A DNA stretch of 51,209 nt from Escherichia phage BubbaBully. Numbering within the stretch: position 1 is the first letter of the stretch; each line of letters opens with the position of its first letter. A program made the translations under genes and the position numbers. The stretch lies in the sequence record OR896831.1; one strand, written 5' to 3'. This document shows, in pieces, positions 1 through 51,209 of the stretch. Under the pieces are notes generated by a model, which worked only from the letters and a program-made list of their open reading frames with translations, made no database searches and was not told the origin of the DNA.

Positions 1-1572
1 ATGCTGATATGGGAAGATTTAACAGTGGCGCAGAAACGCGCCATTAAGGAAATGAGTGAATACTCGTTTGAGAAAATGATTCGAATCTGGTTCCAGTTGC
101 TCCAGGGTCAGAAATTCCTGGGTAACTGGCATTTCAGCTATTTGTGCCACGAAGTAGAGAAAATCATTTCCGGCGAGTCGCAAAACGTGATCTTTAACAT
201 CACGCCAGGCTCAGGTAAAACCGAGGTATTCTCGATCCATATGTCGCCTTATGCGTCACTGAAAAGCAAGAAGGTGCGAAACCTTAACCTGTCGTTCTCT
301 GATGGCCTTGTCCAGCAGAACAGCAACCGAATCAAGGAAATCATAGGCTCTCCAGAGTGGCAGGAGCTATGGCCTGGCAAGCTGGCGAAAGCGAGCGCGA
401 AAGATCTGATTGTGCAGGACGGAAACGGAAAGGTTAAGTTGCAAGTCAACTCCCGATCCATCGGCGGCCAGGTAACGGGTTTGCGTGGCGGTTACATGGA
501 TGATGGATTTACCGGAATGTTGGTACTTGACGATCCAGATAAACCTGACGACATGTTCTCAAAGGTGCGGCGCGAAGCGATTCACAACCGCCTTAAAAAC
601 ACCGTTCGCTCTCGTCGAATGAAGGACACCACGCCTATTGTGATGGTTCAGCAGCGCCTACACGTCAACGATTCGACGTGGTTTATGACAAGCGGCGGTA
701 TGGGCGGAATCGAGTTTAAGGTTGTGAGTATTCCCGCGCTGGTTACGAAAGAGTATGGCGAGACTCTCCCTGATTGGTTAAAGCCAGAGTTTGAGCGTGA
801 TGTGCTGAATAGCGAACCAGTTTACATTGACGGCGTGGCGCACTATTCATTCTGGCCTGCAAAGGAGAGCGCAAAGGACTTGCTCGCGCTGCGAGAAGCG
901 GATCCGTATACTTTTGCGTCACAGTACCAGCAGCAGCCGATAGCGCTGGGTGGCAACGTATTCAAGGTGGATTGGTTCCAGTTTTATGGCGACGGCGAGA
1001 AATGCACGCTGCCGAAACCGGATCGCTTTGAATACACGTTTATCACTGGCGATACGGCACAGAAAGCCGGAGAGCTTAACGACTATTCTGTTTTCTGTTA
1101 TTGGGGCATGTTCAAGAATCGTGTTTACTTTATCGACGGCATCCGTGGGAAATGGGAGGCTCCAGATCTGGAAACGAATTTTAAGGCTTTCGTCAATCAA
1201 TGCTGGAAGCGTAACAAAGAGTGCGGTAGCTTGCGCCGGATCCACATAGAGGATAAAGCGAGCGGAACAGGTTTGATTCAGGGCGCAAAAAAGAGTTTGC
1301 CTATTGACATAAATCCCGTTCAGCGCAGCACTGACAAAGTTACTCGCGCAATGGACGCAGCGCCAGTAATGCGAGCCGGACGCGTTGCGCTGCCAGAGAG
1401 TCACCCGATGCTAAACGAGATCCTCTCAGAGGTAGCGGCTTTCACTTTCGACGACTCGCACCCGAACGACGATATCGTAGATAACATCGTTGATGCGGTT
1501 AACGTTGAAATGAACCTGGCAGACGATCCAGTAGCGCGAATGAAAAAGCTTGCTGGGCTACGGAAGAAATAG
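1..1572 (+). CDS. terL: terminase large subunit
   Basis: 523-aa ORF beginning at window position 1; Walker A-like PGSGKT near N-terminus; follows putative TerS if the window is circularised. Confidence 0.8.
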   Translation: MLIWEDLTVAQKRAIKEMSEYSFEKMIRIWFQLLQGQKFLGNWHFSYLCHEVEKIISGESQNVIFNITPGSGKTEVFSIHMSPYASLKSKKVRNLNLSFSDGLVQQNSNRIKEIIGSPEWQELWPGKLAKASAKDLIVQDGNGKVKLQVNSRSIGGQVTGLRGGYMDDGFTGMLVLDDPDKPDDMFSKVRREAIHNRLKNTVRSRRMKDTTPIVMVQQRLHVNDSTWFMTSGGMGGIEFKVVSIPALVTKEYGETLPDWLKPEFERDVLNSEPVYIDGVAHYSFWPAKESAKDLLALREADPYTFASQYQQQPIALGGNVFKVDWFQFYGDGEKCTLPKPDRFEYTFITGDTAQKAGELNDYSVFCYWGMFKNRVYFIDGIRGKWEAPDLETNFKAFVNQCWKRNKECGSLRRIHIEDKASGTGLIQGAKKSLPIDINPVQRSTDKVTRAMDAAPVMRAGRVALPESHPMLNEILSEVAAFTFDDSHPNDDIVDNIVDAVNVEMNLADDPVARMKKLAGLRKK

Positions 1573-1587
1573 CACGAATTGCTAAAA
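1569..1587 (+). promoter_or_regulatory. conserved 19-bp box (ATAGCACGAATTGCTAAAA), copy without the canonical -10 arrangement
   Basis: Exact box sequence; TAG stop of terL lies inside the box; followed by a terminator hairpin instead of the usual 22-bp spacer plus -10. Confidence 0.5.
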
Positions 1588-1601
1588 GCGTGTACAATAA
1601 A

Positions 1602-1625
1602 GGCTGGACTTTTCCAGCCTTTTTT
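1602..1625 (+). terminator. intrinsic terminator-like hairpin between terL and portal
   Basis: GGCTGGA-cttt-TCCAGCC stem followed by T6. Confidence 0.55.
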
Positions 1626-1643
1626 ATTATGGGAGATCAGATA

Positions 1644-2918
1644 ATGACCGAGAAAACAAAACTCGTTAAGGCTGACGGCTACAACGAGATCTTTAAGGGA
1701 GATCAGCGAGTGGAGACGCCGTTTTACATGCAGGGCGGCGTTGCAAAGCAGAGTCTTGCAACATTCTACGAGCGTGACGGCATGGCAAAGCGAATCATCG
1801 ACGTGATCCCGGAGGACATGGTTACGCCAGGTTTTAACGTTGATGGCGTGAAAGACGAGGCGGCATTCCGATCCCTTTGGGATGAAAAGAAGCTAAACGC
1901 TAAAATCATTGATGCTCTTTGCTGGTCGCGCCTGTTTGGAGGCTCAGCGATTGTTGCCGTTATCAACGATGGGCGCATGTTGAAATCACCAGCAAAAGAA
2001 GGAGCGCCGCTTGAGGATATTCGCGTTTATGACCGATTCCAGATCCGAGTTGAGAAGCGAGAAACCAACGCGCGAAGCGTGCGCTACGGCGAGCCTGTTT
2101 TGTACACCATTATGCCAGGCGGCGAGATTCCAGAGTATCAGGTGCATTACACGCGAATCTGCATTATCGACGGCGAGCGCTTGCCTAACGAGCAGCGCCG
2201 AAAAAATGATGGCTGGGGCGCGTCAATTCTCAACAAAAAGCTGATCGAGGCAATCCATGATTATAACTATTGCGAGGAGCTAGCAACTCAGCTTTTACGA
2301 CGCAAGCAGCAAGCAGTTTGGAAGGCAAAAGGACTTGCGGATTTGTGCGACGATGAAGAAGGTGTTTCCGCTGCGCGGCTGCGATTGGCTCAAGTTGACG
2401 ACGAAGGCGGCGTGGGTCGGGCAATTGGTATTGACGCAACGGACGAGGAATACGAGGTGCTTAACTCTGACATTTCAGGCGTTGACACATTCCTTGAGAA
2501 GAAAATGGATCGCATCGTTTCGCTTACTGGCATCCATGAAATCATCTTGAAGAACAAAAACACCGGAGGCGTTAGCGCAAGCCAAAACACGGCGCTTGAC
2601 ACTTATCACAAACTGATCGAGCGCAAGCGTAAAGAGGACTACAAGCCGATCCTGGAATTCCTCTTGCCATTCATGGTGGCAGAGCAGGAGTGGTCTATTT
2701 CGTTTGATCCGCTTTCGGTTCCGAGCGACAAAGACCAGGCTGAAATCTTGAATAAAAATATTGACTCGATCAGCAAGGCGATTGAAGGTCAGTTTATGGA
2801 TGTTGAGGAAGGACGCGACACATTGCGCTCTATCGCCCCGTCTCTTAAACTGAAAGACGGCAACAAAATCAAGCTACCGGAACCGGAGCAGGAGCCGGAG
2901 CCAGGAACGGAGGTTTAA
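1644..2918 (+). CDS. portal protein
   Basis: Large ORF directly after terL; start moved to ATG at 1644 (GGGAGA RBS) from alt-start track ORF 1590; position and size typical of portal. Confidence 0.65.
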   Translation: MTEKTKLVKADGYNEIFKGDQRVETPFYMQGGVAKQSLATFYERDGMAKRIIDVIPEDMVTPGFNVDGVKDEAAFRSLWDEKKLNAKIIDALCWSRLFGGSAIVAVINDGRMLKSPAKEGAPLEDIRVYDRFQIRVEKRETNARSVRYGEPVLYTIMPGGEIPEYQVHYTRICIIDGERLPNEQRRKNDGWGASILNKKLIEAIHDYNYCEELATQLLRRKQQAVWKAKGLADLCDDEEGVSAARLRLAQVDDEGGVGRAIGIDATDEEYEVLNSDISGVDTFLEKKMDRIVSLTGIHEIILKNKNTGGVSASQNTALDTYHKLIERKRKEDYKPILEFLLPFMVAEQEWSISFDPLSVPSDKDQAEILNKNIDSISKAIEGQFMDVEEGRDTLRSIAPSLKLKDGNKIKLPEPEQEPEPGTEV

Positions 2919-2921
2919 TCC

Positions 2922-3671
2922 ATGAAGGTAAAAGGAATCGTTAAGCAGTGGAGATTTCCAGAAGCCAGCGAGCGGCAATTAAGCCGCTCCATTAAAGAGG
3001 CTGTAAGGGATCTGGTTGTGTTTATGCGCAGCAAAACAAGGGCGATGAAGTTTGACGCTACAGATCAGGAGATAAGCAGCGCGGAGGACGAGATCAAAGA
3101 TTTCGCAAAAGAGCTTGCGCTCTCCCTGATTGGTCTACTTCCGGCGCTTGCGTCTGCCGTGTACAAGTTCAACTCCAAGCAGTGGGTAAACGTGGCGAAA
3201 TCAACAGGTGGCGCGAACAATCCTGTTATCATCCTGCTAATCGCAGTCGGAGCCAATCAGAGCGAGGAATGGTATCAAACGCTTTACGGCGAGTGGAGCA
3301 ACATGAGCGCGGCCTCGTTTGATAAGCTTTTCACTAACATAATTAACGATTGGTCTGCTAACATCAGGCAAGCAAATTTCACCGGAAAGAAAGCCGAGCA
3401 AGTGAACGAGATCGCGGAGCGTCGATTCGCTGTTTACTCTTCATGGGCTGGAAACCGCGCAACGGGAATCATTGGATCGTGGAATAGTCGCCTTATGCGC
3501 CAGAGGTTGCTAGATGCTGGGGTGAATTCTTATTATTGGCATGGTATGCTAGACGAGCGCGAGCGACTCAAACACTTACAATGGGAGGGAAAGGAGATCG
3601 GGATTGACGAGATTCACCCCTTCCCTGGCGAGGAGTACGGTTGCAGATGTTGGGCTATTCCAAAATGGTAG
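2922..3671 (+). CDS. head morphogenesis protein (Mu F / SPP1 gp7-like)
   Basis: 249-aa ORF immediately after portal; position and size as in Mu-F-like minor head proteins. Confidence 0.55.
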   Translation: MKVKGIVKQWRFPEASERQLSRSIKEAVRDLVVFMRSKTRAMKFDATDQEISSAEDEIKDFAKELALSLIGLLPALASAVYKFNSKQWVNVAKSTGGANNPVIILLIAVGANQSEEWYQTLYGEWSNMSAASFDKLFTNIINDWSANIRQANFTGKKAEQVNEIAERRFAVYSSWAGNRATGIIGSWNSRLMRQRLLDAGVNSYYWHGMLDERERLKHLQWEGKEIGIDEIHPFPGEEYGCRCWAIPKW

Positions 3672-3682
3672 AGGAGAATTGA

Positions 3683-4798
3683 ATGAAAAAGGTACAGCGT
3701 TTTGATAGCGTTCAGGTCAAAGCAAAGATTGACGAGCACGGTTTTCTTGTAGACCGTCCGATTGTTGCCCGTATCGGGTTGCAGGTTTACAAGACTCCGT
3801 TTGGAGAGCGTCGAGAGTTTCGCCCCGCCTCAGAGGTTTTCAAAGCTGACTCACTGGCTACGTTTTCCGGTAAGCCGATCACTATCGGTCATGTAACCGT
3901 TACGCCGGAGAATGCAAAAGAGGTTGTTGTAGGCGCGTGCGCTGGCGCTGGCGTGCCAAACGGGATCGGTGTTGAGGTTCCTTTGAGCATTTACGACAAG
4001 CGAGCCATTCAGAGCGCGAAATCAAAACAGACCGCCGAGTTGTCAGTTGGTTACACCTCAGTTGACATTGATAAGCCAGGCTGGGGTAATAATGGCACTG
4101 GAGAATACTTTTTCGATGAAGATATGCCGGAGGGCTGGAAAGCCGACTCGGATGATTGGGTGCGATTCGATGCGGTTCAAACGAATATCAGCGTGAATCA
4201 TATCGCGATGGTGTTCAAAGGTCGCGCTGGCATCGCAAAATTAAATCTTGATAGCGAGCAGGAATTCCCGTATCATGACGAGGAATTTTCAAACAAAGAG
4301 GATGAAGTTATGACCGTAAAAATCAAATTAGACGGCGCGGTAGAATTTGATGTGCCAAAAGAGGTAGCCGCTCACATCAACGCGATCACCGCAAAAGCAG
4401 ATGAAGCAAACGCAAAAGCTGACAGCCTGGAAGCAGAGCGTGATGCGCTGCAAGCTAAGGTAGACGGTATTCCGGCGCAAATCGAGGCGGCAGTAGCACA
4501 AGCCAAGGCCGACGCAGAAGCCCACGCGGAACTGGTTGCCGTAGCTGGTGAGGCTGGCGTTAAGTGCGACGGCTTGGACGCAAAAGCGATCAAAGTCGCC
4601 TACGTCAAAGAGGTTACTGGTGCTGATATCGCAGAGAAAACCGACGCTTACATTGACGCCGCGTTTGATCTGGCGAAAAACTCTGATAAAATGGCAGCAC
4701 AGCGCAAAGCGATTAAAGGCGATGCGGAAAAGAAAGAGAAGCAAGACGGCGAAGATAAACCGCTGAATCCTGCGTCTCGTTTGGCTAAAGTACAGTAA
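3683..4798 (+). CDS. putative capsid scaffolding / maturation protein
   Basis: 371-aa ORF between head morphogenesis and capsid genes; C-terminal Ala/Lys/Glu-rich predicted coiled coil. Confidence 0.4.
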   Translation: MKKVQRFDSVQVKAKIDEHGFLVDRPIVARIGLQVYKTPFGERREFRPASEVFKADSLATFSGKPITIGHVTVTPENAKEVVVGACAGAGVPNGIGVEVPLSIYDKRAIQSAKSKQTAELSVGYTSVDIDKPGWGNNGTGEYFFDEDMPEGWKADSDDWVRFDAVQTNISVNHIAMVFKGRAGIAKLNLDSEQEFPYHDEEFSNKEDEVMTVKIKLDGAVEFDVPKEVAAHINAITAKADEANAKADSLEAERDALQAKVDGIPAQIEAAVAQAKADAEAHAELVAVAGEAGVKCDGLDAKAIKVAYVKEVTGADIAEKTDAYIDAAFDLAKNSDKMAAQRKAIKGDAEKKEKQDGEDKPLNPASRLAKVQ

Positions 4799-4810
4799 GG
4801 AGAAATAAAC

Positions 4811-5290
4811 ATGGCAATTCCAGCAACTTATCAAGCTACAATGGCTCGCGCACTGCCTGGCCAGGTTTCCGACACCTCAGCATATAACATTGACGGCGCG
4901 TGTGTTCTCGACGGCAGCGCTAACGTCCTTGTGGGCGTTGCGGTTCAGAATGGTGGTGTTGATTCTATGGGTAACAAACTGATCAAGCCTATGGCTGTAA
5001 GCGGCAAAGCTTACGGCGTTGCAATCCGCTCCCACTTCCAGACCGAAGCGGCAGACGGGCGAATGGTTTACGTTCCAGGCGGCGGCATCAACGTAATGAA
5101 TGAGGGTCGCGTTTGGATGCTGGCGGTAGATGGTCAGACTCAGAAGCCTTATGGTACTGCGATCAAGATCGAAGATTCCACTGGCAAGGTGGACACCGAA
5201 TCTGGCACTGTAGAGCCTAACTGGATCGCTACTGGTGACTTCACAGAGTTCCAGGGTCTTAAGTTGATTGAGGTTCAGGTTAAGCAGTAA
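4811..5290 (+). CDS. head-associated protein, paralog A (decoration-like)
   Basis: 159 aa; shares GRVW...WxxTGD pattern with the next ORF; upstream of major capsid gene. Confidence 0.45.
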   Translation: MAIPATYQATMARALPGQVSDTSAYNIDGACVLDGSANVLVGVAVQNGGVDSMGNKLIKPMAVSGKAYGVAIRSHFQTEAADGRMVYVPGGGINVMNEGRVWMLAVDGQTQKPYGTAIKIEDSTGKVDTESGTVEPNWIATGDFTEFQGLKLIEVQVKQ

Positions 5291-5296
5291 TAAAAT

Positions 5297-5321
5297 GGCG
5301 CTCGGTTGAGCGCCTTTTTTT
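5297..5321 (+). terminator. intrinsic terminator-like hairpin
   Basis: GGCGCTC-ggtt-GAGCGCC followed by T7; between the two paralogous head genes. Confidence 0.55.
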
Positions 5322-5333
5322 ATGGAGGTAAGA

Positions 5334-5795
5334 ATGATTGACTACGGCGTTATATCTGGATGCGCTAATCCTGGCTTTCTCGTTGATTCAACAATCAGCA
5401 CGATAAACGGCGGTGGGGTTGTCGTTGGTGATCGAGTGTTTGCTGGGTTTGCAGTCTCAAACTACGGAATGATTGATCTGTATCAAACATACGGAGAGTT
5501 TGATCAGGCGAAGGGGGCTTGCGGTATAGTGATCGCAAGCTTGCACGGCTGCGCTGGCTATGGAATACCAGAGGGTGAAGAGGTTAGCGTTATAACCAAA
5601 GGCAGGGTTTGGGCTGTCATTTTACCGGATGAAGATAAGCCGAGAGAGGGGGATAGCGTTATGATTTCGGATGGCGGAATAATCACCTCGCTACCTGAGC
5701 GGTTGGCGCAGTCTCCAAGGGGCTGGGTTTTCACTGGAGACTACGAGAGATATTCACACGATTTATCACTTGCTGGGGTGTGGATTATCGGATAA
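5334..5795 (+). CDS. head-associated protein, paralog B
   Basis: Start at second ATG after GGAGGT RBS; paralogous to 4811-5290. Confidence 0.45.
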   Translation: MIDYGVISGCANPGFLVDSTISTINGGGVVVGDRVFAGFAVSNYGMIDLYQTYGEFDQAKGACGIVIASLHGCAGYGIPEGEEVSVITKGRVWAVILPDEDKPREGDSVMISDGGIITSLPERLAQSPRGWVFTGDYERYSHDLSLAGVWIIG

Positions 5796-5807
5796 CACAA
5801 AAATCTA

Positions 5808-5835
5808 TTGCACGTTTAACAAAAAGTGCTATCAT
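5808..5835 (+). promoter_or_regulatory. sigma70-like promoter for major capsid gene (TTGCAC-16-TGcTATCAT)
   Basis: -35 TTGCAC 5808-5813, 16-bp spacer, extended -10 TG-n-TATCAT 5827-5835; the reversed box lies within the spacer and -10. Confidence 0.45.
5815..5832 (-). promoter_or_regulatory. conserved box, reversed orientation, overlapping capsid promoter
   Basis: TTTAACAAAAAGTGCTAT is the reverse complement of the box; followed by 8-bp hairpin 5839-5859 and strong RBS. Confidence 0.5.
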
Positions 5836-5876
5836 TGAGGCTGTTAATCGCTAACAGCCTTTAAGGAGAAAGAAAC

Positions 5877-6839
5877 ATGACTAAAAAGTATGACGAATTT
5901 GACGCCAGCGTTGTAACCGCTCACCTGCAAATGCAGGGCGTTAAAAATGACGCTTCCGATATGGGTATCTGGACTGCGCAGGAGCTTCACAAGATCCGCT
6001 CCTCTGCATACGAAAAAGAATACCCTGTAGGCTCCGCGCTGCGAGTGTTCCCTGTCACCAACGAACTGAGCGACACTGACAAGACTTTCGAATACCAGAC
6101 TTTCGATAAAGTTGGCTACGCTAAAATCATCGCTGATTATACCGACGACCTGCCAACCGTTGACGCGCTGATGTCAACCGAGTTTGGTAAAGTGTTCCGC
6201 TTGGGTAACGCTTTCCTGATCTCCATTGACGAAATCAAAGCAGGTCAACGCACTGGTAAGAGCCTGAGCGCTCGCAAGGCAAACGCCGCGCAGAATGCTC
6301 ACGACCAGCTTGTAAACTTCCTGGTGTTCAAGGGTTCCAAGCCGCACAAAATTCTGAGCGTGTTTGAACACCCTAACCTGACCAAGATCGTAGCCGCTAA
6401 AAAATGGTACGACTCAAGCTCAAAAGCCAAAGAGCCAGAGCAAGCTTTCGACGATCTGACTGCGGCAATCGAAGCGCTGGAGACTCAGACCAACGGGCAG
6501 CACCGCGCTACCCACATTCTGATCCCGCCAAGCGTCCGTAAAGTTCTGATGGTTCGCATGGAAAATACCACTGAGAGCTACCTGGAATACTTCCAGAAGC
6601 AAAACGGCGGTATCACCATTGAAGCAATCGCAGAGCTTGAAGATATCGACGGTTCCGGCGGCAAGGGCGTACTGGTGTACGAAAAAGATCCAATGAATAT
6701 GTCCATTGAGATCCCCGAAGCATTCAATATGCTGCCAGCGCAGCCTAAAGACCTGCATTTCAAAGTGCCTTGCACCTCTAAATGCACTGGTCTGACAATC
6801 TATCGCCCATTAACTCTTGTGTTAATCACTGGCGTGTAA
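5877..6839 (+). CDS. major capsid protein
   Basis: 320 aa; own promoter, strong RBS AAGGAGAAAG, terminator downstream; position after scaffold and decoration genes. Confidence 0.65.
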   Translation: MTKKYDEFDASVVTAHLQMQGVKNDASDMGIWTAQELHKIRSSAYEKEYPVGSALRVFPVTNELSDTDKTFEYQTFDKVGYAKIIADYTDDLPTVDALMSTEFGKVFRLGNAFLISIDEIKAGQRTGKSLSARKANAAQNAHDQLVNFLVFKGSKPHKILSVFEHPNLTKIVAAKKWYDSSSKAKEPEQAFDDLTAAIEALETQTNGQHRATHILIPPSVRKVLMVRMENTTESYLEYFQKQNGGITIEAIAELEDIDGSGGKGVLVYEKDPMNMSIEIPEAFNMLPAQPKDLHFKVPCTSKCTGLTIYRPLTLVLITGV

Positions 6840-6845
6840 TATTAT

Positions 6846-6874
6846 GGGAGCCTCTTACGAGGTTCCCATTTTTT
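6846..6874 (+). terminator. intrinsic terminator after capsid gene
   Basis: GGGAGCCTC-ttac-GAGGTTCCC followed by T6. Confidence 0.6.
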
Positions 6875-6890
6875 GTTTAGGAGATAAACA

Positions 6891-7163
6891 ATGGCTAAAG
6901 AAAAAACTGTAACGCTGGTAAACTCTGGTGTTTGCTCAATCTTCATCAAAGGTGATCGCTATGTTCCAGGTGATGAAATTGAAGTTTTCGAGTCCGATCT
7001 GGAGACTTCCGGCATTGAAATGCTAATCGCTCGCGGCGACTTAAAAGTTAAGAACGACGACGAAAAAACCGAAGCTGTTAAAGCGCGTGTAAACAAGCGC
7101 AAGAAAGCAAGCCCTACCGAGGGCAAGACGAAAAATGAGCTTGAGGACGGCGGCGAATATTAA
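6891..7163 (+). CDS. hypothetical small structural-region protein
   Basis: 90 aa, strong RBS, flanked by terminator hairpins on both sides. Confidence 0.5.
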   Translation: MAKEKTVTLVNSGVCSIFIKGDRYVPGDEIEVFESDLETSGIEMLIARGDLKVKNDDEKTEAVKARVNKRKKASPTEGKTKNELEDGGEY

Positions 7164-7169
7164 TCATGA

Positions 7170-7195
7170 GGGAGCCTAGTGCTCCCTTTTCTTTT
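7170..7195 (+). terminator. intrinsic terminator-like hairpin
   Basis: GGGAGC-ctagt-GCTCCC followed by a T-rich run. Confidence 0.55.
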
Positions 7196-7206
7196 AGGAG
7201 GAAACC

Positions 7207-7605
7207 ATGAATCAAGAAGTGATAAATCAGATCGTAAAAATCGCACCTCCTTTTGCTGGTGTAGATCCGGCTCTTATTCAGGCATGGATTGAGCTAGCAG
7301 AGGAATTCGTTTGCAAGAAGCGATTCAAAGACTCATACACAAAAGCTGTAGCTCTCTATACATTGCACCTCATGACTCTCGACGGAGCGATGAAACAGGA
7401 AGGGGAGGCGGTAGAGTCATACTCCCAGCGCGTTGCATCATTCTCCCTGAGCGGTGAATTCTCGCAGACGTTTGACCGCGTTTCTTCCGATTCATCCGGC
7501 AAGGAAATCCGACAAACTCCGTGGGGTAAAATGTACGAGGCATTGAACCGCAAGCGCGGAGGAGGTTTTGGGCTTGTAACTGGATTGCGTCGGAGGACTT
7601 GCTAA
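7207..7605 (+). CDS. putative head-tail connector / adaptor protein
   Basis: 132 aa; position between capsid and tail genes; function assigned by synteny only. Confidence 0.4.
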
Positions 7606-7976
7606 TGAATTATGCTAACATTGCACGAATGGCTAAATCTGGCATTGCATTTTTTAGTGATCGCAATGGCGTGTTTAAGCTTATCACTAGCGGAGGTGGC
7701 GTTGAGATTGTCGGCGGCGTTGAGGTTGAAAAGCCGGAGCAGTCAACAACAATTAAGGGGCTTATCCGAGCGCCAAAGGTTCGAGAGGTTGACGGCGAAA
7801 CAATCCGCGTAACTGACAAGCTCGGAGTTTTTGACGCTGATGTTGAAATCATGAACGGAAACCATATCGATGTTGATGGTGAGCGCTACGTTGTTGTTGA
7901 GGCAAGACCAATCAGGCCAACAGGGATCACAGTTGCTTATCGTCCAATCCTGCGGAGGGTTGCTGTTCATGGCTAA
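7599..7976 (+). CDS. putative head closure protein
   Basis: 125 aa; overlapping start with upstream gene; synteny only. Confidence 0.35.
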
Positions 7977-8409
7977 CTACTCGATCCGAGAATTTCACGG
8001 CAATATTGACAAGTGGATAAACGCGGTTGAGAGCGGCCTTACTGATTGCATTGAGATTTTCGGCGGGAAAGTGCAGGAGGCACTCGTTAAAGGCTCGCCA
8101 GTTGATACGGGAAGATTCCGAGGAAACTGGCAAGTAACAGCAAACGAGCCTCCGCTTTACGCGCTGAACCAATACGACAAGGACGGCAGCAAAACAATCG
8201 CATACGGAGAGCGGGCAATTCGCGCTATAATGCGCGGCGGCGGCGCGGTTCGTGCTATCTACTTTTCAAACATGCTTATCTACGCCAACGCGCTAGAGTA
8301 CGGGCATTCAAAACAGGCTCCCGCTGGTGTTGTTGGCATCGTTGCAATTCGCTTACGCTCATTCATGGCGGAGGCTATTAGAGAGTCGAGGGCTAAAAAT
8401 GGATTATGA
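7969..8409 (+). CDS. putative neck / tail completion protein
   Basis: Start at ATG 7969 overlapping upstream stop (ATGGCTAA); synteny only. Confidence 0.4.
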   Translation: MANYSIREFHGNIDKWINAVESGLTDCIEIFGGKVQEALVKGSPVDTGRFRGNWQVTANEPPLYALNQYDKDGSKTIAYGERAIRAIMRGGGAVRAIYFSNMLIYANALEYGHSKQAPAGVVGIVAIRLRSFMAEAIRESRAKNGL

Positions 8410-8800
8410 TCTCATGCTGGCGGCACGCAAGGCATTCGCCGCTGAATACGAAAACAGATACGCAATCGCTTATGAAAACGTGGAGTTTACGCCTCCTGGT
8501 GATGGCTCTATGTGGTTGGCGTTCCATTATGTTGAGTCAGAACCGTTGAGGTTATCACTTGATCGCAAATGCGTTTCCTATATGGGGATGGTGCAAATCA
8601 ATGTCACGTTTGCGCCTGGAACCGGAACGGATAAGCCGCGCAAGCTGGCAAAAGAGATTGCTGATTTTTTCAAAGATGGTAAAATGCTGGACGTGGGCTA
8701 CATCTACGAGGGCGCTAGCGTCCGGTCAGTCCAGAAATCAGAAACGGGCTGGATTGTTCCGATCCGGTTTGTTGTAAGAGTTGACACAAAAGGAGAATAA
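8399..8800 (+). CDS. putative tail terminator protein
   Basis: Start at ATG 8399; synteny only. Confidence 0.4.
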   Translation: MDYDLMLAARKAFAAEYENRYAIAYENVEFTPPGDGSMWLAFHYVESEPLRLSLDRKCVSYMGMVQINVTFAPGTGTDKPRKLAKEIADFFKDGKMLDVGYIYEGASVRSVQKSETGWIVPIRFVVRVDTKGE

Positions 8801-8801
8801 A

Positions 8802-9461
8802 ATGCATCTTCCAAACGGTTCACAGATTTTTATCGAAGCCTCTCGCGGCACAGAGCTTTCAGCTAGCGCGATCACCAATGCAGAAAAACCAGTTTTCACA
8901 ATGAGCGACACTGACGATCTAGCAAAAGGTGATTACGTTATTGTAACGGAGTCCTCATGGGGTAAACTGCTAGATCGCGTCCTGCGGGTGAGCGAGGTTT
9001 CCAGCAACTCAAGCGCCACCCTTGAAGGTATCGACACCACCGACACTAACGTTTTCCCTAACGGCGCAACTGCAAAGATCGCAAAGATTAAAGCATGGTC
9101 TGAAATCCCTTGCGTTCAGGATCTTGCACAGGACGGCGGCGAGCAGCAATACTATACTTACCAGTGCCTGTCCGACGACCAGGAGCAGCAGCTACCTACC
9201 TACAAGAGCGCCGTTTCCCTGACGTACACCTTTGCGCACGAGTACGATAACGCAATCTATCCTCTGCTGCGTAAGGCAGATGAAAACGGTGAAGTCACCG
9301 CAATGCGCATGTACGTGCCGAAAGCGAAAGAAATGCGTTGCTGGGCTGGCGTGCTGTCATTCAACGAGATCCCGCAAACTGCGGTTAACGAAATGGAAAC
9401 CGTTTCCCTTTCTTGCTCGCTGAAAGGCCGCTACACATTCCTTCCTGCATCACAGGACTAA
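8802..9461 (+). CDS. major tail protein
   Basis: 219 aa after RBS AAAGGAGAA; directly upstream of the G/GT chaperone and tape measure genes; terminator follows. Confidence 0.6.
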   Translation: MHLPNGSQIFIEASRGTELSASAITNAEKPVFTMSDTDDLAKGDYVIVTESSWGKLLDRVLRVSEVSSNSSATLEGIDTTDTNVFPNGATAKIAKIKAWSEIPCVQDLAQDGGEQQYYTYQCLSDDQEQQLPTYKSAVSLTYTFAHEYDNAIYPLLRKADENGEVTAMRMYVPKAKEMRCWAGVLSFNEIPQTAVNEMETVSLSCSLKGRYTFLPASQD

Positions 9462-9467
9462 TCACAA

Positions 9468-9502
9468 GGGGCGTTGCGCCCCTTTTTTTATTCCTGTAAA
9501 AT
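9468..9502 (+). promoter_or_regulatory. terminator-promoter fusion unit (hairpin + T7 + TTGCGC-17-TAAAAT)
   Basis: GGGGCG-ttg-CGCCCC stem, T-run 9483-9489; -35 TTGCGC formed by loop and 3' arm (9474-9479), -10 TAAAAT 9497-9502. Confidence 0.5.
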
Positions 9503-9528
9503 CACTCTACCAAATTCAAACAATCCAC

Positions 9529-9547
9529 TTTTAACAAAAAGTGCTAT
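9529..9547 (-). promoter_or_regulatory. conserved box, reversed orientation, in tail-operon leader
   Basis: TTTTAACAAAAAGTGCTAT immediately upstream of the RBS of gene G. Confidence 0.5.
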
Positions 9548-9562
9548 TTAGGAGAAAGAGCA

Positions 9563-9880
9563 ATGGCAAAGATGAAACTTACGCTTGCACCACTTCCAGA
9601 CTTCAAACTTCCAGTATCTTTTGTTATGCCTAACGGCGACGAGGGTCAAATCACCTTCACCGTGCGCCACCTGAAAGCGAAAGAAGTTCAGGAGCTTTAC
9701 GAAAGCGAAAACATCGTCACCGATTCAGATTTCATCATGAAGCTTGCGACGGGCTGGAACCTTGAGGAAGAATTCAACGAGGAAAACGCAAAGACTCTTG
9801 TCGAGTTCTACCCAGGCGCTGCGCTTGCCCTGACTGGTGCATATCTTTCCGCGCTGGCTGGTCAACGAGTAAAAAACTAA
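9563..9880 (+). CDS. tail assembly chaperone (G-like)
   Basis: 105 aa between major tail and tape measure genes; ends at slippery heptamer. Confidence 0.7.
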   Translation: MAKMKLTLAPLPDFKLPVSFVMPNGDEGQITFTVRHLKAKEVQELYESENIVTDSDFIMKLATGWNLEEEFNEENAKTLVEFYPGAALALTGAYLSALAGQRVKN

Positions 9881-10194
9881 AACGCGCCGTCTACCTGTTT
9901 TATCAAAAGCCGCCTACTGATGCAGAATTAGAGGCGGTTGGCCTCACAAGGGCAGACTATGAAGGCGAGGAACCGCCAGAAGTTATATTTGATGAATCAA
10001 TGATGCAGTCATGGGATGTATTCTGCGCAATGCAGACTCAATGGCGATCTGCTGGTGGCGGCGCTTATGGCCTTGATTACAACGTCCTCCCGATGCTCTT
10101 TGAAATATACAAGATCACAGATCGGGAAATGGCATTGAATGACCTGCGGATCATGGAAAGTAAAGCGCTCGAAATGATGCACGCAGGAAAATAA
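9563..10194 (+). CDS. tail assembly chaperone G-T fusion (via -1 frameshift at 9871-9877)
   Basis: -1 frame after the heptamer translates without stops into track ORF 10000-10194; conserved G/GT arrangement upstream of tape measure. Confidence 0.65.
9871..9877 (+). other. -1 programmed ribosomal frameshift slippery heptamer A_AAA_AAC
   Basis: Heptamer in frame at last two sense codons of G; -1 frame stays open to 10194. Confidence 0.7.
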
Positions 10195-10196
10195 AC

Positions 10197-10221
10197 GAGC
10201 GCCTTTTGGCGCTCTTTTCTT
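10197..10221 (+). terminator. terminator-like hairpin before tape measure gene
   Basis: GAGCGCC-tttt-GGCGCTC followed by a T-rich run. Confidence 0.45.
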
Positions 10222-10237
10222 ATCTGGAGGTAACTTA

Positions 10238-12949
10238 ATGGCGGAACAATACGCGGGTTTAACGTTAGGCGTTGACGTTCAGCAGGTAAACAACGCAGTT
10301 AAATCACTGAGGGATTTTAAGACCGCTTCCGAGGGCGCGGCTGATGGTCTTGAGTCTTTCGTCAATGAGGAGCAGATTGCACGACAGAGAGCCAAAGATC
10401 TGGCCTCAGAGCTTGCGAAGCAGAGAAAGGAGTTTCAGAGCGTACAGGCGGCGATAGATCCGACTGCTGCAAAAATGGAGCGCTTAAAGGCTGCGGCGGC
10501 TGGCCTAGATAAGCTTTGGAAAAAAGGTATAGTTCCTGACGAAACATTTTTCCAACTCGGAGAAATGCTTGAGACTCAAGCGAATAAACTCGCAGCCAAC
10601 AGAAAAGCGTTAACGGCTGAGGGCAGGGCAGCAATCGAGGAGTCAAAGCAGAAAGCGAAAGCGGCGGCTGAGGCTCAGAAATTCATTGCGGCACTGGAGG
10701 CGCAAGCGGCTGCGGCGGGTAAAACTCAATCCGAACTGATGGAAATGAAAGCTGCGCAGCTTGGAGTTTCGGCACAGGCGGCTCCATTCATTGAGAGAAT
10801 GCGCCAGCAGGAGCAAGCAACGGAAAAGCTTGGGATCTCAATGGGTCAGTATCGGCAGGCTATGCGAATGCTTCCGGCTCAAATCACGGACGTTGCAACA
10901 TCACTAGCTAGCGGTATGCCGATCTGGTTGGTTGCAATACAGCAGGGCGGTCAGATTAAGGACTCTTTCGGCGGGATTATCCCAACGTTTAAGGCGCTTT
11001 TGAGCTTGATTAGCCCTCTGAAAGTTGGCTTTGGTGCGGTTGTCGGTGTGCTTGGTTACATGGCTTACAGCGCATATAGCGCACGAAAAGAACTGAAAGA
11101 GATCTCAAAAACCATTCAGGATGCGACGGGCTTCACTTCTGACTTCTCAAACAAGCTTGCTGTTTCGGTTCAGGAACTGGCTAGCGTTTCGGGCAAATCA
11201 TCCGAGGAGCTTGTTAAATCGTTCGCCACAACGAAGGACACAGCCGGATCACTGATCAAGAAGCTTGTTGATCTCGGAGTGTCATACTCTGATGCGGCAG
11301 ATATGGCTCGACAGTACCAGCGCGACGGCGATATCTCAAAGCTTAACGGAAAGATTGCTGAGCATATGCAGAAGGTTGCAGAGCTTGAAAAAACATGGTG
11401 GGATGTAGCAAAGGCTCGATTAAAAGCGATGGGTGGCGTGCTTACTGGCGATGTTGAGGGAACGGAATACGCCGGAAAGAAAGACACACGACGAAAGAGC
11501 AACCTGGAAAACGCGCTCGAAATCATGACCGAGTACGGCAAGAAGAACAAGGAGATCGCAGACCTAAACTCTAAAGCTTTGGCTGAGGCGACTGCTGAGA
11601 TTGAAAAGCAATATTTCAACACTAACAGGGTTGCAAACGCTCAACAAGAACTTAACCAACTGATTGCAAATCAGAAGAAGCTTGAAAAGTCGAATAACGA
11701 GGAGGCGAAGCAACAAGCCGCTTATCTTATCAAGGCGAAGAAACAGGAGATTGAAGATCTCAAAAAACTTGAGGAGAAGAAGGGCAAAACAACCTCAAAA
11801 GGCGGTGGCGGCGGTGGCGTAGTCGAACAGCTTGATAAAGAGCTTTACGTGCTGCAAGCGCAGTTAAAAACCCTGAAAGAACATCGCACCGTTAACGATG
11901 TTATCTCAAGCCAGCGCCGTTCTTTGTGGAGCATTGAGAAGCAAATCGAGATCCTGGAGGAAGCGCAAAGCAAGCGACAGCTAACGGCTGGAGAGAAAAA
12001 ACTTCTTGCCGAGCAAAAGAGAGCGATTGAGCTTGCGCGGCAAAAAGCGGAGATTGGCGATCAGATTGTTCTACAGGAGCGGAGCAACAAGCTTTACCAA
12101 AACTCCCTTGAGTTCATCCGAAACACTCAGTCCGAGATTGACATTCTCAACCTGAAACAGCAGGGAATGACAGATGATCAGATTCGCAGAGAGCAGGAGC
12201 TACAGAAAATCAAGAATGATTATCTTGCGAAGGGTGGAAGCGTTGACGATCAGGTTTATCAGGACATGATCAAGAAAAGGACGGAGTATTACCAGACGGA
12301 GGACGCGCTGAGGGATAACTGGCTGGCTGGTGCAAAAAATGCTTGGGCTGAGTATGCACGAGACGCAACGGACATGTACGGCAACGTGCAGGAGATTGCA
12401 AGTAGCGCCCTGAGTGGTTTAACTGATCAAATGACTGAATTCTTAACGACAGGAAAGGCAAACTTTGCAGACTTTGCAAACAGCATTCTCAAGATGATTG
12501 TCCAGATGATCAGTAAGATGGTTATCTTTAACGCGCTGTCTGGATTGACCGGAGGCTCAACGTGGACTATGGGATCTCTAATGAGCGGTTTCTCGTCTGG
12601 TGGGTACACTGGCGACGGCGGCAAATATGATCCGGCTGGCATCGTTCACAAGGGTGAATTTGTTTTCACCAAAGAGGCAACGCAACGAATCGGTGCGCGG
12701 AATCTTTACAGACTCATGCGTGGATATGCAAACGGCGGCAGTGTTGGCGGTTCGTCATACTCTCGCGGCGCGTCGGCTGGCGGTGTTGGATCTCAATTCA
12801 ATTTCGGTGATATCATGGTTGACGTGAACAACGGCAACGATCCAAAAGGGATGGAAACCGGAATCAAGATGATTTTCACAGAAATGATTCAGCGGTCTTG
12901 CTCGCAAGGAGGAGAGGTTTATAACTTTGTTAATAGTAAGAGGGGGTAA
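10238..12949 (+). CDS. tail tape measure protein
   Basis: 903 aa, long coiled-coil-rich protein with Gly run, between chaperone and minor tail genes. Confidence 0.85.
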   Translation: MAEQYAGLTLGVDVQQVNNAVKSLRDFKTASEGAADGLESFVNEEQIARQRAKDLASELAKQRKEFQSVQAAIDPTAAKMERLKAAAAGLDKLWKKGIVPDETFFQLGEMLETQANKLAANRKALTAEGRAAIEESKQKAKAAAEAQKFIAALEAQAAAAGKTQSELMEMKAAQLGVSAQAAPFIERMRQQEQATEKLGISMGQYRQAMRMLPAQITDVATSLASGMPIWLVAIQQGGQIKDSFGGIIPTFKALLSLISPLKVGFGAVVGVLGYMAYSAYSARKELKEISKTIQDATGFTSDFSNKLAVSVQELASVSGKSSEELVKSFATTKDTAGSLIKKLVDLGVSYSDAADMARQYQRDGDISKLNGKIAEHMQKVAELEKTWWDVAKARLKAMGGVLTGDVEGTEYAGKKDTRRKSNLENALEIMTEYGKKNKEIADLNSKALAEATAEIEKQYFNTNRVANAQQELNQLIANQKKLEKSNNEEAKQQAAYLIKAKKQEIEDLKKLEEKKGKTTSKGGGGGGVVEQLDKELYVLQAQLKTLKEHRTVNDVISSQRRSLWSIEKQIEILEEAQSKRQLTAGEKKLLAEQKRAIELARQKAEIGDQIVLQERSNKLYQNSLEFIRNTQSEIDILNLKQQGMTDDQIRREQELQKIKNDYLAKGGSVDDQVYQDMIKKRTEYYQTEDALRDNWLAGAKNAWAEYARDATDMYGNVQEIASSALSGLTDQMTEFLTTGKANFADFANSILKMIVQMISKMVIFNALSGLTGGSTWTMGSLMSGFSSGGYTGDGGKYDPAGIVHKGEFVFTKEATQRIGARNLYRLMRGYANGGSVGGSSYSRGASAGGVGSQFNFGDIMVDVNNGNDPKGMETGIKMIFTEMIQRSCSQGGEVYNFVNSKRG

Positions 12950-12951
12950 TA

Positions 12952-13305
12952 ATGGCGGCGCTTGATGAATTTACATGGTGTACGCAAATTCAGAGCAGCG
13001 GCGGCGCAATGACCACGACGAATAACGACAGGGAGGTTGTTTTCGGCAATGGTTACACGCAAGTTGCATCGTCTGGATTTAACACGGTACGGCGTGAGTT
13101 TTCCATTGCCTACGTTGGACTTGATTACAAAGACGTGCTCAAGTTCATGAACGATCACAGGCTAAAGCCGTTTTTGTGGATTACGCCGGACGGCTCGCCA
13201 GGGTTGTTTAGAGTGAAAAGCGGAAGCGTTGCAGCAACGCCGATTTCGCCAGCCGTTCAGGAAGTGAAAGCAACTTTCACGGAGCAGTTTACGAGCATGA
13301 AGTAA
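12952..13305 (+). CDS. minor tail protein (lambda M-like)
   Basis: 117 aa immediately after tape measure; lambda-like order M-L-K-I-J. Confidence 0.6.
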   Translation: MAALDEFTWCTQIQSSGGAMTTTNNDREVVFGNGYTQVASSGFNTVRREFSIAYVGLDYKDVLKFMNDHRLKPFLWITPDGSPGLFRVKSGSVAATPISPAVQEVKATFTEQFTSMK

Positions 13306-13308
13306 GAC

Positions 13309-13346
13309 AAGCCGCCTTTGCGCGGCTTTTTTATTGGTGCTATAAT
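13309..13346 (+). promoter_or_regulatory. terminator-promoter fusion unit (hairpin + T6 + TTGCGC-17-TATAAT)
   Basis: AAGCCGC/GCGGCTT stem; -35 TTGCGC 13318-13323 in loop and 3' arm; -10 TATAAT 13341-13346. Confidence 0.5.
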
Positions 13347-13373
13347 TCGCACACCAAAAGAGGAGAAATTCAA

Positions 13374-14129
13374 ATGGCTACAGACTTAAACAAAGACTTT
13401 GCCAACTGCTTACAAAGCCTTTACCCTGGAGAAATCATCACGCTTGTTGAGGTTGACGGCACAAAGTTTGGCGCTAACGTTTATCGGTTCCACGCTGAGA
13501 ATTTGCAGTACACAGCAGAGGAATTAATGATCGCGAGAGAAACCGGAGTGCTACCGCCAAAAGACATTGTTTTTCAGGGTGAGGTTTACGGTGCGCGGCC
13601 TTTCGGTATTAGCGGGATCAGTTTCACCAGTAACGGAAAGGCTGATAAGCCGCAATTAACGCTTTCGAATCTTGATAGCCAAGTTAGCGCAATGATTCGC
13701 GCCTACAACGGCATGATGCAAGCGAAGGTTACGATCTGGATTACGGCGGCTGACTTCCTGCAAGCAGACGGAAGCGTTGCAGATGGCGCTTACAGGAAAC
13801 TTGTTTATTACATTGAGCGCCCAAATTTTTGCAATCAATCTGTTGCACGATTCGATCTCACATCGCCTTATGATATGGATGGGATCATGATACCGCCACG
13901 CATTAGCCAAAGCGTTTGTTATTGGGCGCAACGCGGCTGGTACAGGAGCGGTAAGGGTTGCGGGTATAATGGCGCGGCTATGTTCGACAAAGACAATAAC
14001 CCCGTAACAGATCCGGCGCAGGACTATTGCGCAGGAACAGCAACAGCTTGCAAAATTCGTTTCGGGTTTGATCAGCCATTAGATTTTGGCGGTTGCGCCG
14101 TCGCTTCACTATTGAGGAAAAACCAATGA
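13374..14129 (+). CDS. minor tail protein (lambda L-like)
   Basis: 251 aa; synteny with lambda-like tail tip module. Confidence 0.65.
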   Translation: MATDLNKDFANCLQSLYPGEIITLVEVDGTKFGANVYRFHAENLQYTAEELMIARETGVLPPKDIVFQGEVYGARPFGISGISFTSNGKADKPQLTLSNLDSQVSAMIRAYNGMMQAKVTIWITAADFLQADGSVADGAYRKLVYYIERPNFCNQSVARFDLTSPYDMDGIMIPPRISQSVCYWAQRGWYRSGKGCGYNGAAMFDKDNNPVTDPAQDYCAGTATACKIRFGFDQPLDFGGCAVASLLRKNQ

Positions 14130-14851
14130 TTAACGCAAAAATCAAACTTGAAATCATGCAGCACGCGCAAGACGTTTACCCCAATGAATGTTGCGGGGTG
14201 GTAACGCAAAAAAGCAGAGTGCAAAAATATCATCGGATCGATAACGTTCACGCAGACCCTAAAAATCATTTCGAAATGGATGCGTCAGAATACGCACAGG
14301 CGCTTGATAGCGGCGAACTAATTGCGGTGGTGCATTCGCACACTGGCGACGGCGCAACAACGCTACCGAGCGCGCACGACACTTGTATGTGTGATGAAAT
14401 GGGCGTGACGTGGGTTATAGTTTCATTGCCAGAGGGTGACATGAGAATGATAGAGCCGGAATCAAGACCGCTGACTGGTCGACCTTGGGCTTTAGGCTCT
14501 TATGATTGCTGGGGGCTGGTGATGGCATGGCACAAAGAGCAGGGCGTGATCTTGAATGATTTCCGCAAGCCATATGAATGGTGGAAGCCGGAACATGGTG
14601 AAAACCTTTATCAAGATAATTACTTGAAAGAGGGATTCGAACCAACAGGACAACCGCCACAGCCTGGAGACATGATCATCATGCAATTGCAATCGCAGGT
14701 GTGGAATCACGCAGGGATTTACCTTGGGAGCAATCAGCTATTGCATCACGCTTACGGTAAGTTGTCCCGCGTTGATTTATATTCCGGCTGGTATCAAGAG
14801 CACACGAAAATGATTTGCAGACATAAGGATCTGATTTATGGAAACAGTTAA
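14126..14851 (+). CDS. tail assembly protein (lambda K-like; JAB/MPN + NlpC/P60)
   Basis: JAMM motif HSHTGDGATTLPSAHD and NlpC/P60-like Cys (DCWG); ATGA overlap with upstream gene. Confidence 0.8.
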   Translation: MINAKIKLEIMQHAQDVYPNECCGVVTQKSRVQKYHRIDNVHADPKNHFEMDASEYAQALDSGELIAVVHSHTGDGATTLPSAHDTCMCDEMGVTWVIVSLPEGDMRMIEPESRPLTGRPWALGSYDCWGLVMAWHKEQGVILNDFRKPYEWWKPEHGENLYQDNYLKEGFEPTGQPPQPGDMIIMQLQSQVWNHAGIYLGSNQLLHHAYGKLSRVDLYSGWYQEHTKMICRHKDLIYGNS

Positions 14852-15437
14852 AACAATCAAACTTTCCGGCTCCCTGGGGCGGCGCTTTGGTGTCTTTCAT
14901 CGTTTCGCCGTCGATAGCTTTCCAGAGGCAATTCGAGCGCTATCAAGCCAGGTTGAAGGATTCAAAGACTACATGCAAAGCGAAATCGGATCGCGCATGA
15001 AATACGCAATCTTTGTTGACGGCGTTAACGTTGGAGAGCATAACGATAAAGCATGGCAATGCAGCAAAGAGATCAGGATTTTGCCTATTCCAACAGGTTC
15101 AAAATCTGGCGGTTTGTTTCAGGTAGTTTTGGGCGCTGTTATTATGGCGACTGCGTTTTTCACTGGTGGTGCATCGCTGGCGGCTATGGGTGCGCTAGCA
15201 TCCTCCGCTTTCATGATGGGCGGCGCAATGGTGCTGGGTGGAGTAATGCAGATGATTTCACCGCAGCAAGGCGGCTCTATGATGGAAATGCAGAGCGCAG
15301 AAAACAAACCTTCTTATGCGTTCGGCGGAGCGGTAAACACAACGGCGGCTGGATATCCTATCCCGTTACCGTATGGAGAGAGAACCGTTGGCGGCGCTAT
15401 CTGGTCGGCAGGTAGTTACGCAGAGGACAAAGTTTAA
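14838..15437 (+). CDS. tail assembly protein (lambda I-like)
   Basis: 199 aa with hydrophobic Gly/Ala/Met-rich C-terminal region; synteny. Confidence 0.6.
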   Translation: METVKTIKLSGSLGRRFGVFHRFAVDSFPEAIRALSSQVEGFKDYMQSEIGSRMKYAIFVDGVNVGEHNDKAWQCSKEIRILPIPTGSKSGGLFQVVLGAVIMATAFFTGGASLAAMGALASSAFMMGGAMVLGGVMQMISPQQGGSMMEMQSAENKPSYAFGGAVNTTAAGYPIPLPYGERTVGGAIWSAGSYAEDKV

Positions 15438-15443
15438 AGCACA

Positions 15444-15479
15444 CCCCGCCTTGCGCGGGGTTTTTTGCGCCAGTATAAT
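15444..15479 (+). promoter_or_regulatory. terminator-promoter fusion unit (hairpin + T6 + TTGCGC-17-TATAAT)
   Basis: CCCCGC-cttgc-GCGGGG stem; -35 TTGCGC 15451-15456; -10 TATAAT 15474-15479. Confidence 0.5.
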
Positions 15480-15515
15480 GTGCAAACCGATAAACAGCAC
15501 AAAAGGTTAAAAGAT

Positions 15516-18500
15516 ATGGCTAAAAATGTGATAAGCGGCAGTAAAGGCGGTTCATCAAAACCGTATGTGCCAAAGGAAATGGAAGATAACCTGATTTCGA
15601 TAAACAAAATCAAGATCTTACTTGCTGTTTCCGATGGTGAGTGCGACGAAACGTTTTCATTACGTGACCTGTATCTTGATGACGTTCCGGTTATGAATGA
15701 CGATGGCACTTATAACTATAGCGGCGTTTCGGCTGAGTTCAGGCCAGGGACTCAAGATCAAGATTACATCCAGGGATTCACTGACACCTCAAGCGAAATA
15801 ACAGTGTCGCGAAATCTTGAAACAGACACGCCATATGTGATTGCAGTAACCAACAAAAACCTATCTGCGATCAGAATAAAAATTCTTATGCCTACTGGTG
15901 TAAAGCAAGAGGACAACGGCGATCTCGTTGGTGTAAGCGTAACATATGCCGTTGATATGGCTGTTGATGGCGGCTCATACAATGAGATTTTGAGCGACAC
16001 GATAAGCGGTAAAACTCGCAGCGGTTACGACAGAAGCCGCCGAATTGATTTACCAGCTTTTAACGAGCAAGTATTGTTGCGCGTTCGCCGTGTTACTCCT
16101 GATAGCACATCGGCAAAGGTTACGGATCTGATTAAGTTGCAGAGCTACGCGGAAGTTGTAGACGCTAAATTTCGTTATCCGCTGACAGGTCTTGTTTATG
16201 TGGAATTTGATTCCGAGTTATTCCCGAACCAGATCCCACGAATAGCGGTAAAAAAGAAATGGAAGATCATAAACGTTCCGAGTAATTACGATCCTGTTTT
16301 GCGTGAATACCACGGCGCGTGGGATGGAACCTGGAAAAAAGCATGGTCTAACAATCCGGCTTACATCTTACACGATTTGATAACCAATCAGCGATACGGA
16401 CTAGATCAACGTGAGTTGGGAATTCCACTTGATAAGTGGAGCATTTACGAGGCTGGGCAATATTGCGATCAGATGGTTCCAGATGGAAAAGGCGGAACAG
16501 AGCCGCGTTACCTTTGCGACGTTGTGATCCAAAGCCAGATTGAAGCATACCAGCTTGTAAGGGATATTTGTTCAATCTTCCGTGGAATGAGTTTCTGGAA
16601 CGGTGAGAGCCTTTCAATTGTCGTTGATAGGCCGCGCGAGCCGTCTTACATCTTCACAAATGATAACGTTGTTAATGGTGATTTTAGCTACACATTCGCC
16701 AGCGAAAAGAGCATGTATACACAATGCAATGTGACTTTCGACGACGAACAAAACATGTATCAACAGGACGTTGAAGGGGTTTTTGAAACGGAGGCGGCGT
16801 TACGGTTTGGCTACAATCCAACGAGCATTACAGCGATTGGATGCACACGACGCAGCGAAGCAAACCGCCGCGGGCGATGGGTTCTGAAAACCAACTTGCG
16901 CAGCACAACGGTAAACTTTGCAACAGGTCTTGAGGGCATGATCCCGTCAATCGGTGATGTGGTGGCGATTGCGGATAACTTCTGGAACAGCGCATTAACG
17001 CTCAACCTTTCGGGGCGCGTTATGGAGGTATCCGGTCTGCAAGTTTTCCTACCGTTTAAAGTAGATGCGCGGCCAGGCGATTTCATCATGGTAAATAAGC
17101 CAGATGGGAAGCCAGTAAAACGCACCATTGCCAACGTGAGCGCAGACGGAAAAACCATTGAGCTAAACATAGGTTTTGGCTTTGACGTTCAGCCCGATAC
17201 GGTGTTTGCGATTGACCGCACAGATATTGCATTGCAGCAATACGTTGTAACGACAATCACAAGAGGAGACAACGATGACGAGTTTACTTACTCAATCACC
17301 GCTGTTGAATACGATCCGAACAAATACGACGAGATTGATTACGGCGTTAACATCGACGACAGGCCAACAAGCATTGTGCAACCGGACGTAATGCAACCTC
17401 CAGAGAATGTTGCCGTTTCCTCTTACTCTCGCATTGTTCAGGGTGTTAGCGTTGAAACGATGGTTGTTAGCTGGGATAAAGTGCCTTACGCGAGCTTATA
17501 CGAGGTTCAATGGAGGAAAGACAACAGCAACTGGTTAAACGTCCCACAGACGGCAAACAAAGAGATTGAGGTGGAGGGGATTTACGCTGGAGTTTATTAC
17601 GTTCGCGTGCGATCCGTTTCTGCTTCCGGCTCTACGTCGCCCTGGTCTGGAATAGTTACCGCATCGCTGACGGGTAAAGTTGGCGAGCCTGGGAAGCCTA
17701 TAAACCTTACTGCATCAACAAATGAGGTTTTCGGAATCCGCGTTAAATGGGGAATGCCAGATGGAACCGGAGACACGGCCTATATTGAGTTGCATCAATC
17801 ACCAGATGGAACGGCTGAAAACTCAAGCCTTTTAACGCTTGTCCCATATCCGCAGTTTGAATACTGGCACAGCACGTTACCAGCGGGGAAAGTTGTGTGG
17901 TATCGCGTGCGAAGTGTTGACAGGATCGGCAACGTTTCCGGTTGGTCTGATTTTGTGCGCGGCATGGCTTCCGATGATGTGACAGATATCATTGGCGACA
18001 TTTTAGATGACATCTGGAATACGGAGGGCGGAAAGGAAATCAAGGAAAACGCCATTGACAGCGCAAACAAGATTAAGGATCAGGCACAAAGCATCATTCA
18101 AAACGCACTGGCGAATGATACGGACGTTAGGATCATGAGGAAGGAAAACGGAAAGCGCAAAGCCGAATTTAGGCAATCAATCCAATTGATCGCAGATGAA
18201 ACGGAGGCTCGCGTTACCGCAATGACGCAACTCAAGGCTGAATTTGACGAGGAGATCACTAGCGAAGTAACGAGACTTGATCAGGCAATTGCAACAGAAT
18301 CAGAAACGCGAGCAACAGCTATTGAGGAATTGAAATCACAGATTGGTGATGATATCCAGGGGCAGTTAACGCGAGTTGAGGAGGCGATTGCAAACGAAAC
18401 AGAGGCGCGTGTTTCTGCTGATACGGCATTAACAGCAAAGTTTGGCGATGTTGAATCAGCGCTGACTGAAAAACTTGATTCATGGGCTGGCGTTAATGGA

Positions 18501-18941
18501 GTTGGCGCACAGTACGCAATGAAATTGGGATTGACCTACAACGGGCAGAAGTACAGCGCCGGAATGGTCATGCAGTTATCAAACAGCCCTCAAGGGTTGA
18601 TTTCACAAATCCTGTTTGATGCCGGAAGATTTGCGATCATGACGAGTTCGACGGGCGGAACGTATACATTGCCTTTTGTGGTGGAGAATAACCAAGTTTT
18701 CATTAACAGCCTGTTAGTGAAAGACGGTTCAATCACAAACGCCATGATCGGTAACTTCATCCAATCAAACAACTACGTTTGGAACCAATCAGGATGGAGG
18801 CTGGATAAAAACGGAACGTTTGAAAACTATGGCTCTACTCCTGGCGAGGGCGCTATGAAAATGACAAACGAAACGATCAGCGTTAGGGATGCAAACGGCG
18901 TTTTGCGTGTTCAGATTGGACGTATTACAGGTTATTGGTAA
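15516..18941 (+). CDS. host specificity protein J (central tail fibre / tip)
   Basis: About 1140 aa; N-terminus (SKGGSSKPYVP...) resembles lambda J; last gene of tail tip module. Confidence 0.85.
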   Translation: MAKNVISGSKGGSSKPYVPKEMEDNLISINKIKILLAVSDGECDETFSLRDLYLDDVPVMNDDGTYNYSGVSAEFRPGTQDQDYIQGFTDTSSEITVSRNLETDTPYVIAVTNKNLSAIRIKILMPTGVKQEDNGDLVGVSVTYAVDMAVDGGSYNEILSDTISGKTRSGYDRSRRIDLPAFNEQVLLRVRRVTPDSTSAKVTDLIKLQSYAEVVDAKFRYPLTGLVYVEFDSELFPNQIPRIAVKKKWKIINVPSNYDPVLREYHGAWDGTWKKAWSNNPAYILHDLITNQRYGLDQRELGIPLDKWSIYEAGQYCDQMVPDGKGGTEPRYLCDVVIQSQIEAYQLVRDICSIFRGMSFWNGESLSIVVDRPREPSYIFTNDNVVNGDFSYTFASEKSMYTQCNVTFDDEQNMYQQDVEGVFETEAALRFGYNPTSITAIGCTRRSEANRRGRWVLKTNLRSTTVNFATGLEGMIPSIGDVVAIADNFWNSALTLNLSGRVMEVSGLQVFLPFKVDARPGDFIMVNKPDGKPVKRTIANVSADGKTIELNIGFGFDVQPDTVFAIDRTDIALQQYVVTTITRGDNDDEFTYSITAVEYDPNKYDEIDYGVNIDDRPTSIVQPDVMQPPENVAVSSYSRIVQGVSVETMVVSWDKVPYASLYEVQWRKDNSNWLNVPQTANKEIEVEGIYAGVYYVRVRSVSASGSTSPWSGIVTASLTGKVGEPGKPINLTASTNEVFGIRVKWGMPDGTGDTAYIELHQSPDGTAENSSLLTLVPYPQFEYWHSTLPAGKVVWYRVRSVDRIGNVSGWSDFVRGMASDDVTDIIGDILDDIWNTEGGKEIKENAIDSANKIKDQAQSIIQNALANDTDVRIMRKENGKRKAEFRQSIQLIADETEARVTAMTQLKAEFDEEITSEVTRLDQAIATESETRATAIEELKSQIGDDIQGQLTRVEEAIANETEARVSADTALTAKFGDVESALTEKLDSWAGVNGVGAQYAMKLGLTYNGQKYSAGMVMQLSNSPQGLISQILFDAGRFAIMTSSTGGTYTLPFVVENNQVFINSLLVKDGSITNAMIGNFIQSNNYVWNQSGWRLDKNGTFENYGSTPGEGAMKMTNETISVRDANGVLRVQIGRITGYW

Positions 18942-18947
18942 AAGCAA

Positions 18948-18973
18948 AGGGAGGCGCATTGCCTCCCTTTTTT
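18948..18973. terminator. bidirectional terminator hairpin at convergent junction
   Basis: AGGGAGGC/GCCTCCCT stem flanked by A-run and T-run. Confidence 0.6.
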
Positions 18974-18974
18974 A

Positions 18975-19631
18975 TTAGTCATATTTTGATGCGTCTATAG
19001 CAAGTATTGATGAAGAATAATAAACCCCAAGCGGCCCAGGCGTTTGAGCCACCTGCTTTGATATTGAGTAAATATTTGATCCAGATGCGCCGGATTGTGA
19101 TTCAAATATCATGTGACCTCCAAGTTGAGGGTTTGGAACGGAGTTTATTGCCGTTTGAAATGGCGTTACAGCGCATGTGTAACCCAAATGAACATCAAAT
19201 GTTATTCCGCTAACTGGTATTTGGTGAGCCTCTAAAGGCTTCATTTTTCCGTGGTATGTCATTTGACCAGCAGAATTATAAAAAGCTATTCCGTGACTCC
19301 CAGGACTTGTTACCATATCGCTAAAAGCGTAAACCCTAATCCATCCAGGGTTGTCCGTCCTATCAATTCTAAGTGCATGATAACCACCATTGTTTATTTG
19401 AGAAAATGCAGTGTATGCACGCGATCCCATTCTCACAAAGAAAAAGCATACCCGATCAAATGGTATTGATGTTTGATAAATGGAACCGTTATAAACACCC
19501 ATATCACCGCGATTAATTAAATTAACAGGCGTAAAATCAGGACTTAGCCAAATTGACCCATCCGGCTTTGTGATCTGCATTCCGTACATGTTACCCCCAA
19601 AACGTATATATATATCTTGACTCGCCAGCAT
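18975..19631 (-). CDS. hypothetical protein (possible C-terminal part of a receptor-binding protein)
   Basis: 218-aa ORF; its 5' end overlaps the upstream ORF in another frame at a (TA)5 tract. Confidence 0.45.
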   Translation of the reverse strand: MLASQDIYIRFGGNMYGMQITKPDGSIWLSPDFTPVNLINRGDMGVYNGSIYQTSIPFDRVCFFFVRMGSRAYTAFSQINNGGYHALRIDRTDNPGWIRVYAFSDMVTSPGSHGIAFYNSAGQMTYHGKMKPLEAHQIPVSGITFDVHLGYTCAVTPFQTAINSVPNPQLGGHMIFESQSGASGSNIYSISKQVAQTPGPLGVYYSSSILAIDASKYD

Positions 19632-19866
19632 TAAGACCAGACCACGAAACAGTATTCCCGCTAACGTTTATTGTTGGCGCTCCCCAATTAACGCCAGCCC
19701 ACGTCTGCGTTCCAATATATCCAGCCTTTAATGTCTTGCCTGGCGGCTGATTGTAATATGTCTTGCTTCCTGATGGTTGTGTGAATCTATCCAAGAAGAA
19801 TACAGGAGTTAATAAACCAGTAACATCCCTTCCTTGTTCGTCGTAAATTGCGTAACCGTATGCCAT
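19591..19866 (-). CDS. hypothetical protein (possible N-terminal part of the same protein)
   Basis: 91-aa ORF translationally coupled (TAATG) to the Cor-like gene; ends just after a (TA)5 tract. Confidence 0.45.
   Translation of the reverse strand: MAYGYAIYDEQGRDVTGLLTPVFFLDRFTQPSGSKTYYNQPPGKTLKAGYIGTQTWAGVNWGAPTINVSGNTVSWSGLNAGESRYIYTFWG
19605..19614. repeat. (TA)5 dinucleotide tract at the frame junction of the two ORFs
   Basis: TATATATATA lies in the 41-bp overlap of ORFs 19591-19866 and 18975-19631. Confidence 0.6.
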
Positions 19867-20132
19867 TATTTACACCTCACATCATAGAAATATTCTGATG
19901 GTTGCCACCTGTTAACAAAGCGAACGCTTTTATTATCAGCGCTCATGCGGTATTGCTTTTGACCGAATCGGTTTTCGCGAACGCCGCTAATATTTACTTC
20001 ATAAGCGCCAGCGACGACAAAGGTCTTTATGTCGTATTTCGCCGTGCATTCGACCTCTCTGAAATTTCCCGTCGCAGGTGCGCCGCAACTGCTCAGGAGT
20101 GCCGCGGCGATTAAAGCCGCAAATCTTTTCAT
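19866..20132 (-). CDS. cor: outer-membrane lipoprotein, Cor/Llp-like superinfection exclusion candidate
   Basis: 88 aa with lipoprotein signal and lipobox (LLSSC); first gene of the leftward unit next to receptor-binding-like ORFs. Confidence 0.55.
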   Translation of the reverse strand: MKRFAALIAAALLSSCGAPATGNFREVECTAKYDIKTFVVAGAYEVNISGVRENRFGQKQYRMSADNKSVRFVNRWQPSEYFYDVRCK

Positions 20133-20564
20133 AATTAATTCCTCGCTTCATTAGTGAGTAATAACAATACCATAAATGGAGATTATTTCACAACCAAAAT
20201 CATCTTTGTTCTTTTTGTTTCTCGTTGTTCACGACAGCACCCACCGTAGAATCGCGCAACGTTTTAGAACAGAAAAAACAAAATAAATCATCTATAATAT
20301 ATAATAAAATCAATAGTTTAGTTTATATGTATTTGTATATTGTTATTTATTGTTTCCACTGTTTCAGTGTTAATTGATGTATTGGCTTGCTTTCGTCTGG
20401 ATATCTCTATTAGCCATTTTATGTGTGTATTTGTACAAACCCCACCGCAAATCCGTGAACAATGAAACAGAAAATAACGACGTTTAAAATCATGCACTTA
20501 AGCGCTGATTTTGTTATCTAGGTGGAAAGATGCGTTTCGAGAACAGAAAAAACAATTGATGGTA

Positions 20565-20592
20565 TTGACTAAACGCCATAAATGGCTACAAT
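20565..20592 (+). promoter_or_regulatory. canonical sigma70-like promoter (TTGACT-16-TACAAT) for recombination operon
   Basis: Near-consensus hexamers preceded by an A-tract; about 30 nt upstream of the exonuclease RBS. Confidence 0.55.
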
Positions 20593-20622
20593 GCACGTAT
20601 ACCAACACACAGGAGTAAGAAA

Positions 20623-21681
20623 ATGAGTGAGTTTAAGGTTTTCACGAGCGCAGAAATGCCGAACAGTGTTTATCACGATCCGAATAGTTGGACTGCTGAG
20701 TACACAAGCGGATCGAATCTGGCTGAGGTTTTCCAATCCTCCCCTGCTTCCTGGAAATTCAAGGAGCGAGACGAAAACGCAAAGCCTCTTGTTTTCGGCA
20801 CGCAGTCGCACACTAATTTTGAGAGCAAGGCACTTTTTGAGGCGCAATATCGCAGAGCGCCAGCGCCGGAGGACTTCAAGGATCTGATTACCAGCCAAAC
20901 GGCTCTCGCTGCGAAATTGAAATCTTTCGGCCTGAAAGGTACAAGCGGGAAGCAATATCCAGAACTGATCAAGATGATGGTTGATTGCGGTGAAGATTTG
21001 CAGGTGCAATGGCTAATAGAAATGATCGCAGAGGCCGAAGCGCGTGCGTCTGGAGTCGAGCTTATCAACGCGAAAGATTACGATGCTTGCGTAGCGATGC
21101 GCCAGGTTCTTGAGTCGATACCAGAGCATAACGCGTGCATGAATAGCCCAACCGCTCAGAGAGAGCTTTCGATTTTCGGCGTTATCAATGGCGTTAAGGT
21201 TAAAGTACGACTTGATCACATTGACGAATGCGAGAATGTAGAGTTTACGCTTATTACTGGCTATGACGACAAAGGGCAGCCGATTTGTGAGGATGTTGTT
21301 TATCCTGATGCGATTGTTATCACGGACTACAAGACCACAATGAGCGCAAATCCTCTAGAATTTGAGCGCCTGGCCTTTAATCACGGCTACTATCTGAAAA
21401 TGTCATTGCAGCACGATCTATTCCGCAAGGCTTACCCTAACGAGAAGCGGCCTGTGGTTGTTAGACTGCTGGCTCAGGAGAAGAAAAAGCCTTACCTTCC
21501 GCTTGCGTACCGCATGAACAGCGAGCAACTCAAGATCGGGCGCATTCAGTACATGAGCGTGATCAATCAGTTTGCAATGTGCCAGGCGCATAACATCTGG
21601 CCTTCATACGCAAACGGAGCGCCGGAGGTTTCGCTTACTACTCCTGATTGGGTGCGCCGCCAATACAAAGAATTTCTGTAA
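20623..21681 (+). CDS. PD-(D/E)XK recombination exonuclease (RecE / lambda Exo-like)
   Basis: 352 aa; D...E.K-type motif (VITDYKTT); adjacent to annealing protein and SSB genes. Confidence 0.55.
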   Translation: MSEFKVFTSAEMPNSVYHDPNSWTAEYTSGSNLAEVFQSSPASWKFKERDENAKPLVFGTQSHTNFESKALFEAQYRRAPAPEDFKDLITSQTALAAKLKSFGLKGTSGKQYPELIKMMVDCGEDLQVQWLIEMIAEAEARASGVELINAKDYDACVAMRQVLESIPEHNACMNSPTAQRELSIFGVINGVKVKVRLDHIDECENVEFTLITGYDDKGQPICEDVVYPDAIVITDYKTTMSANPLEFERLAFNHGYYLKMSLQHDLFRKAYPNEKRPVVVRLLAQEKKKPYLPLAYRMNSEQLKIGRIQYMSVINQFAMCQAHNIWPSYANGAPEVSLTTPDWVRRQYKEFL

Positions 21682-21724
21682 ACAGCACAAATAGCTAAAC
21701 AAATGAAAATGGAGGTGTTATAAT
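21682..21724 (+). promoter_or_regulatory. degenerate box promoter with extended -10 inside a hairpin loop
   Basis: ACAGCACAAATAGCTAAAC matches the box at 15 of 19 positions; TGtTATAAT 21716-21724 lies in the loop of ATGGAGG/CCTCCAT (21709-21732). Confidence 0.45.
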
Positions 21725-21758
21725 GCCTCCATCAAGTAAACAAAGAGAGGGTTTTAAA

Positions 21759-22052
21759 ATGGATCGTATCACTAATGAAGAAATGATTAGCGCAGTCTGC
21801 GAAGCACATATGCGTATTTTTGTTCAGCGAATCACTTTCGCGATGAAGGATTTCGTTAAGCCGCTGAATCCGGCAGACGGAGAGGAAGAAATGAAATACA
21901 TCCGTGACGTTATGGAATCTGTTGATAACGTTGTAGCGACTGCGCTGATGGTCAAAGAGGATCCAGAAGCAATCAAGATGATGAAGGAATCCACCGATAA
22001 GCTGATCAATCAGCTTATCGAGATCCACAACGGCGGCGAAGTAAAACACTAA
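21759..22052 (+). CDS. hypothetical protein
   Basis: Start at ATG 21759 after GAGGG RBS; 97 aa. Confidence 0.5.
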   Translation: MDRITNEEMISAVCEAHMRIFVQRITFAMKDFVKPLNPADGEEEMKYIRDVMESVDNVVATALMVKEDPEAIKMMKESTDKLINQLIEIHNGGEVKH

Positions 22053-22091
22053 TCAATGACGGCGGCGAAAGCCGCCTTTAAGGAGAAAGTA

Positions 22092-22739
22092 ATGAAGTTG
22101 TCCGAAAAGTTCGACGAGATTTTGCCAGCGCTGCACAAAGCACGCAGCCAGTTTGTTAAGGTAAAGAAAGATCGCCAAAACACACACCTAAAAAACAAAT
22201 ACGCCACGCTTGACAGCGTTCTTGACGCAATCACGCCAGCATTGACTGAAAACAAATTGATGATCATGCAGGACGGCGAGCGCATCGAAAGCACAATGCG
22301 CGTTGAAACTACTGTGATCCACATTTCCGGTCAATGGGCTAAATTTTACTTTGATATACCAATCGTAAAAAACGATCCTCAAGGCGTTGGCTCCGCTTTC
22401 ACTTACGGGCGACGTTATGCGCTGGCGGCTGCTTTCGGATTAAGCCAGGCTGACGACGACGCGCAAATTGCCGTTAAGTCTGCGCAAGATTGGAAGCGCG
22501 ATCTGGATAAGTGCGAAAGTGTAGACGACCTGCAAAGCGTTCTGCGCGATGCGTGGAAGTCAAGCGACAAAGCAAATCAGGTTATCATTAAAGAGCACTA
22601 CGAGAAGCGCAAAGCTGAGATTGAGATCGGAAGCGCTCGCGGATTCAGCGCGGCGGCTCCAAAGCAAAACCTTGCCTCCAAGGTTGACGAGCCACAAAAG
22701 CAAGCTGTAGAATCACAGCCAATCACAAGTTTTGAATGA
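22092..22739 (+). CDS. single-strand annealing protein (Erf / Rad52-like)
   Basis: Start at ATG 22092 after AAGGAGAAAG RBS; sits between exonuclease and SSB; family call from recollection. Confidence 0.55.
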
Positions 22740-22781
22740 TAACGCGGGGCGCTAGCCGCCCCAATTTTACAGGAGAAAGCA

Positions 22782-23204
22782 ATGCACATTATTACCGGAG
22801 AAATTCGAAAAGAGCCGCGAATCAAGCAGACTCAAAACGGCACGCTTTACGTAGTTGAGTTGTCAGAGCGCTACAAAGACCGTGAAGGAAACGCTCAGTA
22901 CACAAATTACACGTTTTTCTTTAATGCTCGCGCCGGATCTGAGGGTATGAAAAACTGGTATGATGAGGCGTTCCAGGTCGGCAAGGTGATCTCTGTTTCT
23001 TGCGAAGTGCTAAAGGCAGAATTGCGAGAGTATGAGGGGAAGACGTATGTCACCATGCAAGCGGCAGACTTCCCGAAACTGCTGTTTAGCCAGCGCGGAA
23101 TCGCAGCGCCACAACAGCAAAGCCAACCACGGCAGCAAAGCCAAATCCAGCCACGGCAGAGCCAAGAGCCGCCAATCGACTTTGACGACGATATCCCATT
23201 CTAA
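22782..23204 (+). CDS. ssb: single-stranded DNA-binding protein
   Basis: 140 aa; Q/P-rich linker and acidic C-terminal tail DFDDDIPF typical of SSB. Confidence 0.75.
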   Translation: MHIITGEIRKEPRIKQTQNGTLYVVELSERYKDREGNAQYTNYTFFFNARAGSEGMKNWYDEAFQVGKVISVSCEVLKAELREYEGKTYVTMQAADFPKLLFSQRGIAAPQQQSQPRQQSQIQPRQSQEPPIDFDDDIPF

Positions 23205-23210
23205 AAATAA

Positions 23211-23233
23211 AGGAGCCTTTCGGCTCCTTTTTT
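23211..23233. terminator. bidirectional terminator hairpin
   Basis: AGGAGCC-tttc-GGCTCCT flanked by A-run and T-run at a convergent junction. Confidence 0.6.
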
Positions 23234-23483
23234 ATTTTGCTTGTTCTGTAATTCCGAGAAATGCGATCACCTTAACCGCAAGGCGCTCGGCTAGCTCTCG
23301 CTGCTTTGCGCTCAAGTCTCCAGTTGTCATTATTGACAGCATACCGCCAACACCGCCAAGAGCTTTAAGATCTGACATTGCTGACTTTAGAATGTCAGTT
23401 TTGCTATAGCCATCATCGGCAATCTTACGCGCTCGCGCTGATAGGTGATCCACAACGTTTGTTACTCCATCTGATCTTGTCAT
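23232..23483 (-). CDS. hypothetical protein
   Basis: 83-aa ORF, last gene of leftward unit. Confidence 0.45.
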   Translation of the reverse strand: MTRSDGVTNVVDHLSARARKIADDGYSKTDILKSAMSDLKALGGVGGMLSIMTTGDLSAKQRELAERLAVKVIAFLGITEQAK

Positions 23484-23993
23484 TTATTTTTCCTCTCTCT
23501 TTTCCTGTTTTGGTTCCGGCGATATTTCCGGCGTTTGGTTTTGAGTTGCCATATTAGGCCACGGGCTGATACTTTCCCTTTCAGTGACAGACCGCTCAGG
23601 CTCCAAGCCGAGGAATTTACCTACAAACTCGCTAACAAAATTCGATCCGTCGCTGACATAAACATGCATTCTGTCAAGGTCTGCGGCTGTAACTGCGTGC
23701 TGGGCGATCATAATTCTCTGCTGGTGGAATCCGATATACATCACATTTACAGGGCGCTCAAGCGTGCCAGGAGCCGGAGCAATAACACCCATAATCCAGC
23801 AGTAATGGATTTTCCCATCGCCTAGCGGCTCGCATCCGGCATTCAGCCAGCTAACCTTTTGATGTGGAAACATCATTGACGCATCGGTAGCATCACGGCG
23901 AAGACTCCATGTTACACCGCCGATGTTGATGCTGTTTTTCGGGCGCATACCGTTGAACTGAGTCACGCCAACGCCATTGCTAATGCTTTGCAT
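23484..23993 (-). CDS. hypothetical protein
   Basis: 169-aa ORF in leftward unit downstream of tail fibre gene. Confidence 0.5.
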   Translation of the reverse strand: MQSISNGVGVTQFNGMRPKNSINIGGVTWSLRRDATDASMMFPHQKVSWLNAGCEPLGDGKIHYCWIMGVIAPAPGTLERPVNVMYIGFHQQRIMIAQHAVTAADLDRMHVYVSDGSNFVSEFVGKFLGLEPERSVTERESISPWPNMATQNQTPEISPEPKQEKREEK

Positions 23994-24006
23994 ATCGGAT
24001 CACCTC

Positions 24007-24339
24007 TTACATTTCTTTCATCTTTTCAAGCGCAACGATACAAGCGGCGGCTAATTCCTCCATCTCTTTCCGTATGTCGGATTTTGAGCCGGAGGCTTTT
24101 TTCTCCATTAGCTCTTTGTACTCCATTTCAACAATTTGCATCATCCCATCTGGCTTACCCATATGAGCCGCCCAAGTTTGAGGCTTATTGTCGATTTTTT
24201 CCATTACATGAGCTATAGGAGAGTCGCCGTAATAACTATCGCGCTTGTGCTTCACACTTCTGCTTTCATCATCACCGCCAATGTGAATGCGCGGCAAATG
24301 AATCTTAGGCATGTGGTAGCCAGCAATTACAATTCTCAT
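24007..24339 (-). CDS. hypothetical protein
   Basis: 110-aa ORF with RBS AGAGGTG. Confidence 0.5.
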   Translation of the reverse strand: MRIVIAGYHMPKIHLPRIHIGGDDESRSVKHKRDSYYGDSPIAHVMEKIDNKPQTWAAHMGKPDGMMQIVEMEYKELMEKKASGSKSDIRKEMEELAAACIVALEKMKEM

Positions 24340-24380
24340 TTCGCACCTCTTGAGTTAGCGCCCCTTTCGGGGCGCTTTTG

Positions 24381-25082
24381 TTATGCAACCGGAGGAGTTG
24401 CAGGAGTTGGGAGCTTGAAGTTGACAAGCTGGTAGATCTGCCCGATCTGGTTGGTCAATGCGGCAGTCTGCGCAAGCTGGCTGTTTTCAAACTCTTTAGC
24501 GCGAAGCTGATCCTTCAGGTCGCAGATCAGAGTTGCCTGCTGCTGTGCGAACTGGTCGCGGATCAGAGCGCGGGTTGCTTCCGCTTCCGTAGCAATAGTG
24601 CGATTAGTCTCGCAGCAACAAGCCTGATCACGAAGTTGTGCCTCGTAAGCCAAGCGTTGAGCCTCGTAGGACTGCGCACATATCGCATTGCCGATGGTGT
24701 TAACGCCGGAGGTGATCGCGGTGTTCACACCAGCGAAGCCCTGGACGCTAGCCAGGAGGTTTTGCGTGTTCTGGCTTGTCAAGCCGTTGAAGGTTGACGC
24801 AGCAGAGCGCTCAATGGTCAGGTTAGTGCCGTTCTGCCCCTGAATGGTTTGCAATCCGATGTTGTTTACGCTGGTTTGCAGGTTATTGATCCCATCAAGT
24901 ACGGCGTTAGCACCGACTGCAACAGCCGCGCCGTCACCGTAGCCATAACCAGGGCCGAATCCACGACCGCCGAAGCCGTTACCGAACCATGAACCTAACA
25001 GGCCACCTACAGCACCGCCAAGACCAGCCGCGCCAGCCTCGCCGCCCATACCGCTAGTTGGTAATAGAGTCATATCAGACAT
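24381..25082 (-). CDS. glycine-rich hypothetical protein
   Basis: 233 aa; Gly-rich N-terminal third, Gln-rich C-terminal part; downstream of tail fibre gene. Confidence 0.5.
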   Translation of the reverse strand: MSDMTLLPTSGMGGEAGAAGLGGAVGGLLGSWFGNGFGGRGFGPGYGYGDGAAVAVGANAVLDGINNLQTSVNNIGLQTIQGQNGTNLTIERSAASTFNGLTSQNTQNLLASVQGFAGVNTAITSGVNTIGNAICAQSYEAQRLAYEAQLRDQACCCETNRTIATEAEATRALIRDQFAQQQATLICDLKDQLRAKEFENSQLAQTAALTNQIGQIYQLVNFKLPTPATPPVA

Positions 25083-25217
25083 TTTTGTTTCCTCTTTGTT
25101 GTTACGTAGCCCCTCGCTACAAACTCAATTCTACGCCGATAAAAACTATTGACAACGAAAGAAAGGTATGGTTACGCATTGCTTTGTACTGTCATGTGAA
25201 TATATGTAAGCGGCAAC

Positions 25218-25242
25218 AAAAAAGCGCAGCCGTAGCCGCGCT
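25218..25242 (-). terminator. terminator-like hairpin after tail fibre gene
   Basis: Imperfect GC-rich stem followed by a U-run on the - strand. Confidence 0.45.
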
Positions 25243-25253
25243 TTGTGGTTAGT

Positions 25254-27392
25254 TTACTGCAACGCTTTGATTAGCAATTTAAGATCTTCAATCTCTGCTT
25301 TCAGGTTGTCGATCTCCTCTTGTTGCTTGTTAACTATCTCCTTTTGCTCTTTGAATGCGTTAACCAAAAGTGCAACAACGCCGTTATAGTTAACACCTTT
25401 AATTGCCTCTCCTTTTGGATCTGGCTCTCCATCGTTATTCAAAGAATGAACCGCTTCCGGTAAAACTCTTTCAACATCTTGCGCTATCAGTCCAGCCTCA
25501 ATACTATAAACGCTGTTTTCATCTTCAATCAGATTGTTTCGTTTGTAGTAAGTGTAACCAGTTAGATAGTCAATTTTGTCGGATGCCGTTTCGATCTCTT
25601 TTAGATTTGCTTTCATCCTTATGTCAGATGTGCTAACCCATTGGTTACAAACTGCACCTCCAGCGTTATTGAAAATGAAGTCTGCACCCTTTACATAAAG
25701 GTGAGTTTCAGCGCCGCCAGCAGACCAGTTAACACAATCCAATCCGGTGATCCAATCGTGACCCCAATGAACAGCCTTAAAAATACTTATTGCAGCATCA
25801 TGTGACGGAATTTCGCACAAAACACCAGTCGCCCTATCACGCCAAGCTGAAAAACTACCAGCTTGCAACTTACCACCAATAAAAAATGAACCAGAACCAG
25901 TCCTAGTACCTTCAACATACGCAAAGCGAGTGTTTTCCGGCGCATATGATGTAATTGGCTTGTATGCCGCAAGTTGCTCTGGAGTCCACGCTATAATATT
26001 TTGACCGTCAGAAACAGCCTGGATAACTCCGTCACTACTCCACCTTAAACCGCTATCGCTATCGCCAATCGCAATCGCATTTGCACCAAGCACATGATCA
26101 GACATGCCTATAGCTAGAGATGAAAAGTTTGAAAGATATCCGCGCTCATCTATCTGCAAATAACTATTACCCCCTCCAGGCCTGAATGTATGAATTGTTG
26201 TTTTAGACAACCCACCTTTGATCTCGTTATAAATTCTAGAGTTTGAAACATCGTTTCCGTTTGCATGTCTATTTGTAAGGTAAATTAAACCAGAGTTAGC
26301 ACCATTCTTTTCAATAAGATGCACGCCCCTAAAAACAGGAATATCAGCCTCACCAATGCCAAAATTGTTTCTTGCTTGACTTATGTTTGTTGCACCAGTT
26401 CCGCCCTGTTGAACACCAAGAGGAATAAACTGTTGCGATGCGGTATTCCAGTAACCCCAACCATCGTTACCAACTGTAAGGTATTTGATCTTATCCGGCG
26501 AATGAATAAACGTTTCACCATCGCCCTGATTAAATCGGTCAACCTTCAACGCCTCCCTTGCAAGGTCTTTGTTTGCAAGATCATTAAGGTTTTGATCTTT
26601 ATGCAGAAGATTTTCAGGCTGTACCTGTTGCACCAATTGGCGAGCTTCATCACGCGCAGTTTCAGCACCAGACTTTGCGTTATTGGCATCAGCGGCATGA
26701 TTTCCAGCCGCATCACGCGCCAATTCAGCCTGATCGCGAGCGCCGAAAGCCTCTTGCTTAATGGCTTCCGTTTCGGTTACGGCTGAATCTTTAATCTGTT
26801 CTGTTTGCGCCTTTATTGCGTCAGTATCTGCCTTAATCTGGTTTGTTTCAGCGACAGCAGAATCCTTTATCTGTTCTGTTTGCGCCTTTATTGCGTCAGT
26901 ATCTGCCTTAATCTGGTTTGTTTCAGCGACAGCAGAATCCTTTATCTGTTGAGTGTCGTTTTTAAGTTGTTCAGTTGCAGCGAGATTGGCGGCTGTTTTT
27001 TCTGCATCACCTTTAACCTGGTTAACCAAATCCTGCAAAGCTTTCAGGTCAAAGTTTTTGAAAAATTCAATAGCTTCCTCGATCTGAGTCTCTTTGCTTT
27101 GATAGTAGCGCAGAGTTTCCGCAACATCTTGCGCGAGGCCATCAACCGTGATTGAGTCATGCAGCAAAATGATGTAATTGCTTCGCCCAATTTCAGCGCC
27201 GCCAGTTGTGATGGCGCGGATTTGTGTGTCACTGATAACTTCACTGATCACAGCCGCTTGAAAAGGAGCATCAATAAAAAAGATTGTTGCACCAGGGCGG
27301 ATTAGTGAAAGTTGCTCACGCCATTTTGTATCATATCCGGTGATGTATCCTTGAGCGTCCATAGACGCTTGACCCTTGCGGTAAATAGCCAT
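25254..27392 (-). CDS. tail fibre protein with C-terminal intramolecular chaperone (peptidase S74-like)
   Basis: 712 aa; C-terminal SDIRMK...YNGVVALLVNAFKEQ chaperone-type segment; internal 25-aa tandem repeats. Confidence 0.8.
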   Translation of the reverse strand: MAIYRKGQASMDAQGYITGYDTKWREQLSLIRPGATIFFIDAPFQAAVISEVISDTQIRAITTGGAEIGRSNYIILLHDSITVDGLAQDVAETLRYYQSKETQIEEAIEFFKNFDLKALQDLVNQVKGDAEKTAANLAATEQLKNDTQQIKDSAVAETNQIKADTDAIKAQTEQIKDSAVAETNQIKADTDAIKAQTEQIKDSAVTETEAIKQEAFGARDQAELARDAAGNHAADANNAKSGAETARDEARQLVQQVQPENLLHKDQNLNDLANKDLAREALKVDRFNQGDGETFIHSPDKIKYLTVGNDGWGYWNTASQQFIPLGVQQGGTGATNISQARNNFGIGEADIPVFRGVHLIEKNGANSGLIYLTNRHANGNDVSNSRIYNEIKGGLSKTTIHTFRPGGGNSYLQIDERGYLSNFSSLAIGMSDHVLGANAIAIGDSDSGLRWSSDGVIQAVSDGQNIIAWTPEQLAAYKPITSYAPENTRFAYVEGTRTGSGSFFIGGKLQAGSFSAWRDRATGVLCEIPSHDAAISIFKAVHWGHDWITGLDCVNWSAGGAETHLYVKGADFIFNNAGGAVCNQWVSTSDIRMKANLKEIETASDKIDYLTGYTYYKRNNLIEDENSVYSIEAGLIAQDVERVLPEAVHSLNNDGEPDPKGEAIKGVNYNGVVALLVNAFKEQKEIVNKQQEEIDNLKAEIEDLKLLIKALQ
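26782..26949. repeat. 75-bp tandem direct repeat (about 2.2 copies) inside tail fibre gene
   Basis: Near-identical 75-nt units in phase with the reading frame, encoding TEQIKDSAVAETNQIKADTDAIKAQ repeats. Confidence 0.8.
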
Positions 27393-27458
27393 ATTTAAAT
27401 TCTCCTAAATATCACGTTTTGTTAATGACAAGCTGGATTATAGCATTGCGCAAGGCAT

Positions 27459-27481
27459 AAAAAAACCCCGCCGTAGCGGGG
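27459..27481 (-). terminator. intrinsic terminator after primase gene
   Basis: CCCCGC-cgta-GCGGGG preceded on + strand by A7 (U-run on - strand). Confidence 0.6.
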
Positions 27482-27496
27482 CAAGAAAGCAATGGT

Positions 27497-28453
27497 TTAC
27501 CGTGTCGGGAGTAAAGTTTCCGGCTTGTAAAGCTTTCGCTCTATCCCTTGCCGGAAATTATCGTTAATGGGGAGCATCACGTCAAGCCCTCTCTCCTCAG
27601 CGGCGATTATTACATCCTGATCGGTTGACTTACACACCACGCGCATCTTGCGATCTCCTTTGTATCGGTGCGCAACAATCTCAACGTTATAACTTGAGAA
27701 GCAAGCCCACACCTCTTGGCCTGTAGACAGGTGTATGTGTTGAGCATCGACCCAATCAACGCACAGATAGATCGTGTTGTCAGTCTTACCAGTCACCGCA
27801 ACAGAGCCTCGCGTATAGTCCTTTGCATAAAAAATCTTCTCTCCTAACTCGTCAATCATGAGGATGTTACACATTTCATCATCAAGACCATCGTCATTCA
27901 CGAGGTAGCAAGGGATTGCGTGAATAAGCGACTCTCCGCCATTCTCCAGCGTTTTCACGCCTACAGAGTACATTTCATCATCTGGCGGCGCGATGCCCTC
28001 AAAAACGCTTAGGGGAGTTTTAGGCACGCCTTTCGTTCTTTCCATTACTGCAACACAGTTTTCATGCGGAGCCTGTGAACCGAAAGAGTAACCTGATGCG
28101 CGGGAGGCTCGCTTGTTTGCCTTGACTATATACTCCTGCGGAACCTTTCCGAGAAAGCGGCCTAAAATGTTGATACACTCGCTATAAGGCTCACCAGTTA
28201 GCTTCATTAACCAGCCAATGCCGCTATCATTTCCGCAACCGTTGCACACTGCGCCTCCGTCGCCGTCAGTGCTAAGTTTGTCAGTCCAACGGAATCGGTC
28301 TTTCCCTCCGCAATGAGGGCATGGCTGGTGTTTCTTGTTGAAAACGTCATTACTCAAACCGCAAATGCTTTGAAGCGCATCGCGCCACATTCCTTTCATG
28401 TACGGCAATACATCCTCTTTCTGAAACATCATGTTTGGGTGTACTTCTTGCAT
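27497..28453 (-). CDS. DNA primase (zinc-ribbon type)
   Basis: CPHCGGKDRFRW...CNGCG zinc-binding motif; start set at ATG 28453 with GGAGA RBS (track ORF uses TTG at 28465). Confidence 0.6.
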   Translation of the reverse strand: MQEVHPNMMFQKEDVLPYMKGMWRDALQSICGLSNDVFNKKHQPCPHCGGKDRFRWTDKLSTDGDGGAVCNGCGNDSGIGWLMKLTGEPYSECINILGRFLGKVPQEYIVKANKRASRASGYSFGSQAPHENCVAVMERTKGVPKTPLSVFEGIAPPDDEMYSVGVKTLENGGESLIHAIPCYLVNDDGLDDEMCNILMIDELGEKIFYAKDYTRGSVAVTGKTDNTIYLCVDWVDAQHIHLSTGQEVWACFSSYNVEIVAHRYKGDRKMRVVCKSTDQDVIIAAEERGLDVMLPINDNFRQGIERKLYKPETLLPTR

Positions 28454-28510
28454 GGCTTTCTCCAATAAAAAATCGCGTAGCCGGATGATACCAGATACGC
28501 GATCTTTGGT

Positions 28511-28951
28511 TTAGCTATTCGTGCTGTTTATGAAGTCCGACTCTTTCACGACGCGCAGCATTTCGTATCGGTCGCATTTCGTCGTTAGCGCTTTTCCGTT
28601 GGAGTCAAATCTCAGGTCAGGACGGCAGAATGAAGCTCGATATCCCTTGCAGCCGTTTCGCTTATAGTCGGCGTGAACCTTTTCGGCTCCAGAAACTGAA
28701 ATCATCCCGCGCTTGCGCCACTGCTGAATAACTTGGTGAGTAACCTTTAAACGCCTTGTCATTTCCGCCTGAGATCCGTAATATTCGCAAACGGCATCTA
28801 GACGAGCACGCAATCCGGCTTTGACTTCATCCTTTAGAACGTAGTAGCCTGTTTTGCGCTTGCGTTTTTTCTTGTCTTTACCGCGCTTTACCCCGTTGTT
28901 GCCATTGATTGTGCGCTTGTCAATTTCGCCAGTTGATGCAGCAATTTTCAT
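28511..28951 (-). CDS. putative HTH DNA-binding protein with basic N-terminus and Cys cluster
   Basis: Start at internal ATG 28951 (GGAGG RBS); track ORF N-terminus overlaps the box of the divergent promoter; HTH-like segment MTRRLKVTHQVIQQWRKRGMIS. Confidence 0.45.
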   Translation of the reverse strand: MKIAASTGEIDKRTINGNNGVKRGKDKKKRKRKTGYYVLKDEVKAGLRARLDAVCEYYGSQAEMTRRLKVTHQVIQQWRKRGMISVSGAEKVHADYKRNGCKGYRASFCRPDLRFDSNGKALTTKCDRYEMLRVVKESDFINSTNS

Positions 28952-28964
28952 ATTAAAACCTCCG

Positions 28965-29008
28965 ATAGCACTTTTTGCTAAAAACATTCAAAACGTAGGC
29001 GCTATTAT
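28965..29008 (+). promoter_or_regulatory. box promoter (box + 22-bp spacer + TATTAT) for helicase gene
   Basis: ATAGCACTTTTTGCTAAAA 28965-28983; -10 TATTAT 29003-29008; 32 nt upstream of the helicase start. Confidence 0.55.
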
Positions 29009-29040
29009 ACATTCAATCGGTTAACGAATAAAGGTTAAAA

Positions 29041-31041
29041 ATGGCAATTCCAAACATTGATAAACAGCTTTCCGCTTTGGGTGAGGCGGTTATTAAGGCG
29101 ATCCAGGATCGCTTCACGTTTGGCGAAATCACCCCATACCCTTACCAGTGCGTTGCATACACTGAGATCGCAAAGCGCATGAAGAACTATGAGCACCCTT
29201 TCTTTGTGAAAGCGTCCGTATCTGCTGGCAAAACAATGATTTTTGCAATGGTCGCGGCTCAGTGCCAGAGGATGGGGCTTAAAATGATGGTTCTTGCTCG
29301 CCAGGGTGAGATCGTGGATCAGGATTCAGAAGAGATCAGCAACTTCGGAGTGCCTAACTCCGTTTACTGCGCCGCTCTGAAACTCAAGGGCGTACACTTC
29401 CCCATCGTGGTTGGCTCTGAGGGAACCGTTTCAAACGGGCTGTTTAAGGCGCTGGGCGACTACGTGCCGCACGTTATCGGGATTGACGAATGCCACCAGG
29501 TAGATTGGGAGGATTTAGCCGAGGCTATCGAGAACGAGGAGCCTTGGGAGCAAATGACCACGAAAAAAGGCGAGATTGTCCTGAATGGTGACGGCTCCCG
29601 CGCTCTCAACAATGACGGTGAACCAATGGAGGGAACAGGTCGCACGCAATACACGCTTATCATTCGAGAAATGCAGCGCCGATGCAAAGAGACATACGGG
29701 CATGAGTTGCGCATTTTTGGAATGACCGGATCTGAGTTTCGCGGAGTTGTTCCAATCCTGGTAGAAGATAAGCGCCAGCGCGGTTTCTGGCGCGAGCAGG
29801 TAACGAACATTGATACCAACTACCTGATCAAGTTTGGCTCCGTTGTTCCGACAAACTTTGGCGGCGTAGATGGATTGGGTTATGACCTTTCAGAGTTCAC
29901 TGCATCCAGCGAGGACGGCGTAGCAGACTTTGACCAGAAAACTCTGCGCAAGATGGAGGAGAAGATACATAAAGATGCAACCATGACGCAAAAAATCATG
30001 GCACGCGTGCATGAGATCTGCAAAAACCGCAACGGCGTTCTGGTAACTTGCGCGGGTGAGCGTCACTGTAAAGAGGCCGCCGCCGCACTTCCGCCAGGCG
30101 CAACATACAGAATCATCACTGGCAAGACCGGAGAGAAACAGCGTAAGGAGTGGCTGAAAGAAGCATTCGAGGGAAAAGTAAAATACATTTTCCAGGTTCA
30201 GGCTTTGACCACTGGCGTAAACGTTCCTTATTGGGATACGTCCGTCATACTGCGCAAAATCGGCTCGCTTACACTGCTTATTCAGCTTTTGGGGCGCGGT
30301 ATGCGACTGTTAAAGAAATGGCACATTGAGCAAGGATTTAAGAAAGATGATCACCTTGTTCTCGACTTTGCCGGATGTATGGACGAATTAGGACAGCTTT
30401 ACTTTGATCCGATTCTGGAGCAAGCGCAGTATCAGCGCCGTGGCGACAACGGAAAAGATCCTAAATTCTGCCCTGACTGCGGCACGGAAAACTCATTCTA
30501 TGCACGCCGCTGTGTTAAAGTTGACGAGAGCGGCAACCGCTGCGAGTATTTTTGGAAGTATCGAGAGTGCGAGGATCAGGTAGACCCGCGCACGAAAAAG
30601 GTTATCGTAAAAGGCTGCGGAACCAAAAACGATATAGCCGCAAGGGTGTGCCGCTGCTGCGATGTTTCGCTCGTTGACCCTAACGAAAAGTTATCCGGCA
30701 AGCACTACACAAAAAACGATTGGTGCAATGTGAAATCGTTCCGTGTCGATATGACAAAAAACCAGCGCGGAATCGTGTTCTGTTATGAGCTTGAGGCGCA
30801 CGGGGAAACGTTCAAAGCTTATGAGCGATTCTTCCCTGAGTCTGACAATCAGATCTGTAAAACACTATGGAGGCAAACGGTTCTCAAGCACATTGCAGAT
30901 CGCAGGATTGCAGGTGTTACGGCGAGCTATCGCAACGCACGCAAGATTATGCAAAATGCGCATCACATTATGGCTCCGAAGCGCGTTACGCATCGCAAAA
31001 ACGCGAAAGGAGAGGACATTATTTATCATCGGGAGTTTTGA
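29041..31041 (+). CDS. ATP-dependent helicase (DEAD/DEAH-type) with C-terminal zinc ribbons
   Basis: 666 aa; Walker A SAGKT, DECH box, helicase C motifs, C-terminal CxxC pairs. Confidence 0.8.
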   Translation: MAIPNIDKQLSALGEAVIKAIQDRFTFGEITPYPYQCVAYTEIAKRMKNYEHPFFVKASVSAGKTMIFAMVAAQCQRMGLKMMVLARQGEIVDQDSEEISNFGVPNSVYCAALKLKGVHFPIVVGSEGTVSNGLFKALGDYVPHVIGIDECHQVDWEDLAEAIENEEPWEQMTTKKGEIVLNGDGSRALNNDGEPMEGTGRTQYTLIIREMQRRCKETYGHELRIFGMTGSEFRGVVPILVEDKRQRGFWREQVTNIDTNYLIKFGSVVPTNFGGVDGLGYDLSEFTASSEDGVADFDQKTLRKMEEKIHKDATMTQKIMARVHEICKNRNGVLVTCAGERHCKEAAAALPPGATYRIITGKTGEKQRKEWLKEAFEGKVKYIFQVQALTTGVNVPYWDTSVILRKIGSLTLLIQLLGRGMRLLKKWHIEQGFKKDDHLVLDFAGCMDELGQLYFDPILEQAQYQRRGDNGKDPKFCPDCGTENSFYARRCVKVDESGNRCEYFWKYRECEDQVDPRTKKVIVKGCGTKNDIAARVCRCCDVSLVDPNEKLSGKHYTKNDWCNVKSFRVDMTKNQRGIVFCYELEAHGETFKAYERFFPESDNQICKTLWRQTVLKHIADRRIAGVTASYRNARKIMQNAHHIMAPKRVTHRKNAKGEDIIYHREF

Positions 31042-31043
31042 TT

Positions 31044-31460
31044 ATGGTTACTGACAAAGGCGATTATCTGGAATACTACGAACGGGATCCGAGCGATACG
31101 CGCAAGGAGGATTCGCACCAGGTTGATTGTGTGGCGTGGTTGCGCCACCACTACCCGCACTTGCTTTTCTGGCACACTGTCAACGAGGGGAGCAAGACAA
31201 TAACCGCCGCTCTGCGTGACGAACAGGCCGGATTGCTCAAGGGTGTTTCCGATTTCGTTATCCTGATTGGTTCCGGTAAATATCCGTTTGCAGCCATAGA
31301 GCTAAAGCAAGCCAACAAATCAGGGAAGCGCAAAGCTTCACCAGTCAGCGATAACCAGAAAGCTTTCTTGAGCAAGGTTAGGGCGCTGGGTGGATTTGCC
31401 GCTGTGTGTTATGGCGTGAAGCAATTCAAACTTGCAATTGCAGATCTCTTGCAGGAATAG
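31044..31460 (+). CDS. VRR-NUC domain nuclease
   Basis: Start ATG 31044 just after helicase stop; D...ELK PD-(D/E)XK-type motif. Confidence 0.6.
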   Translation: MVTDKGDYLEYYERDPSDTRKEDSHQVDCVAWLRHHYPHLLFWHTVNEGSKTITAALRDEQAGLLKGVSDFVILIGSGKYPFAAIELKQANKSGKRKASPVSDNQKAFLSKVRALGGFAAVCYGVKQFKLAIADLLQE

Positions 31461-31500
31461 CACTTTTTGTTAAAACCCGCTTAGGCTGGTTTTGTATTAT
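31457..31500 (+). promoter_or_regulatory. box promoter (box + 22 bp + TATTAT)
   Basis: Box starts inside the TAG stop of upstream gene; -10 at 31495-31500; CA-rich leader to ATG 31530. Confidence 0.55.
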
Positions 31501-31529
31501 GCACACAACAAACAAACACGGAGAACGAA

Positions 31530-31979
31530 ATGAAAAAACAAATTGTAGGCGCTGCGATAATAATCGCATCTGTATTGGTGGCATGGAAAGCACCATCATT
31601 AATAGAGAGCATGGTTAAAGATCCGATTGACATTGATCTTAATCGAAAGGCTTGCATTATGGCATCAAAGAAATCAGTTAATGATTTCGTTATCACTAAC
31701 GAATATGAACTAAGCGATAAGGCAAGGCGAAAGGCTTATCTTGTTATTTCTCAGCAGTGTAAGCTTTCTGTTTATTCCGAGAACGGAGAGCACGCAAGAG
31801 AGCCTAAAACCTTAAAAACAGCAGGAAGTATGTTTATTGATGGACTTGATTATGAGGAATCATTGACGGTTCGATATGCCAAAAAGCGCTCAGACTTTAA
31901 CGGAAAAATTGTTGCAAAAATGGGAGTCAAGGAAGTCTCAAAGTGGATAGAAAACTTTGAGGACGCAAACAGAAAATAG
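31530..31979 (+). CDS. hypothetical exported protein (N-terminal signal peptide / anchor)
   Basis: 149 aa; hydrophobic N-terminal segment IVGAAIIIASVLVAW. Confidence 0.5.
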   Translation: MKKQIVGAAIIIASVLVAWKAPSLIESMVKDPIDIDLNRKACIMASKKSVNDFVITNEYELSDKARRKAYLVISQQCKLSVYSENGEHAREPKTLKTAGSMFIDGLDYEESLTVRYAKKRSDFNGKIVAKMGVKEVSKWIENFEDANRK

Positions 31980-32019
31980 CACGAATTGCTAAAACGCCGG
32001 ATGATGAATCCGGCATAAT
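31976..32019 (+). promoter_or_regulatory. box promoter (box + hairpin + CATAAT)
   Basis: Box overlaps TAG stop; 7-bp stem GCCGGAT/ATCCGGC 31996-32014; -10 at 32014-32019. Confidence 0.55.
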
Positions 32020-32050
32020 ACACCCAACGAAAACAAATGAGGATTTGAAA

Positions 32051-32305
32051 ATGTTAAAAGATATCTCTAAAGCGGTTTACTGGATTTTTGTTGTTCTTAT
32101 CGCTCTCTTTATTGTTTCGCTGATAATCTCTCTTGTTGCGTTTGGTGTTGATATAATCTTTGGTGTTGTTGGAATCTTCCTTGCTGTTATATTTGCCCCA
32201 ATGCTATTAACAAAGGCCGCCGCAAGTGATGCGGAAATCGAAGCGCCAAAGACTGAGGTCAAATCTGACACTAGCAACGCAGCTAAATTCTACATGATGA
32301 AATAA
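32051..32305 (+). CDS. hypothetical membrane protein
   Basis: Start ATG 32051; two predicted transmembrane segments. Confidence 0.5.
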   Translation: MLKDISKAVYWIFVVLIALFIVSLIISLVAFGVDIIFGVVGIFLAVIFAPMLLTKAAASDAEIEAPKTEVKSDTSNAAKFYMMK

Positions 32306-32315
32306 GGATCGAAAA

Positions 32316-33062
32316 ATGGCTAAAGACATTCTGGATAACTCAACAATCGACGGTATCGAGCAGGTTGATGAAATGGACTTTCACGAATTGCAGCACGGAA
32401 AATATTCAGATATAGCTCTGCGTTCGGGTGGTCATTACCAGGCCGTGAAGCCTTGCCAGTATTACAAGGTTACAGGCAACCGCTATGCTGGGAGCAAAAC
32501 TCCAGATGTTGTCCGTGACCTTTGGGCTACACCTCGCGATGTTGTTGCGTACATGGAGGAGCGCTACGGAAAATATGACCTTGACGCAGCAGCCAGCGAG
32601 GATAATAAGGTATGTGACAAATTCTACAGCAAGGAAACAAACTGCTTAAAGCGCTGGTGGGGAAGTAAAAAGCACGTATGGTTGAATCCTCCATACAGCA
32701 ATCCAGATCCGTTTGTGCTAAAGGCAATTGAGCAGATGGAGCACGATAATCAGATCGATATCTTGCTTGCAGCCGACAACTCAACAGCATGGTTTAGCGA
32801 CGCGCAGAAACACGCGGCGGAAATTATCTGGATCACTGGCGAAACCTGGAAAGATGAAGATGGGCGCGAGTATTCGCGAACCGGACGCCTAGCGTTTATT
32901 TCCGGTCTGACAGGTGAGCCAGTTAGCGGCAACAATAAAGGCAGCGTCATTTTCGTCATGCGCAAATTGAAAGAGGGCGAAACGCAACAAACTCACTACG
33001 TGAAAATCAGCGATATTTGCCCGTCAGTTAAAAACAAACGAGCCAAAGCAAGGAGCTTTTAA
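32316..33062 (+). CDS. dam: DNA N6-adenine methyltransferase (Dam-like)
   Basis: 248 aa with NPPY motif (WLNPPYS) characteristic of N6-adenine methyltransferases. Confidence 0.75.
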   Translation: MAKDILDNSTIDGIEQVDEMDFHELQHGKYSDIALRSGGHYQAVKPCQYYKVTGNRYAGSKTPDVVRDLWATPRDVVAYMEERYGKYDLDAAASEDNKVCDKFYSKETNCLKRWWGSKKHVWLNPPYSNPDPFVLKAIEQMEHDNQIDILLAADNSTAWFSDAQKHAAEIIWITGETWKDEDGREYSRTGRLAFISGLTGEPVSGNNKGSVIFVMRKLKEGETQQTHYVKISDICPSVKNKRAKARSF

Positions 33063-33172
33063 TGAAATATGATATTGCAGCACTTGGAATACTTTGTGCA
33101 TTCATGATCGTAGGTGGCTTTTGTTCTTATGCACTCCTGGCGTTAATCATCAAAATAGGGGAGTTGATCTAA
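33062..33172 (+). CDS. small hydrophobic protein (36 aa), not in ORF track
   Basis: ATG overlaps dam stop (TAATG) and its stop overlaps the next ATG (TAATG); one predicted TM helix. Confidence 0.35.
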   Translation: MKYDIAALGILCAFMIVGGFCSYALLALIIKIGELI

Positions 33173-33420
33173 TGAGTGAGAGAAATGTAGCACTAAACGA
33201 GGTTGGGTTATTCCTTCTGTATCGCGCTATGGTGTGCCAGGCTGTCGATCTAAACCCGCATATCAAGGATGCAATAGAGGTTGACCCGTGGGAGTTTTCC
33301 AGCGCCCTAGACATGAGCTTTGAGGAAACCGCAAAACTACCTCTTGAGAAGTGGCACATCAAGATTGCTGATGATCTCGATGAAATGTGGCAAGACCTTA
33401 AAAAGCGAACGGCTCACTAA
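33172..33420 (+). CDS. hypothetical protein
   Basis: Start at ATG 33172 (translational coupling); 82 aa. Confidence 0.5.
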   Translation: MSERNVALNEVGLFLLYRAMVCQAVDLNPHIKDAIEVDPWEFSSALDMSFEETAKLPLEKWHIKIADDLDEMWQDLKKRTAH

Positions 33421-33464
33421 ATAGCACTTTTTGTTAAAAATGCCCGGCGAAAGTCGGGCATAAT
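33421..33464 (+). promoter_or_regulatory. box promoter (box + hairpin + CATAAT)
   Basis: Box begins directly after TAA stop; stem GCCCGGC/GTCGGGC; -10 at 33459-33464. Confidence 0.55.
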
Positions 33465-33496
33465 CATTTCCAACGAAAACCACTGAGGAAAACGAA

Positions 33497-33706
33497 ATGA
33501 AAATCTACAGCAAAGCAGCTTTGGAAATCGCACAGCAAGCAGCACGCGAGGCGGTGGAGTTAGGGGTGAAAAACGGCGGTGATTTTGATTGGGGTATGGC
33601 TATGATCTGGCTGAAAATCGCAACCGGACACGCGCCAGTTTTCAAGTATGAGGAGCGCGGGATTCGCTCAATCGTAGCGGCTATGGAGGGCAAAGATGAA
33701 GGTTGA
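33497..33706 (+). CDS. hypothetical protein
   Basis: 69-aa ORF with CA-rich leader and GAGGA RBS. Confidence 0.5.
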   Translation: MKIYSKAALEIAQQAAREAVELGVKNGGDFDWGMAMIWLKIATGHAPVFKYEERGIRSIVAAMEGKDEG

Positions 33707-33944
33707 GCAAGGCCGCGAGGCCGTTTGGAATCACGCCAAAGAAACAGGAATGGCAGACGATATAGCACGAATTGCTAAAATATTTGATCTGGCTGATGTT
33801 AGTATTATCAGCAACGGGAAAATGACTTACTTACACGAGAGGCCGCGCAAAATGCACCGTGTGCCAGCAATCCCGACAAAAATCGACTTCAAAGAAGCAA
33901 TGGCAAAAATCAGAGAGCCGAAAAAGTATTACAAAGGAGAATAG
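33696..33944 (+). CDS. hypothetical protein (contains an in-frame copy of the box)
   Basis: 82-aa ORF; codons for IARIAK are the box sequence. Confidence 0.5.
   Translation: MKVEQGREAVWNHAKETGMADDIARIAKIFDLADVSIISNGKMTYLHERPRKMHRVPAIPTKIDFKEAMAKIREPKKYYKGE
33762..33805 (+). promoter_or_regulatory. intragenic box promoter (box + 22 bp + TG-n-TAGTAT)
   Basis: Exact box inside CDS 33696-33944 with extended -10 at 33797-33805. Confidence 0.45.
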
Positions 33945-33949
33945 TTATC

Positions 33950-34021
33950 ATGTGGCGCTTGCTTGTTCTTCCAATGCCCGTTATCATTGCCGCCGTTGTT
34001 ATGTACGCACTTGTTATGTAA
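33950..34021 (+). CDS. very small hydrophobic peptide (23 aa), not in ORF track
   Basis: ATG after AAAGGAGAA RBS; single hydrophobic stretch. Confidence 0.25.
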   Translation: MWRLLVLPMPVIIAAVVMYALVM

Positions 34022-34038
34022 TTTAAGAGGAAAAGTTA

Positions 34039-35157
34039 ATGATTCAGAAAATGACAGACCAGCAGTTTAAAGAAGCACGAGCAGAGGGCAAAACCTACAA
34101 GCAGATCGCGGAGGAGTTCGGCTTGAATGTTCGCACCGTTGAGCGCCGCGCGGCACGACTTGCCCGCCAAGGTGAAACTAACACGAAAGGCGCACCAGGT
34201 TTTGCGGTTGTTCGTGAGTCAGTCCTGACCCGCGCAAACGGCGAAGAAGTGATGCGCTGGACTATCACCAACAAAGATAAAGAGCAGTTGGAAGCGCTCA
34301 TGCAAGCCGCGATGGAGGCATTCGCTGAGGAAGTGCCACGCCTTGAGCCTCAGCCGGAAAGCCACAAAGACTACAGCGAAAGCCTTGCGCTATATCCGAT
34401 CTTTGATATGCACATTGGTGCAATGGCTCATAAGCACGAGTGCGGCGAGAATTGGGACACGGCAACCGCCGAGAAGGTCATGAATGACTTCTTTGATTAT
34501 GCTGTAGAGTGTGCGCCAAACAGCGAAAAGGCTGTGCTCCTGATTGGTGGCGATATGCTTCACAGTGACGGCCTTGAGGCTGTAACACCTGCTAGCGGTC
34601 ACGTTCTTGATCAGGATAGCCGCTATGCCAAACTGGTTTATGTCGCAATCCGAGCTACTCGTCGCGCTATCTCCTTGATGTTGACCAAACACAAAGAGAT
34701 TGAGGTTCAGGTTATCGAGGGCAATCATGACCAGTCAGGGATGATCTGGCTACGCGCAGCAATGGCGGCGGCATACGAGAACGAGCCACGCGTGACGGTT
34801 GATGTTTCTCCTCGCGTAGTGCATCACACGCAGTACGGAAAAACCTTCCTTGCTTATCACCACGGGCACACTGTGCGCAAGCCGGAGGCGTTGTTGATGA
34901 TGTGCGCGTCGGATTGGCGAGAGGACTTCGGGATCTCAAAATCAATGTATGCTCACGTTGGACATTGGCATCACCAGACCGTAACAGAAACCAGCCTGGG
35001 GATTGTTGAAGTTCACAGCACAATGGCGGCTAAAGATGCATATGCAGCTCGCGGAGGTTGGCGCTCTCGTCGTCGCGCGGCGGTTATCATCTACGACAAA
35101 GAGCACGGCGAGATCGGGCGCTTCATGTTCTACCCTGAAATGATGGAGTCAAAATAA
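34039..35157 (+). CDS. metallophosphoesterase (calcineurin-like) with N-terminal HTH-like region
   Basis: 372 aa; motifs DMH, GGDMLHSD, GNHD, HHGH; N-terminal KTYKQIAEEFGLNVRTVERR resembles an HTH. Confidence 0.65.
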   Translation: MIQKMTDQQFKEARAEGKTYKQIAEEFGLNVRTVERRAARLARQGETNTKGAPGFAVVRESVLTRANGEEVMRWTITNKDKEQLEALMQAAMEAFAEEVPRLEPQPESHKDYSESLALYPIFDMHIGAMAHKHECGENWDTATAEKVMNDFFDYAVECAPNSEKAVLLIGGDMLHSDGLEAVTPASGHVLDQDSRYAKLVYVAIRATRRAISLMLTKHKEIEVQVIEGNHDQSGMIWLRAAMAAAYENEPRVTVDVSPRVVHHTQYGKTFLAYHHGHTVRKPEALLMMCASDWREDFGISKSMYAHVGHWHHQTVTETSLGIVEVHSTMAAKDAYAARGGWRSRRRAAVIIYDKEHGEIGRFMFYPEMMESK

Positions 35158-35327
35158 TGAAAGTGAAATGCGTTGAGAATTCATCTAAAACACTGCCTTA
35201 CTACGAGGGCTTTGTGTACGAGGCTGAGCCATTGCCTGGCGGGATGTACAAGATTAAAGATGAATCAGGGCAGCATATCATTGCGCCGCTAAAAGGACAT
35301 TATCTGGAGTTTTTACAGATTGATTAA
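35157..35327 (+). CDS. small hypothetical protein (56 aa), not in ORF track
   Basis: ATG overlaps upstream stop (TAATG); open frame to TAA at 35325-35327; terminator follows. Confidence 0.4.
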   Translation: MKVKCVENSSKTLPYYEGFVYEAEPLPGGMYKIKDESGQHIIAPLKGHYLEFLQID

Positions 35328-35351
35328 CATTTAATTTCATAAGCTTACAAA

Positions 35352-35378
35352 GGGTTAGCATTTGCTAACCCTTTTTTT
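35352..35378 (+). terminator. intrinsic terminator upstream of lysis cassette
   Basis: GGGTTAGC/GCTAACCC stem followed by T7. Confidence 0.6.
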
Positions 35379-35454
35379 ATTGTTTTGTTTTTGCTCATTG
35401 ATGGTTAACATAAACTCGCTTAACTATTGACATTTGACACAAGGAGATCGGATT

Positions 35455-35670
35455 ATGAGAGAATTTTTAAACGCAGCAACTACAGGAACCGGAGGCGCAT
35501 CATTGACGGGAGCGGCGACGGGGCAAATGACAATCGCGGTTGCTGGTCTTATCCTAATGGCGGCTTTTGGTTTTTGGGGCGCTTATCTGCGCTGGAAGGA
35601 TAGCAAGGCGCTGCGAGAGGCTTTGGATCGTGAAGATATCAAAGAGGCAATTAGAATCAGGGGGAAATAA
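35455..35670 (+). CDS. holin (pinholin-like)
   Basis: 71 aa from ATG 35455 (AAGGAG RBS); two hydrophobic segments and charged C-terminus; immediately upstream of SAR endolysin. Confidence 0.6.
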
Positions 35671-35672
35671 TC

Positions 35673-36167
35673 ATGAGTTTACAGAGGAGCGCGGCATACG
35701 CTTTATTTGGCGCAGCGCTCTCGTTGACTCCTCCGCTCCTGGAGGAGATCGAGGGCATTCGCTACAAGCCATATAAAGATATCGCTGGAGTCTGGACGGT
35801 CTGCGCGGGTATTACCGGATCTGATGTTGTGCTGGGTAAGACGTACACGCAGAGAGAATGTGATGCACTTCTTGCCAAGCATATCGGGATTGCAAAGGCA
35901 GAAGTCGATAAGAGAGTGAAGGTTGAGATCCCGGACACAATGAGGGCGGCGATGTATAGCTTCACTTACAACGCTGGCACTGGAGCGTTTCGCAAGTCAA
36001 CCATGCTCAAGAAGATCAACAATGGTGATCTTTATGGAGCGTGCGACGAGCTTTGGAAATGGACGTATTATTACAATCCAAAAACGGGCAAGCGCGAGAA
36101 GTCCAAAGGACTAAAAAACCGTCGCGCGGTTGAGTACAAATATTGCACTAAGGATCTGAAAAAATGA
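35673..36167 (+). CDS. SAR endolysin (GH24 lysozyme)
   Basis: T4-lysozyme-like catalytic pattern EGxRxKxYxD...T; N-terminal weakly hydrophobic signal-anchor-release-like segment. Confidence 0.75.
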
Positions 36168-36559
36168 AACGATTAGCTTTGGCGGTACTGGTTGCCGCCT
36201 CTCTTTCTGGTTGTTCAGCGTCAAGCGCTCTGAGTGATCTTATCGGCAGCAAGCCGGAAATCACAGCACAGGCCGGATCCGAAAACGTAAAGCAGACAGT
36301 AGGCGTTACGGCTAAAAATGACGAGAGCAGCAAGCAGGAAAACACGATCAAGGATTCGCAGGTTGGAAAGGTTGACTCCTCCAACAAAAAGAAAGTGAGC
36401 ACATCAAGCATCCAGGCTGAGACAATCACAGCCGACAAGATCGAGATCAGAAACAGCGATAGTGATTTGTATGTGATGTTCTTTGCGCTGGCTTGCTTTT
36501 TTGTTGCTGGCTTTGCGGCTGGCGTTGTTTGGAATTGCAGAAAAAATAAAGGGGCATAA
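36164..36559 (+). CDS. unimolecular spanin
   Basis: 131 aa with N-terminal lipobox (LSGCS) and C-terminal transmembrane helix; last gene of lysis cassette. Confidence 0.65.
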
Positions 36560-36570
36560 TGCCCCTTTTT
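36551..36570. terminator. bidirectional terminator hairpin containing the spanin stop codon
   Basis: GGGGCA-taa-TGCCCC flanked by A-run and T-run. Confidence 0.6.
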
Positions 36571-36762
36571 CTATTCTAGGAGTCGGACGTTAATCAATAC
36601 TACGCCGTCCTCGTCGTGCAGATTGTGCTCCTTTGCTGGATTGGCTCTCATGTCGCTATACAGGATCAGGAGTAGCGCCGCAATCATTTCGTCATGCGAT
36701 ACCGAATTTACGGCGCAATGCTTCATAATCGCATCTATTAGATTTTGTGTTGAATAATTCAT
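36571..36762 (-). CDS. hypothetical protein (doubtful)
   Basis: 63-aa ORF overlapping the 3' end of the upstream ORF in another frame. Confidence 0.3.
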   Translation of the reverse strand: MNYSTQNLIDAIMKHCAVNSVSHDEMIAALLLILYSDMRANPAKEHNLHDEDGVVLINVRLLE

Positions 36763-37084
36763 CGTCGCTTAACTCGTCAAGATGAAACAGATCGTAAATG
36801 TATTTGTTGCTTTCACCTTCAAGGCTATACAACTCAAACCCAAACGGCCTCTTGCGCGAGCCTTTGCACGTCACCACGCCTTTATCTATCCCAAGATATC
36901 CCAATGTAGCCATTCGCGGTATAAACTCAAGAGAAACGCTTGAGGCGAATTTACGAGGCGTCATATTGGCGGCTCTCGCGAGCCGCTCACATTCTTTGTG
37001 CTTAAAAACAAATCTCGCTAAGTGCTGGCGATTAAACCAATCGTAACTTTCGCAAAACTTATACAGATCCAGCAGAAACATCAT
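36692..37084 (-). CDS. hypothetical protein
   Basis: 130-aa ORF immediately downstream of the P-loop NTPase gene. Confidence 0.45.
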   Translation of the reverse strand: MMFLLDLYKFCESYDWFNRQHLARFVFKHKECERLARAANMTPRKFASSVSLEFIPRMATLGYLGIDKGVVTCKGSRKRPFGFELYSLEGESNKYIYDLFHLDELSDDELFNTKSNRCDYEALRRKFGIA

Positions 37085-37087
37085 TTA

Positions 37088-38665
37088 TCACCCCATTAAA
37101 GCAGGATTCACAAATACGCGCCCATTTGTGAGGCATACGTAATTCAGATCTTCAAGGATTGGAAGCAAGTGCCCCTCAATTCGCTTCATTACGCCAGACT
37201 GACCCAAGAACGGACGAACCTTACGCACAGACTCATAAATAGCTCGCGCAGTGATAGCGCCTTTATTGGCCTTTCCGAGTCTGGTTATCGTGTCGATAAT
37301 CTTGATCAACTCTGCATCCTGACCAGCATGACCTGATGCGTTTGCCGCGCTAATGTAGGTCTTGCTCAACTCCTGGAACATCAAGAGAGCCTCCTGCATA
37401 GTCTCAACGTCAATCTCCCGTGACTTTGTGGCGGTTCCGTTAACGTCCTGCCAGTTTCGGATCGTGTGGATAACGGAGGCCAGGCGAATAACCTGCTTAT
37501 CCATTTTACCCAACGCACCACGTAGCATTGTGTGAGAATATTCTCCGCCGTCTGCTAGTTTTGGCTCCATTTCCTGACGAGCCATGTTTAGCACGCGCAT
37601 AGCGGAGCGGCTAACTTTCAATGAAACGGATTGCTCCATCATGATATTGTGGATCAGCTTGTAATAGTCTGCTTTAAGACCTGCATCAACTGGCGTATAA
37701 GTTGTGTCTCCGTTGTCGTCAACGAATTTACGGCGGCCTAAGAATGACTCCTCGCGAACCAGCAAGAAACGCTCCGAAACACCGATACCACGAGCGCCAG
37801 CCTCCATAATGCCGCTGATTGTCTCGTCCTGCGCAATCACAGCCATGCAACCAAGAGCCGTAAAGCTCATGTTGTTTTCTGCATTTGCACGGGAAATGGA
37901 AACGTGACCGCTATCCCAAGCCTTTAGCACCAATTCACTGTTAGTCTTTCGCTCGCTATTTGCGTAAGTCAGCCCGAGCAGTGAGTTTATACTGGTTGCC
38001 TCGTCCGAGATAACAGCAAAGTTACCCTGGCGGAAGTTGATTTTAGCCAAACCCTCTGGAGTTGTGTCTGAAACCGGAAACACAACGTCGCACAGCTTTG
38101 CGAGCTTTTCCTCGTACTCCTCTTTTTCCTCGTAAAGCGCAGCGTACTCAGTACCTGAGCGCTCTGATTTTAACTCCTTTGCAATGCCGTTGAGTTTTGA
38201 CTGAATCTTTTTGCGCTCTTTCTTGCGTTGCTCGTTGATGCGCTCAACCTCTGCAACAATCGGGGCAATCGCCATTGAGTTAATGGCTGATTTACCAGTT
38301 GAAGGAGGCTGGCTTGTCACAACGTACAGCGCCGTTGGCTGATCGGTTCCGTGGTATTCCACGGTAAATCGCCCGAGCATCGCGGCAGACACACAGCCTA
38401 CGAAATGCATGTAGGCAGATGAAACAGGGAATTGAACGGATTCCGCCAAGCTGCGAGACAGCTTTCCTACAACGTCGCAATCGTTGCCGAGGGAAATAAC
38501 AGGATACTTGTCATTTCCGCTGTTAATGTCTTTAACATCACCCCAAAAACCAGACGAGCGAGAGTAGCCGTTTGCCTGGATTGCAACCTTAACGGCGCTC
38601 AAGCCTTGAGCCTCAGCCGTTGAAATGATTTGTTGTGGTGTCAGCGTGGATTGTTCAAAAAACAT
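37088..38665 (-). CDS. P-loop NTPase of unknown function
   Basis: 525 aa; Walker A-like PPSTGKS and Walker B-like AVISDE; own box promoter. Confidence 0.6.
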   Translation of the reverse strand: MFFEQSTLTPQQIISTAEAQGLSAVKVAIQANGYSRSSGFWGDVKDINSGNDKYPVISLGNDCDVVGKLSRSLAESVQFPVSSAYMHFVGCVSAAMLGRFTVEYHGTDQPTALYVVTSQPPSTGKSAINSMAIAPIVAEVERINEQRKKERKKIQSKLNGIAKELKSERSGTEYAALYEEKEEYEEKLAKLCDVVFPVSDTTPEGLAKINFRQGNFAVISDEATSINSLLGLTYANSERKTNSELVLKAWDSGHVSISRANAENNMSFTALGCMAVIAQDETISGIMEAGARGIGVSERFLLVREESFLGRRKFVDDNGDTTYTPVDAGLKADYYKLIHNIMMEQSVSLKVSRSAMRVLNMARQEMEPKLADGGEYSHTMLRGALGKMDKQVIRLASVIHTIRNWQDVNGTATKSREIDVETMQEALLMFQELSKTYISAANASGHAGQDAELIKIIDTITRLGKANKGAITARAIYESVRKVRPFLGQSGVMKRIEGHLLPILEDLNYVCLTNGRVFVNPALMG

Positions 38666-38693
38666 CTTAAAGTCTCCTTGTTGGTTGACCCGT

Positions 38694-38737
38694 ATTATAG
38701 GTCAACCATCTTACAGCCTTTTAGCAATTCGTGCTAT
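38694..38737 (-). promoter_or_regulatory. box promoter (box + 22 bp + TATAAT in hairpin loop)
   Basis: Box 38719-38737 overlaps TAG stop of upstream gene; TATAAT 38694-38699 in loop of GGTTGACC/GGTCAACC. Confidence 0.55.
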
Positions 38738-38979
38738 TTTAAACGTTCAACTTTTGCAAGCAATCTTCCATCTACAATGCTATGGCACTCAAGAGTTTCT
38801 GGATCGAAGTCTAGCGATCGATGGAATGAGTGACCAATCAGCAGATATCCGCCGCGCTGCCTTACCTGATAAACCGTTTCTCCTACTGAGAAAAGCGATA
38901 TGTCGCTAAACGTCACACGGAATCGGTTTTGAGCCATGCTCTTTGGAATGTGTTTTGTGTACTCTACGCCTTGAATCAT
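38734..38979 (-). CDS. hypothetical protein
   Basis: 81-aa ORF, ATGA overlap with upstream gene. Confidence 0.5.
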   Translation of the reverse strand: MIQGVEYTKHIPKSMAQNRFRVTFSDISLFSVGETVYQVRQRGGYLLIGHSFHRSLDFDPETLECHSIVDGRLLAKVERLK

Positions 38980-39341
38980 GAGTATTTCGCCTCGAACAAG
39001 TAAGCCCCACCAGCAGAGAAACCAACCTCCTCGCGGTACAGAGTAAAGCGGTCTCCGTCCTCGTCAAACACATAACCTGCAACGCCACCCAGTACGCGCC
39101 CTTGCTCGATCTGGTAGCGCTTGCCAGCCTTAAACGTTTTCTTGTGCTTCATGCTATGGTCTACCCAAGTGCATTTAATTGTTTTGGTTTTGATTTCTCG
39201 GAAATCGTTAAAATTTGCGTGCTCCCACTTTGAGCCTTTGGTTAATTCCTTAACCTGGAAAGCTCCAGTTTCAAAGAATTGAATCTCGTCAACAATTCGA
39301 CCTTTCATTAGTTTATTGTCGGCGTTGCGGATAACTTTCAT
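38976..39341 (-). CDS. hypothetical protein
   Basis: 121-aa ORF. Confidence 0.5.
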   Translation of the reverse strand: MKVIRNADNKLMKGRIVDEIQFFETGAFQVKELTKGSKWEHANFNDFREIKTKTIKCTWVDHSMKHKKTFKAGKRYQIEQGRVLGGVAGYVFDEDGDRFTLYREEVGFSAGGAYLFEAKYS

Positions 39342-39523
39342 TATTTGCTCCTTATATTTGAATAAGCTTTCAAAGTGTCAATCAATTTATCTTTGCCGCG
39401 TGCTGAAACCCTAAAACCAGCATATTGTTCGAATCTTTGTTTTGCCTCCTTCACTGAAAGCCCTTTGTTTTCAAGGGCATATATTAAGCTGGTGCAAATC
39501 TTGTTTAAGCCTTTGACCTTCAT
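39341..39523 (-). CDS. hypothetical protein
   Basis: 60-aa basic ORF downstream of a box promoter. Confidence 0.45.
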   Translation of the reverse strand: MKVKGLNKICTSLIYALENKGLSVKEAKQRFEQYAGFRVSARGKDKLIDTLKAYSNIRSK

Positions 39524-39553
39524 TTATTATCCTCAATTCGTTTCGTTGAGATA

Positions 39554-39597
39554 ATAATAGCGGATCTTATCGACCCGCTTTTAACAAAAAGTGCTAT
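39554..39597 (-). promoter_or_regulatory. box promoter (box + hairpin + TATTAT)
   Basis: Box 39579-39597 (- strand), stem AGCGG/CCGCT, -10 at 39554-39559. Confidence 0.55.
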
Positions 39598-39681
39598 TTA
39601 CAGAAAGGGCATGAGCTTTTATCTCCACTCCCTCCGTGGTGAGGGCAGCAAATTTTTTCGATTGGTGTCATGTTGTTCTCC

Positions 39682-40395
39682 TTATTTTGAATTAGCCAGC
39701 CATACAGCAATCGCCAGGCCGCGTGGAGTTAGTGAGCGAATCAGTTTTGTTCTCTCTGATTTGCCGCCTAATTTCTTCCAGCCTGGATTGTCGTTTCCTA
39801 CTGGATCAACTGGTAGCGGTTCAGGCATTACAAATCCGTTTCCCGTCCAAAGACATGTATTCTTATTGTATGCGTCGCTCGCCGGAATAATGTCAGGGAA
39901 GGCTGGGTGCGCCTCGTCTTTCAAATGAATGTAGCCGCCATAGTCGCACGGATGGAATTTGTGATCCGGCTTGCGCCATAGCGTTGACAGCTTGCCTACA
40001 GGGTTTTCGATCATGTACGGAGCGCCAAAATGATCAGCAATCTCCGCCGCAATCTTGCAGGTAGCTGCCGCTTTAACCTGGAAATCTGGATCGATCTCAG
40101 CTTTGCGCTTCCAGTGGCGCGAGCCTGAGTTTGCCAGGTCTGTACATGGAGGAAACGCCATAACAAAATCAGGCTTACCCCAAAGCAGGTTACATGCGCT
40201 CACCTTGAAATCGTCGTCAATCCATGCGTTAACATAGCGAATGTTGGGATGCGTTACGCGCACTGATTGGTACGAGCCGTGATCACCTTCATCGGCATTG
40301 AAACAGATAACCTTGTAACCAGCTTTAGCCCACGGCAGCGCCGCGTAGCCGGAACCGTCGAACATTGAGAAAACAAGACCTTTGATGTTGTTCAT
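39682..40395 (-). CDS. compact C5-cytosine methyltransferase-like protein
   Basis: 237 aa; motif I-like FDGSGYAALPWAKAG, PC motif FPPCTDLANSG, ENV-like motif ENPVG; no obvious target-recognition domain. Confidence 0.5.
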   Translation of the reverse strand: MNNIKGLVFSMFDGSGYAALPWAKAGYKVICFNADEGDHGSYQSVRVTHPNIRYVNAWIDDDFKVSACNLLWGKPDFVMAFPPCTDLANSGSRHWKRKAEIDPDFQVKAAATCKIAAEIADHFGAPYMIENPVGKLSTLWRKPDHKFHPCDYGGYIHLKDEAHPAFPDIIPASDAYNKNTCLWTGNGFVMPEPLPVDPVGNDNPGWKKLGGKSERTKLIRSLTPRGLAIAVWLANSK

Positions 40396-40405
40396 TTCTT
40401 AATCC

Positions 40406-40630
40406 TCAGAATGGGAAGCAACGATTGCAAGCTGGATCAAATTCACAGCCGCAGTCATTCACAATCATTGTTGGATCAGCAAACGCCGCGCCGCTCTCCA
40501 TATCCATATCCATATCGCCAAGCGCCTCGTCAAGCGTGCGCAGTTTATAAGCAACCTCAAGCGCTGCCTCTTTGTTCAGTCCAGCAGCTTCCGCCTCTTG
40601 CAGACGGGCAAAGAAACCATCTTGTGACAC
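40406..40630 (-). CDS. small acidic protein with C-terminal Cys cluster
   Basis: 74 aa ending NDCGCEFDPACNRCFPF. Confidence 0.45.
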   Translation of the reverse strand: MSQDGFFARLQEAEAAGLNKEAALEVAYKLRTLDEALGDMDMDMESGAAFADPTMIVNDCGCEFDPACNRCFPF

Positions 40631-40684
40631 AATTCACTCCTTTAAAACTGGCGGCGCAATTGCCGCCTTTAAACCAATCAGGGG

Positions 40685-40915
40685 TTACCAAGCTTTCCAC
40701 GTTTCGATATACATCGAATTTTCATCCAGGAAATCGATCACATCCTGCTTGCTATACTGGCGCAGCGTGCAGCGCGGCGACGTTCCAACGGTATAGCAGC
40801 CTTTACCCTCGGTGATGGTCACTTGCTTGATTTTCTCACCTGGGATGTCGCACTTGATGATCACGCGGTGGTGGCTATCCAGGGTTTTCATGATGTTTTC
40901 GGTTTTGAGTTTCAT
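40685..40915 (-). CDS. hypothetical protein
   Basis: 76-aa ORF downstream of a box promoter. Confidence 0.5.
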   Translation of the reverse strand: MKLKTENIMKTLDSHHRVIIKCDIPGEKIKQVTITEGKGCYTVGTSPRCTLRQYSKQDVIDFLDENSMYIETWKAW

Positions 40916-40946
40916 ACGTTTGTCCTCGTTTGTTGTCGATGGCGCT

Positions 40947-40990
40947 ACTATACCAGGCCGCAGCGCCGGAGTTTTAACAAAAAGTGCTAT
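40947..40990 (-). promoter_or_regulatory. box promoter (box + 22 bp + TG-n-TATAGT in hairpin loop)
   Basis: Box 40972-40990; TATAGT at 40947-40952 within GGCGCT/AGCGCC hairpin. Confidence 0.55.
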
Positions 40991-41068
40991 CAGTTCCAGA
41001 ATGAGTGGCGGGGCGCACGTTTACCATCACCGCCGTAGTGGTCATTGGAAACAGCAATCATCCAGGCG

Positions 41069-41350
41069 TTAGCGAATATCAGCAGTCGCATAAATCACCC
41101 CTTTAATCTTCTTGATCTCGTCAACTAACTCTTGCTCGTTGTGAATCATGGCGGGTGAGCACTCCCAACAAGCTGATGGCAGTTTCTTGTTCTTGCCCTT
41201 AATCAGAAATCCGCCCATCAACTCCCAATTACAGATAAGGCGATCATCACGCACATCGTACAGGTTAAACAGATTGCGACGCTCGCCGCCAACGTAAATC
41301 TTCATTCCATTATTGCGGCAGAATCCGCGTAATTCTTTCGTAACTCGCAT
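41069..41350 (-). CDS. hypothetical Cys-containing protein
   Basis: 93-aa ORF with CxxC-like pairs. Confidence 0.5.
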   Translation of the reverse strand: MRVTKELRGFCRNNGMKIYVGGERRNLFNLYDVRDDRLICNWELMGGFLIKGKNKKLPSACWECSPAMIHNEQELVDEIKKIKGVIYATADIR

Positions 41351-41544
41351 TATTCACTCTCCAGTACAGTAACAGGATCCAGGCGCTCCAGCACAACTTT
41401 GAAGTCGGCAAAGAATGTCGGCCTACGTTCGGTTAACTCCGTATAGGTGTCAGTCGCCAGCGTTGCGCGATCACCTTCATAGCACACCACACGCTTTCCG
41501 TTCTCGCGGCTGATTGCCACCACGCGATATGTGTTTTTGGTCAT
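41350..41544 (-). CDS. hypothetical protein
   Basis: 64-aa ORF, TAATG coupling to the downstream gene. Confidence 0.45.
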   Translation of the reverse strand: MTKNTYRVVAISRENGKRVVCYEGDRATLATDTYTELTERRPTFFADFKVVLERLDPVTVLESE

Positions 41545-41562
41545 GCGTTACCTCCTGGTTGG

Positions 41563-41841
41563 TTAAAAGCATTGAGGGCAAGAGCTTGCGATAAACTTGA
41601 TCACATTGCGCAGTTGGCGCTCGTCAAAGATTGTCGCTGGCAATTCCTCTTTCACTTCCTGGCGCAGATAAACGTTGCCGTGCCATGTGAGCTTGTCGTG
41701 TTCAATGCGATAGCTGCACATCCATTCACAATCGTTGTCAGCCTCCCAAATGCAAAGAGCGGTGTAGTCGCCCAAGTCCTCAACGGTCAATTCAATGCCG
41801 CGTTTCTTTGCCATGTTGAAAGTGGTCTTGCTGATGTTCAT
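41563..41841 (-). CDS. hypothetical Cys-rich protein
   Basis: Start set at ATG 41841 (GAGGAA RBS); first gene of the leftward accessory block. Confidence 0.5.
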   Translation of the reverse strand: MNISKTTFNMAKKRGIELTVEDLGDYTALCIWEADNDCEWMCSYRIEHDKLTWHGNVYLRQEVKEELPATIFDERQLRNVIKFIASSCPQCF

Positions 41842-41872
41842 AGTAAATTCCTCAGTTCGTTTCGATGAATGC

Positions 41873-41916
41873 ATTATGCCGAAATCAGATCAGTCTGTTT
41901 TAGCAAAAAGTGCTAT
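41873..41916 (-). promoter_or_regulatory. box promoter (box + 22 bp + CATAAT) driving the leftward accessory block
   Basis: Box 41898-41916; -10 at 41873-41878; CA-rich leader. Confidence 0.55.
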
Positions 41917-41994
41917 TTAATCGGTAGTCAGTGATTTTGATGATTGCTTGACCAGTTTTGTAAGGTTGTTTTTGATGCCCGTCAACTTTTGTGT

Positions 41995-42035
41995 GATTGT
42001 GATGATTGTTGATTAGATTTGATTGGATTTGATTG
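41995..42035. repeat. iteron-like array of GATTG direct repeats
   Basis: GATTG at 41995, 42004, 42021, 42031 and GATTA at 42011, spaced 7-10 bp, in the AT-rich divergent region. Confidence 0.5.
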
Positions 42036-42503
42036 TGGGAATCAGCATGGCCTGACGATGCCGTTTTTGCGCTCTCTAAAACTCCACTCTGTTATCTTCT
42101 GTTTACAATCGTTTCCTCTTGTTACCAAAAGTACGGTGGCGTAGTTTGTTCGCGTTTTTCGCGTGGCAGAAACAAAAAAAAACTTTTAATCTCCCTATAA
42201 ACAACTAATAAAATCAATAGTTTATTTTATATATATTATATTTGTTTTCACTACGTTATACTTGTTCCATATGGTATAGGGTGGTTATGGGATTTTATTA
42301 TTGGTGGTATTGGTTAATTTATAGGCATGTTCCGCTCAGGATGTTTACGATTCATCATTTCGTTGTGGTTGCTTTGGGTGACATATACATATTCATTATG
42401 GCCTCCGAAAAAACTGTAACGGCTGTAACATGCAAAAAACAGAATTTATCATCATGTAAATCAACAACTTACGACAAATTTTGTTTTTCGGCTCAAAAAA
42501 AAC

Positions 42504-42532
42504 TTGTGGAAACCGATTGTAACATGCATAAT
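42504..42532 (+). promoter_or_regulatory. sigma70-like promoter (TTGTGG-17-CATAAT) for first rightward early genes
   Basis: Hexamers with 17-bp spacer and upstream A-tract; no box; CA-rich leader before ATG 42565. Confidence 0.45.
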
Positions 42533-42564
42533 GCACACCGAAATGAACAAACGGAGGTAAAACG

Positions 42565-42990
42565 ATGTCAGATCAATCATTTGGCGATCAATTGCGTGCA
42601 GCGGCACGAATGCTGGCGAGCGGCGAGCGTGACGAAATCATCATGACCGACTACCAGTTACAGCAAGCGTCGGGAAAGGAGAAAATCAACCCAAGCCATA
42701 TCCGTACAACTATGGCGCGAGAGGTTCGCACCTTGGGAGCTATCAGCGTGAAGCGAATCACGGATCCGGTTGGATACGTTTGCACGTTCAACCCTGACCC
42801 AAAGAAACGAGCGATTGCCAGCGACGAGCTACCAGCAATCAAGGCGCGTGCGGCAAACAAGGCTCTAAAATCAATCGCTGAGGTGATGCCGAGCCTAACA
42901 GACCTGCAAGGCGAGCAGCTACAGGGAGCAATGATTGCAATTCAGCGCTACCAGGATTTAATAAAGAAGCAAATCAACGAGGAGGTTTAA
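42565..42990 (+). CDS. hypothetical early protein
   Basis: 141-aa first ORF of rightward early block; weak HTH-like segment. Confidence 0.5.
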   Translation: MSDQSFGDQLRAAARMLASGERDEIIMTDYQLQQASGKEKINPSHIRTTMAREVRTLGAISVKRITDPVGYVCTFNPDPKKRAIASDELPAIKARAANKALKSIAEVMPSLTDLQGEQLQGAMIAIQRYQDLIKKQINEEV

Positions 42991-42992
42991 TT

Positions 42993-43253
42993 ATGTGCAA
43001 CGAGAAAATCGATCAGCTTGTGGACGAAATCATTGAGACGCACGACCGCGCCGGATTCAACTCTATCTTTATGGTGTGCCCTGACGCGTGCGGCGTGACA
43101 GAAATCGAGCTTAAAGAAGCGGTTGAGCAGGTGGAGTCCGTGCTTCGAACCGATAACCCTGGTGACGAAATCTTTGCGGCCTTGACCGCTTGTGATGGTG
43201 GCGGAGTGTTTGCCCTTTCGTTTGTTAACGCAAACACGATCCTGACCATCTGA
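42993..43253 (+). CDS. small acidic early protein
   Basis: 86 aa, rich in Asp/Glu; second gene after the canonical early promoter. Confidence 0.5.
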   Translation: MCNEKIDQLVDEIIETHDRAGFNSIFMVCPDACGVTEIELKEAVEQVESVLRTDNPGDEIFAALTACDGGGVFALSFVNANTILTI

Positions 43254-43260
43254 TCGGTAA

Positions 43261-43304
43261 ATAGCACTTTTTGTTAAAAACGCCCCGCGCGAGTGGGGCA
43301 TAAT
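43261..43304 (+). promoter_or_regulatory. box promoter (box + hairpin + CATAAT)
   Basis: Box 43261-43279; stem GCCCC/GGGGC; -10 at 43299-43304. Confidence 0.55.
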
Positions 43305-43334
43305 GCACCCAACGAAACAACACGGAGAAATGAA

Positions 43335-43529
43335 ATGGCTATCAGATTCAACGCTGACTACCCAGGCTTTAAATCTGGCAAGACCTATCAGGCAAAATAT
43401 GCAGCGCACCCATTCTACGGCTACCTTGCAATCAAGGTTGTAGACGATGACGGCGACACGCGATACCTGGCGCTTAATCTGCTTGAGGACGGCTCAATCG
43501 TGGAGGTTGATGAAGATGAAGATCACTAA
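43335..43529 (+). CDS. small acidic protein
   Basis: Start at ATG 43335 after GGAGA RBS; 64 aa ending VEVDEDEDH. Confidence 0.45.
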   Translation: MAIRFNADYPGFKSGKTYQAKYAAHPFYGYLAIKVVDDDGDTRYLALNLLEDGSIVEVDEDEDH

Positions 43530-43866
43530 TCAAGCGCGAAACTATGCATTGAAGCACGGAGTGCATGTCTACGGACTGACAAACGAGCAAAGCCGCGCCC
43601 TGGTTTTCTACGATATCGCCAGCGGCACAAAGCTATGCACTTACAAGAGCTACAGCGATGATAACCCATTGCAGAAGTCGCTCAACTACAAGATGAAGCC
43701 GGAAACCTGGCAAGCGATGCCGGATGATATCCGCACGGCTCAGGGTGTGCAGAAAGCAATTGAGGCGATGGTTGCAACTGGCACGGCTCGACTGCTGGAC
43801 GAGGACGAGCTAGCGGAAGCACGCAACAAGATCCTCAAGCGGTCAACGGGAGTTGAGATCCTATGA
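43516..43866 (+). CDS. hypothetical protein
   Basis: Start at ATG 43516, 8 nt after GGAGG; 116 aa. Confidence 0.5.
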   Translation: MKITNQARNYALKHGVHVYGLTNEQSRALVFYDIASGTKLCTYKSYSDDNPLQKSLNYKMKPETWQAMPDDIRTAQGVQKAIEAMVATGTARLLDEDELAEARNKILKRSTGVEIL

Positions 43867-43958
43867 GCAACTTCCACAACGAGCACGTCATGCAGTGGTG
43901 GCGGCATCGCGTAAAGAATTTCGAACTGTATCGCCACGAGTGGAAATTTAGCGAATAG
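43863..43958 (+). CDS. small basic protein (31 aa), not in ORF track
   Basis: ATGA overlap with upstream stop; TAG stop lies inside the next box. Confidence 0.3.
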   Translation: MSNFHNEHVMQWWRHRVKNFELYRHEWKFSE

Positions 43959-43998
43959 CACGAATTGCTAAAAACTTGATCGGGTGTGCTGGTATAGT
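43955..43998 (+). promoter_or_regulatory. box promoter (box + 22 bp + TG-n-TATAGT in hairpin loop)
   Basis: Box 43955-43973; TATAGT 43993-43998 inside GGGTGT/ACACCC hairpin. Confidence 0.55.
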
Positions 43999-44030
43999 AC
44001 ACCCATCAACAACGAACCAAGGACTTAACA

Positions 44031-44198
44031 ATGAAATCTCGTAAATATCGCAACATCTTCAACAACCTGGCCTACTGGCTGGAGGACGGAGCTGTAATGG
44101 TTAGCAACGGCGAGCAAACAAAGAAATCGCTGTTAAGCGCAGAGGAGTTTTTCATTGCGGTCGCTCGTGACATTCTGGTGCTGATCGAGGAGGAATAA
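44031..44198 (+). CDS. small acidic protein (55 aa), not in ORF track
   Basis: ATG after CA-rich leader and AAGGA RBS; ends 3 nt before next ATG. Confidence 0.4.
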   Translation: MKSRKYRNIFNNLAYWLEDGAVMVSNGEQTKKSLLSAEEFFIAVARDILVLIEEE

Positions 44199-44201
44199 TA
44201 C

Positions 44202-44444
44202 ATGCTTTCAATTCGCAACTGGTTTATGCGTTTCATCGGAAAAGAGGTTGAGGCTTTCGGGATCAACATTCCGGCAAACTTCAAGCGCGCTTGCCCTGGA
44301 AACGCGGCTGGTGTGTATTGGGAAATGCCGGACGGCACATACTGGTTCACAATTTGCTCAGGATACAAGATGGAAGTAAGCCAGCGAGACTATGAGCGCG
44401 GAACATTCTTTAAAGCAATGCAAGAAATCGGGGAGGAGTTTTGA
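44202..44444 (+). CDS. hypothetical protein
   Basis: 80-aa ORF. Confidence 0.5.
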   Translation: MLSIRNWFMRFIGKEVEAFGINIPANFKRACPGNAAGVYWEMPDGTYWFTICSGYKMEVSQRDYERGTFFKAMQEIGEEF

Positions 44445-44611
44445 AGTTCTATCGCAACCCAACGATTCACGGACTGATTTACTTTATCAAGGACGGTAAA
44501 GCTATGTACTTTCCTGCTGGTTCGCCTTGGACTGAGGCTGAGGAATCAGGGCTAACTGCTCAGCAACTGCAACTAGGAATTATCTCAGGCGTATTTGTGG
44601 AGGCTAACTAA
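44441..44611 (+). CDS. possible small protein (TTG start at 44441 or ATG at 44504), not in ORF track
   Basis: Open frame fills the 166-bp gap and ends in TAATG overlap with the next gene; start codon uncertain. Confidence 0.25.
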   Translation: MKFYRNPTIHGLIYFIKDGKAMYFPAGSPWTEAEESGLTAQQLQLGIISGVFVEAN

Positions 44612-45147
44612 TGATTAAATTTGAGCTTTGGGGTCACACATACCATCTGCGCGGCACTTATGGTGTCGCAATTGTAGACCTGGACGGCACACTATCGGAC
44701 GGCACGCATCGCTTGCACTTGCTGCCAACGAAAGACCTGCACCTAACTGAAAGCTGGAGCGAGTTTAACAGGGCGGCGCAGAATGACGCGCCAATCCAGG
44801 ATACGATTGATATCGTCAACGCACTTTGGAAGGCGGGAATGGGCGTGGTTATCCTGACTGGTCGCAGTGACGAGGTTGAAACAGACACTATCCTTTGGCT
44901 AGACCGCCACAAGGTGAAATATGACTGGCTTATCATGCGCCGCTCCGAGGATAACCGCAAGGACACAGTTATCAAAGAAGAGGTGTTGCGTGCAATCGGT
45001 CTGCAGTACATTACGTGCGCCTTTGATGATTCGCCAAACGTGATCAAGCATTTCCGCAGCCTGGGGGTTACGACCTATCAGGTAACGGAATACGACAAGC
45101 CGCACGCTAGTTTGCAGAGTCACGGCGTGGAGGAGTTGAGCAAATGA
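44611..45147 (+). CDS. HAD-superfamily phosphatase (polynucleotide-kinase-phosphatase-like)
   Basis: 178 aa with DxDGT motif (VDLDGTL) near N-terminus. Confidence 0.6.
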   Translation: MIKFELWGHTYHLRGTYGVAIVDLDGTLSDGTHRLHLLPTKDLHLTESWSEFNRAAQNDAPIQDTIDIVNALWKAGMGVVILTGRSDEVETDTILWLDRHKVKYDWLIMRRSEDNRKDTVIKEEVLRAIGLQYITCAFDDSPNVIKHFRSLGVTTYQVTEYDKPHASLQSHGVEELSK

Positions 45148-45359
45148 TTATCACGCACAACGTAGAGCCGAGCGCAAACACCGCACAGGATATGATTGCT
45201 GGAATGCCGCCAAAATCGCACAGAATGGTGCGTGTGTGGGGATTTCAGGGCAATGTAAGCCAAACGCTCAAGGAAATTTTAGCCCTGCCAGAAGTCGATG
45301 CAGCGCTTGTGGGGGTGCATACAAATGAATATGTTTCTTTCCACATCGTGACAAAATAG
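45144..45359 (+). CDS. hypothetical protein
   Basis: 71-aa ORF; TAG stop inside the next box. Confidence 0.45.
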   Translation: MIITHNVEPSANTAQDMIAGMPPKSHRMVRVWGFQGNVSQTLKEILALPEVDAALVGVHTNEYVSFHIVTK

Positions 45360-45399
45360 CACGAATTGCTAAAACGCGCTCCGAGAGGGGCGCTATAAT
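45356..45399 (+). promoter_or_regulatory. box promoter (box + hairpin + TATAAT)
   Basis: Box 45356-45374; imperfect stem GCGCTCC/GGGGCGC; TATAAT 45394-45399. Confidence 0.55.
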
Positions 45400-45430
45400 G
45401 CACCCATACCAACCAACGAGGGAAAACAAA

Positions 45431-45664
45431 ATGCGAGCAAAGATTAAAGCAACTGGCGGCTACACCGGAATGAAAAACGTCAAGCTTCCGCTGACACTAA
45501 AAGCGGTTTCCAGTGGTTATGGCACGGTCGATGTTAGCCTTGCCGAGTTGATTTATCACGGCTACGACTTTGCAGCAGGACAGGCAGACGAGATCCCGGA
45601 CTGCGAATTTAATTCTCAGACACTGACTTTCATTATTGGCGTAGAGGCGGAGATTGTAGAATGA
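45431..45664 (+). CDS. hypothetical protein
   Basis: Start at ATG 45431 after GAGGGAAAA RBS; 77 aa. Confidence 0.45.
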   Translation: MRAKIKATGGYTGMKNVKLPLTLKAVSSGYGTVDVSLAELIYHGYDFAAGQADEIPDCEFNSQTLTFIIGVEAEIVE

Positions 45665-45894
45665 AATATCAGATCTTTAAGGCAGTAGACAAAATCGACG
45701 GCGAGCTTTCACTTTTCCTCTTTGACGAGGAGAACGGCTACACAGTCATTGACTATTCACCGGAAATGATGGGGCGCTTGATTAGTGATATCAAGGCTGG
45801 CGGCAGTTGCCACTGGAGCGATAACGAAGGAGAAACTTCGCGCCGTGATGATATGCTTGATGCGGTCTTAATGTGTGAGTTCGAGGCTGAATAA
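45661..45894 (+). CDS. small acidic protein
   Basis: 77-aa ORF, ATGA overlap. Confidence 0.45.
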   Translation: MKYQIFKAVDKIDGELSLFLFDEENGYTVIDYSPEMMGRLISDIKAGGSCHWSDNEGETSRRDDMLDAVLMCEFEAE

Positions 45895-46085
45895 TGAAGT
45901 GCATCCGGTCAACATACGATCTATTCAAGGCGGGTGAAAGTTACCCGCTCATTGAGAAAGGCCAGGTCGGGCGGTTCACGGTATACGAATACACCGACGT
46001 GCAAGGTTGGGTTTATACTTTCGGACTCGACGAGAACGGAGAGAACGAAACAGACGGCAATTTCATGAAGTTTACAAAGGAGTAA
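45894..46085 (+). CDS. hypothetical protein
   Basis: 63-aa ORF, TAATG overlap. Confidence 0.45.
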   Translation: MKCIRSTYDLFKAGESYPLIEKGQVGRFTVYEYTDVQGWVYTFGLDENGENETDGNFMKFTKE

Positions 46086-46146
46086 CACAATGATTGAGAA
46101 CAAATTCAGCGGCAACAAAGACGACGCAGAGATCACAGAGTTCTAA

Positions 46147-46191
46147 ATAGCACTTTTTGCTAAAGACTTTCCGCAAGGCCATTGGTATAGT
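46147..46191 (+). promoter_or_regulatory. box promoter (box + 23 bp + TG-n-TATAGT in hairpin loop)
   Basis: Box ATAGCACTTTTTGCTAAAG 46147-46165; TATAGT 46186-46191 within AAGGCCA/TGGCCTT hairpin. Confidence 0.55.
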
Positions 46192-46229
46192 GGCCTTATT
46201 GAAAGCAACCACGCAAACAGGAGATAAAA

Positions 46230-46385
46230 ATGCGTAACTTTGAGAAAATCCGCACCAACAAAGACCGCCGCGCCGCTGGTGAGATTGTGGACTCACACCG
46301 TCGCCGCAAGAAAACTCAAAAACGCGGTAGTGCGGCAAAGCGCATGGATTGGGATCAACTTCAAACTAACTACAGGTCTAAATAA
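46230..46385 (+). CDS. small basic protein (51 aa), not in ORF track
   Basis: ATG after CAGGAGA RBS; Arg/Lys-rich; TAATG overlap with next gene. Confidence 0.4.
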   Translation: MRNFEKIRTNKDRRAAGEIVDSHRRRKKTQKRGSAAKRMDWDQLQTNYRSK

Positions 46386-46573
46386 TGTTTACACTACGTG
46401 ACCACAGCGAATTGCAGGGCAAAACGGCGGAGTACCTCCGCCAACTTGCAGACGACATAGAGAGCGGTAAAGTGTGCGTTGACCGCATGACCATCGAATC
46501 ATCAATCGAATGGTTCAAGATCGAGAAGCGCGAAATCATCATTAACACAATGGAGGCAACTGACAATGAGTAA
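46385..46573 (+). CDS. hypothetical protein
   Basis: 62-aa ORF. Confidence 0.45.
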   Translation: MFTLRDHSELQGKTAEYLRQLADDIESGKVCVDRMTIESSIEWFKIEKREIIINTMEATDNE

Positions 46574-47135
46574 AAAGGTTATTATTCTCAACGCTCCACC
46601 AGGTGCAGGTAAAGACACCATCGGAAATCTGATTTGCAAGCACGCGCCGCGATACGTTGTTAAGCGCTCATTCAAAGAGCCGATGTTTAAGATCGCTAAG
46701 GCAATGCTGGGCGATTATCGTTTCGGCCTGTTTATGCAAGCGTATGAAGACAGGGAGCAGAAAGAAAAAGCGCAACCTTTCCTGAATGGTAAATCACCTC
46801 GCCAGTTTATGATCTGGATTAGCGAGGATGTGATAAAACCTCAGTTTGGGGATCAGTATTTCGGCGTAGTCATGGCTGAGGCGGTGCGAGATAGTCAAGT
46901 TCCGGTTGTTATCACTGACGGCGGTTTTCCTGATGAAGTCAAGCCACTGGTCAGTGCAGGGATTCAGGTAAACATTTGCCGCCTACATCGAGACGGATAC
47001 ACGTTTGATGGTGATAGCCGGAATTACCTAAACCTTGAGGGCTACCATCACCGAATCGTGACGCGAGATTACATTCTTGTGCATGGCGATCCGATGCATA
47101 CCGTAGACCATATTTGTGAGGATGTTCTCAAATGA
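46566..47135 (+). CDS. dNMP-kinase-like P-loop kinase
   Basis: 189 aa; N-terminus KKVIILNAPPGAGKDT resembles the T4 gp1 deoxynucleotide monophosphate kinase P-loop (recollection). Confidence 0.55.
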   Translation: MSKKVIILNAPPGAGKDTIGNLICKHAPRYVVKRSFKEPMFKIAKAMLGDYRFGLFMQAYEDREQKEKAQPFLNGKSPRQFMIWISEDVIKPQFGDQYFGVVMAEAVRDSQVPVVITDGGFPDEVKPLVSAGIQVNICRLHRDGYTFDGDSRNYLNLEGYHHRIVTRDYILVHGDPMHTVDHICEDVLK

Positions 47136-47235
47136 TATCAACGCCGCAAGATCCGAAAGAGCCTTTCAACGCGCACAAGGCGCTAATGGTTCTACTGACC
47201 ATCATGATAATCGGTTACACTGTAAGGGGTATTTT

Positions 47236-47433
47236 ATGGCTGGTAACACACTGAAAACTATCGGCGCAGTCCTGTTAATCGTTGGCGGCTCACTGCTTAC
47301 TGAGCCAGGTTTCTTTAACTCAGTAGGCACATTTGCGGTGTTGTGTGGCGGTCTTATCGGCGGCTACATGGACGGCAGGAGAGCTGGGCGGCGCGAGGCT
47401 TTCGGCGGTGAAGATAAAAATCCGATAAAATAG
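47236..47433 (+). CDS. small membrane protein
   Basis: Start at ATG 47236 (AAGGGG RBS) within track ORF 47116-47433; two hydrophobic segments. Confidence 0.4.
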   Translation: MAGNTLKTIGAVLLIVGGSLLTEPGFFNSVGTFAVLCGGLIGGYMDGRRAGRREAFGGEDKNPIK

Positions 47434-47473
47434 CACGAATTGCTAAAACTTCCGCGAGGGCATTTGGTATAGT
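47430..47473 (+). promoter_or_regulatory. box promoter (box + 22 bp + TG-n-TATAGT in hairpin loop)
   Basis: Box 47430-47448 overlapping TAG stop; TATAGT 47468-47473 within GAGGGCA/TGCCCTC hairpin. Confidence 0.55.
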
Positions 47474-47515
47474 GCCCTCATTGAAGCAAAGCAACCAATC
47501 AAAGGAGATAACGAA

Positions 47516-47794
47516 ATGGCTACTATCCGCAAACACCTTGTAAACGCATTCGAAAACGTAGGCAAGGAGTATGGCTGGGATGATGGACTGAAAACACCGT
47601 ACACGGCACGCCGCCAGGGATTCAACTCTTTGAGAGAATGGGCGCGTTGCATGGCTGCAAACTACATGCCTGAAAATCATATTCTCATGCCGGATTCGCT
47701 GCTAGAAATGATCGAAGATGCACAGCGAGCAGGTATTCCACTGACTCAACATGATTTCGACGCATACGCAGAGGAGGAAGTAAACGCATGGTGA
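47516..47794 (+). CDS. hypothetical protein
   Basis: 92-aa ORF with AAAGGAGA RBS. Confidence 0.5.
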   Translation: MATIRKHLVNAFENVGKEYGWDDGLKTPYTARRQGFNSLREWARCMAANYMPENHILMPDSLLEMIEDAQRAGIPLTQHDFDAYAEEEVNAW

Positions 47795-48000
47795 GCGACA
47801 AGCCGGAATCGGTCAAAATCCGCACTGATTATGACGGCTCGCCGTGGATTAAGGCCGGAAAGGTTTACGACGCAACGCTTGAGAAATCGGGCAAGTTTGC
47901 AGGGTGTTACAAAGCTGGTGGGGAATTGGGTTCCCCATTTTACACAAGGCTGAAAAATTCAGTTCACTTAAACGGTAAAGATTGGGAGATTGTAGAATGA
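47788..48000 (+). CDS. hypothetical protein
   Basis: 70-aa ORF. Confidence 0.45.
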   Translation: MVSDKPESVKIRTDYDGSPWIKAGKVYDATLEKSGKFAGCYKAGGELGSPFYTRLKNSVHLNGKDWEIVE

Positions 48001-48611
48001 AATATGTAAAACCAACGACAAGCGGTTTCGGTTACACGGCTGGCAAACTATATCAGATCCTGTTGACCTATGAGGGCGGTCAATTTGTTGTTAAGAACGA
48101 CAAAGGGGTTAATCAGATTATTCGCGGCGACGGCAAGCCGTCATTACGGTTAGAGCGTGGCGGAAAGTTTGAGATTGTGGATATTCCAGAACCTGGCGAG
48201 GCTCAAGAGTACGCAGTTGAAACAGCAAAAAAGACAAGCGAGGCTCTACGCGAGCACGTCAAAGGGATTGTGAAAGATTCTATTGTTAGCGCGGCGTTGC
48301 CTGGTGGCGTGCTTCATAAGGCAGTAAGCGAAAGCGATCACTTGCGAGCAGTGCGCCAAATCGCAGCAAACGCAACAGAGCTTGCAAGCGAGATTGCATC
48401 AGGTCGATATGATGCAAGTCTCTATATGAGACTTGAAAAGGCAGAACGCGAGGCGGAGCAGCACAAAGCGGATTGCATCAAAGCGGAAGCAATTGTTGAT
48501 CAGCTTTATGACATATTCCCGCAGGTGCGCAATCCAGAGCAATTGATTGCAGCAGTTCGCAGTTCGAAAATCTTTGCTGATGCGTTTTTGGAACTGCAAA
48601 AGGTTAAATAG
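47997..48611 (+). CDS. hypothetical protein
   Basis: Start at ATG 47997 overlapping upstream stop; 204 aa. Confidence 0.5.
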   Translation: MKYVKPTTSGFGYTAGKLYQILLTYEGGQFVVKNDKGVNQIIRGDGKPSLRLERGGKFEIVDIPEPGEAQEYAVETAKKTSEALREHVKGIVKDSIVSAALPGGVLHKAVSESDHLRAVRQIAANATELASEIASGRYDASLYMRLEKAEREAEQHKADCIKAEAIVDQLYDIFPQVRNPEQLIAAVRSSKIFADAFLELQKVK

Positions 48612-48651
48612 CACTTTTTGTTAAAGCTTCCGCGAGGACATTTGTTAAAGT
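48608..48651 (+). promoter_or_regulatory. box promoter (box + 22 bp + TAAAGT in hairpin loop)
   Basis: Box 48608-48626 overlapping TAG stop; TAAAGT 48646-48651 within GAGGACA/TGTCCTC hairpin. Confidence 0.5.
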
Positions 48652-48685
48652 GTCCTCATTGAAGCGAAACACGGAGATTTAGGAA

Positions 48686-48895
48686 ATGGCTGTATACACT
48701 GGCAAGATGTTTGAAAGCGAAAACCCGATTTACGGCGGCACTTATGAGCTAATCATTGATGAAGATCGCGTAATTCTGGCTGATGACTATAACCAAGAAT
48801 ATTACGAAGTAGAAGCCGATAAATGGGATGACGACGTTATGTTTCTTGTTGATAATAGCCGCATCAAGTTTTATGCAGTGGAGGAAGAAGAATGA
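48686..48895 (+). CDS. small highly acidic protein
   Basis: 69 aa, Asp/Glu-rich, ends VEEEE. Confidence 0.5.
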   Translation: MAVYTGKMFESENPIYGGTYELIIDEDRVILADDYNQEYYEVEADKWDDDVMFLVDNSRIKFYAVEEEE

Positions 48896-49143
48896 TCACA
48901 ATTAACCTATCAGAAGAACAAGCGAAATCATTGTTGCGCGGCCTGGGCTGGCGAATGGGTAGCGGTAGCGAGGCGGTTGTAAACATCAAAGAGGAAGTAG
49001 CAAGAGAGCTTTTTGCACAGCTTGAGCATAAACTGATGCCAGCCTCAACAAGCGCGGCGGAGCTTGCTGTGTGGCGGCATGAAAACGGCCTTAATGAAAT
49101 GGATGTTGAGAAGTGGAAGCGTAAAAACGAGGTGATGAAATGA
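48892..49143 (+). CDS. hypothetical protein
   Basis: 83-aa ORF, ATGA overlap. Confidence 0.45.
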   Translation: MITINLSEEQAKSLLRGLGWRMGSGSEAVVNIKEEVARELFAQLEHKLMPASTSAAELAVWRHENGLNEMDVEKWKRKNEVMK

Positions 49144-49478
49144 TTTATATTCATAGCTACGGTGTCGGCAAGTTTGGCAACAAACAGATCCGAAATATTC
49201 ACGACACGCTCGATGAAGCAATGGCACAGCAACGCGTTTTAGGTGGAGTGGTTAAGGCGTTTGAGTCAGTGGAAAACTTAGAAAGCGAATGGATGGAGCG
49301 CGAGCACATAAAGGATTTGATTGTTGATGAGGTGTCATGCCTGATTGACGATCTCACAACTGACGCGCCAGGCTCGCCGCGAAACTATGAGCATGGTTCG
49401 TCTCAGTGGGATAGCTGGAAGGTTAAAACGCTTAACAACCTCCGCAATATCCTTGATGGAAAATTTAACGAAATTTAA
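49140..49478 (+). CDS. hypothetical protein
   Basis: 112-aa ORF, ATGA overlap. Confidence 0.5.
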   Translation: MIYIHSYGVGKFGNKQIRNIHDTLDEAMAQQRVLGGVVKAFESVENLESEWMEREHIKDLIVDEVSCLIDDLTTDAPGSPRNYEHGSSQWDSWKVKTLNNLRNILDGKFNEI

Positions 49479-49516
49479 TAGTGTTTAAAGCGCCTCAGAG
49501 CGATTATAGGAGGCGC
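49478..49516 (+). promoter_or_regulatory. degenerate (internally deleted) box with hairpin carrying a TATAG element
   Basis: ATAG-TGTTTAAAG resembles the box with about 7 nt missing; stem GCGCCTC/GAGGCGC 49490-49516 with TTATAG in loop. Confidence 0.3.
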
Positions 49517-49537
49517 AAAAATCGGAGGTGCGATTGC

Positions 49538-49666
49538 ATGGATAACTACGAAAAACCGTCTCAGTGGTGCGCACGTAAGCAGGAGGAGGCACTTGAGCGC
49601 GGCGACCAGAAAGCAGCTTTAAACTATTTCCAGATGTTCCAACTTTGGCAGAGCAGAGGGCTATAA
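49538..49666 (+). CDS. small hypothetical protein (42 aa)
   Basis: Start at ATG 49538 after GGAGG RBS, inside alt-start track ORF 49481-49666. Confidence 0.3.
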   Translation: MDNYEKPSQWCARKQEEALERGDQKAALNYFQMFQLWQSRGL

Positions 49667-49667
49667 A

Positions 49668-49898
49668 ATGTTCGGATTGAATGAGGCAGAATTCAACATT
49701 GTAAAACGTGCGACAAAAGACTGCGTAAACGAGATCGCTGATCGCATTGAGCAGAAGGACGAGAAATATGATCACATCGCGGCTGGCATTATCTGCAAAC
49801 ACTATCAGCCAGTTAGCACTCTATTAACAAAAACGCAATTTATTTGGCTTGCCGGATACCTGAGAGGGCGCTGGGGAAAGAATTTTGACAGAGAATGA
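49668..49898 (+). CDS. hypothetical protein
   Basis: 76-aa ORF. Confidence 0.45.
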   Translation: MFGLNEAEFNIVKRATKDCVNEIADRIEQKDEKYDHIAAGIICKHYQPVSTLLTKTQFIWLAGYLRGRWGKNFDRE

Positions 49899-50040
49899 TT
49901 GACGTCATGCGCCTGATTGGTTAACCTAAACCTCGTAAACATAAGAGGCTCATTCGAGCAACGCGCCAGGCGATACTGGCAACCACAGCGCCGCGCTGGT
50001 TGTTCAACCGTAAGACGCGGCGTTTTTACAGGAGAAAGCA

Positions 50041-50208
50041 ATGAAACGATATCCAGAAGAAACAGCCAAAGTGACTATCATCGTGGAACGAAACGGCGTA
50101 AAGACTCGCTACAAAAAACGATTCAAGAAAGGCGAGGCAATGCTAGGCCGAATCTCTGATTTCATGATCAAGATTCAAGAGGATAAGCCAGATGAAATGG
50201 AAGGTTAA
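50041..50208 (+). CDS. small basic protein (55 aa), not in ORF track
   Basis: ATG after strong RBS CAGGAGAAAGCA (same 20-nt context as the ssb start); overlaps the next ORF start. Confidence 0.4.
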   Translation: MKRYPEETAKVTIIVERNGVKTRYKKRFKKGEAMLGRISDFMIKIQEDKPDEMEG

Positions 50209-50377
50209 GCTGACTATCAGGCGCATGGGGCGACAATGCCGCTCATGCAAGCAAGTTTTCGAATGCGAGGTTTCAGCGTCAAACGAGGTAGAGGCGGCGC
50301 AGTTTGCAAAAGAGCTTTCTGGTGCAGATCCAGAAACCCACAAGTTTTCAATTGATTATTTAAGGAGTTTATCATGA
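50192..50377 (+). CDS. hypothetical protein
   Basis: 61-aa ORF with GAGGA RBS. Confidence 0.4.
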   Translation: MKWKVKLTIRRMGRQCRSCKQVFECEVSASNEVEAAQFAKELSGADPETHKFSIDYLRSLS

Positions 50378-50607
50378 TCTTAGGCTTTGTTATTGGTTTC
50401 ATTGCCGCTATCGCAATGGTTATGGTTGTTGGCGGTGCAGCGCAGAAATACGCAATCAAAAATGGCTGGTACGCCTCCGCGATCTGGATTGAGAAAGAGA
50501 AGTGTTGGAAAGTGCGCGGTCGATTCCTCAGTGTGGCATCAAGGATTCATGCTGGCATCCTTGAAGAATACCGCTCAGGACGGAAAACCGTCAAATACGT
50601 AGATTAA
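50374..50607 (+). CDS. small membrane protein
   Basis: 77 aa with N-terminal hydrophobic helix. Confidence 0.45.
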   Translation: MILGFVIGFIAAIAMVMVVGGAAQKYAIKNGWYASAIWIEKEKCWKVRGRFLSVASRIHAGILEEYRSGRKTVKYVD

Positions 50608-50613
50608 CAGAAG

Positions 50614-50650
50614 CCCCGCGTTTGCGGGGTTTTTTTGTGCCTGTTATAAT
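50614..50650 (+). promoter_or_regulatory. terminator-promoter fusion unit (hairpin + T7 + TTGCGG-17-TG-n-TATAAT)
   Basis: CCCCGC-gttt-GCGGGG stem; -35 TTGCGG 50622-50627; extended -10 50642-50650; upstream of putative TerS. Confidence 0.5.
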
Positions 50651-50676
50651 TGGCCTCCAACAAGAGGAGGTTAACC

Positions 50677-51207
50677 ATGAGCAGAGAAGAAAAGCAAAAG
50701 CCATTCACGGCTTACAACTTTAAGAAACTATATAACAAGCAGTATGGCGATATCGCCACGCTAGGAAAGCAACACCGATACACGCCGGAGCAGGTTTTTA
50801 ACCTTGCCGTCAAATACTTTGAGTGGGCGGAGTCCAACGCACTAAAGGCGGCTGAATCTTCATCGTTCCAGGGGCGCACGTACCAGGACGAGGTAAACAA
50901 GCCGCGCGTTTTCACTTTCAACGGTCTGCGCCTGTTTTGCGGCTGGTCGCGATGCGCGATGGAGAAATGGAAGAAAGAGCCAGGTTTCTCCGAGGTTATG
51001 GAGTTTATCGAGTCTGTGATCTATGAGCAGAAATTCCAGCTTGCGGCTAACGGCGTGATTAACGCTGCATTCATCGCCAAAGATTTAGGAGTTGACCAGC
51101 CGACGCAAATCAACGTTAGCGCAAACTCCGAGTCAAGCGCTGCAATCGCAGAGGTTGGAGCCGACGAGGTGCGCGAGGCGGTTCGTGATATTCTTGCGGA
51201 GATCTGA
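50677..51207 (+). CDS. putative terminase small subunit
   Basis: 176 aa from ATG 50677 (GAGGAGG RBS); ends 2 nt before window end and, circularised, sits directly upstream of terL; call by position only. Confidence 0.5.
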   Translation: MSREEKQKPFTAYNFKKLYNKQYGDIATLGKQHRYTPEQVFNLAVKYFEWAESNALKAAESSSFQGRTYQDEVNKPRVFTFNGLRLFCGWSRCAMEKWKKEPGFSEVMEFIESVIYEQKFQLAANGVINAAFIAKDLGVDQPTQINVSANSESSAAIAEVGADEVREAVRDILAEI

Positions 51208-51209
51208 TT

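Follow-up and report, generated by a model that had tools for sequence, protein, structure and literature searches.

In most gene-to-gene gaps of this phage a compact promoter also carries a hairpin, encoded in the bases that promoter function leaves free. We propose that these dyads fold as stem-loops in RNA that reads through from the upstream gene, each fitted into the spare positions of the promoter that follows. The analysis established that the fold exists, that it is under selection, that it belongs to the sense strand and that it is linked to read-through.

Anatomy of the box promoter

The window, by which we mean the whole stretch of 51,209 nucleotides analysed, is a T1-like phage (Drexlerviridae, Henuseptimavirus). 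The "box" of the initial annotation is the 21-nt direct repeat aaATAGCACnnnTTGnTAAAA reported in phages TLS, T1, Rtp and Rogue1, whose role as a stoperator, enhancer site or UP-like element was left open by its authors (PMC11447400). The two are the same element, intergenic and oriented with transcription; the fixed spacing to the -10 and start and the systematic stem-loops found here are not part of that paper (PMC11447400).

The window holds 20 perfect copies of ATAGCAC-N3-TTGYTAAA, and a search with up to 3 mismatches gave 26 matches versus 3.0 expected. The -10 starts exactly 20 nt past the box in 154 of 189 cases and is extended, with G at -14 in 81% of box promoters; C is found at -1 in 83% and A at +1 in 86%, and this conserved C(-1)A(+1) is the likely start site. 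Counted from it, the box occupies -52 to -31, where a -35 element would be expected; no -35 element lies 16-18 bp from the -10 at box promoters, and a standard promoter scan detects none. The box contains a palindromic site, TAGCA-N5-TGCTA, with TAGCA at -49 to -45, TGCTA at -39 to -35, and its centre at about -42 relative to the putative start. It thus has the layout of class II activator-dependent promoters, a dyad near -41.5 that replaces the -35 together with a good -10, and is presumably of the activator type. Box promoters also have a C-rich discriminator, a ribosome binding site at about +13 to +17 and an ATG at about +25; the 25-nt leader after the start is constrained in sequence. The gap is very tight, and the upstream gene ends with a stop codon within the box or immediately ahead of it. 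The DUF7174 protein (42565-42990), whose gene is predicted to be expressed from a box-less sigma-70-type promoter, is at most a candidate for a box-binding activator; its model has a winged-helix-like topology, but fold matches gave none that was significant.

Two classes of hairpin

The dyads that the initial annotation described near the -10 of box promoters are real, and every coordinate and arm sequence it quoted proved correct. Its two geometric classes are sharp (Table 1). In class 1, a GC-rich stem of 7-9 bp with a loop of 4-5 nt lies between the box and the -10; in class 2, the -10 sits inside a loop of 9-15 nt and the stem ends at -1. Among 171 unique promoters the 3' ends of the stems peak at -12/-13 (class 1) and at -1 (class 2), the latter peak holding 46 of the 152 promoters that have a stem, and an unbiased column-pair scan recovered the register -24:-1 through -20:-5. 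Some hairpins have an outer helix that crosses the start site (47449-47452/47483-47486; 43977-43981/44004-44008). Compared with dinucleotide shuffles, 14 of the 22 box sites in the window fold at z <= -1.9. Stems had been put at 5-8 bp; with G.U pairs included, most measure 7-10 bp.

Table 1. Box promoters of the window, with folding energies (MFE, kcal/mol) and positions of their elements
Hairpin	Strand	Class	Stem and loop	Box	-10	Predicted start	MFE	z	Remark
31996..32014	+	1	GCCGGAT/ATCCGGC, 7 bp	31976..31993	CATAAT 32014-32019	~32026	-13.2	-4.9	box is 21-nt repeat core
33440..33461 (core 33442-33459)	+	1	9 bp with one G.U, GAAA tetraloop	33421-33438			-16.8	-5.0	orthologues: stem kept, loop varies
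39559..39579	-	1	AGCGGGTC/GATCCGCT, 8 bp with G.U	39597-39580	39559-39554		-13.3	-4.5	
43282..43299	+	1	GCCCCGC-GCGA-GTGGGGC	43261-43278	43299-43304	~43311	-15.4		
45376..45393	+	1	GCGCTCC-GAGA-GGGGCGC	45356-45373	45394-45399	~45406	-14.2		
38683..38707	-	2	GGTTGACC/GGTCAACC	38737-38720	TATAAT 38699-38694, in loop		-12.8		
40941..40967	-	2	GGCGCT(GC)/(GT)AGCGCC, TGGTATAGT in loop	40990-40973		~40940	-15.3		
43977..44008	+	2	GGGTGT/ACACCC (43982-44004), outer TTGAT/ATCAA	43955-43972		~44005	-18.2		outer helix across start
46175..46197	+	2	AAGGCCA/TGGCCTT	46147-46164	TATAGT 46186-46191, in loop	~46198			covariation in alignment A1
47449..47486	+	2	GAGGGCA/TGCCCTC (47456-47479), 4-bp outer helix CTTC/GAAG	47430-47447		~47480	-15.6		start spanned by outer helix
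48634..48657	+	2	GAGGACA/TGTCCTC	48608-48625	TAAAGT 48646-48651, in loop	~48658	-15.7	-5.7	
21709..21732	+	2	TGGAGG/CCTCCA	21682-21699	TATAAT, in loop		-12.7	-5.0	box degenerate
28467..28501	-	2	ATCGCGTA/TACGCGAT	28527-28510	TATCAT, in loop				followed by TTTTTT
33789..33817	+	2, weaker	GCTGAT/ATCAGC	33762-33779	offset 23		-9.3		box inside coding region
none	-			41899..41916			-3.2	+0.3	first leftward promoter; no co-directional upstream gene
none	+			28965..28982			0.0		helicase-operon promoter; divergent from opposite-strand gene

Pairing is kept while sequence changes

To assess fold strength, box promoters were gathered from the window, from six close relatives and from IMG/VR contigs, giving 222 that were not identical to one another. 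In 177 of them the upstream gene is co-directional; their MFE averaged -12.0 kcal/mol, whereas shuffles averaged -5.95 and 35-mers drawn at random from the window -4.8. An MFE of -10 or below was reached by 74% of these 177 promoters, by 9% of the shuffles and by 6% of the random 35-mers. Covariation across homologous promoters, the check that the initial annotation had named, bore out its claim of selection on structure rather than on a sequence-specific operator, for among orthologues stems were kept, loops varied and compensatory changes occurred. In alignment A1 (20 sequences) 99.3% of cells were paired, two inner-helix pairs had changed on both sides, and one pair in this family appeared as CG, GU, GC and AU, with G.U as an intermediate. 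The outer helix of 47449-47486, which crosses +1, carried a CG<->UA compensatory change (13 versus 6 sequences).

Loops varied on an invariant stem in the 40941-40967 hairpin of 7 relatives, and GAGA, GCAA, GCCA and GACA were found on one unchanged stem in orthologues of 45376-45393; the GCGA loop of 43282-43299 is GAGA in AS5. Elsewhere the hairpin was replaced: GTTGCCG/CGGCAAC stands in the place of 38683-38707 in BHUENT9 and TLS, and GGGGTT/AACCCC in that of 43977-44008 in relatives. All 16 of the 16 orthologous sites with replaced hairpin sequence still fold to -10 kcal/mol or below. The two classes also swap at orthologous promoters; at the 45376-45393 site AS5 has another hairpin of class 1, and L118, L117 and L066 have one of class 2.

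Many of the replaced hairpins may reflect cassette exchange rather than compensatory evolution in place. The ends of homology with the six relatives cluster at box promoters (22 of 127 versus 4.9% expected; p = 2e-7), and after collapsing, 11 of 48 breakpoints were in promoter elements.

Hairpins accompany co-directional upstream genes

The initial annotation gave every promoter a dyad. There is none at boxes 41916(-), 28965(+), 9547(-), 5832(-) and 27409(+), and only a weak one at 31457(+). Within the window, a hairpin of 7-10 bp is present at 14 of the 15 promoters with a co-directional upstream gene and at 0 of the 5 without (p = 0.0004). In the larger sample 89% of 177 promoters with such a gene folded to -7 or below, as against 40% of the 45 without (p = 6e-11, a raw value inflated, like the others, because promoter instances are phylogenetically related); after clustering the figures were 26 of 37 versus 5 of 18 (p = 0.004), about 30% of the de-replicated clusters with an upstream gene having no strong hairpin. 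None of the 14 promoters with a clear divergent upstream gene folded to -7 or below. At the first leftward promoter (box 41899-41916) the hairpin was absent in 7 relatives too, and of 8 diverged spacers orthologous to that of 28965-28982 none folded to -7 kcal/mol or below. No transcript mapping for T1-like phages was found in the literature searched; read-through, the start site and the 3' ends are all inferred.

Evidence for folding in the sense RNA

Isolated mismatches inside stems were G.T in 39 cases and A.C in 6. With G.U pairs forbidden, the sense and antisense folds were equal (MFE -9.2 versus -9.0), whereas allowing them gained 2.83 kcal/mol for the sense fold versus 0.44 for the antisense fold (p = 2e-19), the reverse of what was found in shuffles (1.15 sense versus 1.67 antisense). 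After de-replication, G.U accounted for 36 of 306 pairs in sense and 9 of 271 in antisense. GNRA or UNCG tetraloops accounted for 16 of 40 loops in the sense fold and 2 of 25 in the antisense fold. The G.U rather than A.C pairing, the tetraloops of the sense fold and the compensatory changes argue for a fold in the sense RNA rather than a cruciform; of the two forms that the initial annotation had allowed, the stem-loop in read-through RNA is favoured and the cruciform disfavoured.

A DNA-level element, in which a cruciform or a hairpin of the non-template strand would tune initiation at box promoters as a supercoiling sensor or an N4-like single-stranded -10, would fit the fixed position relative to the -10 and the presence of the -10 in the class 2 loop, and DNA hairpins tolerate G.T mismatches to some extent. 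The N4 virion RNA polymerase promoters and engineered cruciform-regulated promoters are hairpin or cruciform systems of this kind, and in them, as here, an inverted repeat lies at the promoter and its loop contains promoter bases. A cruciform, however, requires folding of both strands, yet A.C was avoided, G.T was common, and GNRA and UNCG loops were enriched on one strand only. It should also be present whatever lies upstream, yet hairpins were absent in 5 of 5 window promoters and in all 14 related promoters with a divergent gene or no co-directional one; these first-in-operon promoters keep the box, the spacing and the -10. The interchange of classes at orthologous promoters and the use of transcribed positions +4 to +7 by the outer helix also count against a DNA-level role, which we consider very unlikely. 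We give equally little credence to antisense terminators, in which the opposite strand would block counter-directional transcription by a class 1 hairpin followed by the TTTT(A) of the box. A plain reading of the sequence does suggest them (for example, GCCCCACTCGCGCGGGGCGTTTTTAAC opposite 43282-43299), but the wobbles peculiar to the sense fold would be A.C mismatches in antisense RNA, class 2 hairpins are at least 7 nt away from the T-run, and the T-run belongs to the box, hairpin or no hairpin. Scarcely believable, finally, is a role as single-stranded DNA recombination signals that mobilise gene cassettes like integron attC sites: a strand-specific fold of variable sequence and the gathering of homology breakpoints at box promoters would fit such signals, but an integrase-type recombinase was not seen, the breakpoints lie at the conserved box and spare the hairpins, the enriched tetraloops are of RNA type, and homologous exchange within the 21-bp box is enough to account for the breakpoints.

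Possible functions in read-through RNA

The best explanation, to which we give about an even chance, is that the hairpins are RNA stem-loops in read-through transcripts that attenuate, end or protect the upstream RNA, as proposed for PeSL (see below). Transcripts from upstream genes would cross the gap carrying the box promoter, and in this incoming RNA the spacer would in class 1 fold back on itself and in class 2 pair with the discriminator, so that the -10 falls in the loop. RNA initiated at the promoter's own +1 would have no hairpin because the 5' arm lies upstream of +1. The geometry would look conserved because only the spacer and discriminator are free of the constraints of the promoter and the 25-nt leader, and the sequence would be free to vary because pairing alone matters. 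The most likely job would be attenuation or termination of incoming transcription, or at least definition and protection of the 3' end of the upstream RNA, with the outcome that each small gene cassette would be expressed from its own promoter. Support for such attenuation or termination is indirect and lies in the tie between the hairpins and co-directional upstream genes.

Class 1 hairpins resemble intrinsic terminators in their GC-rich stems of 7-9 bp and GNRA or UUCG tetraloops, and a T-run follows in the 28527 and 31457 families. Unlike intrinsic terminators, most of the hairpins have no U-tract, class 2 having 0-2 T in the 8 nt past the stem in 84 of 91 cases and class 1 having just the -10 hexamer (2-5 T) after the stem, and therefore canonical intrinsic termination is unlikely for at least half of them; the class 2 loops are also long for terminators. 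The 39559..39579 hairpin was the sole dyad flagged as terminator-like by a simple scan. The 28467-28501 hairpin encloses a -10 within the sequence of a complete intrinsic terminator, and its TLS orthologue, which adjoins DR10, is annotated as terminator T57 (PMC11447400). T52, T57 and T62 are three TLS hairpins adjoining the repeat that were called terminators by ARNold and are listed only as separate predicted terminators (PMC11447400).

It is possible, though rather unlikely, that the stem-loops act post-transcriptionally, blocking 3' exonucleases and/or marking endonucleolytic processing with no RNA polymerase stop. The RNA-level evidence fits this equally; the lack of U-tracts and the interchange of classes suggest that nothing more is needed than some stable hairpin located after the stop codon and before +1, and since -1 is the last position of class 2 stems, a cut immediately downstream of them would match the 5' end of the read-through RNA to that of primary transcripts. 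T7 RNase III sites, REP and similar 3' stabilisers are intercistronic hairpins that shape phage and operon mRNA, and like them the box hairpins lie in polycistronic RNA at a gene boundary, close to an internal promoter. A T7-type RNase III site, however, is a duplex of some two helical turns that often contains an internal loop, and the stems here (7-10 bp, at most 11-14 bp with the outer helix) are too short for typical sites; a PeSL stem-loop was a strong terminator in a reporter test, and some family members have real U-tracts. A bolder proposal, which we think improbable, is that the stem-loops form a device distinguishing read-through RNA from local RNA, by cleavage at the start position or by U-tract-independent, factor-dependent release of polymerase. 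Since class 2 stems stop at -1 and class 1 stems shortly upstream of the -10, only incoming transcripts would carry them. Cleavage would give both transcript classes an identical 5' end, release would need a phage factor or a box-bound protein, and the cassettes of box and stem-loop would be portable linkers driving gene shuffling in Drexlerviridae.

Relation to PeSL cassettes

Among known systems, the nearest to these promoters are the PeSL (promoter-early stem-loop) cassettes of T4-type phages, a precedent that the initial annotation did not mention; a promoter plus stem-loop cassette has been described earlier only in T4-like phages. PeSL cassettes comprise an upstream stop codon, a stem-loop with G-T pairs, an SD and a start codon (Arbiol et al. 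2010, PMC2839356; Comeau et al. 2014, PMC4122927). Their stem-loops are mostly between the -35 and -10 or overlap the -10, and one lowered reporter expression as strongly as rrnB T1 (PMC2839356; PMC4122927). The box cassettes are likewise compact: about 100 bp or less takes in the upstream stop codon, the promoter with its stem-loop, the SD and the start codon. Their stem-loops are of unrelated sequence with G-T pairs, before or overlapping the -10; they are numerous, and lie in regions whose small genes have no known function; and insertions or replacements that distinguish close relatives have their boundaries at them. Reporter and mini-circle work belongs to the PeSL cassettes, and the carriers of the box cassettes are unrelated siphoviruses (Drexlerviridae). 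In place of a consensus sigma-70 -35/-10 with an AT-rich upstream region, the box cassettes have no -35 at 17 bp and instead a palindrome-containing 21-nt box centred at -42, fixed 20 nt from an extended -10.

Anatomy of the box promoters

The phage is a T1-like siphovirus (Drexlerviridae, Tempevirinae, Henuseptimavirus) whose closest records, those of Escherichia phages JohannLBurckhardt and IsaakIselin, Henu7, Enterobacter phage AS5, and Klebsiella phage Samwise, are ~85–90% identical to it. The window contained 20 perfect copies of the box, ATAGCAC-N3-TTG(C/T)TAAA, and 26 matches with three or fewer mismatches relative to 3.0 expected. The box corresponds to the 21-nt direct repeat aaATAGCACnnnTTGnTAAAA already described in TLS, T1, Rtp, and Rogue1; the function of this repeat was stated to be unknown and was placed among the open questions in 2024 (PMC11447400). 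When all window copies were aligned on the box together with those from 120 box-carrying IMG/VR loci, 154 of 189 non-identical copies had a −10-like hexamer exactly 20 nt 3′ of the box. A logo made from 171 promoters showed the box spanning −52 to −31, with a palindrome, TAGCA (−49 to −45)/TGCTA (−39 to −35), centered at −42; an extended −10 (G at −14 in 81%, TATAAT at −12 to −7); a C-rich discriminator from −6 to −1 (C at −4 in 50%, −3 in 65%, and −1 in 83%); A at +1 in 86%; and an A-rich leader with a Shine-Dalgarno (SD) sequence at approximately +13 to +17, the start codon following at about +25. Judged by its sequence, C(−1)A(+1), 7 nt past the −10, would be as expected for a start site. 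The TTGYTA of the box was ruled out as a −35 hexamer, being 22 bp from the −10, and a standard −35/−10 scan recovered none of these box promoters. We infer that the box promoter is of an activator type, class II-like. The discriminator was C-rich even in class 1 promoters, in which the hairpin stem lies between the box and −10 and the spacer does not pair with the discriminator; in read-through RNA the discriminator may pair with the SD downstream.

Hairpins in the spacer

The initial annotation had listed inverted repeats (dyads) at these promoters, and every coordinate and arm sequence that it quoted was correct. Fourteen of the 22 box sites in the window folded at z ≤ −1.9 relative to dinucleotide shuffles, several of them at z of about −5. 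For 177 related promoters behind a co-directional upstream gene, that is, one read on the same strand into the promoter, the mean fold energy (MFE) of the 35-nt segment was −12.0 kcal/mol, compared to −5.95 for shuffles and −4.8 kcal/mol for random 35-mers from the window; an MFE of −10 or lower was reached by 74%, 9%, and 6%, respectively. Chance or composition as the source of the dyads was ruled out by the shuffles and random 35-mers. The 3′ ends of the stems peaked at −12/−13 for class 1; for class 2, in which the stem encloses the −10, the peak was at −1 and very sharp. The class 2 register, −24:−1 through −20:−5, was recovered without folding by a scan of all column pairs. The two classes swapped at orthologous sites: the site whose box starts at 45356 has a class 1 stem in most relatives and a class 2 stem in loci L118, L117, and L066. 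Each intergenic gap consists of the box (often with the stop codon inside it), the 20-nt spacer, the −10, the 6-nt discriminator, and a 25-nt leader; hairpin geometry is conserved because only the spacer and discriminator are free to vary. Class 1 arises where a 7+4+7 hairpin occupies the spacer; in class 2 the spacer pairs with the discriminator, leaving the −10 in the loop. An Rfam search of the whole window gave no known RNA family that passed the gathering thresholds.

Selection on pairing and probable exchange of cassettes

Orthologous promoters were identified by flank-anchored BLAST; clustering by 5′-UTR similarity was unusable, because paralogous promoters have leaders that resemble each other too closely. 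The orthologues of 45356 shared one stem with loops GAGA, GCAA, GCCA, and GACA, and those of 40990 differed in four ways in a 9-nt variable part of the loop. In an alignment of 20 distinct sequences from the homologous family of 46147, 47430, and 48608, the 7-bp helix was 99.3% paired, with pair 11/34 being GC or AU and pair 15/30 being CG, GU, GC, or AU; its covariation score was reached by none of 500 shuffles, and pairing fell to 35–53% when the partner was slid. In the same alignment, positions −29 to −26 paired with +4 to +7 in a 4-bp outer helix that spans the start site, with an exchange between CG and UA dividing the sequences 13 to 6. At all 16 orthologous sites whose hairpin shared <60% identity with that of the window, the new hairpin had an MFE of −10 kcal/mol or lower. 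Substitution rates per site (stem 0.115, flank 0.106, loop 0.20) were uninformative, as partly replaced hairpins were mapped on the window pair table. The proposal in the initial annotation that structure is selected, rather than a sequence-specific operator, is borne out by stems retained while loops and arms change, and such operators were ruled out, since the arms differ at each locus and are replaced wholesale in orthologues with pairing kept.

The replaced hairpins probably reflect, for part, cassette exchange rather than evolution in place. When window positions 30.5–51.2 kb were compared to the six closest relatives (L121–L126), 22 of 127 ends of homology fell at box promoters relative to 4.9% expected (p = 2e-7), as did 11 of 48 collapsed breakpoints (p = 1.5e-5). 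Breakpoints coincided with box edges at 40995, 41917, 43954, 45351–45355, 46143, 47430, and 48606, and the 39597 promoter was 96–97% identical in three relatives with different flanks. Several small genes were present or absent as promoter-flanked cassettes, for example, at ~39361–39683 and 48005–49216.

Hairpins and read-through transcription

Upstream genes were called by a start-plus-RBS rule, ORF length alone being noisy with many early genes shorter than 60 codons. The initial annotation had given every promoter a dyad; this held for 14 of the 15 window promoters behind a co-directional gene, which folded at −7 or lower, and failed at the five without such a gene, none of which had a hairpin (Fisher p = 0.0004). 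The exception among the 15, 31457, folded weakly in the window and strongly in relatives.

Box promoters of the window that lack a hairpin
Box start	Strand	Context
41916	−	First leftward promoter
28965	+	Divergent from neighboring gene
9547 and 5832	−	Antisense in structural module
27409	+	No co-directional upstream gene

In the larger set, an MFE of −7 or lower was found for 89% of the 177 promoters with a co-directional gene vs. 40% of 45 without (p = 6e-11), and all 14 promoters with a clearly divergent upstream gene folded more weakly than −7. With related spacers clustered, the proportions were 26 of 37 with an upstream gene and 5 of 18 without (p = 0.004). The helicase-operon promoter had no stable hairpin in eight diverged orthologous spacers. 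As the box, spacing, and −10 were the same in promoters with and without a co-directional upstream gene, the hairpin lies outside the initiation machinery; it belongs to the RNA coming from upstream.

Lone mismatches between Watson-Crick pairs were G·T or T·G in 39 cases, A·C or C·A in 6, and of other kinds in 14, where transitions would be expected to give equal numbers of the first two. With G·U pairs forbidden, the sense and antisense folds were equally stable (MFE −9.2 and −9.0); when allowed, they added 2.83 kcal/mol to the sense fold vs. 0.44 to the antisense fold (121 vs. 26 promoters, p = 2e-19), whereas composition-matched shuffles leaned the opposite way (1.15 sense, 1.67 antisense). 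Counting one representative per cluster, G·U made up 36 of 306 sense pairs vs. 9 of 271 antisense pairs. GNRA or UNCG sequences accounted for 16 of 40 four-base loops in the sense fold vs. 2 of 25 in the antisense fold, and a stem finder lacking an energy model gave 7 of 21 vs. 1 of 21 for the reverse-complement classes. Three independent features, mismatches, G·U gain, and tetraloops, thus single out the sense strand. A DNA cruciform, one of two alternatives offered in the initial annotation, is disfavored because both strands must fold; the same strand bias favors the other, a stem-loop in read-through RNA. The dyads are confirmed as an observation, and their structural reading is supported and resolved toward RNA.

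Likely role of the hairpins

The closest described system to the box promoter stem-loops is the promoter-early stem-loop (PeSL) of T4-type phages, a small intergenic cassette comprising an upstream stop codon, strong early promoter, stem-loop, SD, and start codon. The PeSL stem-loop varies in sequence, contains G-T pairs, lies mostly between −35 and −10 or overlaps the −10, and was read by its authors as a terminator or attenuator of upstream transcription; one such stem-loop lowered the expression of a reporter to the same degree as rrnB T1 (Arbiol et al. 2010, PMC2839356; Comeau et al. 2014, PMC4122927). The feature falls outside the PeSL family proper, since the box promoter has no −35 and the Drexlerviridae lineage is unrelated to T4-type phages. 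It is best described as what corresponds in Drexlerviridae to the PeSL cassette, built on another kind of promoter that depends on the box, and the box stem-loop cassette appears to work like PeSL. The clustering of homology breaks at box promoters is also PeSL-like. The dyads themselves have an explanation already known; the promoter class, strand-specific evidence, and read-through link are new, being absent from the single paper on the repeat that the literature search gave (PMC11447400).

We give an even chance to a PeSL-like role in which the hairpins attenuate read-through or form 3′ ends. Two families are plain terminators: that of 28527, with a hairpin around the −10 followed by TTTTTT (annotated T57 in TLS), and that of 31457, CCCGC-loop-GCGGG-TTTTG (T62 in TLS). 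Most hairpins lack a U-tract, with only 0–2 T per 8 nt in 84 of 91 class 2 cases, and therefore canonical intrinsic termination cannot be general. That the hairpins act only after transcription, by blocking exonucleases or marking the RNA for processing, seems to us possible but less probable than attenuation or 3′-end formation; processing by RNase III in particular is unlikely, the helices being 7–14 bp. Relief of sigma-dependent pausing was dropped by inference, since the hairpin-to-pause distances implied by the two classes are incompatible. Literature searches for T1-like phage transcript maps and for terminators that overlap promoters gave nothing usable.

These results widen the idea of a promoter plus stem-loop cassette from T4-type myoviruses to an unrelated siphovirus family with another promoter type, which suggests convergent solutions for insulating and shuffling small early genes. 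They place the 21-nt repeat at a fixed −42 of a promoter class overlooked by standard scans and make the dyads beside it selected RNA structures tied to read-through. Each genome gains ~15 promoters and start sites that can be annotated, in a family much used in therapy and defense-system screens, and box cassettes offer clear constructs for tests of attenuation without a U-tract.

Other box copies and a possible early control region

The boxes at 9530–9547 (−) and 5815–5832 (−), both hairpin-free, lie within the plus-strand structural gene module. The copy at 9530–9547, with a good extended −10 (TGGTAGAGT) at 20 nt and conservation in IMG/VR loci L120 and L107, may be an antisense promoter. 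At 27409–27470 (+) a degenerate box with 2 mismatches, conserved in L001 and L046, diverges from gene 25254–27392 (−); a short transcript started there would run antisense to the terminator of gene 27497–28465 (−). A perfect box at 1569–1626 (+) directly follows a 523-aa ORF, which by synteny encodes the terminase large subunit. The usual place of the −10, at 20 nt, is taken by a canonical terminator, AAAGGCTGGA-CTTT-TCCAGCCTTTTTT, and this box is apparently without a promoter.

The divergent early arms are separated by a 640-bp non-coding region, 41917–42560, with direct repeats TGATTTTGATG (three copies, at 41932, 41967, and 41994) and TGTAACATGCA (two copies, at 42424 and 42518) and an AT palindrome at 42223–42241; it may be an origin, an immediate-early control region, or both. 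The first rightward gene, 42565–42990 (+), has no box and is preceded by a sigma-70-type promoter, TTGTGG-17-CATAAT. Its product is a DUF7174 protein (Pfam E = 1e-32) with homologues in 201 T1-like phage records. A Foldseek search of the PDB gave no significant match, the non-significant ones being mostly winged-helix proteins. The AlphaFold model (pLDDT 78) has a helix-strand-helix-helix-strand-strand order followed by two long C-terminal helices, and the protein is a candidate for the box-binding activator.

Follow-up and report, generated by a model that had tools for sequence, protein, structure and literature searches.

A compact Dcm-like cytosine methyltransferase gene in Escherichia phage BubbaBully and the retention of CCWGG sites among its close relatives

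The methyltransferase gene and its surroundings

The gene of interest occupies positions 39682–40395 on the (-) strand of the window, by which we mean the whole 51,209-nucleotide stretch of DNA from Escherichia phage BubbaBully (sequence record OR896831.1). In the ORF listing of the window, it encodes 237 aa plus a stop codon from an ATG start, and no longer version is possible in the same frame. A Shine-Dalgarno sequence, GAGGA (read from the sequence at 40403–40407, (-) strand), lies 7 nt before the ATG and overlaps the TGA stop codon of an upstream 74-aa ORF (40406–40630). We annotate the coding sequence as a compact Dcm-like C5 cytosine DNA methyltransferase. The preliminary description had reported the same 237-aa product and had assigned it to a leftward accessory block; indeed, the ORF listing returns the identical ORF, and the gene sits among leftward ORFs that extend from 41874 down to 37088.

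By megablast, the region belongs to a T1-like phage (Drexlerviridae, Tempevirinae, Henuseptimavirus-like). The closest records at the DNA level are Enterobacter phage N5822 (91%), IsaakIselin (90%), JohannLBurckhardt (89%) and Henu7 (89%). The encoded protein is ~94% identical to bas10_0052 of IsaakIselin (Bas10) and to the Henu7 orthologue, and 68% identical, over its full length, to bas06_0055 (711 bp) of KarlJaspers (Bas06); JohannLBurckhardt was compared at the DNA level only. Both bas10_0052 and bas06_0055 are placed after a DUF3987 helicase block, as in the window. The orthologues carry several labels in GenBank: 'Dcm-like C5 cytosine methyltransferase' (IsaakIselin, KarlJaspers and JohannLBurckhardt), 'DNA-cytosine methylase' (Henu7), 'DNA cytosine methyltransferase' and 'DNA methyltransferase'. 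The gene is already known and annotated, and is ordinary for the T1-like phage family. The IsaakIselin orthologue is annotated from an upstream start (giving 258 aa); in the window, a stop codon rules out that start.

Four copies of a 19-nt box, ATAGCACTTTTTGYTAAAA, are present on the (-) strand (at 38719, 39579, 40972 and 41898), each with a TATAAT-like hexamer 22 nt further on and, beyond it, a GAGGA that precedes a start codon. The copy at 40972–40990 (ATAGCACTTTTTGTTAAAA), its 22-nt spacer and the hexamer TATAGT (40947–40952) together form a putative leftward promoter (40947–40990, (-) strand), picked out by the arrangement shared among the four copies. This copy heads a unit of four ORFs: 40915–40685, 40630–40406, the methyltransferase gene and an ORF of 25 aa. 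Of the box promoter proposed in the preliminary description, the elements themselves (box, hexamer and GAGGA) are present, while their promoter activity is presumed from sequence. The 22-nt spacing between box and hexamer is non-canonical for sigma-70, and a sigma-70 consensus scan picked up none of the box elements and, overall, fewer promoter-like sites than it did in shuffled sequence. The next box copy (39579–39600) abuts a terminator-like hairpin (39559–39579) found by sequence scan, and this segment (39559–39600, (-) strand) is where the methyltransferase unit gives way to the following one.

The 25-aa ORF (MTPIEKICCPHHGGSGDKSSCPFCK; 39594–39671, (-) strand) is unannotated, rich in Cys and His, and recognized through its conservation. 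It follows the methyltransferase stop codon by 10 nt and has its own AAGGAG. At least 10 related loci conserve it; among them, 11–16 of 14–24 nucleotide differences fall at codon position 3, and it always adjoins the methyltransferase gene, on either side. Elsewhere in the window, at 32316–33062 on the (+) strand, lies a companion Dam-type N6-adenine methyltransferase gene; it had been named as Dam from the start, and the assignment is borne out by Pfam PF05869 (E=2.3e-61).

Motifs, predicted fold and family

The three motifs given in the preliminary description can all be located in the protein. They are (i) motif I, FDGSGYAALPWAKAG (residues 12–26; 40318–40362, (-) strand), defined by alignment and conservation, (ii) motif IV, FPPCTDLANSG (residues 81–91; 40123–40155, (-) strand), and (iii) motif VI, ENPVG (residues 130–134; 39994–40008, (-) strand), the latter two defined by conservation and by their equivalents in the Dcm protein of phage K42. 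Motif I consists of the AdoMet-binding loop FDGSG (residues 12–16), which comes after a strand at residues 7–11, and the next helix; motif I of M.HaeIII, DNMT3B and E. coli Dcm can be aligned to this stretch, and G14, S15 and G16 are invariant in 25 close homologues. Motif IV contains PPC (residues 82–84) with the putative catalytic Cys84 (codon 40144–40146), and Glu130 of motif VI is the residue expected to serve cytosine N3 protonation. Cys84 and Glu130 are invariant across 66 diverse family members (35–74% identity to the window protein), and hence the motif pattern is not due to chance. The same 66 members also have invariant P149, Y176, W183 and P191, and nearly invariant N131, P132, K178, T180, R220, S221, P224 and G226. 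A230 is likewise nearly invariant among homologues.

After ENPVG there are 103 residues, in line with the earlier estimate of about 100, and three segments can be distinguished among them. The first, YNKNTCLWTGNGF (residues 176–188; 39832–39870, (-) strand), is a motif VIII-like last core strand, judged by conservation and by a modelled strand at 180–185. In place of QxRxR, the canonical motif VIII sequence, the protein has Y176-x-K178 (strand Y176-N-K178-N-T-C-L-W), and the Lys probably stands in for the Arg of motif VIII. The second (residues 189–214; 39754–39831, (-) strand), delimited by model and family alignment, occupies the place of the target-recognition domain and motif IX and is the most variable part of the family, with DNPGW, GYSxQH, FFWGW and long-insert classes. 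The third (residues 215–235; 39691–39753, (-) strand) consists of RTKLIRSLTP and a helix, RGLAIAVWLAN; from its conservation and the modelled helices, it is a putative equivalent of motif X. The C-terminus may resemble the motif VIII and X sequences of DNMT3A.

An AlphaFold2 model built with 25 homologues reached a mean pLDDT of 88.5 and a pTM of 0.88. It contains seven strands (7–11, 28–32, 52–55, 77–80, 127–131, 145–147 and 180–185), which we read as the core strands for motifs I, II, III, IV, VI, VII and VIII, and the catalytic domain as modelled has the C5-methyltransferase fold. Foldseek matches the model to DNMT3A/B (E about 1e-6), and the closest entries in a viral structure library are phage 'DNA-cytosine methylases'. 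Past the last strand, the chain runs through a 20-residue loop, the least confidently modelled part of the protein. Across residues 189–214 pLDDT is 63–76, and the sole helix there is four residues long; the helices after the loop are 206–209, 214–220 and a final helix, 225–235.

In canonical C5-methyltransferases, a small domain of 80–100 residues and motif IX separate the last core strand from the C-terminal helix. In the model, that place holds residues 186–224, that is, at most 39 aa forming the loop and two short helices; a separate target-recognition (small) domain and motif IX are absent, as the preliminary description had concluded from the short C-terminus. The catalytic domains of DNMT3A and DNMT3B (PDB 6u8p, 6f57; 16–18% identity) differ from the window protein in being ~50 residues longer and in keeping the target-recognition loop and motif IX. 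DNMT3 also has CpG as its site and acts as part of DNMT3L/DNMT3 oligomers.

A Pfam search for the C5-methyltransferase family had been put forward earlier as a check on the assignment. Its outcome was negative: PF00145 reached 10.7 bits against a cut-off of 22 (E=0.34, residues 8–94 only). An NCBIfam search of the protein also returned no match. PHROG 757, 'DNA methyltransferase', matches end to end (residues 4–236, E=2.1e-83). When the 66 family members were scanned singly, just three reached PF00145 at E<=0.01, so the family lies beyond the range of Pfam detection. Relying on the negative Pfam check would have meant discarding a right idea by mistake, and pipelines that depend on Pfam or NCBIfam will call members of this family hypothetical. 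A search of PDB sequences with the family profile found only M.HaeIII (E=0.096, motifs I–IV), and the C-terminal 64 residues gave no match there even at E<=10; past motif VI, these PDB sequence searches detected no sequence similarity to any solved methyltransferase.

The protein belongs to PHROG 757, a compact phage 'Dcm-like' family. The family comprises 2978 clusters when grouped at 90% identity; at 50% there are 2072 representatives, of which 212 have E below 1e-30. By tblastn, hits fall in 1499 out of 50,697 phage records, which include Drexlerviridae, large rV5-like myoviruses, ~44 kb phages such as GeorgBuechner, and phages of Campylobacter, Vibrio and Arthrobacter. Most of the listed homologues are 210–260 aa long, and they match from one end to the other; being compact is therefore a family trait and not a truncation in the BubbaBully phage. 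The protein is among the smallest C5-methyltransferases, and lends itself to structural studies or engineering as a minimal scaffold.

Known enzymes and the phage K42 orthologue

CCWGG is the target of the host enzyme E. coli Dcm and of M.EcoRII (472–477 aa). The window protein probably shares their chemistry and their target; it is half their size, and lacks both the N-terminal extension and the target-recognition domain. Orthology with host Dcm was considered and rejected: an hhalign comparison of the family profile with K-12 Dcm is weak (pairwise E=0.029) and covers only motifs I–VI (residues 7–138 against Dcm 88–232). The name 'Dcm-like' is best taken as a functional label and not as a claim of orthology.

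The closest functional data come from phage K42, which shares 95.4% genome identity with KarlJaspers (bioRxiv 10.1101/2023.08.16.553469). All four K42 mutants that escape the retron Ec86 disrupt a 711-bp dcm gene, and expression of K42 Dcm is toxic only when Ec86 is present. By LC-MS, 5mC in the msDNA was high when K42 Dcm was expressed in vivo, from a plasmid and alone; a C82A/E128A/K175A/K176A mutant gave no such signal. Defence was lost when the CCTGG of the msDNA hairpin was replaced by AATGG, ACTGG or CATGG. Such a Dcm is encoded by 34 of 35 Ec86-sensitive phages, and the phage enzyme triggers Ec86 while the host Dcm of dcm+ MG1655 does not. CCWGG was assumed in the preprint from the name Dcm, without site mapping (all bioRxiv 10.1101/2023.08.16.553469). 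The study, cited here in its preprint form, later appeared as Wang et al., Cell Rep 2024;43:114857. The CCTGG changes could also disturb effector binding to the msDNA.

The K42/KarlJaspers and window proteins are alike in length (236 and 237 aa), family and genomic position, and are 68% identical. Residues C82, E128 and K175 of K42 Dcm correspond to C84, E130 and K178 in the window protein. Unlike these, K176 of K42 is replaced by Asn179, as part of the 32% of residues that differ, and the variable loop is two residues shorter in the window protein (PVGNDNPGW versus KEDDKDNPGW). Given the C5-methyltransferase fold, the invariant Cys and Glu, and a 68%-identical orthologue that is reported to form 5mC, we consider it likely that the protein is an active DNA C5-methyltransferase of the compact Dcm-like family. 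The suggestion of a minimal C5 DNA methyltransferase made in the preliminary description has held up on the same three grounds, the 5mC of the orthologue having been observed in vivo.

The missing target-recognition domain raises the question of whether target recognition is supplied by a partner, e.g., the adjacent 25-aa Cys/His micro-protein. Split C5-methyltransferases such as M.AquI and M.EcoHK31I consist of a short chain with motifs I–VIII and a second polypeptide with motifs IX–X. The window protein is like them in carrying motifs I–VIII on a short polypeptide; it is unlike them in having its own motif-X-like helix and in having an orthologue, that of K42, that works alone. The 25-aa ORF, which is under purifying selection and adjoins the methyltransferase gene in two gene orders, is what speaks for a partner, together with the absence of the domain from the enzyme itself. 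However, K42 Dcm alone, from a plasmid, both raised 5mC and triggered Ec86 (bioRxiv 10.1101/2023.08.16.553469), the micro-ORF was not found in the 21 kb examined of KarlJaspers, and most family members are without it. We regard the need for a partner as improbable.

A close structural match to the window protein is CmoX, a phage carboxymethyltransferase that uses carboxy-SAM to generate 5-carboxymethylcytosine (PMC12783734). CmoX candidates have SPPC, an Arg at the position of the motif-X Asn, and a phage cmoA gene, often with cmoY, nearby (PMC12783734). Could the window protein, similarly, transfer a group other than methyl? It differs from CmoX in having FPPC rather than SPPC, and its Arg220 is near the critical position and probably not at it; by helix register, the Arg falls one residue before the Asn position. 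A cmoA- or cmoY-like gene was not found among the ten larger non-structural ORFs or in annotated relatives, and the K42 orthologue gave 5mC by LC-MS (bioRxiv 10.1101/2023.08.16.553469). Transfer of another group is, on this evidence, very improbable, and the preferred reading continues to be a methyltransferase.

CCWGG sites and the proposed activity

In the window, CCWGG occurs 115 times (117 expected) and GATC 303 times (307 expected), so that neither is avoided. Many GC-rich palindromes, by contrast, are strongly avoided, among them GGWCC (0, with 26–86 expected), CCSGG (4, with 22–79 expected), GGCC (62, with 157 expected), GGNCC (2), RCCGGY (0) and CTGCAG (1), with expectations from Markov or zero-order models. 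CCWGG content was then compared across loci anchored on the neighbouring helicase gene, together with T1, Rtp, JeanPiccard and BrunoManser. The comparison covers 37 loci, 31 with an intact methyltransferase gene and six without a functional one; L031 and L037, whose contigs stop before the methyltransferase position, were left out.

The ratio of observed to expected CCWGG is 0.82–1.37 in the 31 loci with an intact gene, and 0.00, 0.04, 0.05, 0.05, 0.67 and 0.83 in the six loci without a functional gene (Mann-Whitney p=9e-7, a value that ignores shared ancestry, the loci representing ~3 independent lineages). In three of the six, L036, L038 and L039, the gene is decayed, being broken up by frameshifts, internal stops and insertions, and these loci contain 1, 0 and 1 CCWGG sites, respectively, versus 21–28 expected. 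In BrunoManser, Dam is present and a copy of the methyltransferase was not found in the 33.6 kb examined; CCWGG is reduced to 2 versus 40 expected, and GATC is kept. Of the 90 palindromic motifs compared, CCWGG separates the intact from the three decayed loci most strongly (1.17 versus 0.03), and by a wide margin. Rtp provides a mirror case: Dam was not found in the 24 kb examined, and GATC occurs 40 times with 110 expected. This depletion of GATC supports the logic that links a methyltransferase gene to retention of its site. T1 and Rtp are exceptions, being without the gene yet keeping most CCWGG (0.83 and 0.67).

That CCWGG retention is tied to gene integrity among close relatives is a new result, and it points to CCWGG protection, as far as site counts can indicate. 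The purging of CCWGG from loci with a decayed gene lends support, from independent genomic data, to a specificity that had previously been assumed. It also bears on whether the substrate is RNA (e.g., tRNA m5C, as for Dnmt2) or the protein an inert regulatory remnant. Gene decay accompanies the loss of a DNA motif, the orthologue modifies DNA (bioRxiv 10.1101/2023.08.16.553469), and DNA C5-methyltransferases score higher in structure comparison; the invariant Cys and Glu argue against an inert protein. We give either of these readings a very low probability.

Outside the close relatives, the picture is different. Many environmental phages with intact homologues (41–50% identity) are depleted of CCWGG, and site preference is therefore not uniform across the family; specificity may vary across its wider membership. 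The class of variable loop shows no clean pattern with CCWGG retention in 80 IMG/VR loci, where GYSxQH-type loops occur in CCWGG-rich and CCWGG-poor phages alike. More generally, Drexlerviridae are rich in N6-adenine and C5-cytosine methyltransferases, which are thought to counter restriction, and in the BASEL study no simple correlation was seen in this family between methyltransferase genes and restriction phenotype (PMC8594841).

These observations bring in the possibility that the protein is an active C5-methyltransferase with a site other than, or beyond, CCWGG: a shorter or relaxed site, the outer cytosine, or single-stranded or hairpin DNA. An enzyme without a target-recognition domain fits such a reading, as do the intact homologues in CCWGG-depleted environmental phages and the lack of a simple link to restriction phenotype in the BASEL study (PMC8594841). 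So does the behaviour of Ec86: since the Dcm of MG1655 does not trigger the retron, host and phage enzymes cannot be equivalent in every respect; they may differ in which position they methylate, in the form of substrate they accept or in dose. Against it, CCWGG is the one motif of 90 that follows gene integrity in close relatives, and the single changes to ACTGG and CATGG in the msDNA each abolish defence (bioRxiv 10.1101/2023.08.16.553469). We judge a site other than or beyond CCWGG to be unlikely, and favour CCWGG as the target in the BubbaBully phage.

The proposed activity is as follows. The gene would be transcribed leftward together with small accessory genes, and its product would be an AdoMet-dependent cytosine-5 methyltransferase that keeps the seven-stranded catalytic domain whole—FDGSG AdoMet loop, Cys84 in PPC, Glu130 in ENP, Lys-containing motif VIII strand and C-terminal motif-X-like helix—and from which motif IX and a separate target-recognition domain are missing, with about 26–39 residues left in their place. 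It would most likely methylate CCWGG on phage DNA, and host DNA incidentally. The target cytosine would be flipped out of the helix, Cys84 would attack C6 with the assistance of Glu130, the methyl group would come from AdoMet bound by FDGSG and the C-terminal RSLTP helix, and beta-elimination would free the enzyme. The ~115 CCWGG sites could in this way be guarded from EcoRII-type restriction, just as GATC would be by Dam. A cost is also envisaged, in that the same activity would be sensed by the retron Ec86 (Eco1), whose msDNA hairpin contains CCTGG. We lean towards the steps of CCWGG methylation and anti-restriction, although less firmly than towards the enzymatic activity itself. The use against restriction raised in the preliminary description is accordingly the favoured role, one that we infer from CCWGG retention.

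How the site might be read is a separate matter. The candidates are the variable loop (residues 189–214) and the strongly conserved loops WRKPD, HPxFP and DAYxK, between motifs VI and VIII. Our tentative proposal, to which we attach rather less than even weight, is that CCWGG, a five-base site, is read without a recognition domain, by the ~25-residue variable loop together with these conserved catalytic-domain loops, the enzyme perhaps binding the palindrome as a dimer.

For the BubbaBully phage, the gene matters little: it is a standard accessory gene, from a family with a published functional study. Two predictions follow for this phage, namely (i) that its 115 CCWGG sites are protected from EcoRII-type enzymes, and (ii) that it is sensitive to the retron Ec86/Eco1. 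For the family, reading CCWGG without a target-recognition domain would, if true, be a mode not represented among solved C5-methyltransferases, and might explain why the phage enzyme, and not host Dcm, methylates the protein-bound msDNA hairpin of Ec86.

Recognition-site content and methyltransferase decay

Site counts over the whole window show that GC-rich palindromes are strongly avoided: GGWCC and RCCGGY are absent, CTGCAG occurs once, GGNCC twice and CCSGG four times, while GGCC is found at 62 sites against approximately 157 expected. CCWGG, GATC, GCGC and GCNGC are not avoided, with counts that equal or exceed expectation.

Decayed copies of the compact Dcm-like methyltransferase gene are present in three related phage loci: L036 (8392–8991), L038 (11806–12586) and L039 (12549–13358). 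Their lesions consist of frameshifts, stops and an insertion of approximately 45 codons; L039 additionally carries duplicated fragments. CCWGG has nearly disappeared from the phages with a decayed copy (one site in L036, none in L038 and one in L039, versus 21–28 expected).

The distribution of GATC and Dam mirrors that of CCWGG and the methyltransferase. GATC is depleted in phages Rtp (40 sites versus 110 expected in the 24 kb examined) and JeanPiccard (43 versus 131 in 30 kb), and no Dam-type gene was found in either of these stretches. In relatives that encode Dam, GATC is kept.

A small Cys/His ORF and the box elements

In the window, the methyltransferase stop codon is followed, after 10 nt, by an unannotated 25-aa ORF, MTPIEKICCPHHGGSGDKSSCPFCK (39594–39671, minus strand), with its own AAGGAG. 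The ORF is kept in at least ten related loci, with the majority of nucleotide differences at third codon positions. In window-like phages the ORF directly follows the methyltransferase, but in Stevie-like and HCF1-like phages it is placed directly upstream; in the annotated relative IsaakIselin, its position is a 72-bp gap without annotation. The Cys/His pattern suggests that the predicted product is a zinc knuckle.

The box ATAGCACTTTTTGYTAAAA occurs in four minus-strand copies (38719–38740, 39579–39600, 40972–40993 and 41898–41919), each with a TATAAT-like hexamer 22 nt further on, a non-canonical spacing. A 372-aa protein encoded in the window, with a sigma-70 region 4 helix-turn-helix (34039–35157; Pfam PF08281, 27.9 bits) might be a reader of this type of box.

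Other settings of the methyltransferase gene

The compact methyltransferase module is also found fused into proteins of 1,100–1,400 aa from uncultured Caudovirales (BFVD entries A0A6J5SE15 and A0A6J5NPY6; Foldseek E-values 1e-10 to 2e-9, TM approximately 0.65), one of which is annotated as helicase/UvrB N-terminal and the other as uncharacterised. In Braunvirinae, the Dcm-like gene (in JeanPiccard, bas02_0026; L121 25499–26188) adjoins the tail-tip J/lipoprotein region rather than lying in the helicase block; this difference in position indicates that the gene travels within the family as a cassette.

Follow-up and report, generated by a model that had tools for sequence, protein, structure and literature searches.

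The four small cysteine-rich genes in the leftward block of Escherichia phage BubbaBully are not a set of zinc ribbons: with a probability of roughly 0.85–0.9, this apparent cluster brings together three unrelated kinds of small gene in a leftward early/replication operon. Judging from orthologue alignments, only one of the four products, protein A, carries an invariant Cys4 knuckle, and the same protein ends like the C-terminal tip of SSB. The window, i.e., the whole stretch of 51,209 nucleotides analysed here, belongs to a T1-like phage (Drexlerviridae, Henuseptimavirus) and is ~90% identical to the BASEL phage Bas11. The earlier note had described four adjacent small ORFs with cysteine pairs or clusters, and these (A, B, C and D) hold up as genes with the cysteine patterns reported: all lie on the minus strand, a Shine–Dalgarno sequence was found for each, and each has orthologues in many phages. 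They are not all neighbours, since a further gene, X, separates C from D.

40406..40630, minus strand: protein A, 74 aa, GTG start, phrog_9323 (ORF, RBS and PHROG match)
40685..40915, minus strand: protein B, 76 aa, phrog_4344; lies upstream of A as its conserved partner
41069..41350, minus strand: protein C, 93 aa, of the C/D/E paralogue family
41350..41544, minus strand: protein X, 64 aa, phrog_6503, with a single Cys, between C and D
41563..41841, minus strand: protein D, 92 aa, phrog_6147; C and E are its paralogues
41898..41916, minus strand: repeated intergenic motif ATAGCACTTTTTGYTAAAA, upstream of D
40972-40990: further copy of ATAGCACTTTTTGYTAAAA, upstream of B
39579-39597: further copy of ATAGCACTTTTTGYTAAAA, upstream of the gene after the micro-gene (see below)
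38719-38737: further copy of ATAGCACTTTTTGYTAAAA

Translation of A starts at GTG 40630 behind the RBS AAGGAG, and that of D at ATG 41841 behind GAGGAA; a longer start for D (ATG 41874) was rejected, since no RBS precedes it and the PHROG match sets in only at Met12 of the longer ORF. The motif ATAGCACTTTTTGYTAAAA is present in 18 copies in the window (0.04 expected), and its copies split the leftward block into units. Regarding function, we came to the same result as the earlier note, i.e., none can be assigned from sequence. Scans of all block proteins against Pfam, NCBIfam and PADLOC yielded no match above threshold, the PADLOC-DB profiles giving no match to A, B, C, X or D even at E <= 1, while profile searches of solved (PDB) structures with the A, B and C/D/E families returned nothing significant. 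Matches in PHROGs are confined to families without an assigned function, even though membership of the window proteins is clear (E = 1e-22 to 1e-40): phrog_9323 and phrog_9085 for A, phrog_4344 for B and phrog_6147 for D. The pattern of cysteine conservation, the paralogy of C, D and E, and the SSB-like tip are all absent from the records of these families.

What sets A apart from B, C and D is the conservation of its cysteines in orthologue alignments, which concerns the last residues of the protein.

40409..40453, minus strand: residues 60-74 of A, CGCEFDPACNRCFPF, a CxC-x5-CxxC knuckle fused to an SSB-tip-like [F/I]PF end

Every distinct orthologue of the locus (17/17) and 112 members from the database share this CxC-x5-CxxC pattern unchanged, and a Webervirus A at ~42% identity has the same one (CGCTGEEGCRECIPFW). 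Its Cys are encoded by either TGT or TGC without any change of residue, and the Pro and Phe codons also vary synonymously, all of which points to clear purifying selection on the knuckle. With four invariant Cys within 12 residues, A resembles the zinc knuckles and probably binds zinc, although no Pfam zinc-finger family matches it; it differs from zinc ribbons in having one compact knuckle and no two-knuckle beta-ribbon. B, C and D do not qualify as either, so that the zinc-ribbon-like character proposed for all four proteins is retained for A and lost for the others. At the level of the family, the knuckle is nevertheless dispensable, since the Tunavirus orthologue has no Cys at all (this comparison was made with Bas13 in place of phage T1; the block is not within the left 7 kb of the phage T1 record). 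In three further members (P0107, P0108 and P0110), it has been re-invented in reversed order, as CxxC-x3/5-CxC.

Protein A is a conserved Drexlerviridae protein made of three parts: a helical N-terminal module (AGLNKEAALEVAYK...LDEALGDMDMDMES), a variable acidic linker and a C-terminal tip, which in the window consists of the Cys4 knuckle followed by FPF. The family comprises 111 clusters; 34 representatives at 50% identity were recovered from 1.84 billion proteins, and A was found in 448 phage records. The N-module ends at about residue 45 and is followed by 22-54 variable acid-rich residues up to the tip; every member is net acidic (about -10 over the 74 aa of A). In the AF2 model of A, which is of low confidence (pLDDT 59.6), helices span residues 4-15, 20-27 and 33-37, the remainder including the tail being unstructured, and the linker is probably disordered. 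Because A has no OB fold, its predicted N-terminus being three short helices, and no Pfam, NCBIfam or PDB match, it is not an SSB. A stretch of the A gene is itself repetitive:

40499..40516, minus strand: (GATATG)3, a hexanucleotide repeat that gives A its near-invariant DMDMDM

At precisely this repeat, the reading frame is shifted in two singletons of the database (P0109 and P0111), which read YGYG... and IWIWIW..., respectively.

The hallmark of the family is the combination of the N-module and the acidic linker with an [I/F]P[F/W] tip, not the knuckle. In its broader form, [ILVMFYE][PS][FW](W), this tip terminates 126 of the 136 small A members and 24 of the 34 representatives at 50% identity. 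Members devoid of a knuckle end in EDDDDYIPW, LKFDDGIPF, GDYDDFIPW, TFDFDQLPF or DFDNNHLPF, to be compared with MDFDDDIPF in E. coli SSB, and acidic residues precede the tip both in these and in some knuckle-bearing members (the two groups together including DDDDYIPW, FDDGIPF, KDEIPF, LDEIPF and CDDCIPF). The motif is also specific: among 553 six-frame ORFs of the window, only A and the SSB of the phage itself (DFDDDIPF) have a C-terminal P[FW]. We regard this C-terminus, which the earlier note did not mention, as a stronger signature than the knuckle.

22782..23204, plus strand: phage SSB, ending in ...PPIDFDDDIPF, the name being based on tail, position and Bas11-type synteny

The phage SSB gene adjoins that of the ERF recombinase, and its product matches no Pfam family at E <= 0.001. 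In SSB, a disordered linker is known to connect the DNA-binding domain with the tip, and the 9-residue tip by itself binds RecO, PriA, chi and PriC (PMC7145534); its conserved hexapeptide is DDDIPF (PMC5872125), while phage SSAPs probably require the SSB tail (PMC12054835). The A family shares with SSB both the [I/F/L/V]-P-[F/W]-COOH end and a variable, acid-rich and apparently disordered linker that joins a folded N-terminal part to the tip (for SSB, see PMC7145534), and its knuckle-free members additionally have D/E-rich or DFD-like residues before the tip. It differs in the lack of an OB fold or other DNA-binding domain, in the lack of a Pfam SSB match and, for A, in a length of only 74 aa. 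Short acidic tails with an aromatic end also dock onto partner proteins in T7 gp2.5 (its SSB) and gp4 (its helicase-primase); these tails belong to large functional proteins, whereas A is a small module plus a tail, and no sequence relationship exists between them. Searching the open-access literature for natural SSB-tip mimics, for small zinc proteins of Drexlerviridae and for the locus tags yielded nothing relevant.

Taken together, these likenesses suggest that A may imitate the C-terminal tip of SSB, stiffened by the knuckle, a reading that we favor at somewhat short of even odds. A would then copy the linker and acidic-tip design of SSB, minus the OB fold, and its tip would dock into pockets normally taken by the SSB tip. 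Candidate partners on the host side include chi of Pol III, PriA, RecO, RecQ and ExoI, among others, and, on the phage side, Erf, the primase and the helicases (the phage encodes a primase, helicases, Erf, an exonuclease and SSB, while no polymerase domain was detected in ten phage proteins scanned). In the window protein, as in those of many other phages, the four-Cys knuckle stands directly before the tip, in the place of the aspartate run of knuckle-free members, and presumably keeps the tip in a fixed shape. A might act as a competitor of SSB at these partners, or else link them to a ligand of the N-module. More tentatively, and with the odds rather against it, A paired with B could be seen as a microprotein that acts solely through a copy of the SSB tip stiffened by a zinc knuckle, i.e., an inhibitor or adaptor that steers the host SSB interactome (chi/Pol III, PriA, RecO, RecQ, ExoI) into phage replication or diverts it from host repair and defence. 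Against any mimicry of the tip stands the phage SSB, which already provides tips of the canonical kind: an unselective competitor would disturb the replication of the phage as well.

Several observations were counted against tip mimicry. In the window, FPF is preceded by N-R-C instead of aspartates, the acidic part of the SSB tip being locally absent and the Cys4 knuckle occupying its place. Recognition of the SSB tip uses the carboxylate of the terminal Phe, and the Webervirus members of the A family carry an additional W following PF. No PF tip follows the Cys4 tail of P0107, P0108 and P0110. Moreover, a C-terminal motif of three residues could fit a pocket unrelated to the partners of SSB.

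In the strongest alternative, the [F/I]PF end would be a generic hydrophobic anchor for a partner within the phage (B, the DUF3987 helicase or the OB fold of the phage SSB), making of A a structural or regulatory subunit of the phage replisome whose resemblance to the SSB tip is either coincidental or related to self-regulation of the phage SSB. In its favor, both the B-A pair and its helicase operon are conserved.

37088..38665, minus strand: DUF3987 helicase (Pfam 1.1e-40), conserved distal gene of the leftward operon with B and A

This helicase was found in 906 phage records and B in 556, and B-A lies upstream of it in Tempevirinae, Tunavirinae, Webervirus and metagenomic T1-like contigs. 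The gene pair itself is present in Bas13, F20, L031 and L032, and corresponds to gp76 (B) and gp75 (A) in TLS, while gp49 stands between B and A in Domnhall. Across the subfamilies of Drexlerviridae, B and A are core genes and not accessory cargo. An assignment of B to DUF5484 was rejected (15.7 bits against a cutoff of 27, E = 0.012; matched in only 1/9 orthologues). The low-confidence monomer model of A, as is typical for proteins acquiring their fold on a partner, and the missing aspartates of the window tip also speak for an anchor, as does the known binding of the SSB tip to its own protein's DNA-binding domain (PMC7145534). However, the knuckle-free members copy far more than PF (DFD, DDD, D-D-x-IPF), which is hard to account for without selection for SSB-tip-like recognition, and the larger homologues of A are fused to other domains through the N-module, not through the tip. 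We consider a generic anchor rather unlikely and retain tip mimicry as the preferred reading of A.

A second alternative is that A is an acidic DNA mimic or anti-restriction protein acting with the methyltransferase encoded next to it.

39682..40395, minus strand: Dcm-like C5 methyltransferase, short (237 aa) and separated by 10 nt from A, which lies upstream (phrog_757, 2e-83)
39594..39671, minus strand: micro-gene for a 25-aa Cys/His product, MTPIEKICCPHHGGSGDKSSCPFCK, in the interval from the methyltransferase to the gene that follows, with AAGGAG 7 nt upstream

The methyltransferase has only a weak Pfam DNA_methylase match. The charge of A would suit a DNA mimic, the distance of 10 nt between the two genes recurs in 18 of the 21 methyltransferase-anchored loci, and A is labelled "putative cytosine DNA methylase" in some records. 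Yet no methyltransferase follows the A variant of L022, and in Bas13 the enzyme is encoded ~1.8 kb upstream, while the micro-gene intervenes in TLS; A as an obligate partner of the enzyme was accordingly rejected (methyltransferase absent or elsewhere in L022, Bas13 and L031). Moreover, neither Pfam nor PADLOC matches A to Ocr, ArdA or other anti-restriction families, and its model lacks a structured acidic surface. All in all, the DNA-mimic interpretation is improbable.

At face value, the composition of the four proteins still invites the proposal of the earlier note, namely that all of them are zinc-ribbon-like metalloproteins serving as host-takeover or anti-defence factors. The cysteine enrichment is real in this genome: 16 of the 335 residues of A-D (4.8%) are Cys, compared with 1.2% (132/10,753 residues) over 32 long ORFs from this phage (binomial P = 5.6e-6, or 1.9e-4 against a conservative background of 1.66%). 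CxxC motifs are found in A, C and D, no A-D family has an assigned function, and D-type genes jump among unrelated phages in an accessory-like manner. As a conserved property, however, the idea is refuted for B, C and D, which lose their cysteines even in close orthologues. None of the three Cys of B is conserved (L/M, G/A/N/R and G/D/S/A stand in their places), and they are regarded as incidental. CWEC of C becomes TWAL in relatives ~70-82% identical, C40 being the sole Cys invariant among C orthologues, and the terminal CPQC of D is replaced by NLHMMK in Bas11 and by ENI or EIKK elsewhere, and is absent from most of the family. The structure prediction that had been proposed as a check goes in the same direction: D is confidently modelled (pLDDT 89.7) as an alpha/beta sandwich with scattered Cys and without a Cys cluster, CPQC lying in a tail of pLDDT ~51, the CxxC of C aligns onto a short helix of this D-type fold, and no metal site is apparent in the fold as modelled for the C/D family. 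Considering also that PADLOC gives no match and that A and B are core and not variable genes, the view of four zinc ribbons is very unlikely. A broader lesson is that Cys counts from a single genome do not identify zinc proteins, as three of the four candidates lose their Cys in close relatives.

C and D share their descent, and a third copy is found in the window.

43516..43866, plus strand: protein E, 116 aa, third paralogue of C and D, in the rightward arm of the divergent region, with a GGAGG RBS

C and D are related end to end (hhalign probability 88%, E = 3e-6), and a joint C+D HMM recovers E among the 553 window ORFs (E = 1.4e-9), again aligned end to end; orthologues of E are present in L001, L004, L006, L010 and L011. 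C, D and E are thus diverged paralogues of a small alpha/beta fold, presumably for protein interaction, in which the Cys are incidental. Candidates for the nearest known folds are the RWD/UBC-like alpha+beta protein-interaction domains (Mcm21, Knl1, Spc25, Csm1), together with small inhibitors from phages or plasmids whose topology is similar (PsiB, T7 Gp1.2, AcrIIA11). Whereas C was found in only 18 phage records, D occurs in 422, including RB49-like and phi92-like phages and a Vibrio phage, to which BFVD adds RaK2. The family thus moves between unrelated virulent enterobacterial phages like mobile accessory genes, and the label "accessory block" suits C, D and E, not A and B, whose conservation as core genes of a helicase operon argues against a typical variable anti-defence role. 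That small proteins from early phage regions act via protein binding is plausible, and the real accessory candidates for binding host factors are C, D and E. For functional screens, they represent a three-copy family exchanged among T1-like, RB49-like, phi92-like and jumbo phages.

Finally, the Cys-rich tail of A could function in redox or disulfide chemistry, or form the core of a peptide that is synthesised ribosomally and then modified, with the helical N-terminal part as its leader, but beyond this leader-like arrangement of a helical N-terminus and a short Cys-rich C-terminal segment the idea is hardly credible, given that neither the block nor related loci encode a radical SAM enzyme, a lanthionine synthetase or a cyclodehydratase, that Cys-free A orthologues exist and that A is cytoplasmic, i.e., in a reducing environment.

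The SSB hub is already an antibacterial target through synthetic mimetics of SSB-Ct (PMC10143822, PMC5872125). If A does mimic the tip, phages would target this interaction hub with a dedicated microprotein, and A would be the first natural non-SSB mimic of the hub motif. It would then offer a natural zinc-constrained scaffold for SSB-Ct inhibitors, as well as a handle on how T1-like phages recruit or disarm the replication and repair proteins of their host.

Another candidate for functional screens is the 25-aa micro-gene, which was missing from the list of the earlier note and is mostly unannotated. It was found in 137 phage records at 68-96% aa identity, covering T1-like, Skate-like and RB43-like phages, and its Cys/His pattern (CC-x2-H...CxxC) recalls that of zinc knuckles. 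Nucleotide identity reaches 0.71-0.81 within the ORF versus 0.15-0.38 in its flanks, and synonymous codon differences outnumber non-synonymous ones by 13:4, 10:3 and 10:3, which indicates that the micro-gene is under purifying selection.

The four minus-strand ORFs singled out by the earlier note, here called A to D, exist as it described them; each is preceded by a good Shine-Dalgarno sequence, and their boundaries are consistent with PHROG matches. A starts at GTG 40630 (AAGGAG), while a longer start of D (41874) was dropped in favour of ATG 41841 and its Shine-Dalgarno sequence GAGGAA.

Features of the phage and of one related locus
22782-23204, plus strand: phage SSB, ending PPIDFDDDIPF
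28965-28983, 31457-31475, 33421-33439 and 43261-43279, plus strand: examples of 19-mer copies (motif count)
37088-38665, minus strand: DUF3987 helicase, leftward block
38719-38737, 39579-39597, 40972-40990 and 41898-41916, minus strand: examples of 19-mer copies (motif count)
39594-39671, minus strand: micro-gene MTPIEKICCPHHGGSGDKSSCPFCK, 25-aa ORF with a strong RBS
39682-40395, minus strand: Dcm-like methyltransferase, 237 aa, strong phrog_757 match
40406-40630, minus strand: A, 74 aa
40499-40516, minus strand: (GATATG)3 tandem repeat in A, encoding the near-invariant DMDMDM
40685-40915, minus strand: B, 76 aa
41069-41350, minus strand: C, 93 aa
41350-41544, minus strand: X, 64 aa, one Cys
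41563-41841, minus strand: D, 92 aa
43516-43866, plus strand: E, 116 aa, third paralogue of C and D, in the other arm of the divergent early region
L025:3149-3490: gp49 of Klebsiella phage Domnhall (Webervirus), 113 aa, between the B and A orthologues

A to D carry 4, 3, 4 and 5 cysteines, i.e., 16 of 335 residues (4.8%), against a background of 1.2% in the phage's long ORFs (n = 32). Since the binomial P is 5.6e-6 (1.9e-4 under a conservative background), this enrichment is genuine in this genome. The original observation is thereby confirmed in part: the Cys-rich set is present, but its members are not strictly adjacent, because X separates C from D.

The whole set had been likened to zinc ribbons. 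In orthologue alignments built from 20 related IMG/VR loci, with the methyltransferase as anchor, and from GenBank relatives, the C-terminal CxC-x5-CxxC of A (hereafter the knuckle) is invariant in 17 of 17 distinct orthologues; over 17 nucleotide versions, its Cys codons 2–4 switch between TGT and TGC and the terminal Pro and Phe codons likewise vary synonymously, all residues remaining constant. Conversely, the three Cys positions of B become L/M, G/A/N/R and G/D/S/A, C40 is the sole invariant Cys of C (whose CWEC turns into TWAL in relatives of 70–82% identity), and the terminal CPQC of D, replaced by NLHMMK in Bas11, is missing from most of its family. This pattern of conservation refutes the zinc-ribbon interpretation for B, C and D and leaves it plausible for A alone, a protein without a match among Pfam zinc-finger families. 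Of interest in the region are A for its SSB-tip-like architecture, together with its conserved partner B; the C/D/E family; and the Cys/His micro-gene.

D matched C-type ORFs in phmmer, the C and D orthologue alignments match over their full length in hhalign (probability 88%, E-value 3e-6), and a joint C+D HMM picks E among all ORFs of the window (E-value 1.4e-9). E has an additional acidic C-terminal helix and is highly conserved in henuseptimaviruses. The three subfamilies, alignable end to end, have in common M1, G15, a hydrophobic-YD strand, LC-x-Y and LP-x-x-I followed by a helix, and no Cys pair is common to all three in this alignment. The confident model of D (pLDDT 89.7, pTM 0.81) has one helix, then four strands and a final pair of helices, its CPQC tail being at pLDDT ~51, and the CxxC of C falls, by family alignment, on a short helix (61–66). 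The family varies in copy number between phages and comprises 257 proteins in a profile search of a large database. D-type genes are found in 422 GenBank phage records (T1-like siphoviruses, RB49-like T4 relatives, phi92-like myoviruses and a Vibrio phage), with a structural homologue in the Klebsiella jumbo phage RaK2, and C-type genes in 18 records only. C, D and E may represent mobile, fast-evolving protein-binding modules, in which the cysteines would be incidental.

The region shares ~90% DNA identity with Escherichia phages JohannLBurckhardt (Bas11), IsaakIselin and Henu7 (Drexlerviridae, Tempevirinae, Henuseptimavirus). Its leftward-transcribed block begins at a divergent AT-rich intergenic region of ~690 nt (41875-42564) and includes, in order, D, X, C, B, A, the short methyltransferase, several small genes and the DUF3987 helicase, with the lysis cassette at its end. 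A is followed after 10 nt by the methyltransferase, both here and in 18 of the 21 methyltransferase-anchored loci, but it is not an obligate partner of this gene: beside an A variant (locus L022) the methyltransferase is missing, in Bas13 it lies a long way upstream, and in TLS the micro-gene stands between the two. The methyltransferase, which matches Pfam DNA_methylase over its N-terminal 90 residues only (E-value 0.34), behaves as a mobile insertion, since its place in the block differs among T1-like genera. Tempevirinae, Tunavirinae, Webervirus and two metagenomic T1-like contigs all have a B-type gene of 73–76 aa ahead of A; Domnhall has one extra gene in between (gp49), which contains a Cys cluster of its own (...CCEAPGCGAVYKV...CSKSC...). 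The helicase is downstream of B-A in every case where the fetched stretch extends that far. Because this order is kept across T1-like groups and record counts are wide (single-sequence tblastn: helicase 906, B 556, A 448), B and A are a conserved pair of the replication operon, not the variable accessory cargo that had been supposed.

The A family is small and restricted to phages: a word-indexed search gives 111 clusters, and HMMER, run exhaustively over 1.84 billion proteins, gives 34 representatives at 50% identity. Its 448 GenBank phage records are mostly ~50 kb T1-like genomes. A belongs to phrog_9323, a family without assigned function. All members have a module in common (AGLN-E...VA...TL--ALG-MDMD-ES), behind which come 22–54 variable acid-rich residues, tip included. 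The low-confidence AF2 model (pLDDT 59.6), with three short helices and then unstructured sequence, fits a small module with a flexible tail. The module is portable, as it is internal in the remote homologues P0247 (217 aa) and P0256 (309 aa), where a zinc-ribbon-like C-terminal domain (CPAC...CPAC) replaces linker and tip, and fused to other, differing domains in P0249, P0255 and P0261. Two database singletons (P0109, P0111) are frameshifted exactly at the (GATATG)3 repeat and two truncated entries (P0105, P0106) stop there, which reflects either sequencing errors or slippage-prone sites.

The tip, i.e., a hydrophobic residue, Pro (rarely Ser) and Phe or Trp, ends 24 of the 34 representatives; among small members the count is 126 of 136. 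In about half of the representatives a Cys4 knuckle directly precedes it (CxxC-IPF, CxxC-KDE-IPF), while knuckle-free endings (EDDDDYIPW in Tunavirus Bas13_0048, LKFDDGIPF, GDYDDFIPW, TFDFDQLPF, DFDNNHLPF) closely match the acidic tip of E. coli SSB, which is nine residues long (MDFDDDIPF) and contains the DDDIPF hexapeptide (PMC5872125). That tip, preceded by a disordered linker, alone mediates RecO, PriA, chi and PriC binding (PMC7145534). P-[F/W] is the C-terminal end of only two of the 553 six-frame ORFs in the window, the phage SSB and A. Unlike SSB, A has no OB fold, hence it is not itself an SSB.

On the simplest interpretation, A displays an SSB-like tip. Its design, a module followed by a flexible acidic linker and an SSB-type tip without OB fold, would offer this tip to proteins recognising the SSB C-terminus, A being either a competitor or an adaptor joining them to the binding partner of its N-terminal module. 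Candidate targets would include host SSB-interacting proteins; Pol III chi is attractive among these because a scan of ten proteins revealed no polymerase domain. The phage Erf recombinase is another candidate, since SSAPs probably rely on the SSB tail (PMC12054835). The knuckle, which sits where knuckle-free members have an aspartate run, would bind zinc and hold the conformation of the tip. We infer target docking, the competitor or adaptor role and zinc binding alike, and four points speak against this reading: the local tip reads FPF after N-R-C; in members from Webervirus a terminal W is added; three variants have a Cys4 tail without the PF tip; and A would also compete with the phage's own SSB. 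That A, paired with B, is a dedicated, zinc-knuckle-stiffened SSB-tip mimic rewiring the host SSB interactome is a tentative proposal, to which we give a probability of about 0.3. Synthetic mimetics of the SSB C-terminus have been discussed as antibacterials (PMC10143822, PMC5872125); no paper within searchable open-access text was found to describe these genes or any natural protein other than SSB that mimics the tip.

An intergenic 19-mer, in two variants (ATAGCACTTTTTGYTAAAA and ATAGCACGAATTGCTAAAA), has 18 copies in the window for 0.04 expected. The copies mostly follow the direction of local transcription and sit immediately ahead of gene groups; the element is probably a phage promoter, a regulator-binding site or a terminator-associated element, and it splits the leftward block into D-X-C, B-A-methyltransferase-micro-gene and the following genes. 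The micro-gene, mostly unannotated, occurs at 68–96% amino-acid identity in 137 phage records of unrelated lineages (T1-like phages including TLS, Skate-/seszw-like Salmonella phages, and RB43/Lw1/CfP1 T4 relatives). With a nucleotide identity of 0.71–0.81 in the ORF vs. 0.15–0.38 in its flanks, predominantly synonymous codon changes and invariant C7, C8, H11, C21 and C24, it looks like a genuine, mobile, putative zinc-knuckle microprotein. Finally, about 20 GenBank records of ~50 kb named as Campylobacter jejuni phages (among them MG065669, MG065675 and MG065679; A123, A118, A13a) carry a coliphage-type T1-like block (A, B, D, helicase), and their host labels look doubtful.

Follow-up and report, generated by a model that had tools for sequence, protein, structure and literature searches.

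A 10-bp-phased TGAT array in the probable intergenic pac region of Escherichia phage BubbaBully is a candidate terminase recognition element

We found a cluster of same-strand TGAT motifs in the genome of Escherichia phage BubbaBully that is a candidate for the terminase recognition part of a pac site. We consider it probable, though far from assured, that the cluster serves in this way and that headful packaging starts here and proceeds rightward. A role as a replication origin or a gene switch is less likely than one in terminase recognition (pac). The window, meaning the whole stretch of DNA that was analysed (51,209 nt, sequence record OR896831.1), is a complete T1-like genome belonging to Henuseptimavirus (Drexlerviridae, Tempevirinae). 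Since the large terminase (TerL) gene lies at its start and the small terminase (TerS) gene at its end, the window represents the whole, circularly opened genome. The region discussed here is 90–93% identical to those of Escherichia phages JohannLBurckhardt, IsaakIselin and Henu7 and of Enterobacter phage AS5, all of which belong to Henuseptimavirus. The array is sited in a 690-bp divergent intergenic region (41875–42564), with a leftward operon of small early genes on one side and a rightward operon, whose first gene (42565) encodes a DUF7174 protein, on the other. The cluster and its parts are as follows.

41932–42035, + strand: the whole TGAT/GATTN cluster, proposed as the terminase recognition part of pac; the densest cluster of the genome, kept in 11 Henuseptimavirus sequences
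42000–42035, + strand: the core array, four TGAT exactly 10 bp apart with variable pentamers in between
41931–41946, + strand: the left copy of a 16-nt direct repeat, GTGATTTTGATGATTG, containing the 9-mer TGATGATTG; 94% identical to the right copy
41993–42008, + strand: the right copy of the 16-nt direct repeat, GTGATTGTGATGATTG, overlapping TGATTGTTG (42003–42011); its core is GATTGTTG

An earlier note on this DNA had described an array of GATTG and GATTA pentamers at roughly helical-turn spacing. The pentamers are where it had placed them, with GATTG at 41995, 42004, 42021 and 42031 and GATTA at 42011, and the further copies that it had seen near 41933–41946 are a GATTG at 41942 and a GATTT at 41934. 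Two more copies, GATTT at 42016 and 42026, had been missed, and positions 42011–42035 form an unbroken (GATTN)5 (GATTA GATTT GATTG GATTT GATTG). The spacing has to be reassigned: the listed pentamers are 9, 7, 10 and 10 bp apart, and the exact 10-bp phase belongs instead to TGAT, which occurs at 42000, 42010, 42020 and 42030. TGAT(T/G) is a better description of the conserved unit than GATTG. Tandem Repeats Finder reported a period of 5 and a period of 10 with 94% matches for the array. Other TGAT copies are located at 41932, 41938, 41941, 41973, 41994 and 42003. Every copy in the cluster lies on the + strand, this strand has no C between 41987 and 42042, and GATC is absent from 41932–42035. 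The 16-nt direct repeat, GTGATT(T/G)TGATGATTG, begins at 41931 and again 62 bp away at 41993. In the window, GATTGTTG starts at 42004, while the 9-mer TGATTGTTG is not unique in the genome (three copies).

The array is genuine, occurs only once in the genome and exceeds what chance would give. With five TGATT and four GATTG within 41 bp, it is the densest + strand pentamer cluster of the genome, and the genome maxima for TGAT, TGATT, GATT, GATTG and TTGAT all fall within it. In 200 dinucleotide-preserving shuffles, GATTG never occurred at four copies per 41 bp, and five copies per 41 bp were reached by no pentamer composed of at least three different bases. Four copies per 41 bp of some pentamer were seen in 42 of the 200 shuffles.

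Three other elements of the intergenic region are needed for the comparison with relatives.

41898–41919, − strand: a T1-family 21-nt direct repeat (DR) box, AATAGCACTTTTTGCTAAAA, present 11 times in the window; adjacent to the array but outside it
42150–42300, no strand assigned: the AT-rich core, the most AT-rich DNA of the genome (23–24% GC), beginning 115 bp beyond the right edge of the array; a rival candidate for pac or for an origin
42504–42532, + strand: a predicted rightward early promoter, read from the sequence (TTGTGG, 17-nt spacer, CATAAT, upstream A-tract), preceding the DUF7174 gene at 42565

The DR box at 41898 is accompanied by a −10-like CATAAT at 41878–41873 and belongs to the leftward early gene, which probably starts at 41841; 13 bp separate the box from the array cluster. 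The 21-nt direct repeat of TLS, T1 and Rtp has the consensus aaATAGCACnnnTTGnTAAAA and lies about 76 nt upstream of start codons (PMC11447400). The promoter at 42504–42532 is at a position homologous to the TTGACA-type promoters of N5822 and Samwise, and the consensus scanner made no call there. The earlier note had located the array between a leftward box promoter and a rightward early promoter. It does lie between the two, but it adjoins the DR box, whereas the rightward promoter is 470 bp off. The AT-rich core has a paralogue at 20268–20344, upstream of the exoVIII gene, and about 90 bp of the core are approximately 78% conserved in Warwickvirus and other genera. No TGAT array was found beside this paralogue or beside the Warwickvirus copies upstream of exoVIII.

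Several other functions were considered for the array and its right flank and were rejected. The promoter scanner found nothing inside the array, where the TTGAT units are −35-like but are followed by no −10. For an sRNA or a terminator downstream of the array, Rfam gave no match at E ≤ 1, and a hairpin at 42043–42063 followed by T5 scored no better than shuffles (z = 0.04). As for a coding role, no minus-strand ORF of at least 30 aa overlaps the array, and only two short + strand ORFs, with TTG starts, begin near its right end (42019 and 42033). In N5822, a short CDS is annotated across the array, but the window has nothing corresponding.

We then compared the array among related phages, as the earlier note had suggested, and found it in close relatives (11 Henuseptimavirus sequences) and a homologous one in Tlsvirus. 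The Henuseptimavirus set comprises seven GenBank phages, the window included, and four IMG/VR contigs. A scan of viral contigs with an exact 14-mer was unspecific (at least 120 chance matches), and a 45-nt pattern recovered four relatives. The stretch from TGATGATTGT to GTGG is 39 nt long in all 11 sequences. When the pentamers are numbered as units, the odd ones (1, 3, 5 and 7; TGATx) are kept except for the last base and for one TGAAT in JohannLBurckhardt. The even ones vary, unit 4 being AGATT, ATTTT or TTTTT and unit 6 GGATT, GAATT or TGATT. The variable columns are only marginally depleted at TGAT, with one of eight falling within the 16 TGAT columns (hypergeometric p ~0.07).

The orthologous intergenic region of other genera was located through the DUF7174 gene. 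A homologous phased array occupies the equivalent place in eight Tlsvirus sequences, for example GTGAT TGAAA TTGAT TTGAT TTGAT TA GATTTGAG. It has a constant length of 32 nt in all eight, with GAT in register every 10 bp and variable units alternating with it. Copy-number changes were considered for the Tlsvirus variants and dropped, because the counted length is constant. The flanking DUF7174 protein is only about 36–41% identical between Henuseptimavirus and Tlsvirus, yet the array has been retained. The fixed length together with the turnover of units argues against a neutral slippage repeat and for a phase-sensitive reader. Thus, the array looks like a set of helically phased sites for a protein that would bind cooperatively or as an oligomer. 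The 9-mer TGATGATTG is also found in the homologous regions of TLS and EC125. In the Warwickvirus EC125, the region carries ATCA (the complement of TGAT), in the opposite orientation, at spacings of 10, 10 and 5 in addition to TGATGATTG. A few copies of the array motifs occur in K50PH164C1, which has TTGATTGTTGC, and little is found in aaroes. T1, Braunvirinae and Rogunavirinae have looser TGATTG/GCAATGAT clusters, and clear arrays were seen in Henuseptimavirus and Tlsvirus alone. The motif GATTGTTG recurs beside the packaging start in T1, MSK, UDF157lw and K50PH164C1.

The position of the array is the place where a pac site would be looked for in this family: it is homologous to the packaging-series starts located in TLS, T1, MSK, SU57 and UDF157lw. 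The TLS GenBank record begins with AGATTTTGTGATTGAAATTGATTTGATTTGATTAGATTTGAG and ends with ...TGATCAGATGATGATTGATGTGTG, indicating that TLS position 1 lies inside an array homologous to that of the window. The TLS pac had been mapped through a sub-molar pac-HindIII fragment, and its position was refined by eye from the restriction mapping with the motif AGATTT, the only hexamer that the authors singled out (PMC11447400). A HindIII site (AAGCTT) at TLS 5876–5881 confirms that TLS position 1 is the authors' pac and that packaging runs in the + direction of the window. The junction of the T1 record falls within the equivalent TGAT-rich cluster, where ...GATCATGATTGATCTCTAATGATGAGATGTGATT meets GTTGCATGG...TGTTGATGTGATTGTTGCTTAG...ATGATTGTGAG, and GTGATTGTTGC occurs twice in this cluster. 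The T1 pac has been placed in this untranslated region (PMC7718038). For MSK, PhageTerm gave a start at 36,862 in the forward direction with p = 1.6e-9 (PMC8421802), and this terminus is 58 nt to the right of GATTGTTG. The end of the SU57 record, which was chosen at an abrupt change in coverage, is 17 nt further right than the MSK start, and the PhageTerm-reorganised record of UDF157lw opens at about the position homologous to that of MSK. Thus, the read-based termini of these three phages lie 52–76 nt to the right of a GATTGTTG-type motif, the SU57 version of which is TATTGTTG. MSK, SU57 and UDF157lw represent two further subfamilies, so that four subfamilies in all are found among the phages compared. 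The read-based cuts are beside the array and not inside it, while the TLS and T1 records start within it.

The phage encodes a pac-type terminase pair, as a headful pac phage does.

1–1572, + strand: large terminase (TerL), the nuclease and motor proposed to cut at pac; PHROG 38, terminase large subunit, E = 7e-103
50677–51207, + strand: small terminase (TerS); Pfam PF16677 GP3_package, E = 8.5e-14; PDB 3P9A (P22 gp3), E = 7.8e-18; PHROG 606, terminase small subunit, E = 7e-54

By its sequence, the TerS of the window is a member of the P22 gp3 family. For BubbaBully, we infer that TerS is the reader of the array, and we infer the position of the cut and the direction of packaging as well. In the proposed mechanism, the ring-shaped TerS would bind the same-strand TGAT(T/G) motifs, four of which are one helical turn apart (42000–42035) and more of which extend back to 41932. 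It would then position TerL, and the first cut would be made some tens of bp to the right, roughly at 42036–42080. DNA would be packaged rightward from a replicated concatemer, through the AT-rich core and the early genes, and later cuts would be headful and sequence-independent.

42036–42080, no strand assigned: putative first-cut zone, extrapolated from relatives

The offset of 52–76 nt in MSK, SU57 and UDF157lw projects to 42056–42080. This zone was widened to 42036–42080, so that it begins at the right edge of the array, because the TLS and T1 records start inside the array. In small-terminase rings, neighbouring DNA-binding motifs are about one B-DNA turn apart (PMC4737164), and the 10-bp phase of TGAT matches this geometry. 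We also suggest, more tentatively and at rather less than even confidence, that the TerS proteins of the T1 family, though homologues of P22 gp3, read TGAT(T/G) motifs that are one turn apart on one face of the DNA, one motif per ring subunit, instead of a single asymmetric site. Several points count against the pac assignment: the TLS position was refined by eye, the read-based cuts fall beside the array, clear arrays are present in two genera only, and both the binding mode and the site layout of P22 gp3 differ.

Among known pac systems, that of TLS is closest to the BubbaBully array. It occupies the homologous position, to the right of a leftward DR box and to the left of an AT-rich core and a DUF7174 gene, and it shares same-strand TGAT or GAT every 10 bp, TGATGATTG, AGATTT and the packaging direction proposed for BubbaBully. 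The two differ in their flanking sequences and in the length between the anchors, 32 nt in TLS and 39 nt in BubbaBully. Next to its array, TLS carries three TGATC(N) hexamers (Dam sites) and a pair of operator-like palindromes, none of which has an equivalent in BubbaBully. In T1, MSK and SU57 (Braunvirinae) and UDF157lw (Rogunavirinae), the terminus is in this same intergenic region, flanked by two clusters of small early genes, and GATTGTTG and ATGATTG/GCAATGAT motifs are located within about 80 bp of it. However, the clusters of these four phages are looser and have no regular 10-bp array, and in T1 the cluster is followed on its right by a second DR box. T1 is said, from the work of Drexler in 1984, to initiate the packaging of lambda DNA somewhere between genes P and Q. 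We scanned the lambda P–Q region for a TGAT cluster and found a mild enrichment of TGAT at ~43.3–43.9 kb but no convincing alignment.

The comparison with P22 is mixed. The TerS of the window is homologous to gp3, and cuts at the P22 pac (GAAGATTTATCTGAAGTCGTTA) are spread around the site and not confined to one base. Both the P22 pac core, AAGATTTATCTG, and the window at 42014–42019 contain AGATTT, on the strand matching the packaging direction. On the other hand, P22 relies on one asymmetric 22-bp site located within the TerS gene itself, whereas BubbaBully has a repeated intergenic array about 8.6 kb upstream of TerS. The best match to the P22 core AAGATTTATCTG in the window is 8/12 and the published pseudo-pac pattern failed, so that no P22-type pac was found. 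DNA binding by P22 gp3 is attributed to its C-terminus and not to an exposed helix-turn-helix (PMC4737164).

Multi-repeat pac sites offer a different comparison. The pac of P1 consists of clusters of TGATCA/G hexamers, and its cutting is under the control of Dam methylation. As in P1, multiple TGATxx hexamers of the same sequence would flank the cut, and TLS and T1 even have TGATC beside the array. However, P1 has a terminase of another family, and the BubbaBully hexamers are TGATTG, TGATGA and TGATTA. Since these contain no GATC, Dam control is impossible in the BubbaBully array, which is thus not of the P1 type. In SPP1 and SF6, pac comprises pacL, pacC and pacR, whose box repeats wrap round a TerS ring, with direct repeats next to the cut and beside promoters (PMC4737164). 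Binding in SF6 was driven by DNA bendability and not by the repeats (PMC4737164). The BubbaBully core array differs in that it is not predicted to be bent, and the fold and DNA-binding mode of TerS differ too. The array is most suitably classed as the Henuseptimavirus representative of the T1-family pac region, homologous to the pac assignment of TLS. If it works as proposed, it would resemble the multi-repeat pac sites of P1 and SPP1 in its manner of working.

The earlier note had interpreted the repeats as origin iterons or as cooperative repressor or activator sites. The idea of an array of phased binding sites is supported, but neither of the two functions has specific support: the unit is 5/10 bp with no initiator nearby, and there is no promoter in the array. 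Of these and the other alternatives, the one that survives best, though we regard it as unlikely, is that the repeats are operator or activator sites for a regulator, either a phage early protein or a host factor, which would control either the leftward DR-box promoter or the two divergent early promoters together. Cooperative regulators, for example the ribbon-helix-helix (RHH) proteins omega, MetJ and ParG, typically bind short phased direct repeats, and the array starts 13 bp from the DR box, where the main divergent early control is sited. In the equivalent interval of Tlsvirus there are clear operator-like palindromes, indicating that regulators act in this region. However, no sigma-70 promoter is predicted in the array or just to its right, no such array accompanies the other 10 DR boxes of the window, and the gap separating the DR box from the cluster is not constant, ranging across genera from about 13 bp to more than 100 bp. 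The flanking genes showed no recognisable DNA-binding domain. The 'putative transcriptional regulator' of JohannLBurckhardt lies far off, next to the primase. When checked by eye, none of the host-factor motifs considered (IHF, Fis, DnaA, CRP and the direct repeats of ArcA/PhoB-type response regulators) fits the array. An operator would also leave the packaging ends that map here in five relatives unexplained.

Because the read-based cuts fall beside the array, pac might in fact be determined by some other element close by. This might be the AT-rich core with its ATATA repeats or a block at ~42069–42105, the TGAT array being accessory or unrelated. We consider this improbable. An earlier suggestion that ATATA repeats play this part in T1 is cited in PMC8421802. 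Some T1-like GenBank records begin between the array and the AT-rich core, and the cuts of MSK, SU57 and UDF157lw fall in the same interval. However, the AT-rich core is duplicated in the genome, yet a single pac is known in T1 and TLS, and ATATA motifs are absent from MSK and Rtp (PMC8421802). The cuts are 52–76 nt from the TGATTG motif, as against roughly 120 nt or more from the AT-rich core (in MSK). The block, CTGTTATCTTC, is shared with only some Tlsvirus members.

Replication-origin iterons, to which an initiator would bind so as to melt the AT-rich core lying 115 bp away on the right, are less probable again. The replication origin of the T1 family is unmapped (PMC11447400), which leaves room for one here, and TLS and T1 carry GATC clusters beside the array. 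The repeats adjoin the DNA with the lowest GC content of the genome (23%) at a point of strand switching with a local turn in GC skew. However, the unit of 5/10 bp differs from classical iterons of 17–22 bp at a spacing of about two turns. No Rep- or O-type initiator is encoded nearby, where the flanking genes belong to DUF7174 and to PHROG families of unknown function, and the primase and helicase genes are far off. The best match to a DnaA box is 6/9 (TGTGGGAAT), and the window array is devoid of GATC. The array does not seem to be an obligatory partner of the AT-rich core, because the core recurs (at 20268–20344 and in Warwickvirus) without it.

It is very improbable that the array is a neutral, microsatellite-like product of slippage or merely bent DNA with no sequence-specific role: 5-bp tandem repeats do arise easily by slippage and the region is non-coding, but the 11 + 8 sequences show no length polymorphism despite several substitutions, the TGAT phase is kept, and the array persists across genera in spite of the divergence of the flanking protein. 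An intrinsic bend of the array itself was rejected, since a wedge model predicts 17 degrees (84th percentile) for positions 42000–42040 and places its maximum, 33.9 degrees (99.95th percentile), at the DR box (41904).

As far as it is accessible, the literature on the T1-family pac names only an untranslated region (T1) or the hexamer AGATTT (TLS). Since the pac region of the family is already known but has been described only roughly, the 10-bp-phased TGAT architecture is a modest refinement and not a new kind of element. It provides a concrete, conserved sequence for testing at the pac spot, and it corrects a tempting misreading, in which repeats beside AT-rich DNA resemble an origin. T1-like phages commonly contaminate laboratories and fermentations, act as generalized transducers and are candidates for therapy. 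The array could support the prediction of pseudo-pac sites in host genomes and would let T1-family genome records be opened at a biologically meaningful position. If T1-family TerS proteins do read TGAT(T/G) motifs one turn apart, this would be the first defined pac code for Drexlerviridae, and single-site and multi-site recognition could be contrasted within one TerS family.

The left ~70 bp of the TGAT-rich array, a proposed part of the pac recognition site, exists as two clearly diverged alleles, as seen when window 41920-41999 is set against four sequences (L002, L003, L004 and L006). The phages concerned are otherwise >90% identical; one allele is found in the window, JohannLBurckhardt and N5822, and the other in IsaakIselin, Henu7, AS5 and Samwise. 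No indels separate the diverged alleles in this part of the cluster, and both are rich in TTTGAT, a pattern suggestive of mosaic exchange with constrained spacing. The array and its surroundings are laid out as follows.

41898-41919 (-), a copy of the T1-family 21-nt direct repeat (DR box), adjoining the array on its left
41932-42035 (+), TGAT-rich array, with TGAT every 10 bp in its core (42000-42035)
41987-42042 (+), C-free run of 56 nt
42150-42300, AT-rich core
42424-42437 and 42518-42531, two copies of TGTAACATGCA(A/T)AA, 94 bp apart
42504-42532, predicted rightward early promoter

In TLS (L156 755-790), a cluster of TGATC(N) hexamers, which are Dam sites, lies directly left of the TGAT array, and T1 (L158 900-925) has GATC sites at the matching position. 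Both arrangements are reminiscent of the Dam-controlled pac site of P1. GATC is missing from the array of the window, even though the phage has genes for Dam-like and Dcm-like methylases. The strand composition is also skewed here, with a GC skew of +0.51 over 41950-42049. If a leftward transcript of the C-free run were made, it would be G-free and C/A-rich, resembling a Rho loading site.

The DR box is present in 11 copies in the window (5823, 9538, 28964, 31456, 33420, 39588, 40981, 41907, 43260, 46146 and 48607), those at 5823 and 9538 being antisense to the structural operon. Downstream of most copies come a -10-like hexamer, a conserved leader (CGAAAC...GAGGA) and a gene; the ~22 nt between box and hexamer can often fold into a GC hairpin. 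A gap of 22 nt exceeds that of a normal -35/-10 pair. In Tlsvirus phages, two tandem perfect palindromes, TAGACCGATTGGTCTAGACCG(T/A)TTGGTCTA, directly adjoin the DR box (~795-825 in L135, the same place in L137, L138, L147, L148 and L150, and ~690-720 in TLS); they resemble paired operator sites for a regulator that binds as a dimer. The window lacks these palindromes.

To the right, each copy of TGTAACATGCA(A/T)AA is preceded by an A-tract, and the second lies in the spacer of the predicted early promoter; the duplication may reflect either an additional promoter or a site bound by a regulator. The AT-rich core is one of only two very AT-rich blocks (<30% GC) in the genome. The other (20200-20450) is paralogous to it (77% over 79 nt; best match 42171-42246 to 20268-20344), and both occupy large intergenic regions between divergent genes. 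Conservation of the core reaches ~78% in Warwickvirus and other genera, with CCACCG...GCGCAAC-like motifs flanking it in relatives. These two blocks are candidates for replication origin(s) or early promoter hubs.

Follow-up and report, generated by a model that had tools for sequence, protein, structure and literature searches.

The genome of Escherichia phage BubbaBully (Drexlerviridae) carries two small early genes that appear to be conserved and functionally coupled among T1-like phages, one for a PNKP-type HAD phosphatase and the other for a T4 gp1-type kinase, which together would turn breakdown products into phage DNA precursors. We put the probability of this reading at roughly one half. 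The window analysed is the whole stretch of 51,209 bp, which is the complete genome. On its plus strand lie the HAD ORF (44611–45147, 178 aa) and the P-loop ORF (46566–47135, 189 aa), separated by 1,418 bp. The earlier note had placed two separate ORFs about 1.4 kb apart, with a DxDGT and a GAGKDT motif; its coordinates are exact and both motifs can be read straight from the sequence. Because both ORFs match Pfam or PHROG profiles and have large sets of homologs, they are genuine genes rather than chance ORFs. NCBI holds exact matches to both proteins from Escherichia phage BubbaBully, WWD12664.1 (‘polynucleotide kinase’) for the HAD protein and WWD12671.1 (‘deoxynucleoside monophosphate kinase’) for the P-loop protein. 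Taken singly, the genes are unremarkable, with public annotations in hundreds of T1-like genomes; what is new here is their linkage.

Profile searches bore out both domain calls of the earlier note, assigning the HAD protein to the Pfam family HAD_PNKP (PF25109; E 8.6e-21; 75 bits, cut-off 27.6 bits; profile positions 4–140 of 143) and the kinase to phrog_139. The HAD protein has 441 homologs in the database, and the nearest folds are known PNKP phosphatase domains, its closest known systems being the C-terminal phosphatase domain of T4 Pnkp/PseT (PDB 1LTQ, 5UJ0) and Capnocytophaga Pnkp1 (4XRP). The catalytic roles of D165 and D167 in T4 Pnkp have been described, along with a residue set that includes S211, K258 and D278 (PMC3592404). 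Motif I of the BubbaBully protein, D23-L-D25-G-T27 (44677–44691, plus strand), aligns its nucleophile and acid/base aspartates with D165 and D167; across 21 homologs neither aspartate varies, and conservation of T27 is at least 90%. T4 S211 corresponds to T83 (at least 90% conserved), while K258 corresponds to the invariant K122 and the Mg2+ motif IV pair D277/D278 to the invariant D139/D140. Also invariant are R34, R85 and D118, the counterparts of T4 R176, R213 and D254, with the R34–R176 correspondence based on equal spacing from the nucleophile. A near-invariant segment of the family, H33-R-L-H-L-L-P-T…E-S-W…F-N, replaces a loop of T4 Pnkp.

In contrast to T4 Pnkp, the BubbaBully HAD polypeptide has no kinase domain. 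It covers only positions 163–292 of the 295 in phrog_505, which is the phosphatase half, and by this match the 178-aa polypeptide contains no Pnk-type P-loop 5'-kinase domain; a tblastn search with the T4 Pnk kinase domain gave no significant match anywhere in the window. Since the protein is, by its predicted domain content, phosphatase-only, the label ‘polynucleotide kinase’ given to it across Drexlerviridae is wrong, and a predicted stand-alone PNKP-type DxDxT 3'-phosphatase would describe it better. Two further differences from T4 Pnkp are that the genome has no RNA ligase and that the kinase recurrently paired with the family is of the gp1 type, not the Pnk type.

The P-loop protein matches phrog_139 with an E-value of 2.6e-46 over profile positions 81–243, and T4 gp1 matches the same profile with 1.8e-65 over positions 83–261; the protein's family amounts to 3,961 representative clusters. 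Its Walker A motif, G13-A-G-K16-D17-T18 (46602–46619, plus strand), has the GKDT variant in common with T4 gp1 (G13-K14-D15-T16). With hhalign, the family aligned to T4 gp1 at full length (176–177 columns, 93–95% probability). The earlier description of a dNMP-kinase-like N-terminus therefore stands as to the likeness and was too modest as to its extent, since the similarity spans the entire protein. Curated models miss the protein (no Pfam match with E <0.35; generic P-loop noise in NCBIfam) and no PDB chain was matched by its sequence or profile. Because these searches returned noise, the assignment to the (d)NMP kinase family is based on the PHROG match, on fold comparison and on hhalign. 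The fold has two domains, a P-loop core and a helical NMP-binding domain, and its viral neighbours in the fold search are annotated dNMP kinases.

The residues of the gp1 dNMP site were taken from Table 2 of PMC10653934: phosphate ligands K37, R68, R132 and R177, sugar contact M135, base contacts D175 and E181, and lid residues D204 and R197. Seven of these, R68, R132, M135, D175, E181, R197 and D204, align with R63, R79, M82, D118, E124, R142 and D150 of the P-loop protein; the family shows no variation at any of these but R142, where conservation is at least 90%. G15, K16, D17 and T18 are invariant as well; gp1 R11 is not conserved. Two of the four ligands of the dNMP phosphate are replaced where the sequences align (gp1 K37 by F41 and R177 by G120), and near these positions the family has an invariant K37 and R152. 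Overall, the protein has about 16% identity to T4 gp1 (PDB 1DEK/1DEL), is about 50 residues shorter and lacks two gp1 insertions. It also has a 3'-phosphatase as a linked or fused partner, which gp1 lacks.

The likeness to T4 Pnk is of a different kind. The hhalign score is about the same (E ~1e-7) for gp1 and for the T4 Pnk kinase domain, so the score itself was not relied on; what differs is the extent of confident alignment, which for T4 Pnk is the 27-residue P-loop only. After strand beta-2 the family has an invariant F36-K37-x-P39 where T4 Pnk, judged by alignment only, has its general-base motif R-D35-D-x-R38, and none of the PHROGs matched by the T4 Pnk kinase domain is shared with the P-loop protein. 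Against the HMMs of these families, hmmalign covered T4 gp1 and T4 Pnkp only in part, and hmmsearch domain alignments and hhalign were used instead. On this evidence the kinase is best classed as gp1-type rather than Pnk-type.

Co-occurrence of the two families was sampled in ±10 kb windows. Wherever a locus held both genes the HAD gene lay upstream on the same strand (67/67), and in 20 of the 67 the two were adjacent or overlapping. Adjacency recurs in three unrelated groups, namely Drexlerviridae, phage PY100 and the Aeromonas podovirus LAh1 (Autographiviridae). In another phage lineage the two are fused in one polypeptide (P0260 and P0266); these fusions are only 37% identical to each other, which points to an old fusion that has since been kept. 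In some Drexlerviridae, the two genes have moved together to another locus, behind a metallophosphoesterase gene. The suggestion that the two proteins act jointly is supported by conserved order and strand, by adjacency in unrelated phages and by a Rosetta-stone fusion.

The same comparison bears on the possibility that the jobs of the two proteins are unrelated, with the kinase boosting dNDP supply, the phosphatase serving some separate purpose, and their proximity only a by-product of gene order being kept where early genes are crowded. Compact phage genomes do keep gene order for non-functional reasons, and each gene occurs without the other: the HAD gene has no kinase in MA2, altidsur, SJ46 and TillyBobJoe, and the majority of the kinase family has no HAD gene. 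In the window, moreover, five unrelated small ORFs on the plus strand, matching only PHROGs of ‘unknown function’, separate the pair (45144–45359, 45398–45664, 45661–45894, 45894–46085 and 46385–46573). These are variable filler outside the module, because among relatives the two genes lie anywhere between −25 and 3,310 bp apart. Against unrelated jobs stand the retention of a single-polypeptide fusion down to 37% identity, the adjacency in Drexlerviridae, PY100 and LAh1, and the joint relocation behind the metallophosphoesterase gene, and we consider this explanation unlikely. Both genes lie in an early region rich in accessory genes. A scan of 40300–50700 for promoters and terminators gave counts at chance level (14 vs 13.6 and 14 vs 11.7), so an operon is not claimed.

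The metallophosphoesterase is a candidate third partner. In BubbaBully its gene lies about 9.5 kb upstream of the pair (34039–35157, plus strand) and encodes a 372-aa protein with an HTH and a calcineurin-type metallophosphoesterase, labelled ‘DNA repair exonuclease’ (phrog_704, E 5e-148). The metal signature DxH…GD…GNH(D/E)…H…GHxH is invariant among 14 homologs (D123/H125, G171/D172, G228/N229/H230, H275/H277, G308/H309/H311). The protein scores 15 bits against Pfam Metallophos, below the cut-off of 21.5, and no solved relative was found by PDB sequence or profile search. The gene is contiguous with the HAD and P-loop genes in seven loci, PY100 among them, and in locus L002 it comes immediately after the fused gene. 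In the KanT1 paper, too, the pair is said to stand often behind a ‘DNA repair exonuclease’ gene (PMC13164509). The metallophosphoesterase probably works with the pair in many phages.

In the reading that we prefer, the HAD protein, a kinase-less homolog of the T4 Pnkp phosphatase domain, would be a Mg2+-dependent DxDxT acyl-phosphatase that acts via an Asp23-phosphate intermediate and removes 3'-phosphates either from the ends of DNA or RNA or from nucleotides phosphorylated at the 3' position. The kinase would transfer the gamma-phosphate of ATP to the 5'-phosphate of a dNMP, yielding a dNDP. Family, fold, catalytic-residue conservation, linkage and fusion are all observed; the substrates, the direction of flux and the part of the metallophosphoesterase are inferred. 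On this view the two together would most likely lead from nucleic-acid breakdown products to dNDPs for phage DNA synthesis. The weakest link in this scheme is the phosphatase step, because 3'-phosphorylated ends or nucleotides have no obvious source; classical host-DNA degradation usually yields 5'-dNMPs. As a counterpoint, the fusion of a phosphatase with a kinase is the hallmark architecture of end-healing enzymes.

Two roles had been put forward in the earlier note, nucleotide metabolism and PNKP-type end healing. The former is favoured because the kinase is gp1-type, a ligase is absent, each gene is also found alone, and the neighbouring genes of the two families encode nucleases and nucleotide-pool enzymes. 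The podovirus module comes after genes for an exonuclease and endonuclease VII; the altidsur HAD gene has a gene for a MazG-like dATP/dGTP diphosphohydrolase behind it; and genes for DCD, an HD hydrolase and DNA polymerase A are neighbours of distant kinase relatives. The annotation of the nearest annotated relative lists no ligase, none was found among the unassigned large ORFs of the window, and T4 RnlA gave no tblastn match in the window. Published work points the same way: T1-like phages are known to break down host DNA and to use its nucleotides again, T1 and TLS doing so with enzymes not yet identified (PMC11447400), and the KanT1 paper suggests that the pair raises nucleotide supply (PMC13164509).

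End healing is the weaker reading, and we regard it as doubtful. It would make the pair a split polynucleotide kinase-phosphatase, in which the gp1-fold kinase, in place of a Pnk-type one, adds phosphate to 5'-OH ends and the HAD protein takes 3'-phosphates off. Breaks that host-defence nucleases make in DNA or RNA would thereby be healed and then sealed by host LigA, and the metallophosphoesterase could act as a nuclease or a 2',3'-cyclic phosphodiesterase. The HAD protein does appear to be a true PNKP-type phosphatase, the kinase sits next to the phosphatase or is joined to it, as in T4 and mammalian PNKP, and the order within the fusion, phosphatase N-terminal and kinase C-terminal, is that of mammalian PNKP. 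In addition, HAD relatives further removed are classical fusions of a Pnk kinase with a HAD domain, and upstream of one of them, at a distance of about 1.3 kb, stands an RNA ligase gene, so that a swap of kinase partner is conceivable. Against this, the kinase resembles T4 Pnk at the P-loop alone and has F36-K37-x-P39 in place of the general-base motif, and it keeps the gp1 nucleotide-site residues, including the sugar-contact Met and the base-contact Asp and Glu. The missing phage ligase and the four phages with a HAD gene and no kinase, together with the many kinases that have no HAD gene, argue in the same direction. More doubtful still is the bolder form of this idea, in which the gp1-fold kinases would be an unrecognised clade of 5'-OH polynucleotide kinases, forming with the PNKP-type phosphatase and the metallophosphoesterase a split, in one lineage fused, three-activity end-processing system that repairs defence-damaged phage DNA or RNA with the host ligase. 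Were polynucleotide ends indeed its substrate, the kinase would represent a new type among end-healing kinases.

A role in counter-defence appears very unlikely. The phosphatase, the kinase or both would then have the nucleotides of host immune signalling as substrates, or would refill dNTP pools that defence dNTPases or deaminases had drained. The early, accessory-gene-rich setting would suit such a role and a dNMP kinase could help to rebuild depleted pools, but PHROG, Pfam and PDB searches gave no homology to anti-defence proteins, supporting literature was not found, and refilling the pools falls under the conversion of breakdown products into DNA precursors that we favour, as a special case. 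Literature searches on dNMP kinases in relation to defence, and on how T1 degrades host DNA, returned nothing beyond PMC11447400. Two retron papers were set aside: in the retron Eco2 paper, PNK is a reagent only and Drexlerviridae are reported as unrestricted, and a 2020 preprint concerns T7 gp1.7.

Least probable is the earlier speculation that the pair supports the synthesis of a modified DNA base together with two methyltransferases: although T4 gp1 phosphorylates hydroxymethyl-dCMP (T4 record note), one methyltransferase is an ordinary Dam (PF05869, E 2e-61) and the other is weakly C5-methylase-like (E 0.34), both would act on polymerised DNA after replication, no hydroxymethylase, glycosyltransferase, deazaguanine or dNTPase genes were found in the genome, and PMC11447400, in the portions available, has T1 and TLS reusing host nucleotides with base modification unmentioned; the link was therefore rejected.

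The direct orthologs of the two proteins are Gp09 and Gp14 of TLS and the proteins of T1, KanT1 and other Drexlerviridae named ‘PNK’ and ‘dNMP kinase’, with like order and strand, and the names had already been given (PMC11447400, PMC13164509). Within the accessible text of those two papers, the ‘polynucleotide kinase’ label is taken at face value, and the phosphatase-only state, the fusions and the occurrence outside Drexlerviridae go unmentioned. Phosphatase, gp1-type kinase and metallophosphoesterase form a recurrent linked module in several phage families, fused in one lineage, and the module is therefore a concrete candidate for the enzymes of host-DNA recycling in T1 and TLS (PMC11447400).

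The proposed logic, in which phage nucleases take host DNA to dNMPs and a phage kinase takes these to dNDPs, is shared with the T7 nucleotide kinase gp1.7 and the gp3/gp6 pathway of host-DNA breakdown. T7 gp1.7, however, has no P-loop and is unrelated in sequence, and T7 has no PNKP-type phosphatase. The podovirus module adjoins gp3/gp6-like genes.

The HAD phosphatase gene (DxDGT) and P-loop kinase gene (GAGKDT), described in the earlier note as separate and about 1.4 kb apart, were confirmed as plus-strand ORFs at 44611-45147 (178 aa, DLDGT at residues 23-27) and 46566-47135 (189 aa, GAGKDT at residues 13-18). The 1,418 bp between them hold five small ORFs, whose PHROG matches are all of unknown function. 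The 51,209-bp window spans an entire genome, circularly permuted, of a Henuseptimavirus-like, T1-like siphovirus in Drexlerviridae (Tempevirinae). Between 44000 and 47500 it shares 85-88% identity with Klebsiella phage Samwise, Enterobacter phage AS5 and two BASEL phages, JohannLBurckhardt and IsaakIselin. It opens at the large terminase gene (TerL 1-1572; TerS 50650-51207). Both proteins are deposited as exact sequences, WWD12664.1 ('polynucleotide kinase', the HAD protein) and WWD12671.1 ('deoxynucleoside monophosphate kinase'), so the features are real and already known and annotated. What is added here is a corrected HAD annotation, together with evidence that the two genes are linked, that they can be fused and that they belong to a three-gene module.

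Profile searches bore out the phosphatase call and placed the HAD protein in Pfam HAD_PNKP (75 bits, cut-off 27.6) and phrog_415 (E 9e-65). Its sequence also matched phosphatase domains of known structure, those of Pnkp1 (4xrp) and T4 Pnk, and the pseT genes of T4-like phages are direct kin (∼29-33% identity, tblastn). R34, R85, D118 and D139 align to T4 R176, R213, D254 and D277, which we take to be important from the T4 mutagenesis literature. D23, D25, T83, K122 and D140 are the equivalents of the T4 catalytic residues D165 (nucleophile), D167 (acid/base), S211, K258 and D278 (PMC3592404). Across 21 homologs, eight of these nine do not vary and T83 is at least 90% conserved. The match to phrog_505, the T4-type Pnkp profile, is confined to the phosphatase half (positions 163-292 of 295), and no Pnk-type kinase domain was found in the window; judged by sequence, the protein is thus a kinase-less PNKP-type 3'-phosphatase, making 'polynucleotide kinase' a misnomer.

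The segment H-R-L-H-L-L-P-T…H-L-T-E-S-W…F-N (residues 33-53, window 44707-44772) is almost invariant family-wide, and may be a substrate-binding or partner-binding flap; despite this near-invariance, residues 26-48 have pLDDT below 50 in the AlphaFold model. Three T1-like HAD relatives (P0205, P0218 and P0230; 236-237 aa) carry a ∼55-aa C-terminal extension missing in the window protein, which could be a fusion with a downstream small ORF.

Sequence and profile searches of Pfam, NCBIfam and PDB with the P-loop protein returned no specific match. However, it matches phrog_139 (E 2.6e-46) over the same profile region as T4 gp1 (E 1.8e-65), the T4 deoxynucleoside monophosphate kinase. Its fold neighbours among viral proteins are mostly annotated dNMP kinases, and when a profile built from 125 diverse relatives was aligned with gp1, the alignment took in 176-177 columns (93-95% probability), gp1 having two insertions. 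Using the dNMP/ATP-site residues of the gp1 structure 1DEK listed in Table 2 of PMC10653934, we found conservation of the ATP-site residues G-K-D-T, the dNMP-phosphate ligands R68 and R132 (R63 and R79 in the P-loop protein), M135 (M82), which contacts the sugar, D175 and E181 (D118 and E124), which contact the base, and R197 and D204 (R142 and D150) of the lid, but not of K37 and R177 at the aligned positions. The T4 Pnk kinase domain gave overall scores similar to those of gp1, but aligned confidently at the P-loop only, and after strand beta-2 it has the general-base RDD motif where the P-loop family has an invariant F-K-x-P. We conclude that this is a putative gp1-type nucleotide-monophosphate kinase.

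The kinase family comprises 3,961 representative clusters, most members being stand-alone proteins of about 190 aa. Twelve of 267 relatives (P0095, P0098, P0105, P0106, P0109, P0115-P0119, P0241 and P0249) have an acidic tail, …D(D/E)(I)IPW, that resembles DDDIPF at the C-terminal tip of E. coli SSB and hints at a tether to replisome or SSB-binding proteins; the window protein, whose last residues are …CEDVLK, has no such tail. Among BFVD matches, A0A7S6HV70 (Escherichia phage JEP1, 518 aa) is annotated with a homing endonuclease of the DOD type, suggestive of an intein-like insertion, and A0A6J5RPH7 (297 aa) is either annotated as a nucleoside 2-deoxyribosyltransferase or fused to one. P0269, P0275 and P0278 (278-310 aa; loci L090 and L091) have a low-complexity, Ala/Arg/Ser/Glu-rich C-terminal extension of ∼100-120 aa in which no domain was detected, and kinase genes of this type lie close to DNA polymerase A and Dam genes.

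To assess linkage, family HMMs were run over all loci, among them 80 viral contigs on which a P-loop relative is encoded, each taken with 10-kb flanks. The HAD gene lies upstream of the P-loop gene on the same strand in every locus with both (67/67, a set that takes in the window and some separately obtained annotated phage records). The gap ranges from -25 to 3,310 bp, the genes being adjacent or overlapping in 20 of these loci, so the 1.4-kb spacing in the window represents variable filler. No HAD gene was found within 10 kb at the loci of more distant P-loop relatives (L070, L072-L084). Outside Drexlerviridae, the two are directly adjacent in Yersinia phage PY100 and Aeromonas podovirus LAh1 (kinase profile E 2e-67 and 4e-58, respectively). 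Moreover, the representative search yielded two single polypeptides, P0260 (403 aa) and P0266 (461 aa), with an N-terminal HAD_PNKP and a C-terminal P-loop kinase-family domain. Their common linker motif and identity of only 37% indicate one old, retained fusion. The contig encoding P0260 (60.7 kb) is phage-like but not T1-like, with genes for RdgC, NinH, Prim-Pol and Dam. Together, the fusion and the recurring adjacency speak for a coupling of the two activities. HAD segment 33-53 is retained in the fusion proteins too.

A third gene recurs beside the pair in several phage families. The metallophosphoesterase annotated 'DNA repair exonuclease' (34039-35157, plus strand; 372 aa, N-terminal HTH domain) has the invariant signature DxH/GD/GNH/H/GHxH, a complete binuclear set; sequence search found no solved relative. 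Homologs precede the HAD-kinase pair in PY100 (37% identity, E 3e-87) and the HAD gene in podovirus altidsur (43%, E 1e-99), seven loci have contiguous metallophosphoesterase-HAD-kinase trios, and in the fusion phage the fused gene is immediately followed by a member of this family. In MA2 and LAh1 the same position is taken by a different metallophosphoesterase family, phrog_221. Independently, the KanT1 paper places 'PNK' and 'dNMP kinase' most often after the 'DNA repair exonuclease' gene in Drexlerviridae without an SH3 gene, and puts forward enhanced nucleotide supply as their role (PMC13164509). In the podoviruses named here the module comes straight after exonuclease and endonuclease VII genes, and gene 40 of Escherichia phage altidsur (L093 6512-7096), directly after HAD, is a MazG-like dATP/dGTP diphosphohydrolase (PF18909, E 3e-33), contradicting its annotation as 'putative phosphodiesterase'.

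The interpretation in the earlier note holds up in part. Between the two roles offered there, nucleotide metabolism is favoured over ligation-directed end healing: the kinase's family, fold and retained nucleotide-site residues point to nucleotide supply, as do the nuclease and nucleotide-pool neighbours, the absence of a ligase and the ability of each gene to occur alone. The TLS re-annotation paper labels Gp09 and Gp14, which are orthologs of the pair, PNK and dNMP kinase, and states that T1 and TLS degrade host DNA and reuse its nucleotides through genes still unidentified (PMC11447400). Given that reuse, we propose, with a probability of about 0.5, that DNA would be converted into dNDPs by the joint action of the 3'-phosphatase, the dNMP kinase and the nuclease or phosphoesterase. 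What this scheme explains least well is why a 3'-phosphatase would be needed, since the products of classical DNA breakdown are 5'-dNMPs.

That the two proteins instead form an end-healing pair, a split Pnkp, appears unlikely, but this reading keeps some weight because a kinase fused to a phosphatase typifies end-healing enzymes. Among more distant HAD relatives, those of Streptomyces phage Muntaha and Xanthomonas phage BUDD are fusions of the classical T4 type, Pnk kinase with HAD. However, Muntaha has an RNA ligase gene ∼1.3 kb upstream of its fusion, whereas no RNA or DNA ligase was annotated in the closest annotated relative or found among the window's unassigned large ORFs, and T4 RnlA gave no tblastn match to the window. 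The kinase features also fit nucleotide supply instead, and SJ46 and TillyBobJoe have stand-alone HAD genes with no kinase alongside.

The suggested connection to the methyltransferases through modified bases found no support. The second methyltransferase (39682-40395, minus strand), called Dcm-like in a BASEL relative, gave only a weak match to the C-5 DNA methylase model of Pfam (E 0.34, below cut-off), which leaves it less securely assigned than the Dam at 32316-33062. Four ORFs of 169-233 aa (18975-19631, 23484-23993 and 24381-25082, minus strand; 47982-48611, plus strand) had no Pfam match with E ≤ 1e-3. Finally, a VRR-NUC nuclease-domain ORF (30867-31460, plus strand; E 1.9e-13) as listed runs ∼175 nt into the 3' end of the RadD-like helicase ORF (29041-31041), so its true start is probably further downstream.
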